Shown one piece after another: positions 1-64,000 of a stretch of 64,000 bases of DNA. The stretch's first letter is position 1. Every line of letters begins with the position of its first letter. The stretch comes from Carpediemonas membranifera BICM (taxonomy: Eukaryota > Protista > Fornicata), in assembly GCA_019828565.1 (NCBI GenBank), contig JAHDYR010000015.1:861996-925995 (forward strand), in the 5' to 3' direction. The position numbers and the translations under genes are program-made. The notes under the pieces were generated by a model, which was not told where the DNA came from, did no database searches, and worked only from the letters and a program-made list of their open reading frames with translations.

Positions 1-2
1 AT

Positions 3-1083
3 GTACCACCACTGGCATCTTACGCAGTAATCGAAGACGAGGACGTATTTACCAGGTTTGCCTTCATTTTACCACTCACACAGCTTCATGATGCTTCACA
101 CTAGTTCACTAGCCACAGTAGAGAACATTCCTGCCCGTGTACAGATGCACAAGGCTGTTATCACGATTATCGACGAAGAAGTGGATGACTTGTCAGAGCA
201 AATCCAAGAAACGCTCGCCGACATCCGCTATACTATCGTCACTCAGTGCGTACTTGCACAATGTGAGAACGGCGACCATGCTGCCGCCCTCACCACCGCA
301 GAACAGGCCGGGGAGCCAAGGCCTGGTCGCCCCCATGACTCCCTCCGCCTGGCAGTTTACAAGGCCGCTGCAGCCCTGCAATGCAATGATAAGCGGCTTG
401 TCAAGTATGTAGAGGACGCGGTGCCTGCTGTGTCGTCTGGGGCAGACCCAAGAGCGATGCCCGACCTCGCATTCGTTGACAAACTTTTCGTCGTGACTCA
501 GGCGGCTTCTCAGGCTCTAGAGTCTGCAGAAAAGTTTGTCTCATCTGCCACAGACTTCTTGCGCTTCGGAAAGACCCGGGGCGCCGTCTCTGAGCGGATC
601 CGCCATTGTTTCCCCATATTCCGACACGCCACCGCCTTCGCCGCAGTGCTCGCCGTTCTGTCACCCCAATCCCTGCTCCAGTCCCGAGTACTAGCCAACC
701 CCACTGAATTCCACGGCCCCATCGCCTCTGTTGTCTCAGAATTCACCGGCAGATCAATCATGCCTTCCACCATCCCCACTACCGTCACTGAAGTGTGGCC
801 GGCCCTGGATCAGCACCACGACCTCCCTGCCCTCTTCCACGAGTCCGTTGCTGAGAGAAACATTGTTGCAATGAGCAAAGTTTTCAAGACTGTGGGAGTT
901 GAAGCCATGGCCTCGGCCCTGGGACTTGGCAGGGATACTCTTGTGGCTAGGTTGAGTAAGATGGTGAGAGACGGTCGACTTGAGGTGCGTATAGACTTGG
1001 GTTGCGGAGTCGTTCGATTTATTAGAGTGACTCACGAAGACTGGGTGAAGCGGGTGAGGGTCGGGTTGACTGGCATGATGTGA
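3..1083 (+). CDS. PCI-domain protein (CSN1/Rpn7-like), 5' partial, intron 56-83
   Basis: C-terminal winged-helix-like motif ALGLGRDTLVARLSKMVRDGRLEVRID. The 28-nt intron GTTTGC..ACTCACACAG restores an open frame to the window start. Confidence 0.6.
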
Positions 1084-1136
1084 GCAGATATACGTGTTAT
1101 GTAAAGCTCTACCGGAAATTTACAGCGAATTGCTGG

Positions 1137-1978
1137 TCAATTCTCAGCGACTTTTTGAACCAGCACCAGACCCGCCCTGACGGCTGGAATGCTGAACTTC
1201 AGCTTGTCCTGGTCCACCGTCCGCACGAGCACGTAGTCCTGCGCCACGGTCACAATCTGGCCAGGGTAAGAGACGGGGTTTGTGTAAGGCCCGCCGACCG
1301 TCTCCCGGAGCTGGGTGACGATGATGCTGTCGCCCCTGGAGAACCTCTGGCCGCAGATCATGAGGTCCAGGCCCCTCTTGTCCGAGGTGATATATACAAG
1401 CTTCTCGATGGCGTCAAGATCGGGCTCACCACTTCGAATAGCCTTGAGGTCCTCGCGGATCTCCGTCTGGGGAAAGGGATCGATGCTCACCCATTCCTTG
1501 TAGGACTTGGTAGTTGAGCGGGTGGACCTGCGCCGTGGCGCCTCTTCCTCTGCGGTGGCCTTGATGGGCACTTCAGGCAGAGCCTTCCTGAAACTGTACT
1601 TATGGAGTTCATCCGCATACGCACGACGACTTTCGTTGATTTGCTGGAGAACTACGTTCTTCACCTGGTTTCTGGAAGTGTCGTAGTCCTTATCGATGGC
1701 CTTCCGCTCGGTCTGATACTGTCTCATGAGATTTTCAGTGTCAAGCTTTTGAGAAAGATCGAGAACTGCCATTTCACGGTCGTACTCGTTAGTAGCATCG
1801 TCAATCATGTTGATGAGTTGCTCTGCTGAATGCTGTGTAACAAGATCGTTTGGCGACATACGTTCATGATGGCTTCCACTTGCTCTGTGATCGCTTTGCT
1901 GTACTTCTCGAACAGCTTTCTCTGAAGCTCAGCAATCTGCTTCTGCTTTTCTTCATCGTTGCTCGTCGATTCGACCAT
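1137..1978 (-). CDS. Sds3-like (Sin3/HDAC complex) coiled-coil protein, intron 1833-1861
   Basis: Coiled coil followed by EIREDLKAI, resembling the Sds3-like family. The 29-nt intron GTATGT..TTACACAG joins a 39-codon first exon in frame. Confidence 0.5.
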
Positions 1979-2304
1979 TCTTATCTACCATCGTTGATGG
2001 AGTCAATTTCAGCCATATCTCGATCAAATCACGAAATCGCCGAAGTCGCAGATGAGGGTCAACAGCCACTACTTGCATCCTGCCAGTGTCATTGTGGGCA
2101 TACACTTTCATGACCTTCGTTCGGTGACGTTGCCGACCTGCAAAGAATTTTGCCAACTGAAATGTAGTTAGCAAGACTTGGTGGAACATGTGTGCGAATA
2201 CCGCATGTTGGCCACGTGAGCAGCGACTGACATGGATTCTGGCAGAGTTCGTTCCATGAAAAACTTTAACACAGTCTAACTAGCACTATATCTACCACCT
2301 CTAC

Positions 2305-2781
2305 TCACCCCTCGACCCATCGCGGCCTGATTCCGCCCGTGGTGACGGCGCGCATGCACAAAGCCTCCACTTTCGTCCGGATGTCGTCAAGAACCTCATC
2401 GCTCACACGTGCATGGGACCTCTCCTCCTCGAGAAGGCGGGAGAGCCTGTCGATCTGATCTTGGGTCGGGAGGTTGTCTGCTGTCTCTTGGAGGACGGCC
2501 AGGGTCTTGCTTTCTTTCTCGATGGCATCGGTGAGAAGTTTCACTAAATCCTTTAGCCCGCTGGTATGTTGAGCCAAGGAGGCCAGAAGAGGACTACTGA
2601 AGTCTGAAGAAACCTGCACAGCTGATGAATATTCGTCAGTACTGGTCTGAGCGGCCTCCGAGAGAAGCTTCTTGGCGCCAGAGAAGGCGGGCTCCCGATG
2701 TACGGGCTGAATCACATGCTTAGTTTGTAGATAATTCTTGTAGTCCACTGCAACGCCCTGGTGGAACTCGTTTAGCGACAT
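2305..2781 (-). CDS. hypothetical protein with C-terminal coiled coil
   Basis: Open 158-aa ORF from ATG with protein-like composition. Confidence 0.5.
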   Translation of the reverse strand: MSLNEFHQGVAVDYKNYLQTKHVIQPVHREPAFSGAKKLLSEAAQTSTDEYSSAVQVSSDFSSPLLASLAQHTSGLKDLVKLLTDAIEKESKTLAVLQETADNLPTQDQIDRLSRLLEEERSHARVSDEVLDDIRTKVEALCMRAVTTGGIRPRWVEG

Positions 2782-2961
2782 AAAGCGTTGGCTCAAGATA
2801 TTGTCAGATTTGACCCTGAAATGAAAACCGACGAAATTTCGGCCTACGCTGCTCTATATGCCTCATGTATGCTTGTATCCTCACTAATGCAAAATTTCTG
2901 CCCTAATCATTTGATTTGTTGTGAACTTCGGATTTGTTCTTCTGGGCTCTTGGCTGGAGAA

Positions 2962-4527
2962 ATGACAGTAGAGCGTGTCCGAGAGCTTCAATCAGAACTA
3001 CACAAGGTATCTCGCGATTACCATTTCACCCAAAAGAGTCTTGAGCGGAGCCAGGAGCTTCGCCAAGGCCTGGAGGCCGAAGTCAACGAGCAGGTGCGTG
3101 ATCACACCCCCAGTACACTAACACAGAAGACTTACATTCGCAAGATGGAGCAGAAGCTCTCCCGCGAGGCCCAGCTGAGCGGTCTCAACAAGGCGACCAA
3201 CAAGCTTCTCAAGCTCCAAGAGCAACAGCAGCAGGACCGGCATGTCATCCGGGCCCAGGACGAGGAGATCACGCGGCTCCAGAGGGAGCTGCAGATCGTG
3301 AACGACGCCCTCTGCACCCGTGAGGAAGACCTTGGACTTGACCCAGTTGAGACTGTGGAGGACAGCCTGCTTTACATGTTATCTCAGAACAAGGTCGACT
3401 ACGATAACGCCATGGTGCAGCTTAAGCACGCTGAGGATGACCTTCGTGTGCAAAAGGAGAGGGTTGAGCGTCTCGAGGCTGACCTGAACGCCGCCGAGAC
3501 GGAAAACCAAGAACTACAGGCTGAGGTGGAGGAGAGCAGAGGAGCCTTAGACGCTGAGAAGCGCCGCAGTGCCCAGTACGCCTCCAAGCTTAGTGCCATG
3601 GAGCACGACCTCGACGCGCTTGAGCAAGAGAACGCTTCTCTTTCCGACGCCACCCGCGACTTGCAAACGACTCTGGAACGTAATGAACGTGATGTGGCCG
3701 ACGTTCAATACGACGCCAACTCCCAGAAGGTGCTCTACGACGAGCTGCTCCAGAGATTCGACTCCAAGGCCCAGGAACTGCGAGACTTGCATGAGAAGTA
3801 CGAGACTCTTCAGGCTGAGCACATTGCCGACCTAGAGACGGCAGCGAGCGAGAGAGAAGCGCTCGAGTCCATCATTGATCAACTCCAGCGGGAAGTGGAC
3901 CATACCCGCGAGGACAGTGAGACGTATAGAAGCAGGGTCGAGGACGCTAGACTCAACGCTACACGCACTATGACCGAGAGCGACGACCTCAGACGCGAGC
4001 TGGCCGAGCAGAAGGCGAATGAGACCAGGTTGGAAAGAGAGCTTGATGACATGATGCATAAGGCTGCTGAGTTGCAGGATAGCCTCGAGAAGGAGCGGGC
4101 AGGTAACGAGGAGCAGGCTCGGCGGCACAGGAGGCTTGCTGAGACAGCGGAAGAGGCCACCAAGAAACTGGCGCTGCTTGAAACGCAGGTTAACGAGCTG
4201 AGAGACGAGAAGGACGCCCTGAGGACGGCCAAGAGCCAGCTCCAGCAGACCCTGCTTCGGGAGATCAGGGCACTCCGCACCCCTGCCCGCACTCCGCCCT
4301 CGGCTGTGACCCGGCCCAGCTCTAAGGGCTCGCCTGACAGGGCCTCTGCTGTCTCTTCTTCAGTCGGACCGGCTCGAGCCATGCCCGACTCGGCGACTAG
4401 GGCTATGAACTTGGAGACACTGAGGGCGATGGCTAGTAGAAGCAGGTCGGCCGCCCTGCAGAGTCCGGAGCCCGATCAAATCGTAGAATTTGATGGGGGT
4501 GAGACTCTTGAGGACCTGGCTCATTGA
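2962..4527 (+). CDS. long coiled-coil protein, probable in-frame intron 3094-3126
   Basis: Heptad-rich E/L/R/A sequence; 33-nt GTGCGT..ACTAACACAG intron. Confidence 0.75.
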   Translation: MTVERVRELQSELHKVSRDYHFTQKSLERSQELRQGLEAEVNEQVRDHTPSTLTQKTYIRKMEQKLSREAQLSGLNKATNKLLKLQEQQQQDRHVIRAQDEEITRLQRELQIVNDALCTREEDLGLDPVETVEDSLLYMLSQNKVDYDNAMVQLKHAEDDLRVQKERVERLEADLNAAETENQELQAEVEESRGALDAEKRRSAQYASKLSAMEHDLDALEQENASLSDATRDLQTTLERNERDVADVQYDANSQKVLYDELLQRFDSKAQELRDLHEKYETLQAEHIADLETAASEREALESIIDQLQREVDHTREDSETYRSRVEDARLNATRTMTESDDLRRELAEQKANETRLERELDDMMHKAAELQDSLEKERAGNEEQARRHRRLAETAEEATKKLALLETQVNELRDEKDALRTAKSQLQQTLLREIRALRTPARTPPSAVTRPSSKGSPDRASAVSSSVGPARAMPDSATRAMNLETLRAMASRSRSAALQSPEPDQIVEFDGGETLEDLAH

Positions 4528-5415
4528 GCGGCTTGATGTAACGATAAAGAAACCATGAAGCTGGGGACCCTTGTATCAATACGAGGCTGCTTGCCTGGCA
4601 AGCGGAGGTGTGCGTGATGGAACCAGAAAACAACTGGCAAGACGGCACTTCCGTGCATCGTTTGGACGGAGCGCTGAGGATAGAACCACCGAGTGTGTAG
4701 AAATAGCAGCTCTGAAGTCAGACATGATCTATGCATATGTGCAGTTTATGCGCGTCACCAAAAAAGACAGAATGGGAGCGGGATTGTCCATACCCCCGGC
4801 CAATGGAATGCCTCTATCCTCAAAGGATCCTGAACCTGTTGCTGATGATGGAAGTGAATTTGTTGCTCTCCCGTCGAACAGAGAACGGAGCACATATAGC
4901 ACCTGCTAGAGAGAATAAAGCATCAGAAGTGCGTGCAATGTTACAGCAGGACTCAATGCCGTGTGATCTTCGCGCATATTCGAAAAGATCTGTGAGATGC
5001 AATTCGTGGTAGATTCAGTATGGGATCACAGAAATACGGCAACGCTCAAGCATTGAGGCCAATGCCATTCTTGGCGTGTCGGTTCATGGAGATTAGCTCA
5101 CTGTGCCAGTCGTCAGATGCTTGCGTCAGACGGTGGCGTCAAAGTCAACCGTGAGACTCCCGAGTCTTGGTCAACTGATGATCCTTCTGGCCGCTCATGG
5201 GATGTCATTGGCCCAGCTACATCCAAGTGCGTGACTCAGTCTAGAGGTCATTCGTGGATCAGCCAGTTGCGGGGATAACTGGGGCGACAGGGATGAGGAT
5301 GCCATGCCGCTGGCTGATATTTGGCTATTGGTGAGTAGTCCTTGTGGTAGTTGACAACCATGTCGGCTGGTTCCCTCTGACAGAAGCGATTTGCCTTATC
5401 CTGCGTACTGACAGC

Positions 5416-6364
5416 ATGCCGGACAAGGATTACGAGATCGAACGCGTCATTGGGCAAGGTTTGTGGACGCCCACGTTTCATATTGCTTACATATGCTCAT
5501 TTGCTGTTGTATTCGAAGTATCTCGTTCATACAAGGGAGATAGAAAGAAATTTGCTGTTTGTCCCTCCAATCGGAATTATACTGCTAAAACGCCTCCGAA
5601 AACACGACAATATCGTAAGTAGGGAGTGTCTTATTCATTCAAGACTGAAACACCCATGCATTCCCGCATTTCACGGAACCCTCTTCACTCGGGACGTCAA
5701 TGGCGCTCTCTACCTCAATCTTATCATGGAGAGCGTCCCACAGACGATCAAACCACTGCTCCAAACGCCTGTTACCGGCATCCGTCTCCTCATCATCTCC
5801 TACCAGCTCTTTTCAGCCCTCGCCCACCTTCATTGCCAAGGAACCGTCCACCGGGACGTCAAGCCCGACAACATCCTCTTCAACAAGGACACCAACGCCG
5901 TCTATCTCACAGACTTTGGCCATGCCACACATGCGGGCCGAGCTTCACCGGTCCAGCTCATCCCAAGATATCGCGCCCCAGAGTTGCTGGCAGGGTCGAC
6001 CCGGTACACCGCTGCAGCAGACATCTGGGCAGTCGGGGTCCTTCTTGTCGAGCTTTGTCGGGGTGGGTATCTCTTCCCAGACTGCCCCGACCCAGCTCTT
6101 CAGCTGCTAAACGTCGCCGCCCTATTCGCGCCTAGTGGGAAGCTGGTAGTCAATGACACTGTGATTCCATGCTTGCCGGCTATAGCAATTGAAGACCTCA
6201 TTCCAGACTGTCCCGTTGCTCTCGCCAGAATTCTCGGACGTTGCCTGAAGTGGCATGAGAGAAGCAGGCCGACTGCTGCTGAGATCATCAAAATGCCGTC
6301 CTGGAAGGGGCTGAAGGCCATGGCCCTGGCTCAAGCCATGCCCTGCCCCAGATGGGTACCATAG
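5416..6364 (+). CDS. CMGC/GSK3-like Ser/Thr kinase (5' intron structure unresolved)
   Basis: YEIERVIGQG, YLNLIMESVPQT, HRDVKPDN, DFG, YRAPE and DIWAVG motifs. Confidence 0.75.
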
Positions 6365-6476
6365 CCGGGTTGACCCGGCCTGCCTGCCGTCAGGCAACCA
6401 TCGCTCGTAATAAATCGATCCGCGTTTACATAATCCATCTCTAATCTGCAGTTAATCATATAAATCGGTTGTCCGC

Positions 6477-8387
6477 TCAAAGGAAGTCATCCATCGCCGT
6501 CGGAAGGAGATATTCGTATCTGTTTTCAGACAAGTAACCACCCCGCCGGAGAGAGTTGTCAGGCTTTCCGGCAAGGTACAGCTGGTCCTCGAATCTAAAG
6601 ATCGAGAATTCGTCGTGGAAGTCGACGCTATCGACGCTGATGGGAACCTCGGTAAACGTCGTAATATCACCAGTCCGTCCGATGCCGAGCTGGCCGTTGT
6701 AGTTGCGGCCCGCAATGACCATCCTCTTGCCGTCCATGAGAGCCGTGGCGCAGTTGCCGAACTGCACCCTGTCTGGAGAGAAGCCGGTTGGGAGCTGAAG
6801 CCTGACGAACGAAGCGGCTGCCCGAACATCACCCATGCCGAGCATGCCGTAGTCGTTACCACCAGAGGCGACCGTGCCCGCGGGTGTGACGAGAACTGTG
6901 CGGCCGTGCGTCATAAACAGTGCGGTGACGAGCTCGTCCTTGTGCCACATGGGCAGGCTAGCCTCGTATTTGGCTACAAACGGGCAGGCGGCGAAGGTGA
7001 GGCGGGCGGGCAGGGTCCCGAACCTCTGGGAGCCCATGCCCAGACCGCACTTGATCCCCCAGCCGTAGAGACCGCGAGGGGTGACGGCGATCGTGTGGTG
7101 CTTACTGACGTAAATCTCGACCACAGGCGGGACGTGAACGCGGCGGTACTGGGGCAGGTAGATCTGCCGGGCGTCGTCGACGGCAACACCGGTCTGCTTG
7201 TTCTCGTTGGCTCCTCGGGCAAAGACGCGGCCAGCGTAGTGGCGGGTGAACGTCTTCTTGCCGTAGAGCTCGGCAATATGGCAGACACCGTCCTTGTCAG
7301 CCTGGCGGAAGCTGAAGAAGAACTTGCGGCAGAGGAACCAGAGGCACTTGGCCTCGGGTTCATAGTCCTTGTGAGATTCGATGAAGAGAACGGGGTCCGC
7401 GCCAGCCTGGAGCAGGATGGCCCAGATCGTGCCCTGGAGAAGCGTGTAGAGGCGATCGGGGAGCTCCTCGCCTTCGAGTAGGGGGATGTTCATGCTAAGG
7501 CGGGGGCCGCTGGTGAGAATGCGGCGGGCGTGCTTGATCATGACCGCAGCGCGGTGGTTAGTCACTGTGAGGGTCGCTACAGCGTCGCAGAGGCCTTCGA
7601 TCGAGTCGTTGAAGGCGGCAGGGGAGGAGGCGTCGTCGGCCGGAACGGGACCGCCGAACTGGTGGCGGTACGCGTGCTTGAGGAGCGAGGGGAGGTCGCC
7701 AGACACTGTCTGTGTGTGCTTGACTGCCAGGTGATACGCGGTGGCGAGTGCACGGCGCGTGCTTTCGAGGTTGACTTCGGCAGCCATCGTCTCGATCGTG
7801 TCGAGCAGACCACGAGGTTCTTCTTGCATATCCTCGTCCTCCGGGCTGAGCTCGAGCGTGACAGTGGCCTGAGCAGGGCTGTCGGACGTCGTAGGGTCGA
7901 GGCTGATGTCGCCTTGCACCGGTGAGGCTTGGGCGGACGAATTCTCGTCAAGGTCGAGGCCAAGGATCTCTCTGGCGGGCGAGGGGACATACTCGCTGGC
8001 TGTAGAGGACTCAACAGGGGAGTATGCGCTGAATTCCTCGAAGATGGCTTCTTCTAGGTTGCTTGAAAGCATGGTCAGGGAAGCACATACGTCGCTGAGG
8101 ATGCTGCGAGCGCTAGGCTTCGTGAAATGGATGGTCCGAAGCGCATTCTTAAGTTGCTCCAGTTGTTTGTCGGCGTTCTTCGCCACTTCTTGGACTTCTG
8201 TCCAAGTCTGAACGTTGTTCTGTTTTTGCGGACGGTCCAACGTGTTCGTTGTTGTCCCTTCAGTGAACGTAGGGCGAATGCGGTGCGAATAGGAGAGCAT
8301 TTCCTCTTTCTGCATCCGCTTCGATTCGAATGGTATGATCGTAGAAGCGTATAGGTCACCGCGAGTCTGAATTCGTGTAAGTGCCAA
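6477..8387 (-). CDS. RCC1/BLIP-II-like repeat protein of a lineage-expanded family (start uncertain)
   Basis: GLYGWG, SGGNDYGMLG and AGRNYNGQLG repeats; shares PExKCLWFLCRKFFF with the copies at 17-18 kb and 21-22 kb. Confidence 0.7.
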   Translation of the reverse strand: MALTRIQTRGDLYASTIIPFESKRMQKEEMLSYSHRIRPTFTEGTTTNTLDRPQKQNNVQTWTEVQEVAKNADKQLEQLKNALRTIHFTKPSARSILSDVCASLTMLSSNLEEAIFEEFSAYSPVESSTASEYVPSPAREILGLDLDENSSAQASPVQGDISLDPTTSDSPAQATVTLELSPEDEDMQEEPRGLLDTIETMAAEVNLESTRRALATAYHLAVKHTQTVSGDLPSLLKHAYRHQFGGPVPADDASSPAAFNDSIEGLCDAVATLTVTNHRAAVMIKHARRILTSGPRLSMNIPLLEGEELPDRLYTLLQGTIWAILLQAGADPVLFIESHKDYEPEAKCLWFLCRKFFFSFRQADKDGVCHIAELYGKKTFTRHYAGRVFARGANENKQTGVAVDDARQIYLPQYRRVHVPPVVEIYVSKHHTIAVTPRGLYGWGIKCGLGMGSQRFGTLPARLTFAACPFVAKYEASLPMWHKDELVTALFMTHGRTVLVTPAGTVASGGNDYGMLGMGDVRAAASFVRLQLPTGFSPDRVQFGNCATALMDGKRMVIAGRNYNGQLGIGRTGDITTFTEVPISVDSVDFHDEFSIFRFEDQLYLAGKPDNSLRRGGYLSENRYEYLLPTAMDDFL

Positions 8388-8904
8388 TCGGTCGGCTGAC
8401 GAAAGAGGGGTCTAGCCGACTCTATAGGGTATGGGTAGACCCTATGACCTTCTTCTATTTTTCCGATCAATCGCGATCGCAAAAAATCAAACAGGAGCCA
8501 ATGGAACTGCTGGCGCTCTAGGCGCGATCAAAGATGCCACAGCGCTCCCCCAGGGGCTGTGGGTTGGGTGTAAAATTGTTGTTGATGATCAAGCACAGAT
8601 TCAGGTCGGATCGTTCGATTCGGATCTTGTCTCCCAATATAGAACGATATAGAATGGAGCACAGGGAGGAGAAGAGAAGGGATTAGATACCGCCTGAGAC
8701 ACTCGAGGGGGGTGCTCGCGAGATCCCGAGTAGATCTGACTGAATCAATATCATGACTTGAGAATCTTGAGAGCAGCAGCGCAGGAATGAAATCAGAGGC
8801 AAATGACGCTGATTGGACACATCACTGAGGCCTCCAACGCCGTAGACAACGCAAGCCTTGAGTGATCGCGGGCCTTCATCATCAGATGACACGAAAGTGA
8901 ATTG

Positions 8905-9645
8905 ATGGACGAAGGAAAGCAGGAGGCACGCGCCCGCAGCCCCAAGGCGCAAACAGAGCAAGAAAAGCTAGATTCGATGACTCCAGCTGAGCGTAGGCGC
9001 TATAGGATTCAGCAGCGCGGCAAAGAACGGATGGCACGGCTAACGAACACAGATCCTGCGGGACTACCCAACGACGACGATGAGACGGAAGAAGCTGCTC
9101 GTATTGAGAAGGAAACAATGGAAGCTATCGATAAGATTGCCAAGAACGCCGCCAAAATCGACTTGAGCACATTCACAGCCCTTCCAACGCTGCCCAAGGC
9201 AACGAAGACGACCATCTCTACTCCAGCAACTCCCACATCATCCACTGCGCCTGCCTGCCGCGCTAGGTCATGCAAGTGCAAGTACCTCTCCTTCACTGCC
9301 TCGTGTGCCCGTGCAACTTGGATGTCCGGCCTTCTCGTGCTGTTTATCGTACTGCAGTCAGCATTGGCAGACATCAACAACGGCCGCCCAGTGATATTAG
9401 GCTCTCTTATGGCGCCTCTCCTCTCTCTCTCTCTCGTACAGCAATACGTCATCATGGAGGGTTGGGCCATGTTCAGCAAGGCCTTTGGATGGCTCACTAC
9501 GATGCGGGTCGACCAAGCACCGACCCCCGTGCGTCTGCTGGGTGTGCTGTTTAACGGCATGGTGTTGAGAGCCTGTCTTTTCGTGTGGATGCATATCATG
9601 GCCACTGCTGTAGCCAGGCCGGTGCTCGCCATACTACTGTCGTAG
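8905..9645 (+). CDS. GET2/CAML-like tail-anchored protein insertase subunit
   Basis: N-terminal basic motif AERRRYRIQQRGKERMARLT, low-complexity linker, about 3 C-terminal TM segments. Confidence 0.45.
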   Translation: MDEGKQEARARSPKAQTEQEKLDSMTPAERRRYRIQQRGKERMARLTNTDPAGLPNDDDETEEAARIEKETMEAIDKIAKNAAKIDLSTFTALPTLPKATKTTISTPATPTSSTAPACRARSCKCKYLSFTASCARATWMSGLLVLFIVLQSALADINNGRPVILGSLMAPLLSLSLVQQYVIMEGWAMFSKAFGWLTTMRVDQAPTPVRLLGVLFNGMVLRACLFVWMHIMATAVARPVLAILLS

Positions 9646-9862
9646 GGCCTTGAAGGCTGTGTAAACAACAACAACAGTAACGCCCAGCTACTCGGCTTTG
9701 ACTGGAAGATGTATTCAAGGAAGGCGGGGATAGAGCGGAGAAAAGACCGAGGCCAGCTATATGTATGTATCCATGTCCATTTGTCACTCTATCGCTGTGG
9801 TCGCGCGCTATCAGTTCGATTCCCGCAGAGTCGCCGCGAGTCGGCCACTGAGGCCATTTGCA

Positions 9863-12457
9863 ATGATCTCGCGTTTACTGCTGCTATTCGCGTTAATCGC
9901 GAGTGTTTTCGCCACACAATGCCTTCCTGCTGCGGAGGTCACAGCGTTGTACAACTTCTACAGCGCCCTCGGCGGTACGTCCTGGACGTCTAACAGTGGC
10001 TGGTACGCAATGACCAGCGGAGGCAGCTGCCCATGTGACGGCACCATGTACGTCACCGGAGTCTCCTGCACCGGCTCTGACGTCAATGAGCTGAACCTTC
10101 CATCCAATGGTCTTGCTGGCGTCTTCCCCAACCTTTCTGCGCTAACCAAGCTCGAGTACCTCATCCTGGACGGCAACGCTATCACCTGCACTGGCTGCCA
10201 GTACGCTATGCCAACCAACATGGGAGATTTGGTGGAACTTCAGATTCTGAAGATGAAGAACAACTACCTTGCTGGCGCCCTTCCCCCGAGCCTTGGAAAC
10301 TGCCAGCACCTGCAGAAGGTCGACCTGAGCGGCAACCTCATCACCAGTCTGCCCGCCACCTCCACTTGGGCCGACCTAACCGAGCTCATCCTCAAGGACA
10401 ACTCCATCACCACGCTCCCCGTCTACTCAGCCTCCACCAAGCTCGATATCCTCGACGTGTCCAACAACAAGCTCACTGCTCTCGACGACGGCTGGTTTAC
10501 TGACGTCACGTCGATCACGGAGCTCGAACTCGGCGGTAACGCACTCACCAGGGTGCCCACGAGCATCACCAACCTTGTAGACGCGTACAAGCTCGGCCTG
10601 AGCTCGAACAGCCTCACCACCATCCCCCCACTCGCCGCGATGGCCGCCCTCGAGTTCCTCGACGTTTCCCACAACGCACTGACTTCTCTCCCCGCCCTGC
10701 CTGATAGCGTCATCGTAGTAGAGGCCCGCGAGAACAAGATCACTGACGCCTCCGCCCTGAACGGATATAATGCCCTCCAGACTATCGATTTGAACTCCAA
10801 CAAGCTCACGACGCTCACGGGAACCCTCCCCGCGTCTATAGGATCGTTCGAGGCCGCTGCAAACGCTATCACCACCGTAGACACTTCCTACTTCTCCCAG
10901 GCCCGTGGTTTGACCAACATTGACCTCAGCAGCAACGCTCTGACTGATTTCCCGGCCAACCTCTGTGGCAACGGGTGGCAACTGGAGACACTTGATCTGT
11001 CACATAATTACATTGGTTATGTGGAGGATTTCTCGGGTTGTAAGTATCTTGAGAAGCTGTATCTCCACAACAACAAGATCACGTCGATCCCCAACGATAT
11101 TTGGACAGATTTGAAATATGTAACATATCTCGACCTCTCCTACAACAAATTCACCTCCATTCCCGACGAAATCGGCGAGTTGACCGGCCTAGTCGAGCTT
11201 CACCTCGCCAACACACCCGTCAAGACCATCAGCACGCTCATTGGCACCCTCCCCCACCTAGAAACCCTCGATCTCAGCATGACTGCCCTGACTTCCGTCC
11301 CCGCTGGTGTCAAGAACCTACCCTCGCTATATGAGCTTGACATGTCGTATTCCACCCTCACTGTGGAATCCGACGCCGTGCTTGAGAGCCTGACCCAGGT
11401 GCGGGTGCTTGATATCTCAGGGAACCCGTTTACTGGCGGCTATCCTGATCTGAGCAACCTTCCAAGACTCAAGACGCTGAAGTCACGTTACTGCAACAAT
11501 GCTGGGGTCACACTCGAGGAACTTATGGACAAGGTCCCCGGACTCCTCTCCACCCTGGATCTAGCCTGGAACGACCTCGAGGGCGCCATCCCCAGTGCCG
11601 TAGCCAACCTCGTCAAGGCTGGAATCCTCAAATCCGTCGATCTCTCCAACAACAAGCTCACTGGCTGGATCCCCGAAGCGCTCAACCTCCCCCAGGGATC
11701 CAGACCCGCCCTCGACCTCTCAGGCAACAAGTTCTTCTGTCCTGTACCATCCTGGGCAGCATGGACGGGCGCCTCGTCCGCTACATGCATCACTGTGAAG
11801 TTTGACCGAGTCACAGTCACTGACGTCCCCACGGTCAGAAGCCCGGGCATACTCACTGTCCATGGCTCATTCACACCGGCCTCACTGTACCAGTGCGCTT
11901 TCTACAACGAGGCGAGTGGCGCTTGGAGGTACACTGACGCGGAATACAAGGACTCGACCACTGTGAAGTGTGTCACCCCGGTTCACACGGAGACGGAGCC
12001 CCTCTCTGCCGGAAAGTACAAACTTGAAGTCACTTTCGACTCTGAGCCGATTTCCGGAGATCCGGTAGAAGTGACCATCCTTGACCCATGCTCGGTCTCG
12101 ACCTCTTGCGGCCAATGCACCAAGGACGCCTACTGTTTGTGGTCGAGCTCTGCCCACATGTGCTCGGATGAGCTGTTCGCGTCCACCCAGGATGGCTGGT
12201 CGCGTACGTGTGCTGCGAAGCGCGGTGCAGCTGTGGTGACCTTCGCTTACCACTGGGCCTGGATGGGCCTTCTTTTCGTCATCCTCGTACTTGTGTTTGC
12301 CTGTATCAGCACTATCTTCCTATGGAAGTTCGGCCCCCGTACATGGTGGGGTAGAGGAAAGCGTGCGGCCCCGGGTGTCGTCATCGTCAACTCCGCGGAG
12401 GGACCGTCTGAGAGAACGGGGCTGCTGGTCGACACGGATGAGAATGCGCTATTGTAA
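9863..12457 (+). CDS. type I membrane LRR receptor-like protein (SP, LRRNT, many LRRs, IPT/TIG-like, PSI-like, TM)
   Basis: Signal peptide MISRLLLLFALIASVFA; LxxLxLxxNxL repeats; CSVSTSCGQCTKDAYCLW; TM helix near the C-terminus. Confidence 0.85.
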   Translation: MISRLLLLFALIASVFATQCLPAAEVTALYNFYSALGGTSWTSNSGWYAMTSGGSCPCDGTMYVTGVSCTGSDVNELNLPSNGLAGVFPNLSALTKLEYLILDGNAITCTGCQYAMPTNMGDLVELQILKMKNNYLAGALPPSLGNCQHLQKVDLSGNLITSLPATSTWADLTELILKDNSITTLPVYSASTKLDILDVSNNKLTALDDGWFTDVTSITELELGGNALTRVPTSITNLVDAYKLGLSSNSLTTIPPLAAMAALEFLDVSHNALTSLPALPDSVIVVEARENKITDASALNGYNALQTIDLNSNKLTTLTGTLPASIGSFEAAANAITTVDTSYFSQARGLTNIDLSSNALTDFPANLCGNGWQLETLDLSHNYIGYVEDFSGCKYLEKLYLHNNKITSIPNDIWTDLKYVTYLDLSYNKFTSIPDEIGELTGLVELHLANTPVKTISTLIGTLPHLETLDLSMTALTSVPAGVKNLPSLYELDMSYSTLTVESDAVLESLTQVRVLDISGNPFTGGYPDLSNLPRLKTLKSRYCNNAGVTLEELMDKVPGLLSTLDLAWNDLEGAIPSAVANLVKAGILKSVDLSNNKLTGWIPEALNLPQGSRPALDLSGNKFFCPVPSWAAWTGASSATCITVKFDRVTVTDVPTVRSPGILTVHGSFTPASLYQCAFYNEASGAWRYTDAEYKDSTTVKCVTPVHTETEPLSAGKYKLEVTFDSEPISGDPVEVTILDPCSVSTSCGQCTKDAYCLWSSSAHMCSDELFASTQDGWSRTCAAKRGAAVVTFAYHWAWMGLLFVILVLVFACISTIFLWKFGPRTWWGRGKRAAPGVVIVNSAEGPSERTGLLVDTDENALL

Positions 12458-12527
12458 ATATCATGTGTTGCCGTAATGTATACGGGAATGGCTTGATTTG
12501 AGGCGATTTCCTGAGGATTCCGTAGTT

Positions 12528-12557
12528 TGAAGTATCATAGAGTGCACAGTGCAAGCA
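12528..12557. repeat. 30-bp direct repeat copy 1 (TGAAGTATCATAGAGTGCACAGTGCAAGCA)
   Basis: Identical to 14954-14983. Confidence 0.97.
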
Positions 12558-12650
12558 CTGCGTCTCTCCACTTCAATTAGCTTGCCCGGAGGCGAAGATT
12601 AGCGGCTGGTTAGCCGTAATTGGTGTATTGGGGTTATAGTTGGGAAGACG
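12528..12650 (-). ncRNA. candidate Fanzor omegaRNA (scaffold about 12650-12558, guide from 12557)
   Basis: Minus strand CGTCTT/GAGACG and CAATTA/TAATTG helices enclose hairpins CGGCT-AACC-AGCCG and CTTcGCC-TCCG-GGCAAG. The fold overlaps the ORF 3' end and stops 3 nt before the repeat. Confidence 0.55.
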
Positions 12651-14570
12651 GGCTGGAGGTCTTGGATTTCTGAAAGCACTGGCTTGATACTGTGCATCCG
12701 TCATGAGGCCGCAATCCAAGATGTTCTGTGCAGCAGTCTTGTCTCTGTGGGAGAGATTGAGCCAAGTGGTGGTAGTAGGATCGGAATTGAGGCGTTGCTG
12801 TCTGTACCAAGGAGCACCTTGACAATTCGGGTTGTGGCATCGCATCGTGCGCCTCGTGTAGCGAGTTCTACGGAACCTCGCGCGGCAGAAGGGGCAGACG
12901 AGTGAGGTTGTTCGGAACTCGTTAGTCATCCGCACTTCAGCAGTGATGTTGAAAGCTCTCCTGATGTGTGGTAGTAAGATAGCAAAGCGACCATACGGCG
13001 CGCATGGATGCACCCGACGGGGCGCCTTGAATCTAGCGCTTCCGTAGAAGACAACCAGCCTGGTGGGGGCTGCCCGGGGAGGGGCAATACTGCGAGGGAG
13101 TCGCCGAGGAGTCCATCCTAGGGTGCGAGCAAGCTGCTCCCCAGCTCTATGGAAGTGCTTTTGACGCAAGATGTGGTTCGTCAGGCGCACTCTGCGGAAG
13201 CTCTTGACCATCCCAGCGTCGAATATTTCCTGCTCGTGGAGGAGCACAAACCTAACCGAGTTTTGTAGACTATCTAGATTTGTACTTTTGAATGACGCAG
13301 GAGTCATATCGAACGCGAAGCTGGGGGTCTTGGTGTACCCACACTTCGGGACCACACCGGAGCTGGTGGTGCCATCTGGGTGGCGGATGAAGAATCCACC
13401 CAGAGCCCGAGCACCCGGGTCGAAACCCATGAGGTGGGCATCGGGGTCTGGCGCGGGGCGAGCATCTGCGTCATCCACACCCAGACGCTCCCGAGCCTTT
13501 CGCTTCATCGTCGGGTTGCCACTGGCACGTCTGCTGACGTATGGCAGAGCACCAACTTGGACCGTGAGGTCCACGGCGACCCCATCTGTCTTGACAGACA
13601 GCACCCGACGGATGTTCGGAGGAAGAGCCTACAGCTGCTCTCGCGTCATGCGCTCAGTGGCGTGATGCTCCGGGTCGACCCCAAATTGGGCAAGCCAAGC
13701 CGGGTTCAGCACGTTGAGAGAACAGGGAACGTGCATGAACCCGGGGCGGACCGGAGCCATCGGGACAAGCGGAACAAGCTTGGGGCCAGCCAGCGGCTTG
13801 TCACCCGGAGGAGGTGGATGGGCGGTGTTGAATGCCGCAACCATATCCGTGAGCTCTCCCAGAGCCGCGGAGATCCGCCAGACGCAGGGCAGCGTGAGTA
13901 GAACGCCCTCGTCGACTCGTCCCGGAGTTGAGATCTTTGCAAGGTGCTCATCAACGATCGCCTTGATAGCGCGTTGTTCGGTGCGCAACCGGGTGATGTC
14001 GTCCCGGGGCACGTCTGGATCACGCTGAGTCAGGGCAGTGTCGACCCGAGTGATGATCTTCGCCAGGCGCCAGCAGTAACCTTCAAGGGCCTTGACGAGC
14101 CACAGCTTGGTGCTCGTGGCATATTCGCCCAGCCACACGTCGAAATCGCCAGGGCACTGTTGACGAGCTGCCCTGAAGGCGGTGCAGAGGCGGATGATGA
14201 ACTCGTCATGCCACAGTGGCATCTCGGCTATTGAGGTGACAACCTGCCGAACTGCGGCGTATTTTTTCGCGCCCAGGAAGCGGTCGACGAGTGAGTCGGC
14301 GGCGAGGTTTCGGTACTCTCCACTTCGTCGGTAGGCGACGATAACGATGGCCTGGTGCAGAGCCTGGTCATGCACGGGCAAGGAGAGATTGGCGGGGTGG
14401 CAACACGCGGCGATGTATGACAGAATGCAAGTGTGAAAGTACTTGGCCTTCGTGAACGAGCAGAGCTTGTTCTCCAATCCGGCGTAGAAGTCCGCGATGA
14501 AAGGAATCACGTTTCTACGGTTATGGAGAATGGAGGATATGGAGAACTTGACCGTATAGATGCTGGTCAT
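12573..14570 (-). pseudogene. Fanzor1-like RNA-guided RuvC nuclease, 665 codons, single in-frame TAG at 13631-13629
   Basis: ORFs 13629-14570 and 12573-13604 share a frame. Motifs: VKTDGVAV, RuvC-I GFDPG, VVFYG, relocated Glu NEFRTT, Zn finger CPFC..CHNPNC, RuvC-III HRDKTAAQNI. Confidence 0.88.
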
Positions 14571-14953
14571 GTGAAGCTCTGCGTTTTGCGGTGAATGAAC
14601 CGATCACTTGTGTGTACAACACACATCAAAGACGACAGACGTTTAATGAACGAGACTATGCAGTGATAATGGCGAGAATTAGAAGAACTGAAGTGTTTTA
14701 TCTTCAGGCAGCGGCATAGAAGAGCCCGCTGTGCGATGGAAGGCCATGGTGATGATTGCAAAAACGTCATGATCAAGACCCCGAAATCCGACAAGCAGAA
14801 GAGAGCGGATGGAAGTAAGATGGGGTAGACGATAGGTGGGAAGCTAGTTGCTTTGCGAGAGGACTGGAGAAGCACTGATTGATGACCCCCGATGATGACT
14901 GACTATCGAAATATCACTCTCAAGAAGAAGGAAGGGAGAGCGGGAAGGGGTAA

Positions 14954-14983
14954 TGAAGTATCATAGAGTGCACAGTGCAAGCA
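14954..14983. repeat. 30-bp direct repeat copy 2
   Basis: Identical to 12528-12557. Confidence 0.97.
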
Positions 14984-15065
14984 GTAAAACAGACTCTCAA
15001 TTGTCTATACAGACTTCATAGTTTGAAAGTGCAGGATTGTGCAACACGATTAGCGGTTCGAGAAC

Positions 15066-16722
15066 ATGGCTATTAAGACGCCCGTGGAAGTTTTTCACGG
15101 GGGACATGGGAAAAATACACGACATGGGCATTTTCACAGCTCGCGAAAGCATTTTATTCAAAGCCTCACATACTGGAGACAGGTTTGTTCCTAGGAGTCA
15201 ACATGCGTCCTTATGCAGTCTATGCGAGAGATCACTGGATCCTGGGAAGACGATGAGTCCCGTGTGCGCTACATGAAGTCTCTTTTCGCCATAGCTGACC
15301 AAGACGGCACCAAGAAGATCAAGTTTGAAGAGCTTAACGGTTCGCATTCTCCCAGGCACTCACTCAGACATCCTCGCGTTCTTCGCCAAGGAGGGCTTCG
15401 ACCCCTCCTCCTTCGCCTTCAACATCCCGGCCGAGGCGACCCCGGATGACATCGTCCGAGCCGTTATGGACGAATACGACTACGGACGGACCGGCTATCT
15501 CACGGAGGAAGAGTTCATGGCACTCACAGACACTGTATTGAAGGAATACCAGCTGCATCAGGACTACGCTGGTATTATTAACCGGACCATAGGCCCCTAT
15601 AACATGACTCGGACCTTGGGTTACGGTACCATGGGCATCGTCAAGTTTGCAACCCATAAGGAGACTGGGAAAGCGGTGGCGATTAAGGTTATTCGCAGAG
15701 CCAACAACTACGTGGACGAAGTAATGATTGACGCTGAGATTGAGGCCCATGAGACAATCACCGGTCATCCTTACATAGTGTCCTTTGTGGAGGCCCTGGA
15801 GACCGACTCCCACGTCTTCTTCATCATGGAACTCTGCGGGGGTGGCTCCGTGCTCGACCATATCCTGCACACACCATTTACTGAAGCGATTACACGGTTT
15901 TATTTAAGACAAGTAGCAGAAGGTCTCGTGCACATGCACGAGTGCGGGGTGGCTCATAGAGACCTCAGGCTCGAGAACGTGCTCCTCGACAATGAGGGAA
16001 ACGTCAAGATCTGCGACTTTGGGCATGCCCTCATCTTCAACGATGGCTGGGACGCTTTCACCTCACAAACACGGGCAGGGTCACTGTTCTCCCAGGCACC
16101 CGAGCAGATTGGCCGCAACCCCTGCAGTGGCCGGGCGGTTGACGTCTGGTCGCTTGGGGTGGTGATGCACTGCCTTTTGTTGAACAGAAGACCGTTTGTT
16201 GAAGAAGGAATGGACCAGATGCGGCAGCTCAAGGCGATAGCCAACGCTGAGCTCAGCCTTCCTGAAGACATCAACCCAGACGCCGCCGACCTGCTTCGTC
16301 AGCTCCTGGCTAAGGATCCGAAGGCCCGGCCGACAGTCTCTGAGGCCCTAGAGCACCCCTGGTTCGACGGACCTGTCCATAAGCCAGCTATCGCCTTCAC
16401 CGAGCTCGATATGACCGATATCCCAGGTCACACGTGGGATGAAGACATCGCGGGCACGTGGAAGACGATGCTTGACGTGCTGGGGACGTTCCCGCTCGAT
16501 ATAAGCACCCCACCCGAGCCTCTGTGCGATATGCACGTCCGTCTGGTCCATAGAGAGAACGGTGTCCATCTAGGGTTGACATTCATGCCAGACGAAGAGG
16601 GGGACATGACCTTTGGGTTTTATTTATGGCGGGGTGAATGTTGGCAGTTTCAGCGGGTTAGCAAGAGAATTATTACCAACTTTCTCGACTGGGTGATGAA
16701 GAACGGCAATCGAGAAAGTTGA
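15066..16722 (+). CDS. CAMK-group kinase with N-terminal EF-hands; introns 15183-15218 and 15340-15367
   Basis: EF loops DQDGTKKIKFEE and DYGRTGYLTEEE; GYGTMG, VAIK, HRDLRLEN and DFG. Both introns restore frame. Confidence 0.8.
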
Positions 16723-17122
16723 GTTTAGGCGTGTGGGAAGGCGATTGTGACGGTGATAGTAAACACGATAGCAGGCATCGAATGATACATATGGAATATG
16801 TAACTCGGATAACCGTGGTATCGTGAGTTACCAAGGCGGAGTTGAACTGTCTATAAACTGCACTGACTTTGATCATCACAACAGCAAGGAAGTGTAAGCG
16901 TACCGGTTGACCATGCGTTCCGTGGCTGTGGATTGACTAAGGAGATAACTCTTCATCTGAGCAAAATAGCAACTTGGGCAATCAGCAGACCATGATGCTA
17001 CGGATCTGATTTTTGCGGGTTACTCAGCCGAGAGAAGACACCACTGCTCTGCGACAAGTTTATCGTCGGCCCAGGACCGGGCAGAGTCGACTCACATGCA
17101 GTGACTGGGGGATGAATCTCGT

Positions 17123-18982
17123 TTACTGCTCGACCCACGGGTCGACGTCGACTGGAATCAACTCACAATACACATTTGGGAGACGGTTTGGTCTGCACTT
17201 AACCGTCTTAGCCACCCCATCTGACACAATCTTCACCTCAAACCATTGGCCGGCGGTGTCACGGAATTGATTGACTCTTCTTGCACGCACATATCTTGAG
17301 CTAAATGCTGTGGCCTCAAAGGGCACACAGCACTGGTATTCTTCATTTTGTAGGTTAGTCTGGCCCTCGGAGACCCAGGCGAGAGCAGATATACGACAAT
17401 ATTCCTTCTTGACGTGGACGTGACCCACGAAATAATAGAACCCCTTGACTCTCTCTGGGAAGCGGAGCGGGGTGGGTGTGAGGCACTTGTCGCCCTTACT
17501 GTATCCGGGTAGCAGGCCCGACTGGGCGATATGAGCGGGAACATAGCCGGCAAACAGCATCTTTCGGTCGCAAAGGAAGATATTATTGCAACCCTCCGTT
17601 CTCAGGATACGGTCGACCCCGAATGGCAGGTCGACGAAGCCATTCATATAATTGTTTTGATGCCCGAGTCCCAGCTGGCCACAAGAGTTGTTCCCACTGA
17701 TCACCTGCCGATCGCCCTTGAGAGGATGACAGTCGCTCTGAAATCACCCACATGCATGATGTGATCTGGGACAAAGCCAGTAGGCACGGCGACTGGGTGG
17801 AAGAGATGGCTGTTCTCCTCGACTGGGCCGACGAATCGCGCTGGCGTCGCACCAGCCATGACAGTGCCGACTGGGGTGAGTATGAACGTCTGATCTCCCT
17901 TCCTCGACACATCAGTCGCCATCCTGTGCTTCTCCCAGGCGGGCAGGCTCGCCTCGAGCTCGGCGATCTTGGGGCAGGCGGGGAAGGTGAGGCGGGTCGG
18001 GTCGACGAACTCATATGACCTGAACCCCAGCTCATCATATCGGCTAGTTCCCCAGCCCCAAAGGCCCTTGGGCGTCCTGGCAATGTGTGCGATTCCGCTG
18101 CTGTAGACCTCGAGGGCCCTGGGCATCCTGGCCCTGGTGAGGGCGGTGTGGTGGTCAGTGTCGAGCATGAAGAGTCGGCCCATGTACATGCGGTGGTGGT
18201 AGCATCTTACTCGCGGAGAGTAGTGATAGCACTCGCCGTCCTTCTCGGCGACGTTCATCGTAAAGAAGAACTTGCGGCAGAGGAACCAGAGGCATTTTCC
18301 TTCGGGCGTTAGAGCGTTGCGGATCTTGTCGTGCATCTCGGACCCATGAGGCTGCTTCGCTCTAGCCTCCTCCAGCACCCTGTCCTCGAGGTCGGGGTTG
18401 GCCCAGCCACCAACCAGACACGCCCACACCGCGCCCTGGTTGAGTGTGAAGAGGCAGGGTGGGAGGTCCTCGCCATCCGCGAGCTCGATGGACAGCGGGG
18501 GGTTGTGAGAGAGTATCGCGATAACCCGGTTGACAAAGGTGATGGTGGAGGTTGAGGGACAAGAACGTGTTAATCGCCTCATTGGTTGTGGCTTGGTTGG
18601 CATCGCCGCCTTCGTCCGGGATTTCCTCGCCGAACTCGTGAGTGAAGGCCTCTCGCATGAGAGTGGGAATGTCACCTGGCAGATCCACATATTCGCGCAA
18701 ACTGATGGAATGCAAGCTAATCATTGCATCACGCTAGACGTCTCTGCCACTCTTGGGCGTCGAAGACCGCATGGCGGCGAGGCGAGCGCGAGAAGCATCC
18801 ATCCAGGCGAGGCGGGTATCGATATCCTCGTCAGGAAGCTCCATTCCGTTCAGCTTAGCAATTTCGGTATCAACATTGCTAATACATGCGTCCAGCGGCT
18901 GAAGAGTATCGTGAACTGCCATCGTTTCAAAAACGAGTCGATCGCCCGACTCGACTCGACTTGACTTGGACCTTGACAACAT
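17123..18982 (-). pseudogene. RCC1-like family member, frameshifted
   Basis: ORFs 18734-18982, 17701-18690 and 17123-17704 carry family motifs (CLWFLCRKFFF, GLWGWG, SGNNSCGQLG). Confidence 0.65.
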
Positions 18983-19244
18983 TCCTGCAGCGTCTGCAAT
19001 TCCTCATTAAATCTATGTTTGTACAGCTTGAGCGTGGGATGGCCGTCGCCGTGTGCCTGGACCCGCGTCAGGCTGAAGCTGCAAGCACAAGAACGTTTAA
19101 TAATCTTCTCGATTTAGGCAGACACGCATTAACACGTAAAGCATTGGAATGGGATGGCCGTCGCCGTGGGACGGGACTTGTCCATGCAACAGGACGAAGA
19201 CTGCAACGGCAGTACATGAGCACAAGCAAACATGAATAACAAGA

Positions 19245-20186
19245 CTAGAAGACGTCTGTCACTCGCTTGACTCTCCTCCGGGTCTGCTTCACTGCCCCCG
19301 TCTCCGCAATGTGCGCCTTAAGCACCTCTTTCGTGACGGCATTTCCCGCCTCTTCCAGTGCCTCCACGGGTGCTTCGAGCGCCTTGGTCGGCATGGCGGC
19401 CATGATGTCCGCCCTGAGCTCTTCGGCCGCGTTCTGCTCGTGAATGGGAGTCTTCTTGCTCGGCTCGATGGCGAATCTTATCTGAAGAACCTCAGACCCT
19501 CCAACGTTGTTGCCTGTCAGCGCCTCCTTCGCAAACTCAGCCTGGGCGCGGGTCTTGTACTCTATAAAAGCCACATTCATGGATGAAATGTAATTAAACT
19601 GCACAAATTGTCCGAACAAACCAAAATGGTATCTCAGTCGCTTGTCCAGCCCCGGCTCATGCGAGGGTAGGTTCGACACGCGGAGGGTGCGACACTCCTT
19701 CAGTCTGGCAGCAGAAGAGGGGTTCCATCCGAACCTGGGCCGGCCGAAGCAATCCTTCGTTTCAGGAATGTGGCGCTGGTGATGCGTCTCGGGGATGCGA
19801 TGAAGGTACTCGCATGCCTCGCCGCGCCAGCACTGGCCGCGGGCAAAGAACACACAGAAGCGGATGGGCGGGCGGAGCTTGTCACCCTGGGTTCGGCCTA
19901 CGTCGCGGGCGGGGTCACAGCGGAACACGTTCTTCACCACAGCGTCCTTCTCCTTGTCTAAGCCCGGCCTTGAGTGATACCAGATGTTGTATAAGCCCTC
20001 ATACGCCTCGGCTTCGAGATCAGGGCGCTTGATCTTCAGTATTTCCTTGCTAATCTGAGGGCGGGCTGGTTTTTCCACTTGCGAAGAGAATTGACGCTCA
20101 AACATGGCATATTTCTCTTTCGTAAGAGTTACAGCCTCTGCCTCAGTTTCAACGGCTGGAGTCTCTTTCAATGCAGTATCTGCCAT
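19245..20186 (-). CDS. CWC2: pre-mRNA splicing factor Cwc2/RBM22 (CCCH + RRM)
   Basis: YNIWY, FRCDPARDVGRT, CVFFARGQCWRGEACEYLHRIP, DCFGR and RRM AFIEY..AEFAKEA. Confidence 0.85.
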   Translation of the reverse strand: MADTALKETPAVETEAEAVTLTKEKYAMFERQFSSQVEKPARPQISKEILKIKRPDLEAEAYEGLYNIWYHSRPGLDKEKDAVVKNVFRCDPARDVGRTQGDKLRPPIRFCVFFARGQCWRGEACEYLHRIPETHHQRHIPETKDCFGRPRFGWNPSSAARLKECRTLRVSNLPSHEPGLDKRLRYHFGLFGQFVQFNYISSMNVAFIEYKTRAQAEFAKEALTGNNVGGSEVLQIRFAIEPSKKTPIHEQNAAEELRADIMAAMPTKALEAPVEALEEAGNAVTKEVLKAHIAETGAVKQTRRRVKRVTDVF

Positions 20187-20339
20187 GCTCGCTGTAGTAG
20201 TCGACCCAACCCCGAGTCGTTCCTGAAAAGAGGAAAAGGACGACGCCGGGCGATGTATTGAGGCAATTTCAGCCTTTACTAGACACGGTTGCCGCGGAAT
20301 GAGCTGAGATGGTGATTAAATCAAACGGAAAACGACAAG

Positions 20340-20845
20340 ATGGATAAGAAAACACTTGGTGAGAGGATTAGCCGCGTTTCAGAGACAGCTATTGGCGGTA
20401 TGTCTATGGTTGCACTGCTCAATGAGTTTGATACCCTATTTGCTGATTCTGGTTTGTCTTTTTCCCATCATCTCACGCATATGACAAGATAGCTCTCTGT
20501 GAAGGCTTATTGACCGCCATTTCAGAAGTTCAATCAGACGTATGCTACATTCCCTACTCTATTTATCACACAGCTTGCTGAATCGCTGAACAAGTTTGAC
20601 GAAACCTCCATACAACAGCAAGTCCTCCCCCAGCAAGCTCACACAGGATCTTTAGTGCCGTCAAGATGATCGAACGCGATGTAACCAAGACCAGTGAGCA
20701 GGTTTCCACCATCAATGACAGCATTGCTGGAGCAGGCCGGGACCTCTCGTACACGACTGACCTGAGGGAGGCACAGACCATGGCAGCTAACCTGGACAAG
20801 GCCGTGGATCTGCTGGGGAAGAAGATGGTCGGCGGACAGCGCTGA
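20340..20845 (+). CDS. 122-aa helical protein missing from the ORF track; introns 20452-20525, 20540-20573 and GC-AG 20618-20646
   Basis: Exons of 112+14+44+199 nt = 369 nt give a stop-free ORF; introns end TTCAG or CACACAG. Confidence 0.6.
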
Positions 20846-21168
20846 GTGCTTATATGAGCAGTCATTTGTCATTATCTGGTAAGCCTTGTAGCACCGTAAA
20901 GGGGCTCCGTTTGAACCGTTCCGTTTGTAGACCAGCATAAATGTCTCAGCTCGTCCCATTTACATAGATTACATGGTAGGCTTCAGCCTGTTACAGCCTG
21001 ACCCACCTCCCTCCATCGGATGGACTGTGTGGCGTGGCATCATCTACTGATCACCAGTGCAGCGAGGCCAGGGTCTGCATCATGGTCATGTCTTGTGGCT
21101 TCGCAGCTTGCGTCTGCGGTCGGCGAGTCGTCTGAAAGATCCAAACTGTGAAGTGATCGCTGAAACGA

Positions 21169-22660
21169 ATGAACAGCGCTAATACCTCGCCGGAAGATGC
21201 TAGAGATACGATTATCTCCGCGTTCCGCGCCTCGATCACCGCAACTGCTTCCATCGCCGGGGACATCCCCTCGTTGCTCTCGCACGCTTACTCCAGACAC
21301 TTCGATGAGCAAGTACCATTGATCCCCAGTGTAGAGAGCACTGCTGCATCAACGAGCGCCGATTCTCTCGATTCCCTCCTCGCCACGCTCTCAGAGATCC
21401 CCCCTCTCAAACCATCCGCGCAAGCCCTCCTCGACCGCGCCCGCTCGATCCTCACCAGCGGCCCCCCGCTGTCCATGAACGTCGAGCTCGCGGATGGCGA
21501 GGACCTCCCACCCTGCCTCTTCACACTCAACCAGGGCGCGGTGTGGGCGTGTCTGGTTGGTGGCTGGGCCAACCCCGACCTCGAGGACAGGGTGCTGGAG
21601 GAGGCTGACGCCCGAAGGTAAGTGCCTCTGGTTCCTCTGCCGCAAGTTCTTCTTCACGCTGAACGTCGCCGAGAAGGACGGCGAGCTATCACTACTCTCC
21701 GCGAGTAAGATGCTACCACCACCGCATGTACATGGGCCGACTCTTCATGCTCGACACTGACACCACCGCCCTCACCAGGGCCAGGATGCCCAGGGCCCTC
21801 GAGGTCTACAGCAGCGGAATCGCACACATTGCCAGGACGCCCAAGGGCCTGTGGGGCTGGGGAACGACCCGCCTCACCTTCCCCGCCTGCCCCAAGATCG
21901 CCGAGCTCGAGGCGAGCCTGCCCGCCTGGGAGAAGCACAGGATGGCGACTGATGTGTCGAGGAAGGGAGATCAGACGTTCATACTCACCCCAGTCGGCAC
22001 TGTCATGGCTGGTGCGACGCCAGCTTCCACCCAGTCGCCGTGCCTACTGGCTTTGTCCCAGATCATATCATGCCTGAACGGAACCGCACCATCATCCTAT
22101 CCATGGGCGATCGGCAGATGATCAGCGGGTGGAATATGTTTGGCCGGCTGGGACTCGGGCACAAGTGTGAGATGACTGGCTTCGTTGACCTGCCTTTCTG
22201 GGTCGACCGGATCATGAATTCTGACCTTTCTCGCTTCAACGTCTTCCTCAGCGGCCGTCAGCTGCTCTTCGCTGGCGAGTTTCCCCATTATATCGCCCAG
22301 TCGGGCCTGCTGCCTGGGTACAGCATGCACAGCCGTTGCCTCACAGCCACCCCGCTCCGGTTCCCAGAGAGGGTCAAGGGGTTCTGGGGCAACAATGATC
22401 AGATGATCTGGGTCACTGATCGCCGCACTCATCTGTCTAGCAACGACAACCTGATCAGTGTGCCCTTTGAGGCAACGGCATTTGGGAGAACTATGGTTCA
22501 TGGTGATGCTAGTAGTGCGTTCTCATTCCGTGACTCGGCTGGCCAGTGGTTCGGAGTTGAAAGTTATTCCAATGGCGTGGCTGAGCTAGTCGAGTGTGAG
22601 GCCTCCAGATCGTGGCATGACATCATCTCCCTGGATATCGACCCAACCCCTCAATCATAA
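21169..22660 (+). pseudogene. RCC1-like family member, inverted paralog of the 17.4-18.5 kb copy with deletions
   Basis: Long near-identity to the reverse complement of about 17750-18490; ORF pieces 21169-21621, 21726-22121 and 22040-22660. Confidence 0.7.
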
Positions 22661-22872
22661 ACTTCGTGAATCGTGACTGAGCTGCCCATAGAGACCCATA
22701 GCGGGAGGGCCGACAGCGAGACTGTCATTGTCCATCCCATGACATCGTAAGAGCCATTCGCTCAGCAGAGAGCTCCTGGCTATGGGCCAACTCGTGTATG
22801 TGCTGCCTTGGGCTTGTGAATCATCATGTGACAGACTGTGCACTTTATGCTCCACTTCAAATCATCAACTCA

Positions 22873-25125
22873 ATGTCAGCACCTTTAATCAACTATGTGG
22901 TGTATGAAGTGCATACAGAGTATTTAATTGTAGCTACGGATAGCCAGACGGGCATGTTCCGCAAGATCGAGATTTCTAGGGTGAATAATGGCCGTAAGCG
23001 CTCCAATCTGCTCTTCACGGCCGATCCCAAGCAATATAGCTGTGCTGAGCTTGATGCATATCTGAGTTCCGTTGGTATTTCACGCTCTGAACTCACCGGC
23101 CTCCCAATCTACGGCATCATCGGCGCCTATCGAGCGCTCTTTGGCTATTATCTTCTCGTAGCCACCGAAGCACAAGAAATCGCCCGCTTAGACGGCCATC
23201 CAGTGTACGAACTGCTTGACTACGAGATGTTACCCCTCTTTAAGCTTCCCCGCCTCGCCCTCCTCGCCCGAAGAAACGAAGACCGGTACGTCGATCTCTT
23301 CGACTCCGAAGCCTTCAAGGACTGCTTCTTCTCGCCAGGCTATGAGCTCGCTGCCACTGTCCAGCGTCACGTCGCTTCCATGCCCAGAAAGAAGTGGACT
23401 TCAACACGCTACTCAACCCAAGACCTAATTTCTCATCGATACGTCCACAACAGCTTTCTCCTCCGCCCATTTACTGCATGCCCACGCGAGTTCCTGACGC
23501 CTGTGGTGTGTGGCAGCGTGGAGCAAGCACTCTGGTCGCTCGGCGGCCGGGAGGTGTCGTTCACACTCGTCATGAGGCGATCCAGACACTACGCAGGCAC
23601 ACGCTACCTCAAGAGAGGAATTACTGACTCGGGCGAGGTCGCAAATCATGCGGAAACCGAGCAAATTGTCGCCACTGGCCCGGCGTCCACTTGGAGAGCA
23701 GGCGCGGTCTCCTCTTTCCTCCAGCTCAGAGGCTCGGTACCAGCGTACTGGACTCAAGAAGCAGACGTCCTTGCTATCAAACCGGACATTGAATGGACCA
23801 TCTGCGACCCTGCCGTTCAAACTCCGTTGAAGCACTTTGCTATGCTAGAGACAGAATACGGGGGTGAGGTTCATGCACTGAATTTAGTCAAGACTACGTC
23901 CGCACGAGAGCGGTATCTGACTCAGCTTCTCAAATATTCGATAGATTACGTCAATAGTCGAGTAGACCGGAAAAAATCTGGCCAAGATTTGACTGAATCA
24001 GCTCTTCGTCGCACGTCCGGCGTACTCCCTGGCGACGAACTCTCCCCCGTCCCCGTGCCATCCCACACTGTCAAGTACACTGCCCTCGACCTTTCATACT
24101 TTATCAAGCACCGCAACTCCGAGCTCGAGGCTGTACTGAGGGACATAGCAGAGCCTGACATTCGTCGGACGGGTATGTTTGCGGTCAGGGTTGGGTTGGA
24201 AGAGCTTGAGATTTGCTGCGAACAGCGCGGGATTCTTCGACAGAACTGCGTCGACTGTCTCGATCGAACGAACGTCGCGCAGACTTTTATAGGTCTAGTA
24301 GCGTTTGAACGCCAGCTCCAGATCTGTGGGGTTCCAGTCGGCCGTATCAGTCCTTCTTCAGCCCTCGGCGAGGCTGTGATGGCAATGTATGCTCGGGCGG
24401 GGGACCGGATAGCCGTCCAGTATGCCGGTAGCACCGCACACAGAGGGAAGTTGACGGAGAACAGCGGCCATGCTCGGGGTACGACGCTTATTACGTCAGT
24501 GCGTCGGTACTACAAGAACGCGTTCTCCGACCACGATAAGCAGCAGTCAATCAACTTGTTCCACGGCAAATTCGTGCCCTCCGCGTCTAGTGCTACGAAT
24601 ATATGGGACGTTGACGACGATACGGTGCTCCATTTCTCCACCAGGGCTGGCGTGCTACCCATGGAACCACCGCAGCCTGAGCTACACCCGGTGAAGAGCT
24701 CACGAGGGTGGTTCGAGGCAGTACACAGCACGGGTGCCAACGCAGGTATCGGAACTAAGCCCGAGCCCGCCGACCTCCCTCTCGAGCCCGAGCCGTGCCC
24801 CATGAGAGTCCCCAGACCAAGTGCAACGGTCCATGATGATGCCATGGTCGGCCTCTCAGCCAAACTCACCGAGCTGGGCGATTATTTGTCTGTCCCAGCC
24901 ATCGTGGCCAGACACATCCCGTTCAGCAGGCTGAAGGTGCTTGAGGAGCAGGTACCGAGAGCCATGGAGCCGGGGCTGTGCCACGATATCATGGGGACGT
25001 ACCATAAGGCGCTGGCATGCGGGGCAGGTGTGTTGGAGCGGAGTGCGGCCGAGCTGGGGCTGTGCGGCTGGGACAATGTTGTTAATGGGTCGCCCGACTG
25101 GTTGAGGGAGGGGAAGGAGGAGTAA
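22873..25125 (+). CDS. FIG4: SAC-domain phosphoinositide phosphatase (FIG4-like)
   Basis: RRSRHYAGTRYLKRG, VANHAETEQ, RGSVPAYW, catalytic CVDCLDRTN and FSDHDKQQSINLF. Confidence 0.8.
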   Translation: MSAPLINYVVYEVHTEYLIVATDSQTGMFRKIEISRVNNGRKRSNLLFTADPKQYSCAELDAYLSSVGISRSELTGLPIYGIIGAYRALFGYYLLVATEAQEIARLDGHPVYELLDYEMLPLFKLPRLALLARRNEDRYVDLFDSEAFKDCFFSPGYELAATVQRHVASMPRKKWTSTRYSTQDLISHRYVHNSFLLRPFTACPREFLTPVVCGSVEQALWSLGGREVSFTLVMRRSRHYAGTRYLKRGITDSGEVANHAETEQIVATGPASTWRAGAVSSFLQLRGSVPAYWTQEADVLAIKPDIEWTICDPAVQTPLKHFAMLETEYGGEVHALNLVKTTSARERYLTQLLKYSIDYVNSRVDRKKSGQDLTESALRRTSGVLPGDELSPVPVPSHTVKYTALDLSYFIKHRNSELEAVLRDIAEPDIRRTGMFAVRVGLEELEICCEQRGILRQNCVDCLDRTNVAQTFIGLVAFERQLQICGVPVGRISPSSALGEAVMAMYARAGDRIAVQYAGSTAHRGKLTENSGHARGTTLITSVRRYYKNAFSDHDKQQSINLFHGKFVPSASSATNIWDVDDDTVLHFSTRAGVLPMEPPQPELHPVKSSRGWFEAVHSTGANAGIGTKPEPADLPLEPEPCPMRVPRPSATVHDDAMVGLSAKLTELGDYLSVPAIVARHIPFSRLKVLEEQVPRAMEPGLCHDIMGTYHKALACGAGVLERSAAELGLCGWDNVVNGSPDWLREGKEE

Positions 25126-25316
25126 AAAGAAAGCGGGTCTCAGTGTGGGGTTTGTTTTACAAATATTACATGGTGTCATGTATAGTAGAGAGGACTGTAA
25201 TGGCATCGACAGTGATGCCGTGACCAAGTGGAATGTTGTCTGATTTCGAAGGGGGTAAGTGAAGGCTAGGTTTAATATAATTGCTGTGACTGAAAGCCTC
25301 TACCGTACGGTTGAGC

Positions 25317-25707
25317 TTACTCCTGCTCCTCGGTCTCCTCATCAACAGAGTAGTAACGGAGCTGGTAGGAGTTCTTGGCGTTGGCCACGATGCGGAGGTA
25401 GTCGCGGAGATCGTTCTTCTTAAGGAACTTGGCAGCGAGGTACTTGAGGTAGCGCTTGGCGAAAGCGTTCTTGGAAACGATGATGACTGAGTACTTCTCC
25501 ATCTTGATCGTCACGTCGTCACCGAGCTGGCCGGCCTTGCCGTTCTTGCCAACCTTGAAGTGCTCAATGAGGTACTGGTGGAAGTCAGAGATCTCGAAGA
25601 TCTCGTCACGGATGGGCTGCATGCAGTCAACAACGAACTTGGTGGCCTTGGACTGAATAAGAGCGTCATAAGACACGCTTCACAGCTGATTTCTGTGCAT
25701 TTGCCAT
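25317..25707 (-). CDS. RPL22: 60S ribosomal protein eL22; intron 25653-25683
   Basis: FVVDC..P..DEI, FAKRYLKYL..KFLKKNDLRDYLRIVA..Y.LRY. Confidence 0.92.
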
Positions 25708-26184
25708 TATCTGCGCTGTCACGAGCATCCAAATGAGGAATTCTCTCAGATTCTCAATCGAGGAATGTCGTGAGAAGCAAGAGCGTTCGGAAACGAAAGA
25801 TATGGACAAAAAGCAAACGAATCACCGTAGCGAATGCGCACAACTACATACCATAAGTGCTAATCGCGGTGCTGTCGGGAACTCGTGCAATAGGGTTTTG
25901 ACAAAAATGGCCGAAACTGGAATAATGCAATGCTGGCTCAATGGGTTTAACAAAGGTAGCGCGCACAATCTAAACTACTTCAACGCTCTTCCCTTCACAT
26001 TCTTCATTCACGGATCACTGACCCTCCAACAAGGCCCAGTCGCACCAGCATGATTCTTGTTAAGTCAGCAGTCAACATATTAGGCCCTTCTACCTCTAAG
26101 GCTAGTCTGATTGATTCACAGAATCTAGAAATATTGAATGGGATCATTCAACGCTGGTCGTCGGATTCTCGCAGCACGAAGAGA

Positions 26185-29100
26185 ATGAAGTTGAGCTTCC
26201 TCGCCTTGTTTCTGTCCTTCTTCGTTGCTTGTACGTTCGCCCAGCAGACGTATGATCCTGCTGTGAACGCCATTAACGTGGACCACATCTCCAGCGCCGT
26301 TGAGAAGGTTCTCACCTTCTTTGGCTCCCATGTTGATCCTTCCGACGTTTGTAACCATCCTATGGCACTCTGTTGATGCTATCATGCTCAAATCTCCATC
26401 ACACAGATCAAGACTTGCGTTGGCGACCTCAACGATGTCTACAACGAGTTCAACACATTCTCCGAGACCTGGCAGGCCAAGGACTACCCCACAGCCGTCA
26501 CTGACCTTGCTGAAGTGTTTTCCGGCCTCTCAACCGCCATATCCGGCTGTCACCTCTCTGAAGTTGACGAGATCTTCTCCCTAGTCTCTGCAGTTCTCAA
26601 GACCGCCTCTGTCGACGCCAAGGAGGGCGTCCACCTCTACATAGCCGGCAAGGACGCATACGAGGTAATCCTGAAGCTCGAGCAGGACTGGAGAAGCGAA
26701 GATGTAGCCGCTTTCGCCGCGGACTTCTCCACTCTCACGGGGTTCCTCCTCCAAATGGTCGAGTGTACCAACAAGACGTGCCAGCAGGCTCAAACTGTTC
26801 TCAAGACCCTCAACAAGATAGTCCAAGAAACTGCTGCCACTGAGGCCGAAGTTGAGGCTTGTCTTGCAGACGGGGTGACTATCTACAAGCAGTTCGAGAC
26901 ATTCTCAGCCTCCTGGAAGAAGCAGGACTATGTGAACGCCGCCAAGGACCTCGCCACCGCCTTCGATGAAATCGCCACTGGCATCTCCGACTGCGATCTG
27001 GGCGATCTCGACCAGGTCTTCACCCAGTTCGCCGCTCTCCTCAAGACTGCCTCTGTTGACGTGAACAAGGGCGTCGAGCTCTACATTGACGGCCAGAACA
27101 TCGCCCATACCCTCGAGGACCTCTACAATGACTGGGAGGCAACGAATGTCGACGCGATAGCCCAGGACGTCGCCAATCTTGTCGGATACCTCCTGCCCCT
27201 CATCAAGTGCTCCTCTACCGCCTGCCAGACCGCCGCTGGTGTCCTCCGCGTGCTCGACTTTGTCGCTAAGGACCTCACCCCATGCGTTGGCGACATCGAG
27301 AAGGCCGGCACCCAGCTCCACAACGCCGCTGCCCTCTGGGACCGCTCCCAGTACCAGGAGGCCGTCTCCGCGTTCGGCACGGGCCTCCGTACCCTCGGCA
27401 ATGCTGCCCACGACTGCGGTTTCATCGATCTGTCCAAGCTCATCGTCACTGAGGCCCAGCAGATCTTTGGCGCTGATATTAGTGTGCTAAGCAGAGATGT
27501 CAAGGTTGTTGTGGATGATGTCGATATCGCAGACCATATCTACGATGCTGTCAAGGCCCTTGACGGTCACGATTACGTCAAGTTCGGCACGCTCTGCGGT
27601 ACTATCGTTGCTGAGCTCCGTGCCTCTTCTTGCACTTCCGAGGCTTGCATCGTCATCGAGGGTATCCTCGAGGGCGCCAACATCTTCTTCCCCGACCTCT
27701 CAAAGTGCTCTAAGGACCTCGAGGACGGCTACGACGACATCAAGACCGGCTTCACCACCATCACTGGCGGCCACATCACCACTGGCATCCAGGACGTCGC
27801 CACTGGCCTCGACAAGCTCGGTGCTGCCGTCCAGGACTGCGAGCTGCCCGAGCTCGCCCAGCTGATCCAGACCGAGGCGTCCCACCTCACCAAGGCCGAC
27901 GTCTCTGGCATCGGCAAGTACGCCAAGATCATTGTCAAGGGCGTCGACATCTACGACGATGTCTACAAGGCCTCTGAGGACCTCGCCAACCACGACTTCG
28001 CCGGTGCCGGTCTGGCTATCGGTGACTTCCTCTCCCAGATCCGCGGCGCCTCCTGCACGTCCGAGGGCTGCCAGCTCGTCGTCGGCCTCCTCCAGGCCCT
28101 CAACATCGTCCTGCCCGACCTCGAGACGTGCGAGTCTGACTTTGACTCCGCATTCAACGCCTTTGAGGACGGTATCGCCTCTGCCAAGGCCGGCCACTGG
28201 TCCCGCACCATCGATGACTTCGGCAACGGCCTCCATGAGATCTCCCAGGGCGTCTCTGCCTGCCACCTGACCCAGCTCGCCGAGCTCTTCGACCAGGAGG
28301 CCTCTCACATCAAGGGCTCCAAGGTCTCCGAGGCTGAGGGCGTGATCAAGATCCTCGTTGGCGGCCTCGACCTCTTTGACGACATCGACGACGCCTACAA
28401 GTCGTACGAGAAGGGCGACATCACTGACATGGGCAAGAACATCGGCAACGTCGTCTCTGCTCTCCGTTCCATCGGCTGCACCTCCCGCGGCTGCAAGTTC
28501 GCTGAGGGAATCCTCTCTGCAGTCGGCGAGGCCATCGTTGACTTCGCCCCCTGCGCCTCGACCCTCGAGCAGGCCATGACCGCGTTCGAGCAGGGCGTCA
28601 AGTACATCGAGGAAGAGAAGTGGGATGCCGCTCTCAAGAGCTTCAACCTCGGCCTCGAGGACGTCGCCTCCGCCACCAAGACCTGCCTCATCCCCCACCT
28701 CGAGGACGACCTCAACAACTTCGCCAAGCTCTTCAAGCTCGGCAAGACTGAGGGCGTCTCCGGTGACCTCAAGCTCCTCGTCGCTGGCATCAACATCTTC
28801 GAGGACCTCCAGTCAGCCGCCGCGAACTTCAAGAACGGCGACTACGCCGCCTTCGGCCAGACTCTCGGCTCGATCATGAGTGTCATTAAGTCCGACCTCG
28901 ACACGAACTGTGACAACGACGAGTGGTGCCTCCTCCTCCAGGGCGCCGTCCAGGGCCTCAACCTCATCCTGCCCAACGTCCACCAGTGCAAGCACGACGG
29001 CCAGACCGTCTGGAATGACCTCGTTGAGGCCTACGACGCGCACAAGTCACATAACTATAAGGACGCCGTCAAGGACATCGCCCACGCCATGGATGAGTTC

Positions 29101-29328
29101 AAGGCGCTCGTCGGCGACTGCCAGCTCGAGGAGCTCGCCGATCTTATCCTGCAGCTCGTCGGTGACCTTACTGGCGCCTCCGTGAGCTGGTGGGAGAAGC
29201 TGGTGAAGATCGTGATCCACGGCATCGACATTGCTGATGACGTCATCGACCTCGTCGAGGATGTCGAGAGCAGCAACGTTTTTGGAAGTGGCATCGACAT
29301 CGCTAAGCTCATCAAAATTCTTCTATAA
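26185..29328 (+). CDS. secreted about 1027-aa protein with about 7 Cys-containing 141-aa repeats; intron 26347-26406
   Basis: Signal peptide MKLSFLALFLSFFVACTFA; CxxxxC units spaced about 423 nt apart; strong C-ending codon bias. Confidence 0.8.
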
Positions 29329-29409
29329 ATCTTTTGATCGGTTTATCGCTGAGACGTTTCGTGCAATGATTTCTGATGGAGATGGCGTGTGCTTCACAAT
29401 AACATCTCG

Positions 29410-29985
29410 TGCGCTCACACTCGTTTGACGTGCGGGTGACCCACACTGGCCAATTCGGGTCCCCACGCCCCATAAATACCCCCACATGCTTTAATGATGA
29501 CTTCATTTCTCAGCCCGGCAGTCAGCCCACCGTAGTGGACTTCAAGATCACTAACCACCGTTCTTCGGCTTACTCTGTCAAAACAACGCACAACAGAGAC
29601 TACTCGGCGACCGTAATTCCCGCAATCTCCTCCGTCCTCGGCGCCACCAGCGTCACCCCGACCCACCACGCCCAGATCCCGCGTCCCTGCTGGATCGACT
29701 CCCTCGCCCACGTGTGCGGCCTCTCTGAGGACGCCACCAAGGCTCTCCACCGTGCTGTTGCCCTCGCTCACTGGAACGGCAACGATGCCATCTGGGGCTC
29801 CGTCCCCTTCTCCCGCTCCTAACTCCCCTTCCTGACTCCAAACCGTGACCGACTTTTCCTCTCCACCCGCCACTGACTACCAGCAGCCTTTGGCTGCCTC
29901 GCTGGCTCTGCCAGCTCGAGTTCTTCGTTTCTGGCCGGGACCCACGCGCCCTCTCCTCGCCACGCTCGACGTAGTACGAGTTTAA
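29410..29985 (+). mobile_element. 3' fragment of an RLE-type (CRE/R2-like) non-LTR retrotransposon
   Basis: ORF 29409-29822 is homologous to the C-terminus at 57332-57898 (PTVVDFKITN..ALAHW). Boundaries are approximate. Confidence 0.65.
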
Positions 29986-30231
29986 AGAGGGTCAGACATC
30001 GGCCAAACCTGGGGATTGGGCAGGGAAATTGATCCGCTCAAATTTTTCCCCTCCGAATTGGTCCACCTGGCCGGGCGTCGTCCGACCGCCGGGGCGCCCA
30101 GGTGGGGTCGTAGGACCCGCACAACCGGGGGGCGGGATCGCATGATGGGAGCGCCGGGCCGCGGACGCCCGTGTCCGGAGCCGTACGGCATATTCGATCA
30201 TAGTATAAACCGAACTCCCTCCTGGCGCCAC

Positions 30232-30306
30232 TGTGTCGGAACTATTTAATAAGGTAAACCTGCTTGGTGGTAATAATGGCCACAACTATTCTGGAGCCCC
30301 ACGACA
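30232..30306 (-). repeat. 3' LTR of gypsy B
   Basis: TG..CA ends; identical to 57253-57327; adjacent PPT. Confidence 0.92.
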
Positions 30307-30460
30307 CACTACCTCTCCCCCGGGATAGTGGCCCACCGCAGTCTATGGTCTCGGGCGTACTGCTGCGCGAGCTCTACGTAGCGCAGGTTCAGCCAGGGCT
30401 CACAGGTTGGGGTGGCGTAGTCCAGCCACTTGACCTGGAGGGTCTTCTTCTTGCTGTCGT

Positions 30461-30568
30461 TGTCGCAATACCGTATTAATATTTATATATTTTATGGGTG
30501 TCGTCTTGGTCCTACTTGGTCCGAGACGACACCAGTGTGTCGAAATAAATTAGCGCATCGTTACAACA
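30461..30568 (+). repeat. 5' LTR of gypsy A (AT-rich TATA-like region, 13-bp hairpin, AATAAA)
   Basis: Identical to 52997-53104; stem GGTGTCGTCTTGG/CCGAGACGACACC. Confidence 0.93.
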
Positions 30569-30588
30569 GTGAATTCACTAGTGGCTAC

Positions 30589-32938
30589 ATGTTCGGTAAT
30601 ATTTCTCTGCCGACTCTGAGCGTTGAGACATTGACTAGCGAAACCTGGCGCTCATTTAAGAGGGATGCCGCCCGAATCAAGGCGTTGTATCCCGCCGCCA
30701 AGCTGGCTGTCCTCCTCCCCAATGACCTGCAGGACATCATCGAGGACACTCTCAACGTAGACCTGGCGAAGGCAAATGACGACAAGATTGACGAATACGT
30801 CAGCAAGTTCCTTGCTCCGGTGGACAAATTGTCCCTTGTCAAAGAGCTCGAGGCCGTCACCTGCCAGGTATCTGAAAAAGAATCACCTCCATTCGCGCGT
30901 ACGTCAGCGCGTTCTCAGCAGTTTTCTCTAAGGCCGAAGACATCGAAGAGTCCGACTCGGACGAGGACGAAGAGGAACAAGAAGAGGACGAAGAAGACAT
31001 TTCCCCCTTTGAGAAGAACGCACGTAAGATCTTCCTTCAGGGGATCCGCCCATCCACTTTCCGCAAGGTCCTGGACTTTGAACTCAAGGAGCATCCTAAG
31101 AGGAAGTCACTTGCCGATGCATACGAGCTGAGCATTGCCCTCGCTCAAGAAGATGACGACGCTCGGGCTAAGGCCATTCGCTTTGGTCACTACCAGGCCG
31201 GAAAGTCCTCCACCCGAAAGAAAGGAACGGCCGCAGGAGGCCAACCGCCTCGCCTCCCGGTCCCGGGCGCAGTTGCCTCAGGGGCCCCGGAGAAGTCTTC
31301 CACTCTCAAGCCGAACGACGTCAACCCAGCTTTGAAGCCTCCCCATCGTGCCTGTGGCAAGTGCGGCGGATGGCATTGGGATAATCAGTGCCCCAATGGG
31401 GCCCCAATGCGCTCTCGCCAAGAAGGAGGCGGCCTCCGGTCCAACCCGAAGAAGAAGGAGCCAATCGAGGCTAATCTCCTGGACACGGACCCCGATGAGC
31501 CACTCAAAGTGTCTGGTCGTATAAACGACCAAGAGTATTCCTTTATTATTGACACTGGAGCACCAAAATCTATCATCTCCGCTGCGTCAGCAGAGGCCCT
31601 TGGCCTACAGACAGTGACCGGCCCGACCCTCCGCTTCAGAATGGCGAACGGTTCCATTTCGACAACTAACCACTATACTGAGGCTTGGTTACACCTCACG
31701 CTGGCGGGAGCCCCAACGCGGTTTAAGGCGAAGTTCGCAATCCTCAGTGGGGACCGCGAGAAAATCCTTATTGGCACCGACATTCTTCGTGTACTCGGGC
31801 TTCTTACGAAGGATTCCTTATTCCTCCAGCTCGTAGCCGAAAATCTGAGCAAGGAGGACGGGGACGACATTCCGCTGAGTTTGAACCAGTTAGACGTCTC
31901 GGAGGACGTTGGTGCTGTTGAAATTCCCGAATCCGCGAGCGCCACGCTCCGAAGCGAGGTACGAGCGCTACTTGCTGAGTATTCCACGTTGTTCGGCCCC
32001 ATTCCGGCTCAAGGAGCCAAGGTTGAACCTATGCGAATCCGATTGAATGACCCGGACGCCCTGGTCCAGGAACGAGCCCGGAGACTATCAGGGGAACGAC
32101 GCCTTCAGGTGCGGGAAGAAGTAACCCGCCTACGCCACCTTGGCATCACCAGGAACAGCGTCGGACCGTTCTCCTCCCCCGATCGTGGTAGTGGATAAGA
32201 AGAACGGCGCCATACGCCTCTGTGTGGACTACACAAAGCTCAACATTCTCACCATTCGTGACCATTTTCCCCTTCCCGACTTGAAAACCTTCGTGCAGGG
32301 AGGCGGCGGGGGCTCAATTCTTCGCCAGCTTGGACTTGACGTCCGGGTACCATCAGATGCCCCTCCACGAGGAAGACAGAGCTATGACGGCGTTTGTAAC
32401 ACCTGACGACTACGAGGAGTTCAACCGAGTCCCATTCGGGCTGACTAACGCTCCGAGTTATTTCCAGCGTACCATGCAATCCATCCTCGCCCCGGTACTC
32501 CACCGGGGGGTGCTGGTCTATATTGACGACATCTTAATCTACGCCCAATCTGAGGGAGGAACTTATAGCACGCTTAGAGCAAACCTTCCAGTTGCTGACA
32601 AAGTATGACCTTCGGCTTAGCCCGGCAAAATGTGTGATCGGCGCGGAGGAGTTAGACATCGTGGGCTTCCACCTTTCCCGCGAGGGGAAGAGCATCGACA
32701 AGCGACGGATTGAAGCACTCACGTCGATAGAGGCTCCGAGCAATGTTTCAGGGGTCAGAACACTCTTAGGGATGTTTAATTACGTGATCGACTTCATCCC
32801 AGCCGCGGCGGACCTTGTGGACCCCCTCTATGAGCTGATCAGGAACGCCGGTGAGCCATTCGTATGGGGACCACGCCAAGAGGAAGCCCTCGTGGCCCTG
32901 AGAGAGGCGGTAGCCCAAGAGACCGTCCTGGCTCAGCC
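30589..32938 (+). pseudogene. gypsy A gag-PR-RT (frameshifted)
   Basis: ORF pieces 30430-31131, 31332-32198, 32140-32406, 32330-32608 and 32592-33020. Confidence 0.85.
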
Positions 32939-35900
32939 CAGTTCACCAATGATTTCAGCAAAGTGGAAACACTTCGATCATGGATGGACAAGGACCAACA
33001 GGCCTGGCCTATATGGATAGGGCAGTGCCCCATGGAGCTCAGAAGGAGCGGCCTTGGCCTCCTGTCTGAACATTCAAGGGTTGCTATCAGGGCATACCGC
33101 TGGGCGCGAGTGGGAGCTCCACGCCCATACCAAGGAATCAAAGTGTCTTCATGGAACGTATGTTTACAAGGAAAAGGAAAACAACCGTCGAGGGCCAGTG
33201 CTAGCACCGGCGGCTACATGGTTTTGTCAAGACCACAAGGAAGGAAGGGCAGCACAAAAGGGAAACAGGGGCCGTCGATAGAGGCTAAAAAGGAGACTAC
33301 GAACAAAGCAACAACAACTACACAGAAAGGCCCCGCTACTCAGAAAAGGGCGACGCATTTTTAGGACCGCGCCTTTTTGAAAGAATGGCCTATATAGTAC
33401 GGAGCATGGACAATGGGAGAAACTGGAAGGCCTGGACGGAGACCTCACCCGGATATGTACATGTGGCCCGACTTTCGGACCCAAAAATTCCGACCCAGTT
33501 TATGGACTAGGAAAAGGGGAGAAATTTTGCACTCAACAATGCAGGTAGAAATACCGACAAGGATCAGGGATTCCACGCAGAAGCAGTGGGAGGACATCAG
33601 GGAACTACTGGACAGCTTCCTCGCTGAAAGGAACGATTCAAGGACTCTACTTCTTCGTAGAACAGGCAAGTTTACAGGAAAGTCGCTCAATGCGAACTCC
33701 AAAGGACGCAAGGCAGTAATCATGAACGCCAGACGCATCCTCTTCGCAACCGGCGTCACTGACAACAAGGACATCATCCTCAGGAACCCATGCGGCATCC
33801 ACGGCCTCCGCGACCTTTTCTACATGCTCACAGAGGCAGACACCGCTTCGGCATCGGCTTCGGGTTCGGGGAGGTTCTGTTGGGCATGAAGGGCATCTTA
33901 CTGCCCCCCCTCACAATCATGGACAACGAAGGTGTACTGGAGAGAAGCCCGCTATGGACCATCATGGAAAGAGCCACGGCTAACCAGCTCCGCATGGTAC
34001 GCGTCAGGAAGGGCCTAGGGGCAGCAAGGGAGGAGGACATCATAACCATGGCCATGCTATACGAGTGGTGGCCCTCGAAGGAGGCTACGGCTCATCAAGG
34101 AGTCTGGGGCTGCGACGACCTAGCAGAGAGCCTCAGGGACTATGAGAAGGTCATAGTCAACGTCAAGGCCCCCCAGGAACAGGGGTAGGATCACCCTAGG
34201 GGCGAGCTTCATCCCGAGAGACTGGGGGCATGGTCAGGGTCAGCGAGGCTGGGACCATCCTAAGCCGCATGCGCAAGGAAGGGGCCAGACTAGTCTCGGC
34301 AGCTATCCCGGACGAGCCCAGAGCCAACACAGTCAATGTCCCAGGCATCACGTATGTCCCCACCATCGACGGAAAGTCCGAACAGCCATACCAAAGTAGG
34401 TTCTTCGACAACGGCCTGGAGGAAAAGGCGAGGCGGATTAGCACCAGGATGGTGGGCAGGCACTTCGGCCAGGACGCGGATCAAGGACATCACGACCAGC
34501 ATGGAGACAGGGAAGAGGACAGAAGGGTAGGACACGGAGCCGGCGGTAGAGCTGGTGTCAGAGCTGACGACAGAACCGGCGACAGAGCTGGTAACATGAA
34601 CAGGACCTCGGATCGTAACCACGGAGGAGACGACAGGGAGAGACAGGACAACACGGGAACGCAGATGAGAGGCTCGTTCAGCGGGAACACCTGGGCCGGT
34701 AGAGGCTCAGAGGGAGGCATGGACAACAGCAAGGATCACTCTTCCTCCACGACGCTCAAGCGCAAGGAGGGCAGCACGAGTAGGATCATGGACTCGGACA
34801 GCGGAAAGAGAAGCAGGCACGAAGAGGACATGGACTGGGAGTCTGGAAGCAGACAGGCAACCGGCATGGACTCGGAGAAGCTGCGGCTCCGAAAGCAGTT
34901 GGCAGAGGCGCAACAAGAGATCTCAGCGCTCAAGTCTGCCCGACTCATGCAAGAGCAAGGCCACGGAAGGTTGGTGCTCTCCGGCGTCGCGACTAAGCCC
35001 AGCAAGGAGAAGCCCACGATCCCCCGGCACAAGCACAAGAAGGCTAAGAAGGCCAAGCAGATCTCACCCATGGACCTGATGACCCAGTTCATCACGGTAA
35101 TGCAGAGTCTACAAGGACAGCAAGTGAGTCAGGCCGAGGACAGCTGCAGCGGCAGTGGGGAGTCCACGGAGGAGGAGTAAGGACATGGTAAAGCAGTATT
35201 CTTTCAAGGAACAAGCAACATTTTCTTTATAATTCACAAGCCCTGGCTCCCACCCAGGGCCCGGCATTAGCTGAAATGCACTGCCGGTAGGCTGTAGCGG
35301 CAGCCAAAGGGGGGGTCACGTCATATCGTCCCCCTCCTAAGTACCCTGCCCGAAGAATGGAAGGTCACCAGGTGGTAACAAGGTTGGCCTGACAAGGGTC
35401 ACCGAGACCGGCATCTAGGCCCCTTGTTAGGACAAGGATAGCAGGAGAGGAGCGGGAAGCTGGGGCTCCCAAATTCTGGGAATTCGCAGGATAAGGAAAC
35501 AGGACAAAGGCAATGGTAACCTACAAGATACTTAGTCTGAACACAGAGGGACACATAGGAAGAGGAAAGGACTTCACGGCGTCTATGGCAACGGCGATTC
35601 AGCTAAGGTTGAAGGACATAGAGGCAGTACTCATACAAGAGACATGGAGAACGGCGAATACGAGGGTTCATTGCTTCATGGACCTTGACTACGCACTAGC
35701 AGGGAGGGAGACGGAAGAGGACCTGGTCTTAGCCAACGAAAAACGAAAGGCGGATGTCAAAAGTCAGCACCGCATCAACCGACAACTAGGCATAGCAGGC
35801 AATGACGAACCTGCGCCAAGATGGAAGGGAACAAGGGAAGGCATCGGCACGATAGTGAGCCCACACGCAACTGCAAAGTGGGACATCGGCATAACGGACA

Positions 35901-38900
35901 GCCTATCGGGAAGAGTGCAAGCCAGCATAATGAGAACCGGCAGGGACATACTAGTCATCAACGTGTATGGCCCTCCATCCGGCCACAGCAAGCAGGAGAA
36001 GGATGGATTCAGGGACACTATACAGAAGATCATGGACATGAAAGGGAGCATGGAGGCCATAATTATGGGAGACTGGAACATCGACCCAGGCCAGATGGAA
36101 AGATCCACCCGGTGGAAGGATATGATGGAGAAGCACAGGCTCAAAGCCATCATACCCAAGTCTGGGACGCTCACATCAGGAACATCAACCCCGGACTTTG
36201 CAGTGACAACACCAGGAATCCAGGGGGCGGAGATTGAGGTGGTAGAGTCTCAGAAGGTCGGGGTATGGGGCTCAGCACACAATGGAATCACACTAGCATG
36301 GAAGGAACAACGGTACTATGGCAGAAGTGAGCGAGACGTGGCTCTGGCCATACCCGAGGTGCACACCTGGCCCATGAAAAGAAGGAGGGGCCAGTCACAG
36401 TCTCAAAGCTGAACAGGATCAAGAGCTCGGACCAATGGGAAGAGACTATAAGAGCATGCATGGGCGACCCAGTGAACAACAGGGGAGCAAAGGCAAGGGA
36501 CAAAGTGTTCGGGAACGGAGTGTGGAGCGAACTCCAGCGAACCCCATGGACAGAAATAGGCAACAGGACCAGGAAGGAAAGGATGAAAGAGGAGCTGGAG
36601 AAATACTGGGGAGAGCGCAGGGCCAAATGGGTGGCCGACATCAGCAGAAGTGCAAAAGGGGGTATAGGGCCTCAAGGGCCTCAGTGGAAGCTGCCATCAG
36701 AAGGTGGTGGTGTGACAACCAATACAAGGGAATGCCGGAGAGCCTCCTCAAGGACGGAGTGATAACCACGGACAAGGCGGCCATCAGCGAGATCCTCTTG
36801 CAACAGTATGCTAGAGTCAGCAGAGGCAGGGAACCCACCTGGAAGACATGGAGGGGCAGGGACGGAAATGAGTTCAAGGAAAGCGAGGTCAAAGCCGCAA
36901 TCAAAAAGGATCAGGAGGGACACCGCACCAGGGCCTGACCTCACATCTGGAGACATGCTGAGAGAGCTGGATGAGAAAGGCCTTAGGGAAGTGACGAGGC
37001 TCATCAACAGGGTCTACAGGGAGGGCGACGTACCCAAAGCATGGAAGTATGCCACAGTGTCGGCCATACACAAGACAGGGAAGCCAAGGGTCAAGCCGGA
37101 ATCATATAGACCAATATCCTTGACACCACTGCTGTACAGGGTCTATGGTAGATTGCTCAAGATACGTCTGGAAGCAGCAACGAAAAGGTTCATACCAAGA
37201 GAACAGGCTGGTTTCCAGTCAGACAGGGACGTCATCCAGCAGATACAGTACATTGTGCAGCGGCACCAGGAGGGGGGTGAGACCACGTCAATCTTTCTGG
37301 ACATCGAGAAGGCATATGACACGGTACCAAGGGACATTCTCATGGATAAGCTACAGGGTATGGGGGTGGAGGAGCACTTGATCAGGGCAATTCAAGGCAC
37401 AATAAAGGAAACCTGGATATCAGTCAAGGGGGCAAAGGCATGGGAAAGAACCAACAGGGGAGTTAAGCAAGGGTGCGTCCTGGCACCGACACTGTTTGTG
37501 CTGTTCATGGCTAACTGGCCCCACCTGGCCAGAAAGAAAATCAAGGGAGAACGGTACGACATCAGAGAACCGCCAAGGACCACGAGCCACCTCAGCGACC
37601 GACTACCGGCAGCACTTACCATGTTTGTGGATGACACTGCGGTCACAGGGAGCAAACCGGAGCATAGCCAGATGGTCGCCAACATAATGGTGGACATAAT
37701 CAGAGAGCATGAAATGAGGGTGAACGCCCAGAAGAATGTAATGATTAGCGTGGACAGAACAGCCCTAGTCAGGATCGAGGGGGTAACACTACTGCCAGAG
37801 AAGGAGGCGAGATACCTGGGATTATGGATCGCAAGTGGGAAGGACCCTATGTCGGCCTGCATAAGGCGGAAACAGGAGCAGAGCGAAAGGTACAAGAGAC
37901 TGGTGAGATGGGCAGGGTGGACCAGGGCAAACATGCCAGCACTAGCGAGCAGGCTACTACTGGAAATATATATATGGCCCAGGATCCTCTTCGGAGTCGA
38001 GGTGTGGGGGAACGCACCGGGAGGTAGAAGGATCTGGAATGACTGGCAGGGAATCATGGCAGGAACAGGACCGGGAGGGGGCGCAGCCATGAGGCTGATG
38101 AATGGATGGGTGGACCTCCAGGCACACATGGAATGGCTGGCAGTCAAAAGGATAGTCAACTACAGGGACCAGGATATACCAGTCAGAAACAGAGAATGGG
38201 GGCGGGGCACGGTTATGTGGGAAGCTAGGGAGAGAGTGCAGCATCTACTGGAGGGCACCAGAGAGGGAGCCCCTAAACCAGCGCTACTGGATTATGGCAT
38301 GGAAACGATCAGGAGGGGGTGGATGAAGCGGTGCAAAAGCCGTACGGCACTAGGACTAATGGAAATCATGGGGACAAGGAAATTAAGCAAGTGTCTGCAA
38401 GGTAAGCCTACGGTAGACCGAAAGGCTGGGAAGGGGCAAAGCAGGGCGGAATGGAAGAGAATTGTATCCATTGCAGCCAATGTCAGCCCATCCCCATCGT
38501 CGGCAGAGAGAGGGGAGGGCCCTATGAGAGCCATCACAGAGCTGGCCCAAGGCGCTGACCTGAAGAGAGAAATTAGCAGACTATGCCCCCTATGCTCGGA
38601 GGAGTCGGAGGTGAGCCTGTTCTACAGGATCATTAGGGAAAAGCCAGGACCAGCAAGGAAGCAGGAAATGATCAGAGAGTGGGCAGAGGGCCAGAGGCTA
38701 GGATCGGCAGCGCACATAATCTGTGAATGCCCGGCAGTAGACAGGGGAGAAGCTTGGACAAAGCTGTGGACAGCAGCGAAGCACAAAACTAAGGACTTGG
38801 AAGTAAGGCAGGGCCCCCAGGGCGAATGGTACCAGGAAAGACCCATCCTAGAATTACAGCAACTAATAATATGGGGCTCGGAGGACATTTGGGAAGGCCT

Positions 38901-39859
38901 CACGGCAGGACTACGGGAACTGGCAAAGGTTTACAACAGCTTCAAGGTGGAATAGAAGCATGTCATGAACCCCTGACTCCAGGACCGGGAAGGGATGGAC
39001 AAGGAATCAGCCATGGACCACCCTCGCTGGTGCTAAGCTCCTGGGATCAGTGAGGAAAGGCCCCACGTATCCCGGTAGCCAGGAACCAAAGCAAGGGAAG
39101 GAACGACTGCAAGGAAAAGAACAGGGAAGGACAGATCAGAAATAAGAAAGAAAAGGACATGCAACAAGGACAGAGCAAGGATAAGGTCAAGGAAATCCAT
39201 ATTCATATGGTTGCACCACTCGTTGGGACCCCAAGGAAACTGCAGGGACTGGCCACGGGGGTCGGAGGGGCACAGGTGCCCCTGCCGCCCTTGTTAACGA
39301 CATGGGAAACCAAGGACATGTAGTGCAAGCGAAATGTTGTAAGGGGTAACAGGACAACCAGGCCTAGTGCCTGGGGCTGCCGCTGACCCACGCCACCTAA
39401 CCGGGGTAGACAGCATGGACTTAGTCACTTTCCCCGCCTTCGGGTAGGCTTCTTAACAGAGTCGAGGGGGCATGGAATTGGGGAACCGGACAGACGAGAG
39501 GGTGCCGTGGCTGAACGGCTCTACAAGGACTGCAGGGAAGCAAGGAGTGTCATAGTCAAGGTTCTGCAGGACGATCCTGCCTGTCAATGCCCCGAGGACA
39601 GACCCCCAGGCTCCCCGGATAGTTGCCGGACTTTCAGGGAGACAGGAAAGCATATTTGCACGGAGATGGCCGCAGGGCCTCTGGGGCGATTGGAATCGGC
39701 TTTCCGCGGAGACAGTAGCACCGAAAGCCCAAGGCAAACGCTGCTGACCAGTTTGCCACGGGAAATAGGCAGTACCCCGGGGCACTCAGCTCCAAGACAA
39801 CGGGAAACAAGCTCAGTCCGGGGTCAGAATCCAAGCACCATAAATTTCTTTCTTCTTTT
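32939..39859 (+). mobile_element. APE-RT LINE family a, truncated within ORF1; 13-bp TSD TCCTGGCTCAGCC
   Basis: TSD at 32926-38 and 39860-72; removal restores gypsy ETVLAQPDPSLPWDVYTDAS; 3' end TAAATTTCTTTCTTCTTT. Confidence 0.92.
35513..38955 (+). pseudogene. LINE-a ORF2 (APE endonuclease, RT, CCHC), frameshifted
   Basis: LIQET, VINVYGP, GDWN, YRPISL, DIEKAYD, GVKQG, FVDD, RYLG and CPLC..HIICEC. Confidence 0.9.
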
Positions 39860-39872
39860 TCCTGGCTCAGCC

Positions 39873-40575
39873 TGATCCCAGCCTGCCATGGGACGTTTAC
39901 ACTGACGCAAGCGACCGGGGGCTTGGGGCCGTAATCACCCAGGGAGAGGGCGCGAATCGCCGCCTGGTCGCCTTCGTTTCGAAATTATTTAACGCGACGC
40001 AGAGGCGCTGGGCCACCTACGACAAGGAGCTGTACGCAATCCTTCATACCCTCACCCGGCCTGACTTGAGTCCTCTACTCAAGATGGTTAACTCGCTCAC
40101 TATCCACACAGACCACCGGAATATTGTGTACCTCATGCGCCGCTCCCTCGTATCCCCCAAGGTGATGCGCTGGCGGATTGCTTTGCAAGAATTCAATTTC
40201 AACATTGCCCACATATCAGGCGAGCATAATGTGGTCGCCGACGCTCTTCTCACGGCTAGAATCGTCGACTAAGACTGTGAACAGTGCCGAGATCGTACCA
40301 TCGGAGGAGGAGAAGCTGCGCATACTTCAAGATCTGCATGAGGGCGCCAATGGCCACCCCAAGGCAGTACGCCTTACGACTCTTGCGATGGAGGCGGGTC
40401 ATGTTTGGCCCGACGTCTCGGCACTCGCCAAGCGGGTAGTCAAGCAGTGCTTGACATGCCAGAAGTTGCGCGCACACAAGCGAACGCCCCCGGCGAAGAA
40501 CAGCACACACCGGTACACGCCCTTTGAATGCGTCCAAGTCGACACTCTCTCCCTGGGGGCTAGCGGTGAGTACAA
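39873..40575 (+). pseudogene. gypsy A RNase H and integrase Zn-binding segment
   Basis: TDAS, TDHRN, RWRIALQEF, H..H..CLTC. Confidence 0.85.
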
Positions 40576-41594
40576 AGAAAGAAAGAAATTTAACGTATCC
40601 TGTACACCTGTGTAAATCAGGGAATTACCAGTTTGCACCACCCCATGTCCCCGGGAACGCCTTAGCGTGTTGACTTCCCTTCGTGAGCGAGCCTGATACT
40701 ACGTTGGGGGCGTTAGCACCATCACCGTCAGGGTCCAGCTGGTAAGGCTGGGTAGTCCCTTGCATGTTGACCTATCAACTGGCTGGCCCGATACCCCCAA
40801 AGTCGGGATAACCCAGGTCTTACTCTTGGGGGTCCTTCGGGCCCCCGTTCTGCCTGGCACCCGCAAGGCCTTGCCCTGCACACCCGCCACCGGGGCCTTC
40901 TGCTCGGTTTTCTCCCTACAGGGCTCCTCTCAGGGGATATGTTCTCCATACCATTCGACCCAGTTTGCAATTTTTCAGGCACCCGCCGAAGCGGTTTCGG
41001 GCTTGGCGTTTGCCGTACCACGCAATTGGGCCAGTTATGAAACCCACCGATCATCGCTGGGTAGCTATATGATTCACGGCTGCGTTCGGGCTCTTCCACA
41101 CTTTCCGTTCCGGCATGGATCCCCTCCTCAAGGATTTGTTCCCTATAGGGCTTCTTCCTAGCTTCCGGCTAGTTCCAAGTTTTGGGTGCCGGGCCGTTCG
41201 GCGCAGCTCTGATTTGGTCCAGGTGCCGCCCAGGTGGTATTGTTGCCTTATGGTTACCCTCCTGTTTGGCTGCTGCGCCCCGATACCTCGCACGTACGTG
41301 TATACATGTGCATACGTGCCCCGCCCTATGGCTCTGGGTTATTTCTTATACGTGTGAAGAGTGTGCCGGTTCTGCCGGCTGAATGTTGTCTACGTTCCCA
41401 GTATGGGTGAGCGTTTGTGTGTTAGCGAGATTAGTGTTCGGGGTTGAGTCCCCCTTCCGCGGCTGGGTGCTACCGGGATACGTGGGGCTTGCGTCCCCCG
41501 CTGATCCCAGGAGCGCTCCGCTTCGGTTGAGGCGGGGGGTTGGGTCCCAGTTTGACCCTGGTCCCAGAGGTCATAGGATTCTGGGATGGTGTAC

Positions 41595-44500
41595 TTACCC
41601 ATCTTTTCGGAGGTTCAGAAGGGCACGTCTGCCGTTCTGCAGTCCATCTCTGACGGTATGGTCCTCGCTGCGGAGGAGCAAGAGCATTTCCAGGATTGCC
41701 CTTGAGTTGTACCACTCCGCCTCCTGCCCTTGCCTTAGGGCGTGGTACTGTGTGCGTAGATGCGCCTCCGCCAGGATGTCATTCCATCCTTCTGGGCGTT
41801 CTACCGCCTTGCATTGGCAGATGATGTGGCTTTGTGTTCCCAGGGGCTGGTTGTATGCCCATTCTGAGAGGATTTTGGTGGTTTCCGCCGCGGTTCTGGT
41901 GACAGTGTACAGGCGAGTAATGGTGTCACCTTCTGAGTCCAGGGTACATAGGGGGCAACACCGCTTGATCCTGCTCAGGAGGGCCTGGGGCTGGCCGATC
42001 GCGCTCCCAAGTATGGCTCTGCTTCTGCCACTGTTGCTGGGGGAGGGGAGTGTGTTGGATGCAGTCATGATTACTCTCTTGACTTCCCGTCTGGTTATCA
42101 TCTCACCCTTGATCATTCCTGGTTTCTTGGGTCTCTTCCCTTGCTGCATGCTGAGGATGACTTCCGGGGCTAGTACTGTTGCCACCCCTTTGGCCGTTCG
42201 GCTCCCGGTGTGCAGTAGTTCTTCTGCTGTGAGGGTCCAGCCTCCCCTCTTTGCTCTTTCCCTGGCGGGCATCTCCTCCTGTGTGCCCTGGAGGACGCTC
42301 CGTCGCCATTGGTAGAGGCGATGTAAGACCGATCCTCTCTCCGCTGTCGCCCAGTCCAGATTCCCTAGGGGGGTCGGACGGTCCGGGTCGTGCGCAGACT
42401 CATAGAGCCTCACCGCTCTCTGCCCCATATCTGCCTCCCAGCACATCCATCCCATTAGTACACGGGCGGCTCCTCCTCCCCCTGGTCCTGTGCCTGCCAT
42501 TAGGCCGCGCCAGTTGTTCCAGATGGCTCTTCCCCTGGCGCTTGGCCCCAGATCTCGATCCCGAACTCGATCTTGGGCCAGAGGAAGGTTCTGAGGATGG
42601 ATTCCGAGGTGGCGGCCGGGGTGGATCCTTTGGTCCACCCTGCTCTCCTGCCAGGGCTAGGTATTTCCGGGATTGTGACATCTTCATTTTGATGCATGCT
42701 GCCAACGGATTCTTCCCGCTGGCTAGCCAGAGTCCCAGATACCTTGCTGAGTCTGACGCCAGTGTGGGAGTTCCTTGGATGCTGACCGCTGCAGTTACGT
42801 CGGTACTTATCACCACATTTTTGCCTGGGCTGGTCTGGAGTCCATGGGCTTCAATTACCCTGACCACTGCGTCTGTGCCTTCTTCGGCGAGCTGCGGGGT
42901 CTCGGCTGAGATGCTTGTATCATCTACAAACATTGCAATGAGGCAGTTTTTGGGCCTATCGTCCGTTGGAGGGAGGCAGGGGTCCGGGATCTCTCTATGC
43001 CGGAGGTACAGTGCCGCCTGGCTTAGCCAGTTAGCTGTGAAGAGAATGAACAGAGTGGGGGCCACCACACATCCTTGCTTGACCCCCATGTTTGTTCTGG
43101 ACCATGTGCTTGCCCCTCGTACCGAGATGTACGTTTCTGTAAGTGTATTTCGGATGGCCCTCGTCAGTCTTGGGTGTACCCCCATGAGCGTCAACTTGTT
43201 CACCAGCAGGTCCCTTGGGACCGTATCATATGCTTTTGCTATGTCAAGTAGGACGCTGGTACGGTTTCCGGACTGGTGGAGTTGGGCTAGGAGGGCTATG
43301 TGATCCACTACAGTTTTCCCTTTCATGAACCCAACTTGCTCTGGGGATGAACTTCTCCACCGTCGGCCTGAGGCGCCATTTCAGTATCCTCCCGTAGGCT
43401 CTGTATAGGAGGGGGGTGAGGGAGATCGGTCTGTACGAGCTGGGCGTGAGCTTGTCCTTCCCAACCTTGTGGATAGGCGACACCGCTGCATACTTCCATG
43501 TGGTTGGCATGGTCCCGCTGTCGTATACTTTCGCGAGCAGGATTGTGATTGCCTCGTACGCTGACTCGGGGAGGTCCCTCAGACAATCTCCAATAATCCC
43601 GTCCGGGCCTCCGGCCGAGGACTTCCTTATGGACTTGACCGCCGCTGTCACTTCTTCAAGCGATGGCGGATGGTCCTCCATGTCCGTTTCCGGCTCGGTT
43701 TCCCAGGTGGGTTCCCAGGTGGGTTCCTTCCCGGAGCTTACCTTCGCGTACTGCTCCTGGAGGGAGTCTGCAATCTCCCTCTGCCTTGCTAGAATCTTGT
43801 TTCCAGCTTTCCTTCAGCATCACCGGGAGACCGGCGTGCTGCTTCTCGTTCCAGAAGCGGAACACTTGGTTTGCGAGGATCCTTTTTGTCGTTTTGTACC
43901 CATCACGGGATCCAACCTCAACCTGCTCATTCCAGTCCTGTTGGAAGGTCCTCCATGATCTGCTCAGTGCTCCGTTGAGGGACTTTTTGATATCTTTGGC
44001 GGCGGTTTTGCTCCAGGTGGAGGTTTTGGCCAGCCGTTCCCATACCTCACTAGGGATACGTTCCTGGTTTTCTACAGCGAATGGGTGCCTTCTGGAGGTA
44101 GCAAACCCGGTGGACAACCATTTCCTTATGAGAGTCTCCATCTCGTCCACTGGTATTTTGCTGTCTAGTGGTGGCCACTCTTCTAGCTTGGGCCCTGTTC
44201 TCCTGGGTTTGACCAGCCACGTATCGATCCGTGGGATTTCCAGTCTCTTTGATATCTCTGGTTTCCCTGTCGGGTTGCTATCCCAGGTGAGCTCTATGGC
44301 TTTGTGTGCCGACCCCCCAGTGCCCGATTGTGGTCTTGTCTATTACCCTAACAACCGGGTTTTGGATACCCCCTGTTACCGCTGCATAGTCTATTGTGGA
44401 CGTTCGGGAGTTAGTCCCGTACGTCGGTGCAGTTGGTGCTATTGGGGTGAGGTTCCATCGCTGGAGGGTCATCGCAGTTGCTTGCCTGAGTTTCCCTGGC

Positions 44501-44967
44501 CTCCTGTTCCAGTCCCCGATGATGATGATGTCACACCCCTCATAGTTCGCGACGGTTTGCTCTAGCATCCGGTCGAACTCCTCAATCTCGGGTCGCGCAC
44601 ATCCACTATCGGGAGCGTAGATATTGATGACTGCCGTGGCCCTCGATGCTTTGAGGATGCTTACTTGGATTCGTGGGTTCGTCCCGTCGGACACGCCTAC
44701 GTCCCATTCCGCTTTGGAGTGCGGGCTAATCAGTGTGGCCAGTCCCTTTGTGGGTCGCTTGCGCGTTGCCTCTAATGGCTTGACCTCTCCTGCACAGGCG
44801 TACTGGAGATCTACCCAGCAAGGGATGGTGGTATTACCGTACCGCTTGGTTTCCTGGAGGAGGATCGCATCAGTCCTTATCCTCTTGCGGATGGATAAAG
44901 CTATGGATCCGCTGTAATCGTTTGCGCCCGCTAGGTGCCCTTCGCTGTTTAGCGATATTATTCTCAT
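41595..44967 (-). pseudogene. LINE-b ORF2 (APE, RT, CCHC), frameshifted
   Basis: LLQET, INIYAP, GDWN, YRPISL, DIAKAYD, FVDD and CPLC..HIICQC; homologous to LINE-a ORF2. Confidence 0.9.
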
Positions 44968-45540
44968 TCAGGTTGTTCTGACATAAACTGCGGGAGTTAC
45001 CCTGCGCGCACTAATCTGCTCTTTGTAGACATTCCCTTTTTGGGCGTACCTTTTGGTGGGTTGCTGAGGCCTCTAACCGAGCAGTCGTTTCCTTTTGGGC
45101 AGGCTTGTGCCTGTATTCCCTTAGTTCCCGGCCTAGGGCATACCATTCCCTTTCACAGTCGGGGCCTCACGATGCTTGTCGGCATTGCTGCCGGTCTCCG
45201 CTTAGCTTCCTTCCTCGCCGCATGGCAGGACCATTACCTAACGAGCTTAGGTGGGAGCGACAGTGGTTGTTGCCCCTCCCAAGGCTGGAGTTACAGCCTG
45301 CCGGACAGGCAGGGCTCTTTTTACCTTTTGGTAACCCTGCCCCCGGCCCTGTGGGGGCACAGGGGTTTGTTGAAAAAGAATGTGTTGCATTTTTTGCTCC
45401 CGCCGGAATGGTTCGCCGGTGTCCATTTGGACTTTAAGGCCCTACTAGTCACAGCCTGGCCATACATGCTGGTTCATATATACACTTTTAGCTCAGACTT
45501 ATATCACACTACCCTCTGCACCTCTTACTTATGATTGTTT

Positions 45541-48500
45541 CTACTCTCCTTCCTTCTCCTCGCCTCTCTTCCTTCTCAGGTCAGACCTGAAGTTATCCAT
45601 CTTGGCTGCTAGGGTGAAGCTGAGGGCTTCGTTGGTTGCCGAGAGTCGGGCCGCGCGGCTGAGTAAGTCCTCGTTCTCTTCGGTTAGAGACGAGCACTTC
45701 TCCGTTGTCTCCCTGAGGTCCTTCCGCATCTCGTCCAACGCAGCTTGGGCTGCTCTCCGGGCTTCCCGTTCTTCCTCCAGCTCCTGGCTTTTTGGCCTTG
45801 AGCTCGTTGATGGTTCTGGCTGCAGCTTCTTCCAGCTGTTGTCTGACCTCTGCTTCTCGCCGGGCCATGGCTTGGTCCAGCAGGGCCGCTATGCCTCTGC
45901 CCAGGTCGGTGTCCTCCTGTCGTGCTCTTTTTGGGCTGCAGGTCCTCTTGGTCCACCTGTCTGACCTGGCGGGTCTTGGCTGATGGGTTGGGGGGTATGG
46001 GGGGGGCACAGCTCTTAGTTGGAGGGGGCCCGGGCTCTGTTCGCTCTGTCCTGCTACTTTGCGGTTGTTCAGTGACAATTTGCCCGCGTGGAGGGCCATA
46101 TAGGCCCCCTATGCCGCCATTCGGCAGGTAGACCTCCGTCCTCCTGTGGAGCATCTTGGCGAGTTCAGTAGCCCTTCGTCTCACCTTTGTTCGAAGCGCC
46201 TGCTTCCTCTCGGTCCTCAGTCTGTTCTTGGCGTTAGTGCTGGCGCCTTCCGGGAAAACACAGTTCAGCGTGTCCCATGGCTTCCCCCTTTTGGGTGTTC
46301 CACGCCTGAGCCCGCCAGGGCGAGTTTGCCTATCCAGGAGGCGCTCCTCAAGGTGCCCACTCGCCTCTTCCCTCTTTCTGCTGGTTCATCCGTGACACCC
46401 CAGTCCCGGGGGAGGAACGAGGGGAGGAAGTTGATGGAGCCTGTCTCCGGGTCGACACACATGTTGGCCAGGAGTTCTCGATCGTCGGCTGGGACCTCCG
46501 TGAAGTAGTTGAAGATCTTCTTCCTGGCTTCTCTGCCCATGTGGCCTCCAGCTATGTCGAATTTGTGGACGGGCATCAAAGACGCCGCTTGGGATAGGGT
46601 CATCGTTTTGGTGTCGCTGACGTCTAGAGTAAGCATCTTTTTCCGCGTCTATTTCCGTGGGCTCCCCCCTCAGGTTCGCCCAAGGGAAACCGTCTTGGAC
46701 AGCGCGGCGGCGCCCGTTCCACTCCGAGTGGATTTCCAGGAGGATGGGTCGCGCTAGTTCGCCTACTCTCGCGAGCGATTCTGGGTTTCCGATGATCACG
46801 GCTGTTCCTTCCAGGGCTCTGGTGATACCCTTTCCGGAGCTGAAATCGTTTTCCTCCCAGTTGGTCATGATAATCTGGCCCCGTTTGGGGTTCTTGGTGC
46901 CAAAGAGGTTGACTTGTTGGGACAATGGGGTTAGGCGACCGGCCGCCACGGTGCCGAGGCCGTGTCTGGCGTTGACTTTGGTCGCCAGGTCCTTGTATTC
47001 ATCATGGTACGGCGACTCCCCTGCCCATGAGCATGCTTCCTAGGGCTGTGAGGTGGGCTTCTACCTGCCCCCAGTCCCAGCCTGGGTTGTCTCTCATCCA
47101 GAACGCTGTTGCTAGTCTGGCGTAGAATATGGAGACATCTGCTAGGGCGCAGTGGCAGTGGTGGGGTGCGTGCTTGTGATAGGGGCACACCAATTTTGCC
47201 TCCGGGCGCTGTTGGTACCTTCTGGTCCAGGTCCGGCCCAGTTCGGACTGGGGTCGGGAGGGGAGGCCGGTGAGGCTCTTCTCCCCACTATTGGGGTAGA
47301 ACCAGGTCAGCGTGTCGAGGATGTTGGGGAAGATCGTGTTGAGGTCCGTTTCATCCATGAGGCGTAAGCTTAGCCAGGTGCGGAGGTTCCCGTCTGGGAC
47401 GAACTTCTCACTGGTCAGGATGCTTCTCTCAGCCTCGACTCCCTTAGCCACGATGTGGACGTGGGTCTTCTGTGGCCCCGAGTCGTCTTCCAGTCTCTTC
47501 AGCTCTGTAGCCATCTCGGTGCACCATCGCTTGGCGTGGGGGAAGTCTGCTTCGTATCCCTTGGGGGCTTTGCCCGTGGTGACGTCGACAAACGTAGCTG
47601 GTGGGCAGCCATGGATGTAGTGCGTGGCCCACAGACATTGGTCCAGGGCATCCACTGTGATGTCTTCCCCAAGCATCCCGTGCATGTAGTAGAGGATTTG
47701 CTCGTTAGCTGGGTCGAAAATCAGTGCCGCCCCTTCGCAAATGATGGCCTCGTCTCCTTGGTTGGATCTGGCTCTTCCTTCCTCAAAGTCCACCATAGCG
47801 ATCAACTGCCTGGTGGTGTTGGCTCGTTGGGTGATATTGGAACGAGGCGGGCTAGCTCCCATGCTGGGCCCGCATGTGCCCTTGTTTGGCGTGGTGGGTG
47901 TGTCATCAGGGCCGGAAGTCCTGCTGCCGCTCGGGCCCAGGGGGTTTCTTCTTCGTTAGTACCCAGGGCTCCATGAGATGCCCCATCCCGTACGGGCTCT
48001 ATAACTTGGGTCTGCCCCGTTGTGAGCCAGTAGTTAGTGATGTTGCGCGTCAGAAAGGAGGCAGACACCAGTTCGCGGGCAATCCTCGCGGGTGGGGGCC
48101 AGAGACGCCTGGTCTTATCCCATGCCGACCAGAGTTCGGGGAAGCCGGGGACTGACCACCGTTGGATGAGGTCTCTGACCTCCTCCCTCAGGTCTGCCTC
48201 TGCTGCCGAAGGCTCTTCTTCCAGGGGTGGGGGTGGGAAGACTGGCCTCATCACACCATCGGTTCTGCTGTAGATGAGGATCTCCTCGACGGGGCCCTGG
48301 GTCCAGATCTGGATGGGCGTGCCGTCTGGTCTGCGGGAAACCTCCCTCCGGGGGGTGAGGGGCGTGGTAGCCTTGCCCTTTGGCTAGTTCCCGGCCTAGG
48401 TCGGCCCAGAGCTTCTTGTTTTCGCGTCCTAGTGAGGGGAGCCCTCTGGCTGCAGCTCCCGCGGAGATGGCGTGTCCGGCGGCATGGAGGAGCCACATTG

Positions 48501-49625
48501 CAGCCTCCATCCCGTACTTGGTCTGGATGCCGTTGCCTGAGATCGAAGAATGTCCTGCAGCTTGCAGCGATGTTGCCACGAGCTCTAGGAGGAGCGTCCT
48601 TGCGACCTTTCCCGTTCGGGCAGTGAAGTCCGTTGCGTCATCTCTGGTGAAGACCATGGCAACGTCCCTTGTGGGAATAGCCGCATCTGCTGAGGCTCTG
48701 ATGCAGTCCCATTCGTCCGGTGTGGCCAGTTGCTTGCCCAGTGGCGTTAACGACTCCTTGATCCCATTTGGGGTGGTGTTTGCGCAATCCAAGGCGTCTG
48801 GGACGCTTTGGGAGCTGTTCGAGGTCATTGTGTGGCGTGGTCTCGAAAAGTCCCGGTTATGGATTCGGCCGAGATCAAGGCCCTCCTCCACGGGGAGAAG
48901 TGATGGGGTGTGTTGCTCACTAGCTGGTGCCGTCTGGCTCGTCCGGTGGGGATGTGCTACGTACTTGGAGTAGTCCGCCTGGACTCTGGGGGTAGAACAC
49001 AAATTTGGGGGACCCTGGGCGAAGCCGGCTTAGTGTCTCCGCCTGCTCTAGGTCCAGCCGGTTCCCTTCAATGAATAGCCAGTATGGCTGTTGGGCGGCT
49101 TTTGTGTACCGTCTCAGGAGGGGAAGTGATGCAAACAGCTTCTTGGCCCGGCTTTTCCGGAGCTCCCCTGGGCCTTCCTTTGCTGTAAAGCTTCCCTGTT
49201 CTGGGTCTACAATCTTGTCGTATCCTATCGCGTTGCCGAGCTGGATAATGGACGTATTTGCTTTTTCCCCTCTGGTTTTCCTGAGATCCCTTCTGGGTGC
49301 AGCCTTAAGGGCGAATAAGCCATAAATCATGCTTTCTTCCCTATCTGGCATGTCCCTGTTGGGATATTCCCCTGTTTCCATTTGGAGTGGCAAAAGGCGG
49401 GAAGTGCACTTTTGCCAGCTTCTTGGAGGGGCTTGAGGAGGTTTGGTGGAGGTTCCAAGGGGCGCCAGCCAGCGATGTCCTGGTCTTGTATGGCTCCTTT
49501 CCCTTCCTCAGGGCGGATGGTTCAGGGGCGAGGTATGCGAGGTTTGTTGCGGACCTTGTTTCCACACAAAACATGTCTGGCGAAAACCCAAAAGGGAACC
49601 TTATTGCAGGGACAGGGAGCATCAC
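45541..49625 (-). pseudogene. LINE-b large ORF1 (about 1350 codons if frameshifts are corrected)
   Basis: Chain of overlapping minus-strand ORFs. Shares LR.(Y/W)...QQ.(Y/W).(L/I)(F/W)I and SF(L/I)PRDWG blocks with LINE-a ORF1; C-terminal coiled coil. Confidence 0.65.
47002..47862 (-). CDS. DEDDh-type 3'-5' exonuclease domain with E-C-H-C Zn site (Maelstrom/arenavirus-NP-like) within LINE ORF1
   Basis: MVDFEEG..IICEG..THYIHG..IVAKGVEAERSIL..CPYH..HCALADVSIF. Confidence 0.7.
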   Translation of the reverse strand: MGASPPRSNITQRANTTRQLIAMVDFEEGRARSNQGDEAIICEGAALIFDPANEQILYYMHGMLGEDITVDALDQCLWATHYIHGCPPATFVDVTTGKAPKGYEADFPHAKRWCTEMATELKRLEDDSGPQKTHVHIVAKGVEAERSILTSEKFVPDGNLRTWLSLRLMDETDLNTIFPNILDTLTWFYPNSGEKSLTGLPSRPQSELGRTWTRRYQQRPEAKLVCPYHKHAPHHCHCALADVSIFYARLATAFWMRDNPGWDWGQVEAHLTALGSMLMGRGVAVP

Positions 49626-51348
49626 CCCACACGGGGCTGCTGTCCCTTATTCCCCATGCGTCCGTTCCATCTCTCCTTCCACCTTCACGCCTCCTCCTGG
49701 CCATTCGGCCGGCGCCTCCGCTGCCCAGCGGTCCCCAGAGGGGGAGGTGCATTACCAGGGGTTATGCACTCCGATCCCTATCGAGTCCTTGGCCCGAGTA
49801 CGGCCTGGACTCCGATTTCGGGGGCGCCGCCTCTTTCCCCGGGAAGCAGGGCCCTCTTCGCACTCCGACGGGGGATCCCATATTCCCCTCCGGGCCCCAG
49901 GGTAGTCCCTTGCCTTGTGGCGGCAGGGGCTTCACCGCTCCTTCTCGGGAGTCCCCGACTCCTGGCCCGGCGACTCCTCGGGGTTGGGAGGCGCATTTCC
50001 TGCGGACCATAGCTGACGATTTTGCCCAGGTGGACGTCCTGGCCAGCCGGTGGCGGGAGCGTGCCGCTGCTTTTTCCTACCTGGCTCAGAATTACCGTGA
50101 CGAGGACCTGAGTCCCCACGAGTCTAAGTCGGCTCGGGGTTTCGACGCTGAGCTGAGGGGCCAAATGCGGGTCTATAAGCGCCTTCGTGCTCGCATAGAC
50201 GCCCGGCTGCACCAGCTGGTTGCCATTCACGCCCCTCGTCCTGTATCTTGTGGTCGCAGCCCGGTTGTTTCCTTCCTGGGTCGCGTCACTCCCAAGAGGT
50301 TGTGAGTCCTGGTAAACACCGTGATGGTTTATGCCTTTTGGCTTCGGCTGGGCGTTTCTTGTGGGGCTGTGGACGGGGCCCTCAGCGCTCCCGGTCTGTT
50401 GTCCGGTATGGCTGGTGTACTGGGGGCCTGTTGTGGTGGCCCTGTTGCCTATGCCGGCGGCGGGCGGCGATCCCGGCTCTCGTGGCGATGACGTCCACAA
50501 GCCCGGTCTTGGGCGGCATGAGAGCACGGGCGCCGGAGTAGTGTGGCCCAGTGGCCTCCCAGTGAGAGCCTATTGGCCGCCGGTCCCGGTGCTCTCGGGT
50601 TACTTTTGCCATATGGCCCCAGTTAAGTTGTCTGAGGCAATCGTGTCGCAGTGCCTCTGGGGCCTACTGCGGGTACCGGTTACGGTAGGGGTTTCAATCA
50701 TAAAGGTGGCGCAGTACGCTTGTTCGCGTTGATTTCCCTTGTGGGTTTGTGCGAGGAGCGTTTAGTTGCGTCTGGTCCCCTTGTGGGTCCCAGGAGCATG
50801 GGCGGTAGGTTTTGTTTGTTGTTAGAGTACTGTGTATTCTGTCAACGCTTTCCTACCGAGGCTAACTTATTCCCTTTTGGGTGGTTTTTGCCTCTGTGCA
50901 TTTTTTGGGCACACGAGGACGATCATCTGTTGCTCGACATAGCTTGGCGCACGGCGAGGTATACAGGGCAGGGGAGTGGGCTCCAGGTGAGGTGCGCACC
51001 ACCTCACCTGGAGCAGCCAGTTGTCCTCTGCCGGCCCGCTCTGGCGCTAACCTGCTTCGCAACGGGCGATCTCCTCCGGGGAGCAATTTGCTTCCCCAAT
51101 GTGCCCTATGGCTAGTGGGTTAGGAGAATACTTCCCATTTCTGCTCTCGTGCCCCAGAGCAGACGAACTCTTGGTCCTGAAATTACCATTTGGTGGATGC
51201 TGGCGCCGCGGGGCACCGTCGCTCGCTTCGAGCTCGAATGGCTTTCAATGAGATCCGATAAATCCCGATTGCCAGCTTTTGGCCTTTTTCCGGTTGGTTT
51301 CGTCAACTTCCCATACCGGACATTTCAACTGGCTAGCGGTGAGTACAA

Positions 51349-52405
51349 GGGCGTCTTGGTCTTCACAGATGTCTTCACGAAATACGTGGTACTGAAGCCG
51401 GTGAGATCAACCACGGCCGCCGAGACAGCCCAAGCAATGCTAGAAGTCTGGGCCCTATTTGGGAAACCAGCGCTACTTCAAACTGATGGCGGACCGGAAT
51501 TTAGGAACCAAGTGGACGCTGAAGTCAACCGGATCCTCTCCCTCAAGCATCGTTACTCGACCCCACATCACCCAGCCTCCAACGGAATTGTTGAACGCAC
51601 GAATGGAAAAGTCCTTCGTCTGTTGCGGGGTTTACTATTTGACAACCAGGACTATGACTGGGTTCCTTTCCTCCCTTTAGTGCAGTACATCATTAATACA
51701 CGGCCAACACGGGCCACGGGGCAAGCCCCCTTACGCCTAGTGACAGGCAATTCGGGATCCGACTCCGAGCAGTTTTCAGTCGCGCAATACGAGCGGGCGT
51801 GGGCCCTATTTAAGGAAATGTCGGCGGGCCAAGCCGATTGCCTGAAGGCGTTCCGCGACGCCCTTAATACCCGCCGTCTGCAAGCCAAGGCTCATCTCCA
51901 ACGGTATAGCGAACGAAACAAGAGCGGCGAGGACAGCGACACACCTCCGAGCTTCCCGGATGGCTCCTTCGCACTCCTCCGCTACGTTGGCAGAGCTCCC
52001 AAGCTGCTCACCAGCCTCCGGGGCCCGATGAAGGTTGTACGAGCCGGCGAATCGCCCGCTACGCACGTGGTTCGCGACTTAGTGTCGCTGGCAGAGGTCC
52101 TGGTCAGCGATGAGCGACTCATTCCTGTCGAGACGCCAGAGGACGAGCAAGCCCTGATCGCTAGACTTGCCGCCGAGTGCGGTGAGTACGTGGTCGACAA
52201 TGTCTACAAGCACAGGGTCTCAAACAAGGGGTCCAAGGTCGAATTCAAAGTCCACTGGCTGGGCTACGAGCCGAGCGAAGACTCTTGGATTAGTTTTACC
52301 AGAGAAACCGACCAGCTGGAGGCCCTAGACCAATATTTGCGCGAGAACCCTGCACTAGAGCCGACTCTGGCTCGTATTCGTCGCAGGTGGCGGGCCCGGT
52401 CCTAG
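51349..52405 (+). pseudogene. gypsy A integrase core plus chromodomain
   Basis: TDGGPEF, SNGIVER, GPMKV and YVVDNVYKHR..FKVHWLGYEPSEDSW. Confidence 0.9.
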
Positions 52406-52873
52406 CCGCAGTATTAGGCAACTCAATCGGCGAGCAGCCAATTATGCTCAATTACCCCCCAGGAAGTAATTCTTCCGCCCAATATCGCTCTACACATGCT
52501 TGTTACACCTCTTTTGCGGGGAATTTCGGTCCAAACATCCCCAGTTAATCGATAGTCGATTGATTCCAAATTTTTGCGCATTGCGGGGGAACCAATGCCC
52601 GTGAGAACCTAGTGCTACAGCAGTACAATCACCTTTATATATCTCCCCATTTCCCTCGGGTTCAGCTCTCGTTGCGATCATCTTCCCCGTTCACTCTTTC
52701 GCCATCGACTCGTGTTTCGGCCACCACACGAGGTACTCAGACCTCAGACAGGAGGTGGAGGTAGGCCGCTGCAAGGGCATATCGAGTACACCCTTTCCAT
52801 TTTTTTTCCGTCCTTCGCCTCCTCCTTCTTTTCGACTCATCGCTGGGTCGTGCAGGTTAAGACCCATTCAATG

Positions 52874-52940
52874 AAAAATATGGTGACTCCGGGGGTCGAA
52901 CCCGGTTCCACCCTGAAGGAAGATCCTCGACCATCGGATG
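52874..52940 (-). other. tRNA-like D-arm/T-arm element with B-box and T5 terminator in the gypsy A 3' UTR
   Basis: ATCC-GATGGTCGA-GGAT, CCGGG-TTCGACC-CCCGG, AGTCACCA-TA-TTTTT; no acceptor-stem pairing. Confidence 0.45.
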
Positions 52941-52996
52941 GGTTTCTGACACAATTTGCAAAGTGGCTTTAATACTCTCGGTGGGGGGAGGGGTAG

Positions 52997-53104
52997 TGTC
53001 GCAATACCGTATTAATATTTATATATTTTATGGGTGTCGTCTTGGTCCTACTTGGTCCGAGACGACACCAGTGTGTCGAAATAAATTAGCGCATCGTTAC
53101 AACA
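52997..53104 (+). repeat. 3' LTR of gypsy A
   Basis: Identical to 30461-30568; preceded by PPT. Confidence 0.93.
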
Positions 53105-56100
53105 TCGTGGTCGAGAATCGCTTCAACGACGTACTCCTCTTCGTCTGTCGCCTGTAACTGGCGAGCCCTATCGAGCTCTAGCTCGTGCGGAATAACCATG
53201 AGCCTGTCCTCGTGGACGACCTTGACCTGGTCGCTAATCAGCGAGGCGATCTCCACCGCCTTGTGCCTCAAGATCTTGACGACCTTATACGGGCCTAGGA
53301 GGCCGTGGAGCTTTGACTTCCGGACTGGATTAAGCAGCACCAGGTCTCCGGCTTTCAAACCCGACTCCCGGGCTGTCGGCAGTTCTGTTTCGCTGATCAG
53401 TTGGACTAGCTCACGCTGCATCCGGGTCAGGTTGTCTCTGTGCTGTTTCGCTCTGTCGGCTGGAGTGAGGAGCTCGTCGTCATTCGTCTCACTCTCCTCC
53501 CATCTCCCCCCGATCTCAACCCTGTGACCGAAGATGATCTCGTTCGGGGTCAGTAGAGTGTCCGAGTTCGTCGTAGAGTTGAGTATGTGCTGCACGTAGG
53601 GTAGTATGTCCGACCAGCTGTCGTACTGCTGTGTCGTAAGCGTGAGCCAGCGTAGGTGTCTCGCCACCTCACCATTTCGACGCTCCACGACGCCATTCGA
53701 CTCGGGATGATAGGGTAGCGTCCTCTGGTGGTATGTGTTCAGCTGTTCGAGGAACTTCTTGACAGTGCGGTTGATGTACTCACTGCCGTTGTCTGACCTT
53801 ATCGTTCGCGGGACCCCATGACGGGCTGCTGCGAGCCACAGCGCTCTAGCTGCCTCGTCTGAGTTGTTCGCTGGCGCGGGATAGAGCTCAGTATACTTCG
53901 AGAACGTGTCGGTTATCACGAAGATAAACTTGTTGCCCTCACCGTCCTGCGTGATGGGCCCGACTGTGTCGATGGCCACCGTCTGCCAGGGCTTGCCGGC
54001 CTTAGTAGACAGTCGTTGCGTAGAGACGAAGTTCTTCAGCCTCGTCTTCAGGCACTCTGGGCAGTGGCTTGTGAAGTCTGCCACGTCGGACGTACGTCCG
54101 ATCCAGAATCCTATGGGTCGTAGAGCCTCGAGTGTCTTTTCGCGCCCTTCGTGTCGCCTGTGGGCGTGCAACAAGAGGGACTGTCTGAGGTCGTGGTCGT
54201 TTGGCACCCACGGCACTCCATCGTAGCGGTACAAACCGTCCGGGTCCCGGCTTGTCTTGGCTGAACTGGTCCAGTCGGCCACCTCATCTGCCGAGGTCCT
54301 CCCCTGCGCCGAGAGTATGGCCTTAGTGAAGTCCTCGACCTCACCCAGTATAGCCGAGCATGCGGTGGCCCGAGACAGCATGTCCGCCGCGCAGTTGTCC
54401 TTGCCGGGGATATGCTCTATGGCAAAGTCATAGTCCTGTAGGATGAGGGACCAACGAAGCAGCTTGGCGTTGACGTCACGCTTTCTACTGAGGAACGTCA
54501 AGTTCCTGTGGTCCGTTTGAACCAGGAAGGGCGCTCCTTTCAACTTGAAGAGGGAGCTGAAGTCTCGGCGTGTTAGACAGGCCAGAATGGCGAATAGCTC
54601 TTGCTCGTATGTGCTCCAGTTCTTTTGTGTGTCGTTGAACGAGCCAGAGAAAAATGAAACGACCTCCCAGTTGTCGCCGTGTTGTTGGAGCAGTATGCCG
54701 CCCCATCCGTCATCGCTCGCGTCCGTTTGTAGTCTCCACGGTGCGTTGAGGTCGGGATAATGTAGAGCGAGATTCTTCTTCACCTCACTCTTGAAGTCCT
54801 TGAAGGCTTGTTCTTGCTTATCTCCCCAAATCCGCTCACTGCTAGTTTGTTTCATCTGTGATATAGGCTTGAGAAGGCGCGATGAGTCTTGAACGAACTT
54901 CGAAACGTAGTTGAACGAACCGAGGAGGCGCTCCAGCTCCTTAACGGTATGTGGGCGCGGTAACTCTATAATGGACTTGATCCTGTCCTCTGAGAGCTTC
55001 ATTCCCTCGCTGTTCAAGACATAGCCGACGACCTCAGTTTCTGGCGTCCCTAAACTGCACTTTGGAGCTTTGAGCCGCAGGTTGTACTCCCTACAGATCT
55101 GTAGCGTGTGTCTAACAACATCAATGAAGGAATCGCCATCTCTTGCATACAGCATGATGTCATCTAAGTATATTGCGGCCCCTTTGTGTAGAATCGGGGC
55201 GAAAGCTGTGTCCATGGCCCTCTGGAATCTCGATGGAGCATTTCGAAGGCCGAATGGGCACCGTAGAAACTCTGCATATGCGTCTGGTGTTACAAAGGCT
55301 GTCTTCGGGATGTCTTGTTCCGCCATCTTCATCTGGTAATAGCCTTGGCGCAAGTCTAAGCTGCCATAGAACTGTGCGCCCGCCGCCTCCCGCACATAGG
55401 TTCTGATGTCAGGCAACGGGTAGTGGTCAGGCTCTGTGATCTCGTTCAAAGCCTTGAAGTCGACACATAGACGTATCTTCTGCGAGCCTTTGTGCCCGCC
55501 GGTCACGACGACCACTGGGGATGAGTGGGGGCCTCTGCTGTCTCGTATGAAGCCTTGTTCTCTCAGTCGGGCTACCTCGTCTGCCACAAGGTCCCTCTTC
55601 GTGTTGCCCAGCGGGCGTGCCTTAATCTGCACCAGTTTGCTTTCAACGAGCTCGATTGTCATCGGTTCCAGTTTCGAGCCTTCTGGCGGAAGATTCTCGT
55701 CAAAAACATCTTCGTAGTCCTTGACCAGTGCTCTGAGTTTCCCTTGGATCTCGCTCTTCGGGATATGGATTGAGGATATTCCTTCCTCGGCGACTGTGCT
55801 ATTTCTAGCGGCAATGGCGTTGAGTTCTTCTTCAATAACGCATAGGTATTCGTTGTTGGCAAGGAATTCGTCGTTTGCTTCCTCCTTGTTGGCACTCTTC
55901 TCGGAACGGAAAGACATGTGGAACCCCTCGTTCGAGAGGAATCCCAGTGATCTGAGGTCCTTGGTACCCATAATAAGCTTCTCCTGCGTACCATCCAGCA
56001 CGTAGAACCTGATCTTACAGACGATGTCCATCTTCTCGAGATGGGTAAATCGCACCGTCAAATCCACCGCTTCTTGCACCGTCACGAGACTGCCCTGCGC

Positions 56101-57225
56101 CAGCCTGACCAGGAACTTGGCGCATCGCTTCGTAGGCACATGGTGCTTCTCAGACCGCAGTCTCGCTTACAGTCGTGAGGAAATGAAGGATCTCGACGCT
56201 CCAGTGTCAATCATCAAGCGGTACTCCTGGCCATTTATCTCCACCTCCGTCATGAGGACCTCTTCTTCCTCGGCGGCGTTGGCTTCGACAGGCTGTCGCG
56301 GCTTGATTTCAGCGGTAGAGCGGAGGCGTCCGTTCTCGCGGGATCGACGTTGAGGGCAGTCGTTGTCGTAATGCTGCCCTTGGCAGAAGCGGCAGGGTCG
56401 AAAGGGCTTCTTGGTGGCCTTGAGCTGGTCTCGCCCGGTGGGCGGGAGCCGACGGTCGTCGTCTTGTTGATCGTGGAGCTAGTGGGGGCGCTGTCAGGGG
56501 AGTCCGTGGTGGGCGTGTTCTCGTCTTCCACCGAAGCTACTATCTTAGCTAGTTTCATGAGCTCGTTGATGTTCTTCGGCTTGATGAGCGTTCTTTCGAG
56601 TTCGAGCTTCTTGTAGAACACCTTGGGTTTGAGGCGGTACATAAAGGCCTTACAGAGGACCTTGTCGAAGTGTTCCGCTCTCAGGGCGGCTAGCTCGCTG
56701 TCGGAGGCTGGTCTTTCTTGCTCCTTCTTGACAGCATTTCCTTCGTCGTCTTACCTTACCTTACCTTACCTTACCTTACAGGACGGCGACAGTCTCCTTC
56801 ACGCGCCTCTGTAGCGGCGAGAGGGCGTGGTTAAGGGCCGTTTCACGGCAGGCAACCTCTTTCACGAGGTCGGTGTACTCAGAAAAGTCGGCGCAGTAGT
56901 TTCTCATGGCCGCTGAGCGATTGAGTCCCTTGCTAGTTAAAGGACAGTCAATTGCATCAACGGCGTCCTTCAAGGCTCCCAAGGACTTCGGGATAGCCTC
57001 ACTGCGTAGGTAAGTAATCGTCTGCTCGAGGGAAAGCTCTTCAATGCTCTTCCCTTGATTAAACTCTTCAGCGGCGCGTTGGAGCGATTCAGGCAGAAGC
57101 ACCCCAGGCGGGAAATCGGCGTTTTGTGCCACCCAAATGCGCGCGGCCCGTTTGAAGTCACGAATGGCCGGGAGAGTTATCTTTTTGGGATCAAGGCTCG
57201 GCACATCTACAGTAATGTTAACCAT
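53105..57225 (-). pseudogene. gypsy B gag and pol (PR, RT, RH, IN, 5' part of chromodomain)
   Basis: IDTGAS, LDLRQGYYQ, YLDD, TDAS, SDNGSEY and GPYKV; gag broken by a TAAGG insertion. Confidence 0.92.
56750..56779. repeat. (CTTAC)6, equal to a (TAAGG)n array, inserted in gypsy B gag
   Basis: Removing 28 nt restores VL|DDEGNAVK. Confidence 0.85.
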
Positions 57226-57252
57226 GCCCAGTCGTCCAGAAAGTGATCACTT

Positions 57253-57327
57253 TGTGTCGGAACTATTTAATAAGGTAAACCTGCTTGGTGGTAATAATGG
57301 CCACAACTATTCTGGAGCCCCACGACA
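57253..57327 (-). repeat. 5' LTR of gypsy B
   Basis: Identical to 30232-30306. Confidence 0.92.
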
Positions 57328-57898
57328 CCACCTTCCAGGCCCTTGCCAAGCGCCAGGTCGGCCTGCCTGCCTTCAACACCGGCGACCTGCCCCAATGCCC
57401 CATGTGTAGCAAGCCCCACCCTGATACTGAGCATCTGCTCGGCTGCCAGAACCTCCCGAACGGTCTCCGCAAGCGCCGCCACGACGACATGCGCGATGCC
57501 GCTCTCACCCTCCTCCGCCGCGAAGGCGTCCCCGTCCACAAAGAGCAAAACCTCCGGCTCTTCCCGGCTGTCGAGCTTGTCGACGCACCCATCAACCCGA
57601 ACGCCGATATCCCTGCCGACCTGCTCATCACCCCGCCAAACGCCATGCCCACCGTCGTCGACCTGCGCGTCACCAACTACCGGTCGAGTGCGTACTCGGA
57701 CAAGACACGCCATTACCGTGACTACCGCGTGACGGTCCTCCCAGCCATCTCGTCAATCTACGGCGAGACGGCCGTTACGAAGACCAGCGGCGCGAAGAAG
57801 GAGCGCCCCTGCTGGATCGCATCGCTCGCCGGCATCTGCGGCCTGTCCGAAGGCGCGACCGCCACCCTCCGCCGCGATGTCGCCCTCGCCCACTGGAA

Positions 57899-58019
57899 AA
57901 GAGAGACCAGGAGCCAGCATCGCGTGAACAGACAACTGGGAGTCATAGGCGACGACCCCCAACACCTAAGTGGCAGGGAACCAGAGAAGGCATCGGCACA
58001 ATCGTCAGCCCTGTGCCAT
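57899..58019 (+). mobile_element. fragment of a LINE-a-related APE region, interrupted by gypsy C
   Basis: RSQHRVNRQLGV..KWQGTREGIGTIVSP matches LINE-a KSQHRINRQLGI..RWKGTREGIGTIVSP. Confidence 0.75.
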
Positions 58020-61000
58020 TGTTGGCTTGCGCAGGTAGATCTGTTTACATAAACTGCACTGGCTCTCACTTCCCTCCTCAAGGCGAAGCTAGCCAGCTAA
58101 CGGCGGCCATTGCCCCGGAACTTCCGCTTGTAACGTGCGAAGAGGGGCGTGAGACCTGGGTTGAGGCGTAGGTAGTCATCCAGGGCGGCGAGGCGGTCGT
58201 AATATGCGTTATACGGAATGTACGAGTCCTCGGAGTCTTCTAGGCCTTCCCAGTGGACGAGGAGCTCGAGGCGTCGGTTGCGCTCGCGGTGGCCGACGAT
58301 GGCGGAGACTTGTTGTTCGTCTTGTTCGTATGCGGCGATGCGCTCGAGTGTCTTGAGGTCTGCTGTGCCTGGGTCGAAGCGAATGAGGCGGTCCTGGTGG
58401 ACGAGCAGCTCGGACTTGGTGACGAGGTCACGGAGGACGAATGTGTTGGGGCTCTTCCCTTCCCTGAGGAGTTGTAGCGGGCCGCGGACTGGAGGCAGAA
58501 TCTTGGATGGGGCCTTGTGAGGATATCTCAGGAGCACTAGGCGTTCGAGTTTCCAGTCGAAGTTGTCCGCCGGTTGGGTTTGTGCGGCCTTGTGACGCTC
58601 GTATGCGGCGATCTTCGCGCGGGCTGCGTCGTGCATGGCCTGTATGTCGGTGTGGAATGCGTTAATGGCCTGGATGGTAGGTGTGTCTTGCGTCGCCTTG
58701 GCGGCGCTGATGATGCGTGACTCCGGGAGGGCCGTGAGCGCGGACGTGTGTCCGAAAAGCAGCTCGAACGGCGTGAAGCCGGTAGTCGAGTGTGTCGAAG
58801 TGTTGATAATGTGTTGCACGATTGGGATAAGTGCGGGCCAGTCGGTCGTTTCTGAGTCTAGTAGCAGGGCGCGCAGTCTGCGCATGATGGTCCCATTGAC
58901 TCTCTCGACAACGCCGTTACTCTGTGGGTGGTACGCCGTGGAGAACCTGTGGTTCAGGCTGATCTTCTTGTTGAGAGCGGCGATGGTTGAGTTCTTGAAC
59001 TGACTTCCCTGGTCTGTCTGGATCAGGCTGGGTGCGCCGAAGAGCGACCACACCTGGAGCATCGCGTCGGCGGCTTCTTCTGCCGAGGTTGACGCAACCG
59101 GCTTGAGCACAGTGAACTTGCTGAAGACGTCGATGAACACGATCACGTGAGCGAGGCCATTCGTCTTTGGAAGCGGGCCGAGCGTGTCTATCTGCCCCGC
59201 CTCGAATGGGCGGGTCTTCTGGGTCGTATGCCACTGGGCCTTGGCGATGGGGTGGGATTTGAGCTTCTGGCAGACTGGGCAAGTCGCGACGTGCTCCGCG
59301 ACGTCTGAGTTCATGGAAGACCAGGTCTTGCCGGCTTCCTTGAGATGGGCGATCGTTTGTTTGATCGAAGCATGGCCGTTGGCTCCAGCGTGGGCCTGCT
59401 GAATGTCGAAGCGGTGGGTGCTGCTGGCGATTTCGCTGATCGCCGCGCCGCTGGGGCGGGAGAGGGCGTCCGCGACGACGTTAGTTGTCCCTGCGATATG
59501 CATGATGTCGAAGGGGTACTCGGATAGGATGAGTCTCCATCGCGTGAGCTTGCGCGTCCCTTCCTCAGCCTTGCGAATCATCCACACGATGTTCTTGTGA
59601 TCTGTGAGTACGGTGAATGGCTTCAGCTTGAGAATCTGGCTAAACTCTGGCCGGGTGATGCAGTATATGACTGCGTAGAGCTCTTGCTCGACCGTCGCCC
59701 AGCGGCGTTGGGTCTCTGTGAACGTCTTTGAGAAGTACGCGAGGGGTTTCTTCGTGTCGCCCTCGTGTTGCCACAGCACTCCGCCGGCTGCGATTGTGGA
59801 CGCGTCTGTCTCAAGTGTCCACTTGCAGGTCAGGTTGGGTAGTGCCAATGCCTTGTTGTCGGTGCACAGCTCCTTCAGAGCCGCGAATGCCTTGTCGTGT
59901 TCCTCAGTCCAAGGGAGCTTGTCTAGCTTCTTGGGTGACCCCTTGAGGAGGGCGTTGAGGGGGGCTGTGGCTGAGCTGAGTTGCGGGAGGTAGTTTGCGA
60001 GGTGGTTAAACTTGCCCATCGTGCGTCTGAGCTCTGTGACGGTGGTGGGGGCGGGCAGCTCCTTCAGCGCGGCGACGCGGCCTGGGCTCACCGAGCGGCC
60101 GGAGCTGTTGATGATGAATCCGCAGACCTCCACTTCGGCGGCGCCGATGGTACACTTGTCCGCGCGGAGGCGCAGGCGGTTGTCCTTGGCTCTCTGGAGG
60201 GTGAGTCTCAGGGTGTTGAGGAATCCTTCTTCGGTCCGTGCGTAGAGGAATATGTCATCCACGTAGACCCGGTGGCCGGGGATGCCATCTAGCACGGCCT
60301 CCATCGCTCGTTGAAACTTGGAGGGGGCGTTCTTAAGTCCAAACGGGACCCTGAGGAACTCGAATTGGTGCCCGGGGACTACGAACGAGGTAAGGTGGTG
60401 ATGCTGGCCGGCTCCATCAGCTGCTGCCAGTATCCGGACCGGAGATCGAGTGATGCAAAGTAAGAGCATCCGCCGGCTTCGTGGGGCAGGTCCCTCAGAT
60501 CGGGGAGGGGAAAGGCGTCGTCCTTCGTGGCGTCGTTAAGATCGTTGAATGCGACGCAGAAGCGGGGTTCGCCGTTCTTCTTGGTTGCCATCGTGTGGCG
60601 GCTGGCGTGCTCGGACTGGCTGTCTCGTATGATGCCGAGCTTCTTCATCTTCTCGATCTCGGAGAGGGCGGCTGAGCCAGCCTCTCCGACAAGCTGTCGA
60701 GGACGGCACTTGAGGTGAAAATCGCGTGTGAGTTCGATCTTGTGAGGCTGTAGTTTGCTGCCTTCGGGCGGGAGAGCCGGGTCGAACACCTCATCGAACT
60801 CCTCGACGATGCTTCGGACCTTGTTGGCGAACTCGGTGCCGTGGTCGTCCGGGATCGCGACGGCGAGCGAATGCTTCGAGTCCGAGGTTGACGCCGCTTC
60901 GAAGACGTCGGCGTCGATCATGTTGTGCTCTTCTAGATCGTCCTTATCATCCGGCTTCTCGGACGGGAGTATCAGTAGGCGGTCGTTGAGGACGTAGCCG

Positions 61001-64000
61001 ATGTGCCTGAGGAGGTCCTTGCCGATCAGCATCCTGTCGCTGGTGCCTGTGATCATGTGGACGTCCCAGTCGAGCGTGACGGTTTTGCCATCCATGCCAG
61101 GGAGTGTGATGGACATGGTGAAAGAAGAAAGAAATTTATGGTGCTTGGATTCTGACCCCGGACTGAGCTTGTTTCCCGTTGTCTTGGAGCTGAGTGCCCC
61201 GGGGTACTGCCTATTTCCCGTGGCAAACTGGTCAGCAGCGTTTGCCTTGGGCTTTCGGTGCTACTGTCTCCGCGGAAAGCCGATTCCAATCGCCCCAGAG
61301 GCCCTGCGGCCATCTCCGTGCAAATATGCTTTCCTGTCTCCCTGAAAGTCCGGCAACTATCCGGGGAGCCTGGGGGTCTGTCCTCGGGGCATTGACAGGC
61401 ATGATCGTCCTGCAGAACCTTGACTATGACACTCCTTGCTTCCCTGCAGTCCTTGTAGAGCCGTTCAGCCACGGCACCCTCTCGTCTGTCCGGTTCCCCA
61501 ATTCCATGCCCCCTCGACTCTGTTAAGAAGCCTACCCGAAGGCGGGGGAAAGTGACTAAGTCCATGCTGTCTACCCCGGTAAGGTGGCGTGGGTCAGGGC
61601 ATGGGTGGTGTACCCCCAGGCACTAGGCCTGGTTGTCCTGTTACCCCTTACAACATTTCGCTTGCACTACATGTCCTTGGTTTCCCATGTCGTTAACAAG
61701 GGCGGCAGGGGCACCTGTGCCCCTCCGACCCCCGTGGCCAGTCCCTGCAGTTTCCTTGGGGTCCCAACGAGTGGTGCAACCATATGAATATGGATTTCCT
61801 TGACCTTATCCTTGCTCTGTCCTTGTTGCATGTCCTTTCTTTCTTATTTCTGGTCTGTCCTTCCTGTTATTTCCTTGCAGTCGTTCCTTCCCTTGCTTTG
61901 GTTCCTGGCTACCGGGATACGTGGGGCCTTTCCTCACTGATCCCAGGAGCTTAGCACCAGCGAGGGTGGTCCATGGCTGATTCCTTGTCCATCCCTTCCC
62001 GGTCCTGGAGTCAGGGGTTCATGACATGCTTCTATTCCACCTTGAAGCTGTTGTAAACCTTTGCCAGTTCCCGTAGTCCTGCCGTGAGGCCTTCCCAAAT
62101 GTCCTCCGAGCCCCATATTATTAGTTGCTGTAATTCTAGGATGGGTCTTTCCTGGTACCATTCGCCCTGGGGGCCCTGCCTTACTTCCAAGTCCTTAGTT
62201 TTGTGCTTCGCTGCTGTCCACAGCTTTGTCCAAGCTTCTCCCCTGTCTACTGCCGGGCATTCACAGATTATGTGCGCTGCCGATCCTAGCCTCTGGCCCT
62301 CTGCCCACTCCCTGATCATTTCCTGCTTCCTTGCTGGTCCTGGCTTTTTCCCTAATGATCCTGTAGAACAGGCTCACCTCCGACTCCTCCGAGCATAGGG
62401 GGCATAGTCTGCTAATTTCTCTCTTCAGGTCAGCGCCTTGGGCCAGCTCTGTGATGGCTCTCATAGGGCCCTCCCTCTCTCTGCCGACGATGGGGATGGG
62501 CTGACATTGGCTGCAATGGATACAATTCTCTTCCATTCCGCCCTGCTTTTGCCCCTTCCCAGCCTTTCGGTCTACCGTAGGCTTACCTTGCAGACACTTG
62601 CTTAATTTCCTTGTCCCCATGATTTCCATTAGTCCTAGTGCCGTACGGCTTTTGCACCGCTTCATCCACCCCCTCCTGATCGTTTCCATGCCATAATCCA
62701 GTAGCGCTGGTTTAGGGGCTCCCTCTCTGGTGCCCTCCAGTAGATGCTGCACTCTCTCCCTAGCTTCCCACATAACCGTGCCCCGCCCCCATTCTCTGTT
62801 TCTGACTGGTATATCCTGGTCCCTGTAGTTGACTATCCTTTTTGACTGCCAGCCATTCCATGTGTGCCTGGAGGTCCACCCATCCATTCATCAGCCTCAT
62901 GGCTGCGCCCCCTCCCGGTCCTGTTCCTGCCATGATTCCCTGCCAGTCATTCCAGATCCTTCTACCTCCCGGTGCGTTCCCCCACACCTCGACTCCGAAG
63001 AGGATCCTGGGCCATATATATATTTCCAGTAGTAGCCTGCTCGCTAGTGCTGGCATGTTTGCCCTGGTCCACCCTGCCCATCTCACCAGTCTCTTGTACC
63101 TTTCGCTCTGCTCCTGTTTCCGCCTTATGCAGGCCGACATAGGGTCCTTCCCACTTGCGATCCATAATCCCAGGTATCTCGCCTCCTTCTCTGGCAGTAG
63201 TGTTACCCCCTCGATCCTGACTAGGGCTGTTCTGTCCACGCTAATCATTACATTCTTCTGGGCGTTCACCCTCATTTCATGCTCTCTGATTATGTCCACC
63301 ATTATGTTGGCGACCGTGATGGACATGGTGGCGATCTTGCCCACGGAGATAACGCGGTCGTCCGCGGCGAACAGGCGGAGGTCCGACTCGCGCCATTGGA
63401 TGTTTCCTGGTATCTTTGGGGCGAGGTGCTCGGATATGACGCAGACATCTGCGCCAGTGTCGAGCTTGGCTGGAAGTTGGACGGTTCCGGCGACCGTTAC
63501 GGTTGTCTGTATGGGAATGGAGGTCGTTTGGACCTCGCCGACGGCGCCATCGCGTTGGTTCGCTCCGCAGTCCTTGGTTGCATGCTTTGAGTTCCAGCCA
63601 TGCCTGTCACACCAGCGATTGAAAGACTTCGGGATGTAGAAATGCTCCTTGTCCTTAAACTGCTTGAACGGGTCCTGGCCTTCGACCTTGTGGGCCTTCG
63701 GCTTCAGCGGCTGGCCCTCGCGAGCAGAGGTGTCCTTGTTCGAGCACTGACTGTTATCATGCGGTGCCTTATTGTCGGCCGGGATCGGCTTCGTCTTGGT
63801 CGACACGGCATAGGCCTGCCAGGGGACGACGATCTGGCCGAGATGGTCGGTCTCGAGGGTCGAGAGGGCGTCTATGCAGTCGCGGGCGGGACGCCAGTTG
63901 CCGTCCGAATCCCGCTCGATCAGCGCCTCGTATAGCGGGATCGCGTCGTCGTCGTATCCCCTTTGAGGGCGACAGATCGGACCGCAGCGCGGAGGGCGCT
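58020..64000 (-). mobile_element. Ty3/gypsy chromovirus C (5' end beyond the window)
   Basis: PR LDTGA, RT YVDD, RH TDAS, IN TDQG and chromodomain VSAIVGHR..LVHWEG. PPT 58069-79; candidate 3' LTR 58020-58068. Confidence 0.9.
61121..63315 (-). mobile_element. 5'-truncated LINE-a copy; 15-bp TSD GTGATGGACATGGTG
   Basis: Near-identical to 37674-39859; TSD at 61106-20 and 63316-30 within the gypsy C protease. Confidence 0.95.

Follow-up and report, generated by a model that had tools for sequence, protein, structure and literature searches.

The window, a stretch of 64,000 nucleotides from Carpediemonas membranifera BICM, contains a full-length retrotransposon, LINE-b, whose ends are marked by direct repeats of 18 bp starting at 40558 and 51331. 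The insertion splits a gypsy-type integrase, leaving the zinc-binding part on the left, in the frame 40229–40615 where the target-site duplication (TSD) is translated as ASGEYK, and the core and chromodomain on the right, with the repeat in the same phase. LINE-b starts with CAGTT, as does its sister element LINE-a, its 3′ tail consists of CTTT repeats, and self-comparison revealed no terminal repeats. Pfam identified an APE endonuclease (PF03372, E = 1.8e-6, 44967–44281) and a reverse transcriptase (PF00078, E = 8.1e-23, 43380–42403) in its ORF2. Carrying both enzymes, a TSD and a simple-repeat tail without terminal repeats, LINE-b is an APE-type non-LTR retrotransposon. The window also holds a 5′-truncated copy of LINE-a (61121–63315, 15-bp TSD, CTTT-repeat tail), and all three LINE copies end in AAATTT followed by CTTT repeats, with poly(A) absent. 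Among solved structures, the reverse transcriptase of LINE-a matched that of L1 (E = 8e-16) about as well as that of R2 (1e-14). Neither Pfam nor Rfam assigned a family to the 5′ region of LINE-b, an Rfam scan of 40000–52000 returned no matches, and exact look-up found none of ten window ORFs in the protein collection. The features, with the nuclease domain that is the subject of this analysis, are as follows.

32939..39859, plus strand: LINE-a, full-length sister element of 6,921 bp with a 13-bp TSD; ORF1 without the nuclease domain
33838..33844, plus strand: junction in LINE-a ORF1 at which the codons present in P0002 are missing and the frame changes
40558..40575, plus strand: left TSD copy, within the gypsy-type integrase frame
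40576..51330, minus strand: LINE-b, APE and reverse transcriptase non-LTR retrotransposon of 10,755 bp
41595..44967, minus strand: ORF2 of LINE-b, frame-broken; APE endonuclease, reverse transcriptase and C-terminal region
45544..48828, minus strand: ORF1 of LINE-b, about 1,100 codons, split into eight pieces by seven frame breaks
45544..45888, minus strand: predicted C-terminal coiled coil of ORF1; several weak coiled-coil Pfam matches, all below the cut-off
46319..47039, minus strand: conserved stretch of ORF1 following the nuclease; closes with the motif F-(I/L)-P-R-(D/E)-W-G of the family
47101..47811, minus strand: predicted DEDDh exonuclease domain of Maelstrom-like type with the zinc residues of an ECHC site, assigned from relatives, predicted fold and conserved residues
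47970..48750, minus strand: N-terminal ORF1 region and low-complexity linker, fold unassigned; 39–40% identity to residues 75–321 of the relative P0004
48829..51330, minus strand: 5′ region of LINE-b, 2.5 kb, with mostly negative coding-model scores
51331..51348, plus strand: right TSD copy, from which the integrase core and chromodomain run on

ORF1 opens with an ATG at 48828. After training on ten coding stretches from beyond the ORF1 region, a codon model tracked the frames of its eight consecutive pieces from about 48810 to 45570, and a profile of ten relatives (see below) matched four of the pieces in order (iE ≤ 0.00023). In an intact copy ORF1 would be a single protein, which is frame-broken here. 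The breaks, which are spread over ORF2 too, are probably sequence errors: over 2,199 columns the two LINE-a copies differ by 8 substitutions, one 10-base indel and 8 single-base indels, every one of the latter in a base run. Homopolymer runs accompany all seven break zones of LINE-b ORF1, a weak test given that they accompany just two of the five ORF2 zones and that the background is 17 runs per kb; decay of this copy may instead be responsible. Behind the nuclease, profile matches were obtained at 46603–46391 (iE = 0.0034) and 46501–46319 (iE = 1.8e-5), and the stretch 47039–46650 aligned weakly (iE = 0.78). The C-termini of the relatives gave a coiled-coil signal like that of LINE-b. Pfam detected no RRM, CCHC, PHD or esterase domain in the window pieces, the ten relatives or the additional relatives P0012 and P0014, scans that very divergent RRMs could escape.

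Residues and predicted fold of the nuclease domain

All of the nuclease motifs lie in a single open frame on the minus strand (47955–47002 from stop to stop, 317 codons), in the order given by a preliminary description of this DNA: DFE, E, HG, KG...ER.IL, CPYH and HCALAD. Numbered along P0001, the translation of this compact domain of about 235 aa (residue 1 at 47835), they are D16-F-E18 (D16 at 47790, E18 at 47784), E34 (47736), HG twice (H52-G53 and H75-G76), K131-G-V-E-A-E136-R-S-I-L (E136 at 47430), C217-P-Y-H220 (C217 at 47187, H220 at 47178) and H228-C229-A-L-A-D233 (47154, 47151 and 47139 for the numbered residues); counted from the in-frame ATG of the segment, at 47862, D16 and E18 become D25 and E27. 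The predicted catalytic set comprises D16, E18, E136, H228 and D233, and the predicted zinc set E34, C217, H220 and C229.

Searches with the single domain found no match in Pfam, among PDB sequences or in word-indexed searches of proteins of similar and greater length, so the case for the domain rests on its relatives and its predicted structure. When 1.84 billion proteins were searched in full with HMMER (threshold E ≤ 0.001), ten matched the nuclease segment (E = 2.6e-28 to 4.9e-8), more than chance would give; five of them are hypothetical proteins of C. membranifera, and the other five come from contigs of 5.5–10.8 kb. P0012 and P0013 were added as cluster members and P0014 through an alignment search of longer proteins, which returned four proteins, P0014 alone being new, and missed some known relatives. 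Profiles A1 and A2 matched no PDB sequence, and none of 11 alignment members matched Pfam Maelstrom or Arena_ncap_C at E ≤ 10 under HMMER filters that drop weak matches. A 12-row alignment, with the query included and the near-duplicates P0006 and P0013 left out, has 228 scored columns, of which 24 are invariant. The acidic and histidine catalytic residues, described earlier as apparently retained, are conserved in nearly all of these rows: at 27–56% identity, eight of the nine residues in the two sets do not vary, E18 and E34 in 11/11 covering rows and E136, C217, H220, H228, C229 and D233 each in 9/9, and D16 is kept in 10/11, the exception being P0002, which has Tyr. H52 (10/11 rows) and H75 (4 of the 10 A2 rows covering it) are candidates for the two additional histidines of the EHHCHC set of MAEL domains.

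AlphaFold2, run without templates on the 11-row alignment A2, gave a domain model with pLDDT 78.7 and pTM 0.78 (a single-sequence model, at pLDDT 37.6, was not used), in which three N-terminal strands are followed by helices, strand 4, a helix, strand 5 and C-terminal helices. D16 and E18, the D-x-E of ExoI, fall in the predicted strand 9–21. E136, a Glu in place of the second catalytic Asp, is the candidate for the ExoII position, in a predicted helix (133–140) after strand 124–130, a placement made by alignment only, and H228 and D233 form the H-x4-D of ExoIII. E34 lies in strand 2 (31–41), completing the ECHC tetrad of the MAEL domain, at which zinc is predicted to bind.

The structural comparison that the preliminary description had proposed likewise predicted a DEDDh (DnaQ-like) RNase H-like fold. 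With Foldseek, 55 PDB chains matched the model at E ≤ 0.001, and the best 39 of them all have the DEDDh fold; those listed include DnaQ, RNase T, ERI1, oligoribonuclease, Maelstrom (rank 11) and their kin, with no arenavirus NP among them. When 48,161 solved chains were ranked by Z score, Maelstrom domains took the first three places (Z = 13.4, 12.9 and 12.8; rmsd 3.5–3.8 over 185–192 residues, the best 3.5 over 185; identity 10–12%), with the DinG nuclease domain level with the third (12.8), followed by 3′hExo, ESRP1 and RNase T (12.2), DnaQ (11.8) and TREX1 (11.2). The NPs of Lassa virus and LCMV scored Z = 9.4 with 150–152 residues aligned and identities of 21% and 17%; the Lassa chain 3r3l aligned over 150 residues at rmsd 3.4, and its 21% is the top identity among the best 50 matches listed. 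An Atlas model of P0012 matched RNase_T-family clusters (TM 0.55–0.63), an Atlas feature match to arenavirus NP (0.88) is a lead only, and BFVD returned phage and giant-virus DEDDh proteins, with no named arenavirus among the best 50 rows.

Published accounts of the ECHC site describe it for Maelstrom and arenavirus NP (PMC7968707, PMC2628886, PMC3985635). The zinc ligands of Bombyx Maelstrom are E137 in strand 2, C290, H293 and C302; it keeps D122, and N124 and R306 mark its dead positions (PMC4408791). The spacing of C217, H220, C229 and D233 equals that of C290, H293, C302 and R306 (3, 9 and 4 residues, C-x2-H-x8-C-x3-D), and D16 and E34 are 18 residues apart, compared with 15 in Bombyx. 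Animal MAEL domains have lost the catalytic residues, are inactive and bind single-stranded RNA, whereas the Entamoeba MAEL domain degrades it with Mg or Mn (PMC4408791). Lassa NP digests double-stranded RNA with D389, E391, D466, H528 and D533 (PMC3429428). The LINE domain shares the DnaQ-like fold, with the best Z scores, and the Bombyx-type ECHC spacing with Entamoeba EHI_192630 and animal Maelstrom, and the retained DEDD-type residues with the active Entamoeba enzyme; with arenavirus NP it shares DEDDh and ECHC residues together, the D-x-E and H-x4-D (H528/D533) patterns and, probably, by analogy, the joining of a nuclease to an RNA-packaging protein. It thus looks like the double-motif (DEDD and ECHC) state of Entamoeba MAEL and arenavirus NP, because its residues and spacings match the zinc set of Bombyx Maelstrom and the catalytic pattern of Lassa NP.

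On the predicted model, the likeness to Maelstrom and arenavirus NP that had been proposed from motifs stands, and Maelstrom is the nearer of the two by structure and zinc-ligand spacing, arenavirus NP being nearer in percent identity only. Each comparison with a clear outcome placed the domain in the DEDDh fold; membership of the MAEL domain family is likely. The domain-bearing ORF1 is not an animal Maelstrom protein. Maelstrom is host-encoded, whereas the LINE domain is transposon-borne, keeps its catalytic residues with Glu for the second Asp, and comes without an HMG box, none having been found when the window pieces and ten relatives were scanned with Pfam. From arenavirus NP it differs in lying centrally, not C-terminally, and in lower Z and fewer aligned residues than with Maelstrom; Pfam found no NP core domain in the upstream ORF1 pieces or the relatives.

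Other transposons house comparable enzymes. LTR and Penelope-like elements of rotifers carry DEDDy nucleases (PMC5408684, PMC6431247, PMC5718144), and the ORF3 of Juno and Vesta and of Athena and Terminon resembles the LINE-b case as a retroelement-borne DEDD nuclease with a DEED variant; a Cys-His-Cys motif has been noted in Vesta2 and Vesta5 (PMC5408684). These proteins are, however, RNase D-like and encoded by a separate ORF, whereas LINE-b has a DEDDh domain inside the ORF1 of an APE-type LINE. KolobokD (PMC9587614) and Dada (PMC3706591) carry DnaQ-like nucleases, DEDDh and DEDDy, respectively, but they are DNA transposons, and their nucleases are described as TREX/ERI1/Exuperantia-like or DEDDy, with no ECHC site noted in those descriptions. 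LINE ORF1 types I–V, for which RRM, CCHC, PHD and esterase domains are listed (PMC4120745), likewise precede APE and reverse transcriptase and contain a coiled coil, and the esterase type also houses an enzyme in ORF1; types I–IV differ from LINE-b ORF1 and its relatives in these domains, none of which Pfam detected in the latter. The main text of that ORF1 survey has no word beginning with 'nuclease' or 'exonuclease'. The literature search, which covered main texts of openly available papers, yielded neither a DEDD nuclease in a LINE nor a MAEL-type or ECHC domain in a transposon; an existing annotation elsewhere, as in Repbase or Dfam, may have escaped it.

Relatives of ORF1 and the domain-less LINE-a

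The location of the domain in a LINE ORF1 is borne out by full-length LINE-b and by relatives, all of which were collected with the nuclease domain as query. The domain is central in P0003, P0005, P0008, P0010 and P0014 (1,129–1,250 aa), and P0004 spans three consecutive LINE-b pieces in one protein (48750–48337, 48326–47970 and 47811–47581). The relatives resemble the LINE-a and LINE-b ORF1s, which suggests that they belong to the LINE ORF1 family; P0002 and P0012 share 37–53% identity with LINE-a ORF1. P0004 is a predicted gene model, which could mask joins, and the models P0006 and P0012 begin shortly ahead of the domain. A metagenome locus (L001, one from 32 pattern matches) was rejected as a chance hit; its match is 26 aa long and lies in an ORF of bacterial appearance.

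LINE-a 33521–33838 corresponds to residues 18–123 of P0002 and 33844–34170 to residues 716–823, back to back, so that LINE-a lacks about 590 codons (1.8 kb), in keeping with the shortfall of about 1.7 kb first described. This gap spans the P0002 nuclease (415–635) and parts of both neighbouring regions. Direct comparison of the LINE-a and LINE-b ORF1s gave one credible match, of 15 aa (E = 0.003), weak support for the flanking blocks said to be shared by the two. Through the relatives the downstream block is supported (iE = 0.0034), and the upstream block was not detected with their profiles. A six-region N-terminal profile made without P0004 matched LINE-a and failed on LINE-b, so an N-terminal kinship of LINE-b with the other groups stays unsupported.

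The trees, all unrooted, place LINE-a among domain-bearing proteins. It groups with P0002 and P0012 in the post-nuclease tree (10 rows, support 99/100) and with P0002 in the N-terminal tree (9 rows, 92/92). The nuclease tree (12 rows, P0006 and P0013 omitted as near-duplicates) joins LINE-b and P0004 (97/96), P0005 and P0007 (98/97), and P0008, P0010 and P0014 (100/100), and weakly places P0002, P0011 and P0012 with the long-branched P0009 (80/85). The domain is common to four divergent ORF1 groups, and the groups in its tree recur in the trees of the flanking regions, which argues against the term 'captured' and led us to reject a recent capture by LINE-b. Nor does LINE-a mark the domain as accessory, as had been supposed, since it sits with the domain-bearing P0002 and P0012 and its lost block cuts into both neighbours. 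The plain reading of these comparisons is that LINE-a lost the domain rather than that the family gained it, because a gain would require the root to fall on LINE-a's short branch. LINE-a may have been mobilised in trans, or the deletion may have followed insertion.

Possible roles of the domain

With nuclease and zinc-site residues kept in a predicted Maelstrom-like fold, the domain is likely to be an RNA exonuclease: it is very probably an active two-metal 3′–5′ exonuclease, and it probably acts on RNA. Both characterized proteins that combine DEDD and ECHC residues, Entamoeba MAEL and Lassa NP, are described as RNases. The explanation we favour, tentatively and by analogy with arenavirus NP, is that the central domain of ORF1 destroys RNAs that trigger silencing. 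The ORF1 protein would pack LINE RNA, like other ORF1 proteins; two Mg or Mn ions would be held by D16, E18, E136 and D233, H228 would serve as base, and RNA would be cut from its 3′ end. The targets would be RNAs in the vicinity of the element's transcript, whether double-stranded, antisense or small; their loss would blunt host silencing, and the architecture would parallel that of arenavirus NP, in which an RNA-packaging protein is combined with an ECHC-DEDDh nuclease that removes double-stranded RNA. A virus-derived helicase in insect LINEs, proposed to be a silencing suppressor (PMC5563155), provides a precedent for the idea. Against it, DNA-acting or generic DEDDh enzymes come near or level in Z and Maelstrom is eleventh in Foldseek, the second catalytic Asp is Glu and P0002 has Tyr at D16, and LINE-a was inserted, with its ends intact, without the domain. 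A literature search on RNAi genes of Carpediemonas listed no paper naming the organism.

ORF1 proteins act on their own RNA, and an active RNase might instead trim the 3′ end of the element's transcript to the CTTT tail at which reverse transcription starts, a possible but rather improbable role. It would suit the poly(A)-free CTTT ends of all three LINE copies, and the same role has been proposed for the DEDDy domains of Terminon (PMC6431247). However, LINE-a has an identical tail and no domain. To our knowledge, many LINE clades have short-repeat 3′ ends without such an enzyme. An unlikely role is that of a DNA exonuclease tidying 3′ DNA ends or flaps at integration, as proposed for the nucleases of KolobokD and Dada (PMC9587614, PMC3706591). 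DinG, DnaQ, RNase T and TREX1, at Z = 12.8–11.2, would fit such an activity. Yet an enzyme that removes 3′ DNA ends could degrade the primer and cDNA on which the element itself depends, the DNA steps in LINEs are the job of ORF2, and the ECHC site goes with RNA-acting proteins in both of the cases described.

It is also unlikely, to much the same degree, that the domain is an RNA-binding module of the particle, as in animal Maelstrom, with any cutting incidental. The top structural matches are the inactive, single-stranded RNA-binding MAEL domains of animals, and the nuclease fold could supply RNA binding, because the ten relatives yielded neither an RRM or zinc knuckle nor any other domain known to bind RNA; but E18, E136, H228 and D233 are invariant and D16 nearly so, residues that animal Maelstrom has lost. 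Very improbable is a separate gene or nested insertion outside ORF1, to which the domain's own frame in this copy, with its in-frame ATG, the starts of P0006 and P0012 and a possible hidden join in P0004 might point. Five relatives hold the domain centrally in a single protein, P0004 joins it to the upstream pieces, and ORF2 has frame breaks as well. The segment bears no mark of a nested insertion, since the only flanking repeat is one 11-bp direct match, inverted repeats of 10 bp are absent there and its base composition is like that of the rest of the element; with the domain present in ten relatives, and not in this copy alone, nested insertion was rejected.

Destruction of silencing triggers therefore remains our preferred reading of the domain. 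Taken as a whole, the proposal that a protist LINE family has an arenavirus-NP-like ORF1, in which RNA packaging is joined to an active exonuclease of Maelstrom type that degrades the RNAs of silencing, and forms a third branch of ECHC-DEDDh proteins is more speculative, and we put it forward with corresponding caution. Maelstrom is an animal protein used against transposons; if the proposal is true, the lineage of a host anti-transposon nuclease would have been turned into a transposon counter-defence, and the elements would stand next to Maelstrom and arenavirus NP as a third branch, possibly linking the two. LINEs would gain a new type of ORF1, and the rare zinc-bound DEDDh nuclease, hitherto described in Maelstrom and arenavirus NP (PMC7968707, PMC4408791), a third home. 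The finding bears on the origin of the domain in Maelstrom and arenavirus NP and on whether LINEs carry genes for an active defence against RNA silencing, two questions that are directly testable because the domain is compact, its catalytic residues are clear and LINE-a provides a natural deletion relative.

LINE insertions and the gypsy-type elements around them

All three LINE insertions in the window (32926-39872, 40558-51348 and 61106-63330) lie within gypsy-type pol genes. LINE-a and LINE-b, the two full-length LINEs, are housed by the same gypsy-type element, in its RT/RNase H region and its integrase, respectively, and the truncated LINE copy (61106-63330) sits amid pol pieces of another such element. 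This distribution may reflect a target preference, or merely a transposon-dense region. Several gypsy-type elements were located in the window, two of which carry a chromodomain on the integrase:

51116-52405, gypsy-type sequence
53086-56166, gypsy-type sequence
58097-60535, gypsy-type sequence
62760-63998, gypsy-type sequence

Short blocks that are 100% identical, at 30461 and 52997 (108 bp) and at 30232 and 57253 (76 bp), suggest nested element ends. Positions 1-29400 hold long host-like frames (PCI, Sds3-like, two kinases, RCC1, LRR, Torus/RRM/CCCH and SacI), with a 77% inverted duplicate (17437-18502 versus 21462-22385) and a 983-amino-acid frame (26377-29328) for which Pfam returned nothing above cut-off.

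Regions of the LINEs outside ORF1 and ORF2

The 5′ region spans 2.5 kb in LINE-b (48829-51330) versus around 0.5 kb in LINE-a, and ORF1-ORF2 spacing is around 570 bp (44970-45540) versus around 330 bp. Two frames occupy the LINE-b 5′ region, neither of which had a Pfam match or a clear coding signal:

49507-48920, sense, frame of 195 codons
49319-50305, antisense, frame of 328 codons

LINE 3′ tails consist of AAATTT followed by CTTT repeats, without poly(A) (39845-39859, 40576-40595 and 61121-61140), and LINE-a (39037-39079) shares with LINE-b (41514-41469) a 46-bp stretch of 3′ untranslated sequence (85%).

The LINE-a ORF1 gap and relatives of the nuclease domain

Measured against P0002, an ORF1-family relative that carries the nuclease domain and groups with LINE-a, LINE-a ORF1 has a gap of around 590 codons with a sharp junction at 33838-33844, where the frame changes. 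The gap may stem from deleted sequence, from an intron that was spliced out or from an error in the assembly. At residue 420 of P0002, Tyr replaces the first catalytic Asp, which would indicate either that this copy is dead or that its sequence contains an error. The best ESM Atlas feature matches of P0001, the translated nuclease segment of LINE-b ORF1, were unnamed clusters (0.93, 0.91 and 0.91); two of these are mainly eukaryotic and most frequent in arthropods. These unnamed clusters could be further transposon-borne nucleases of the same type.
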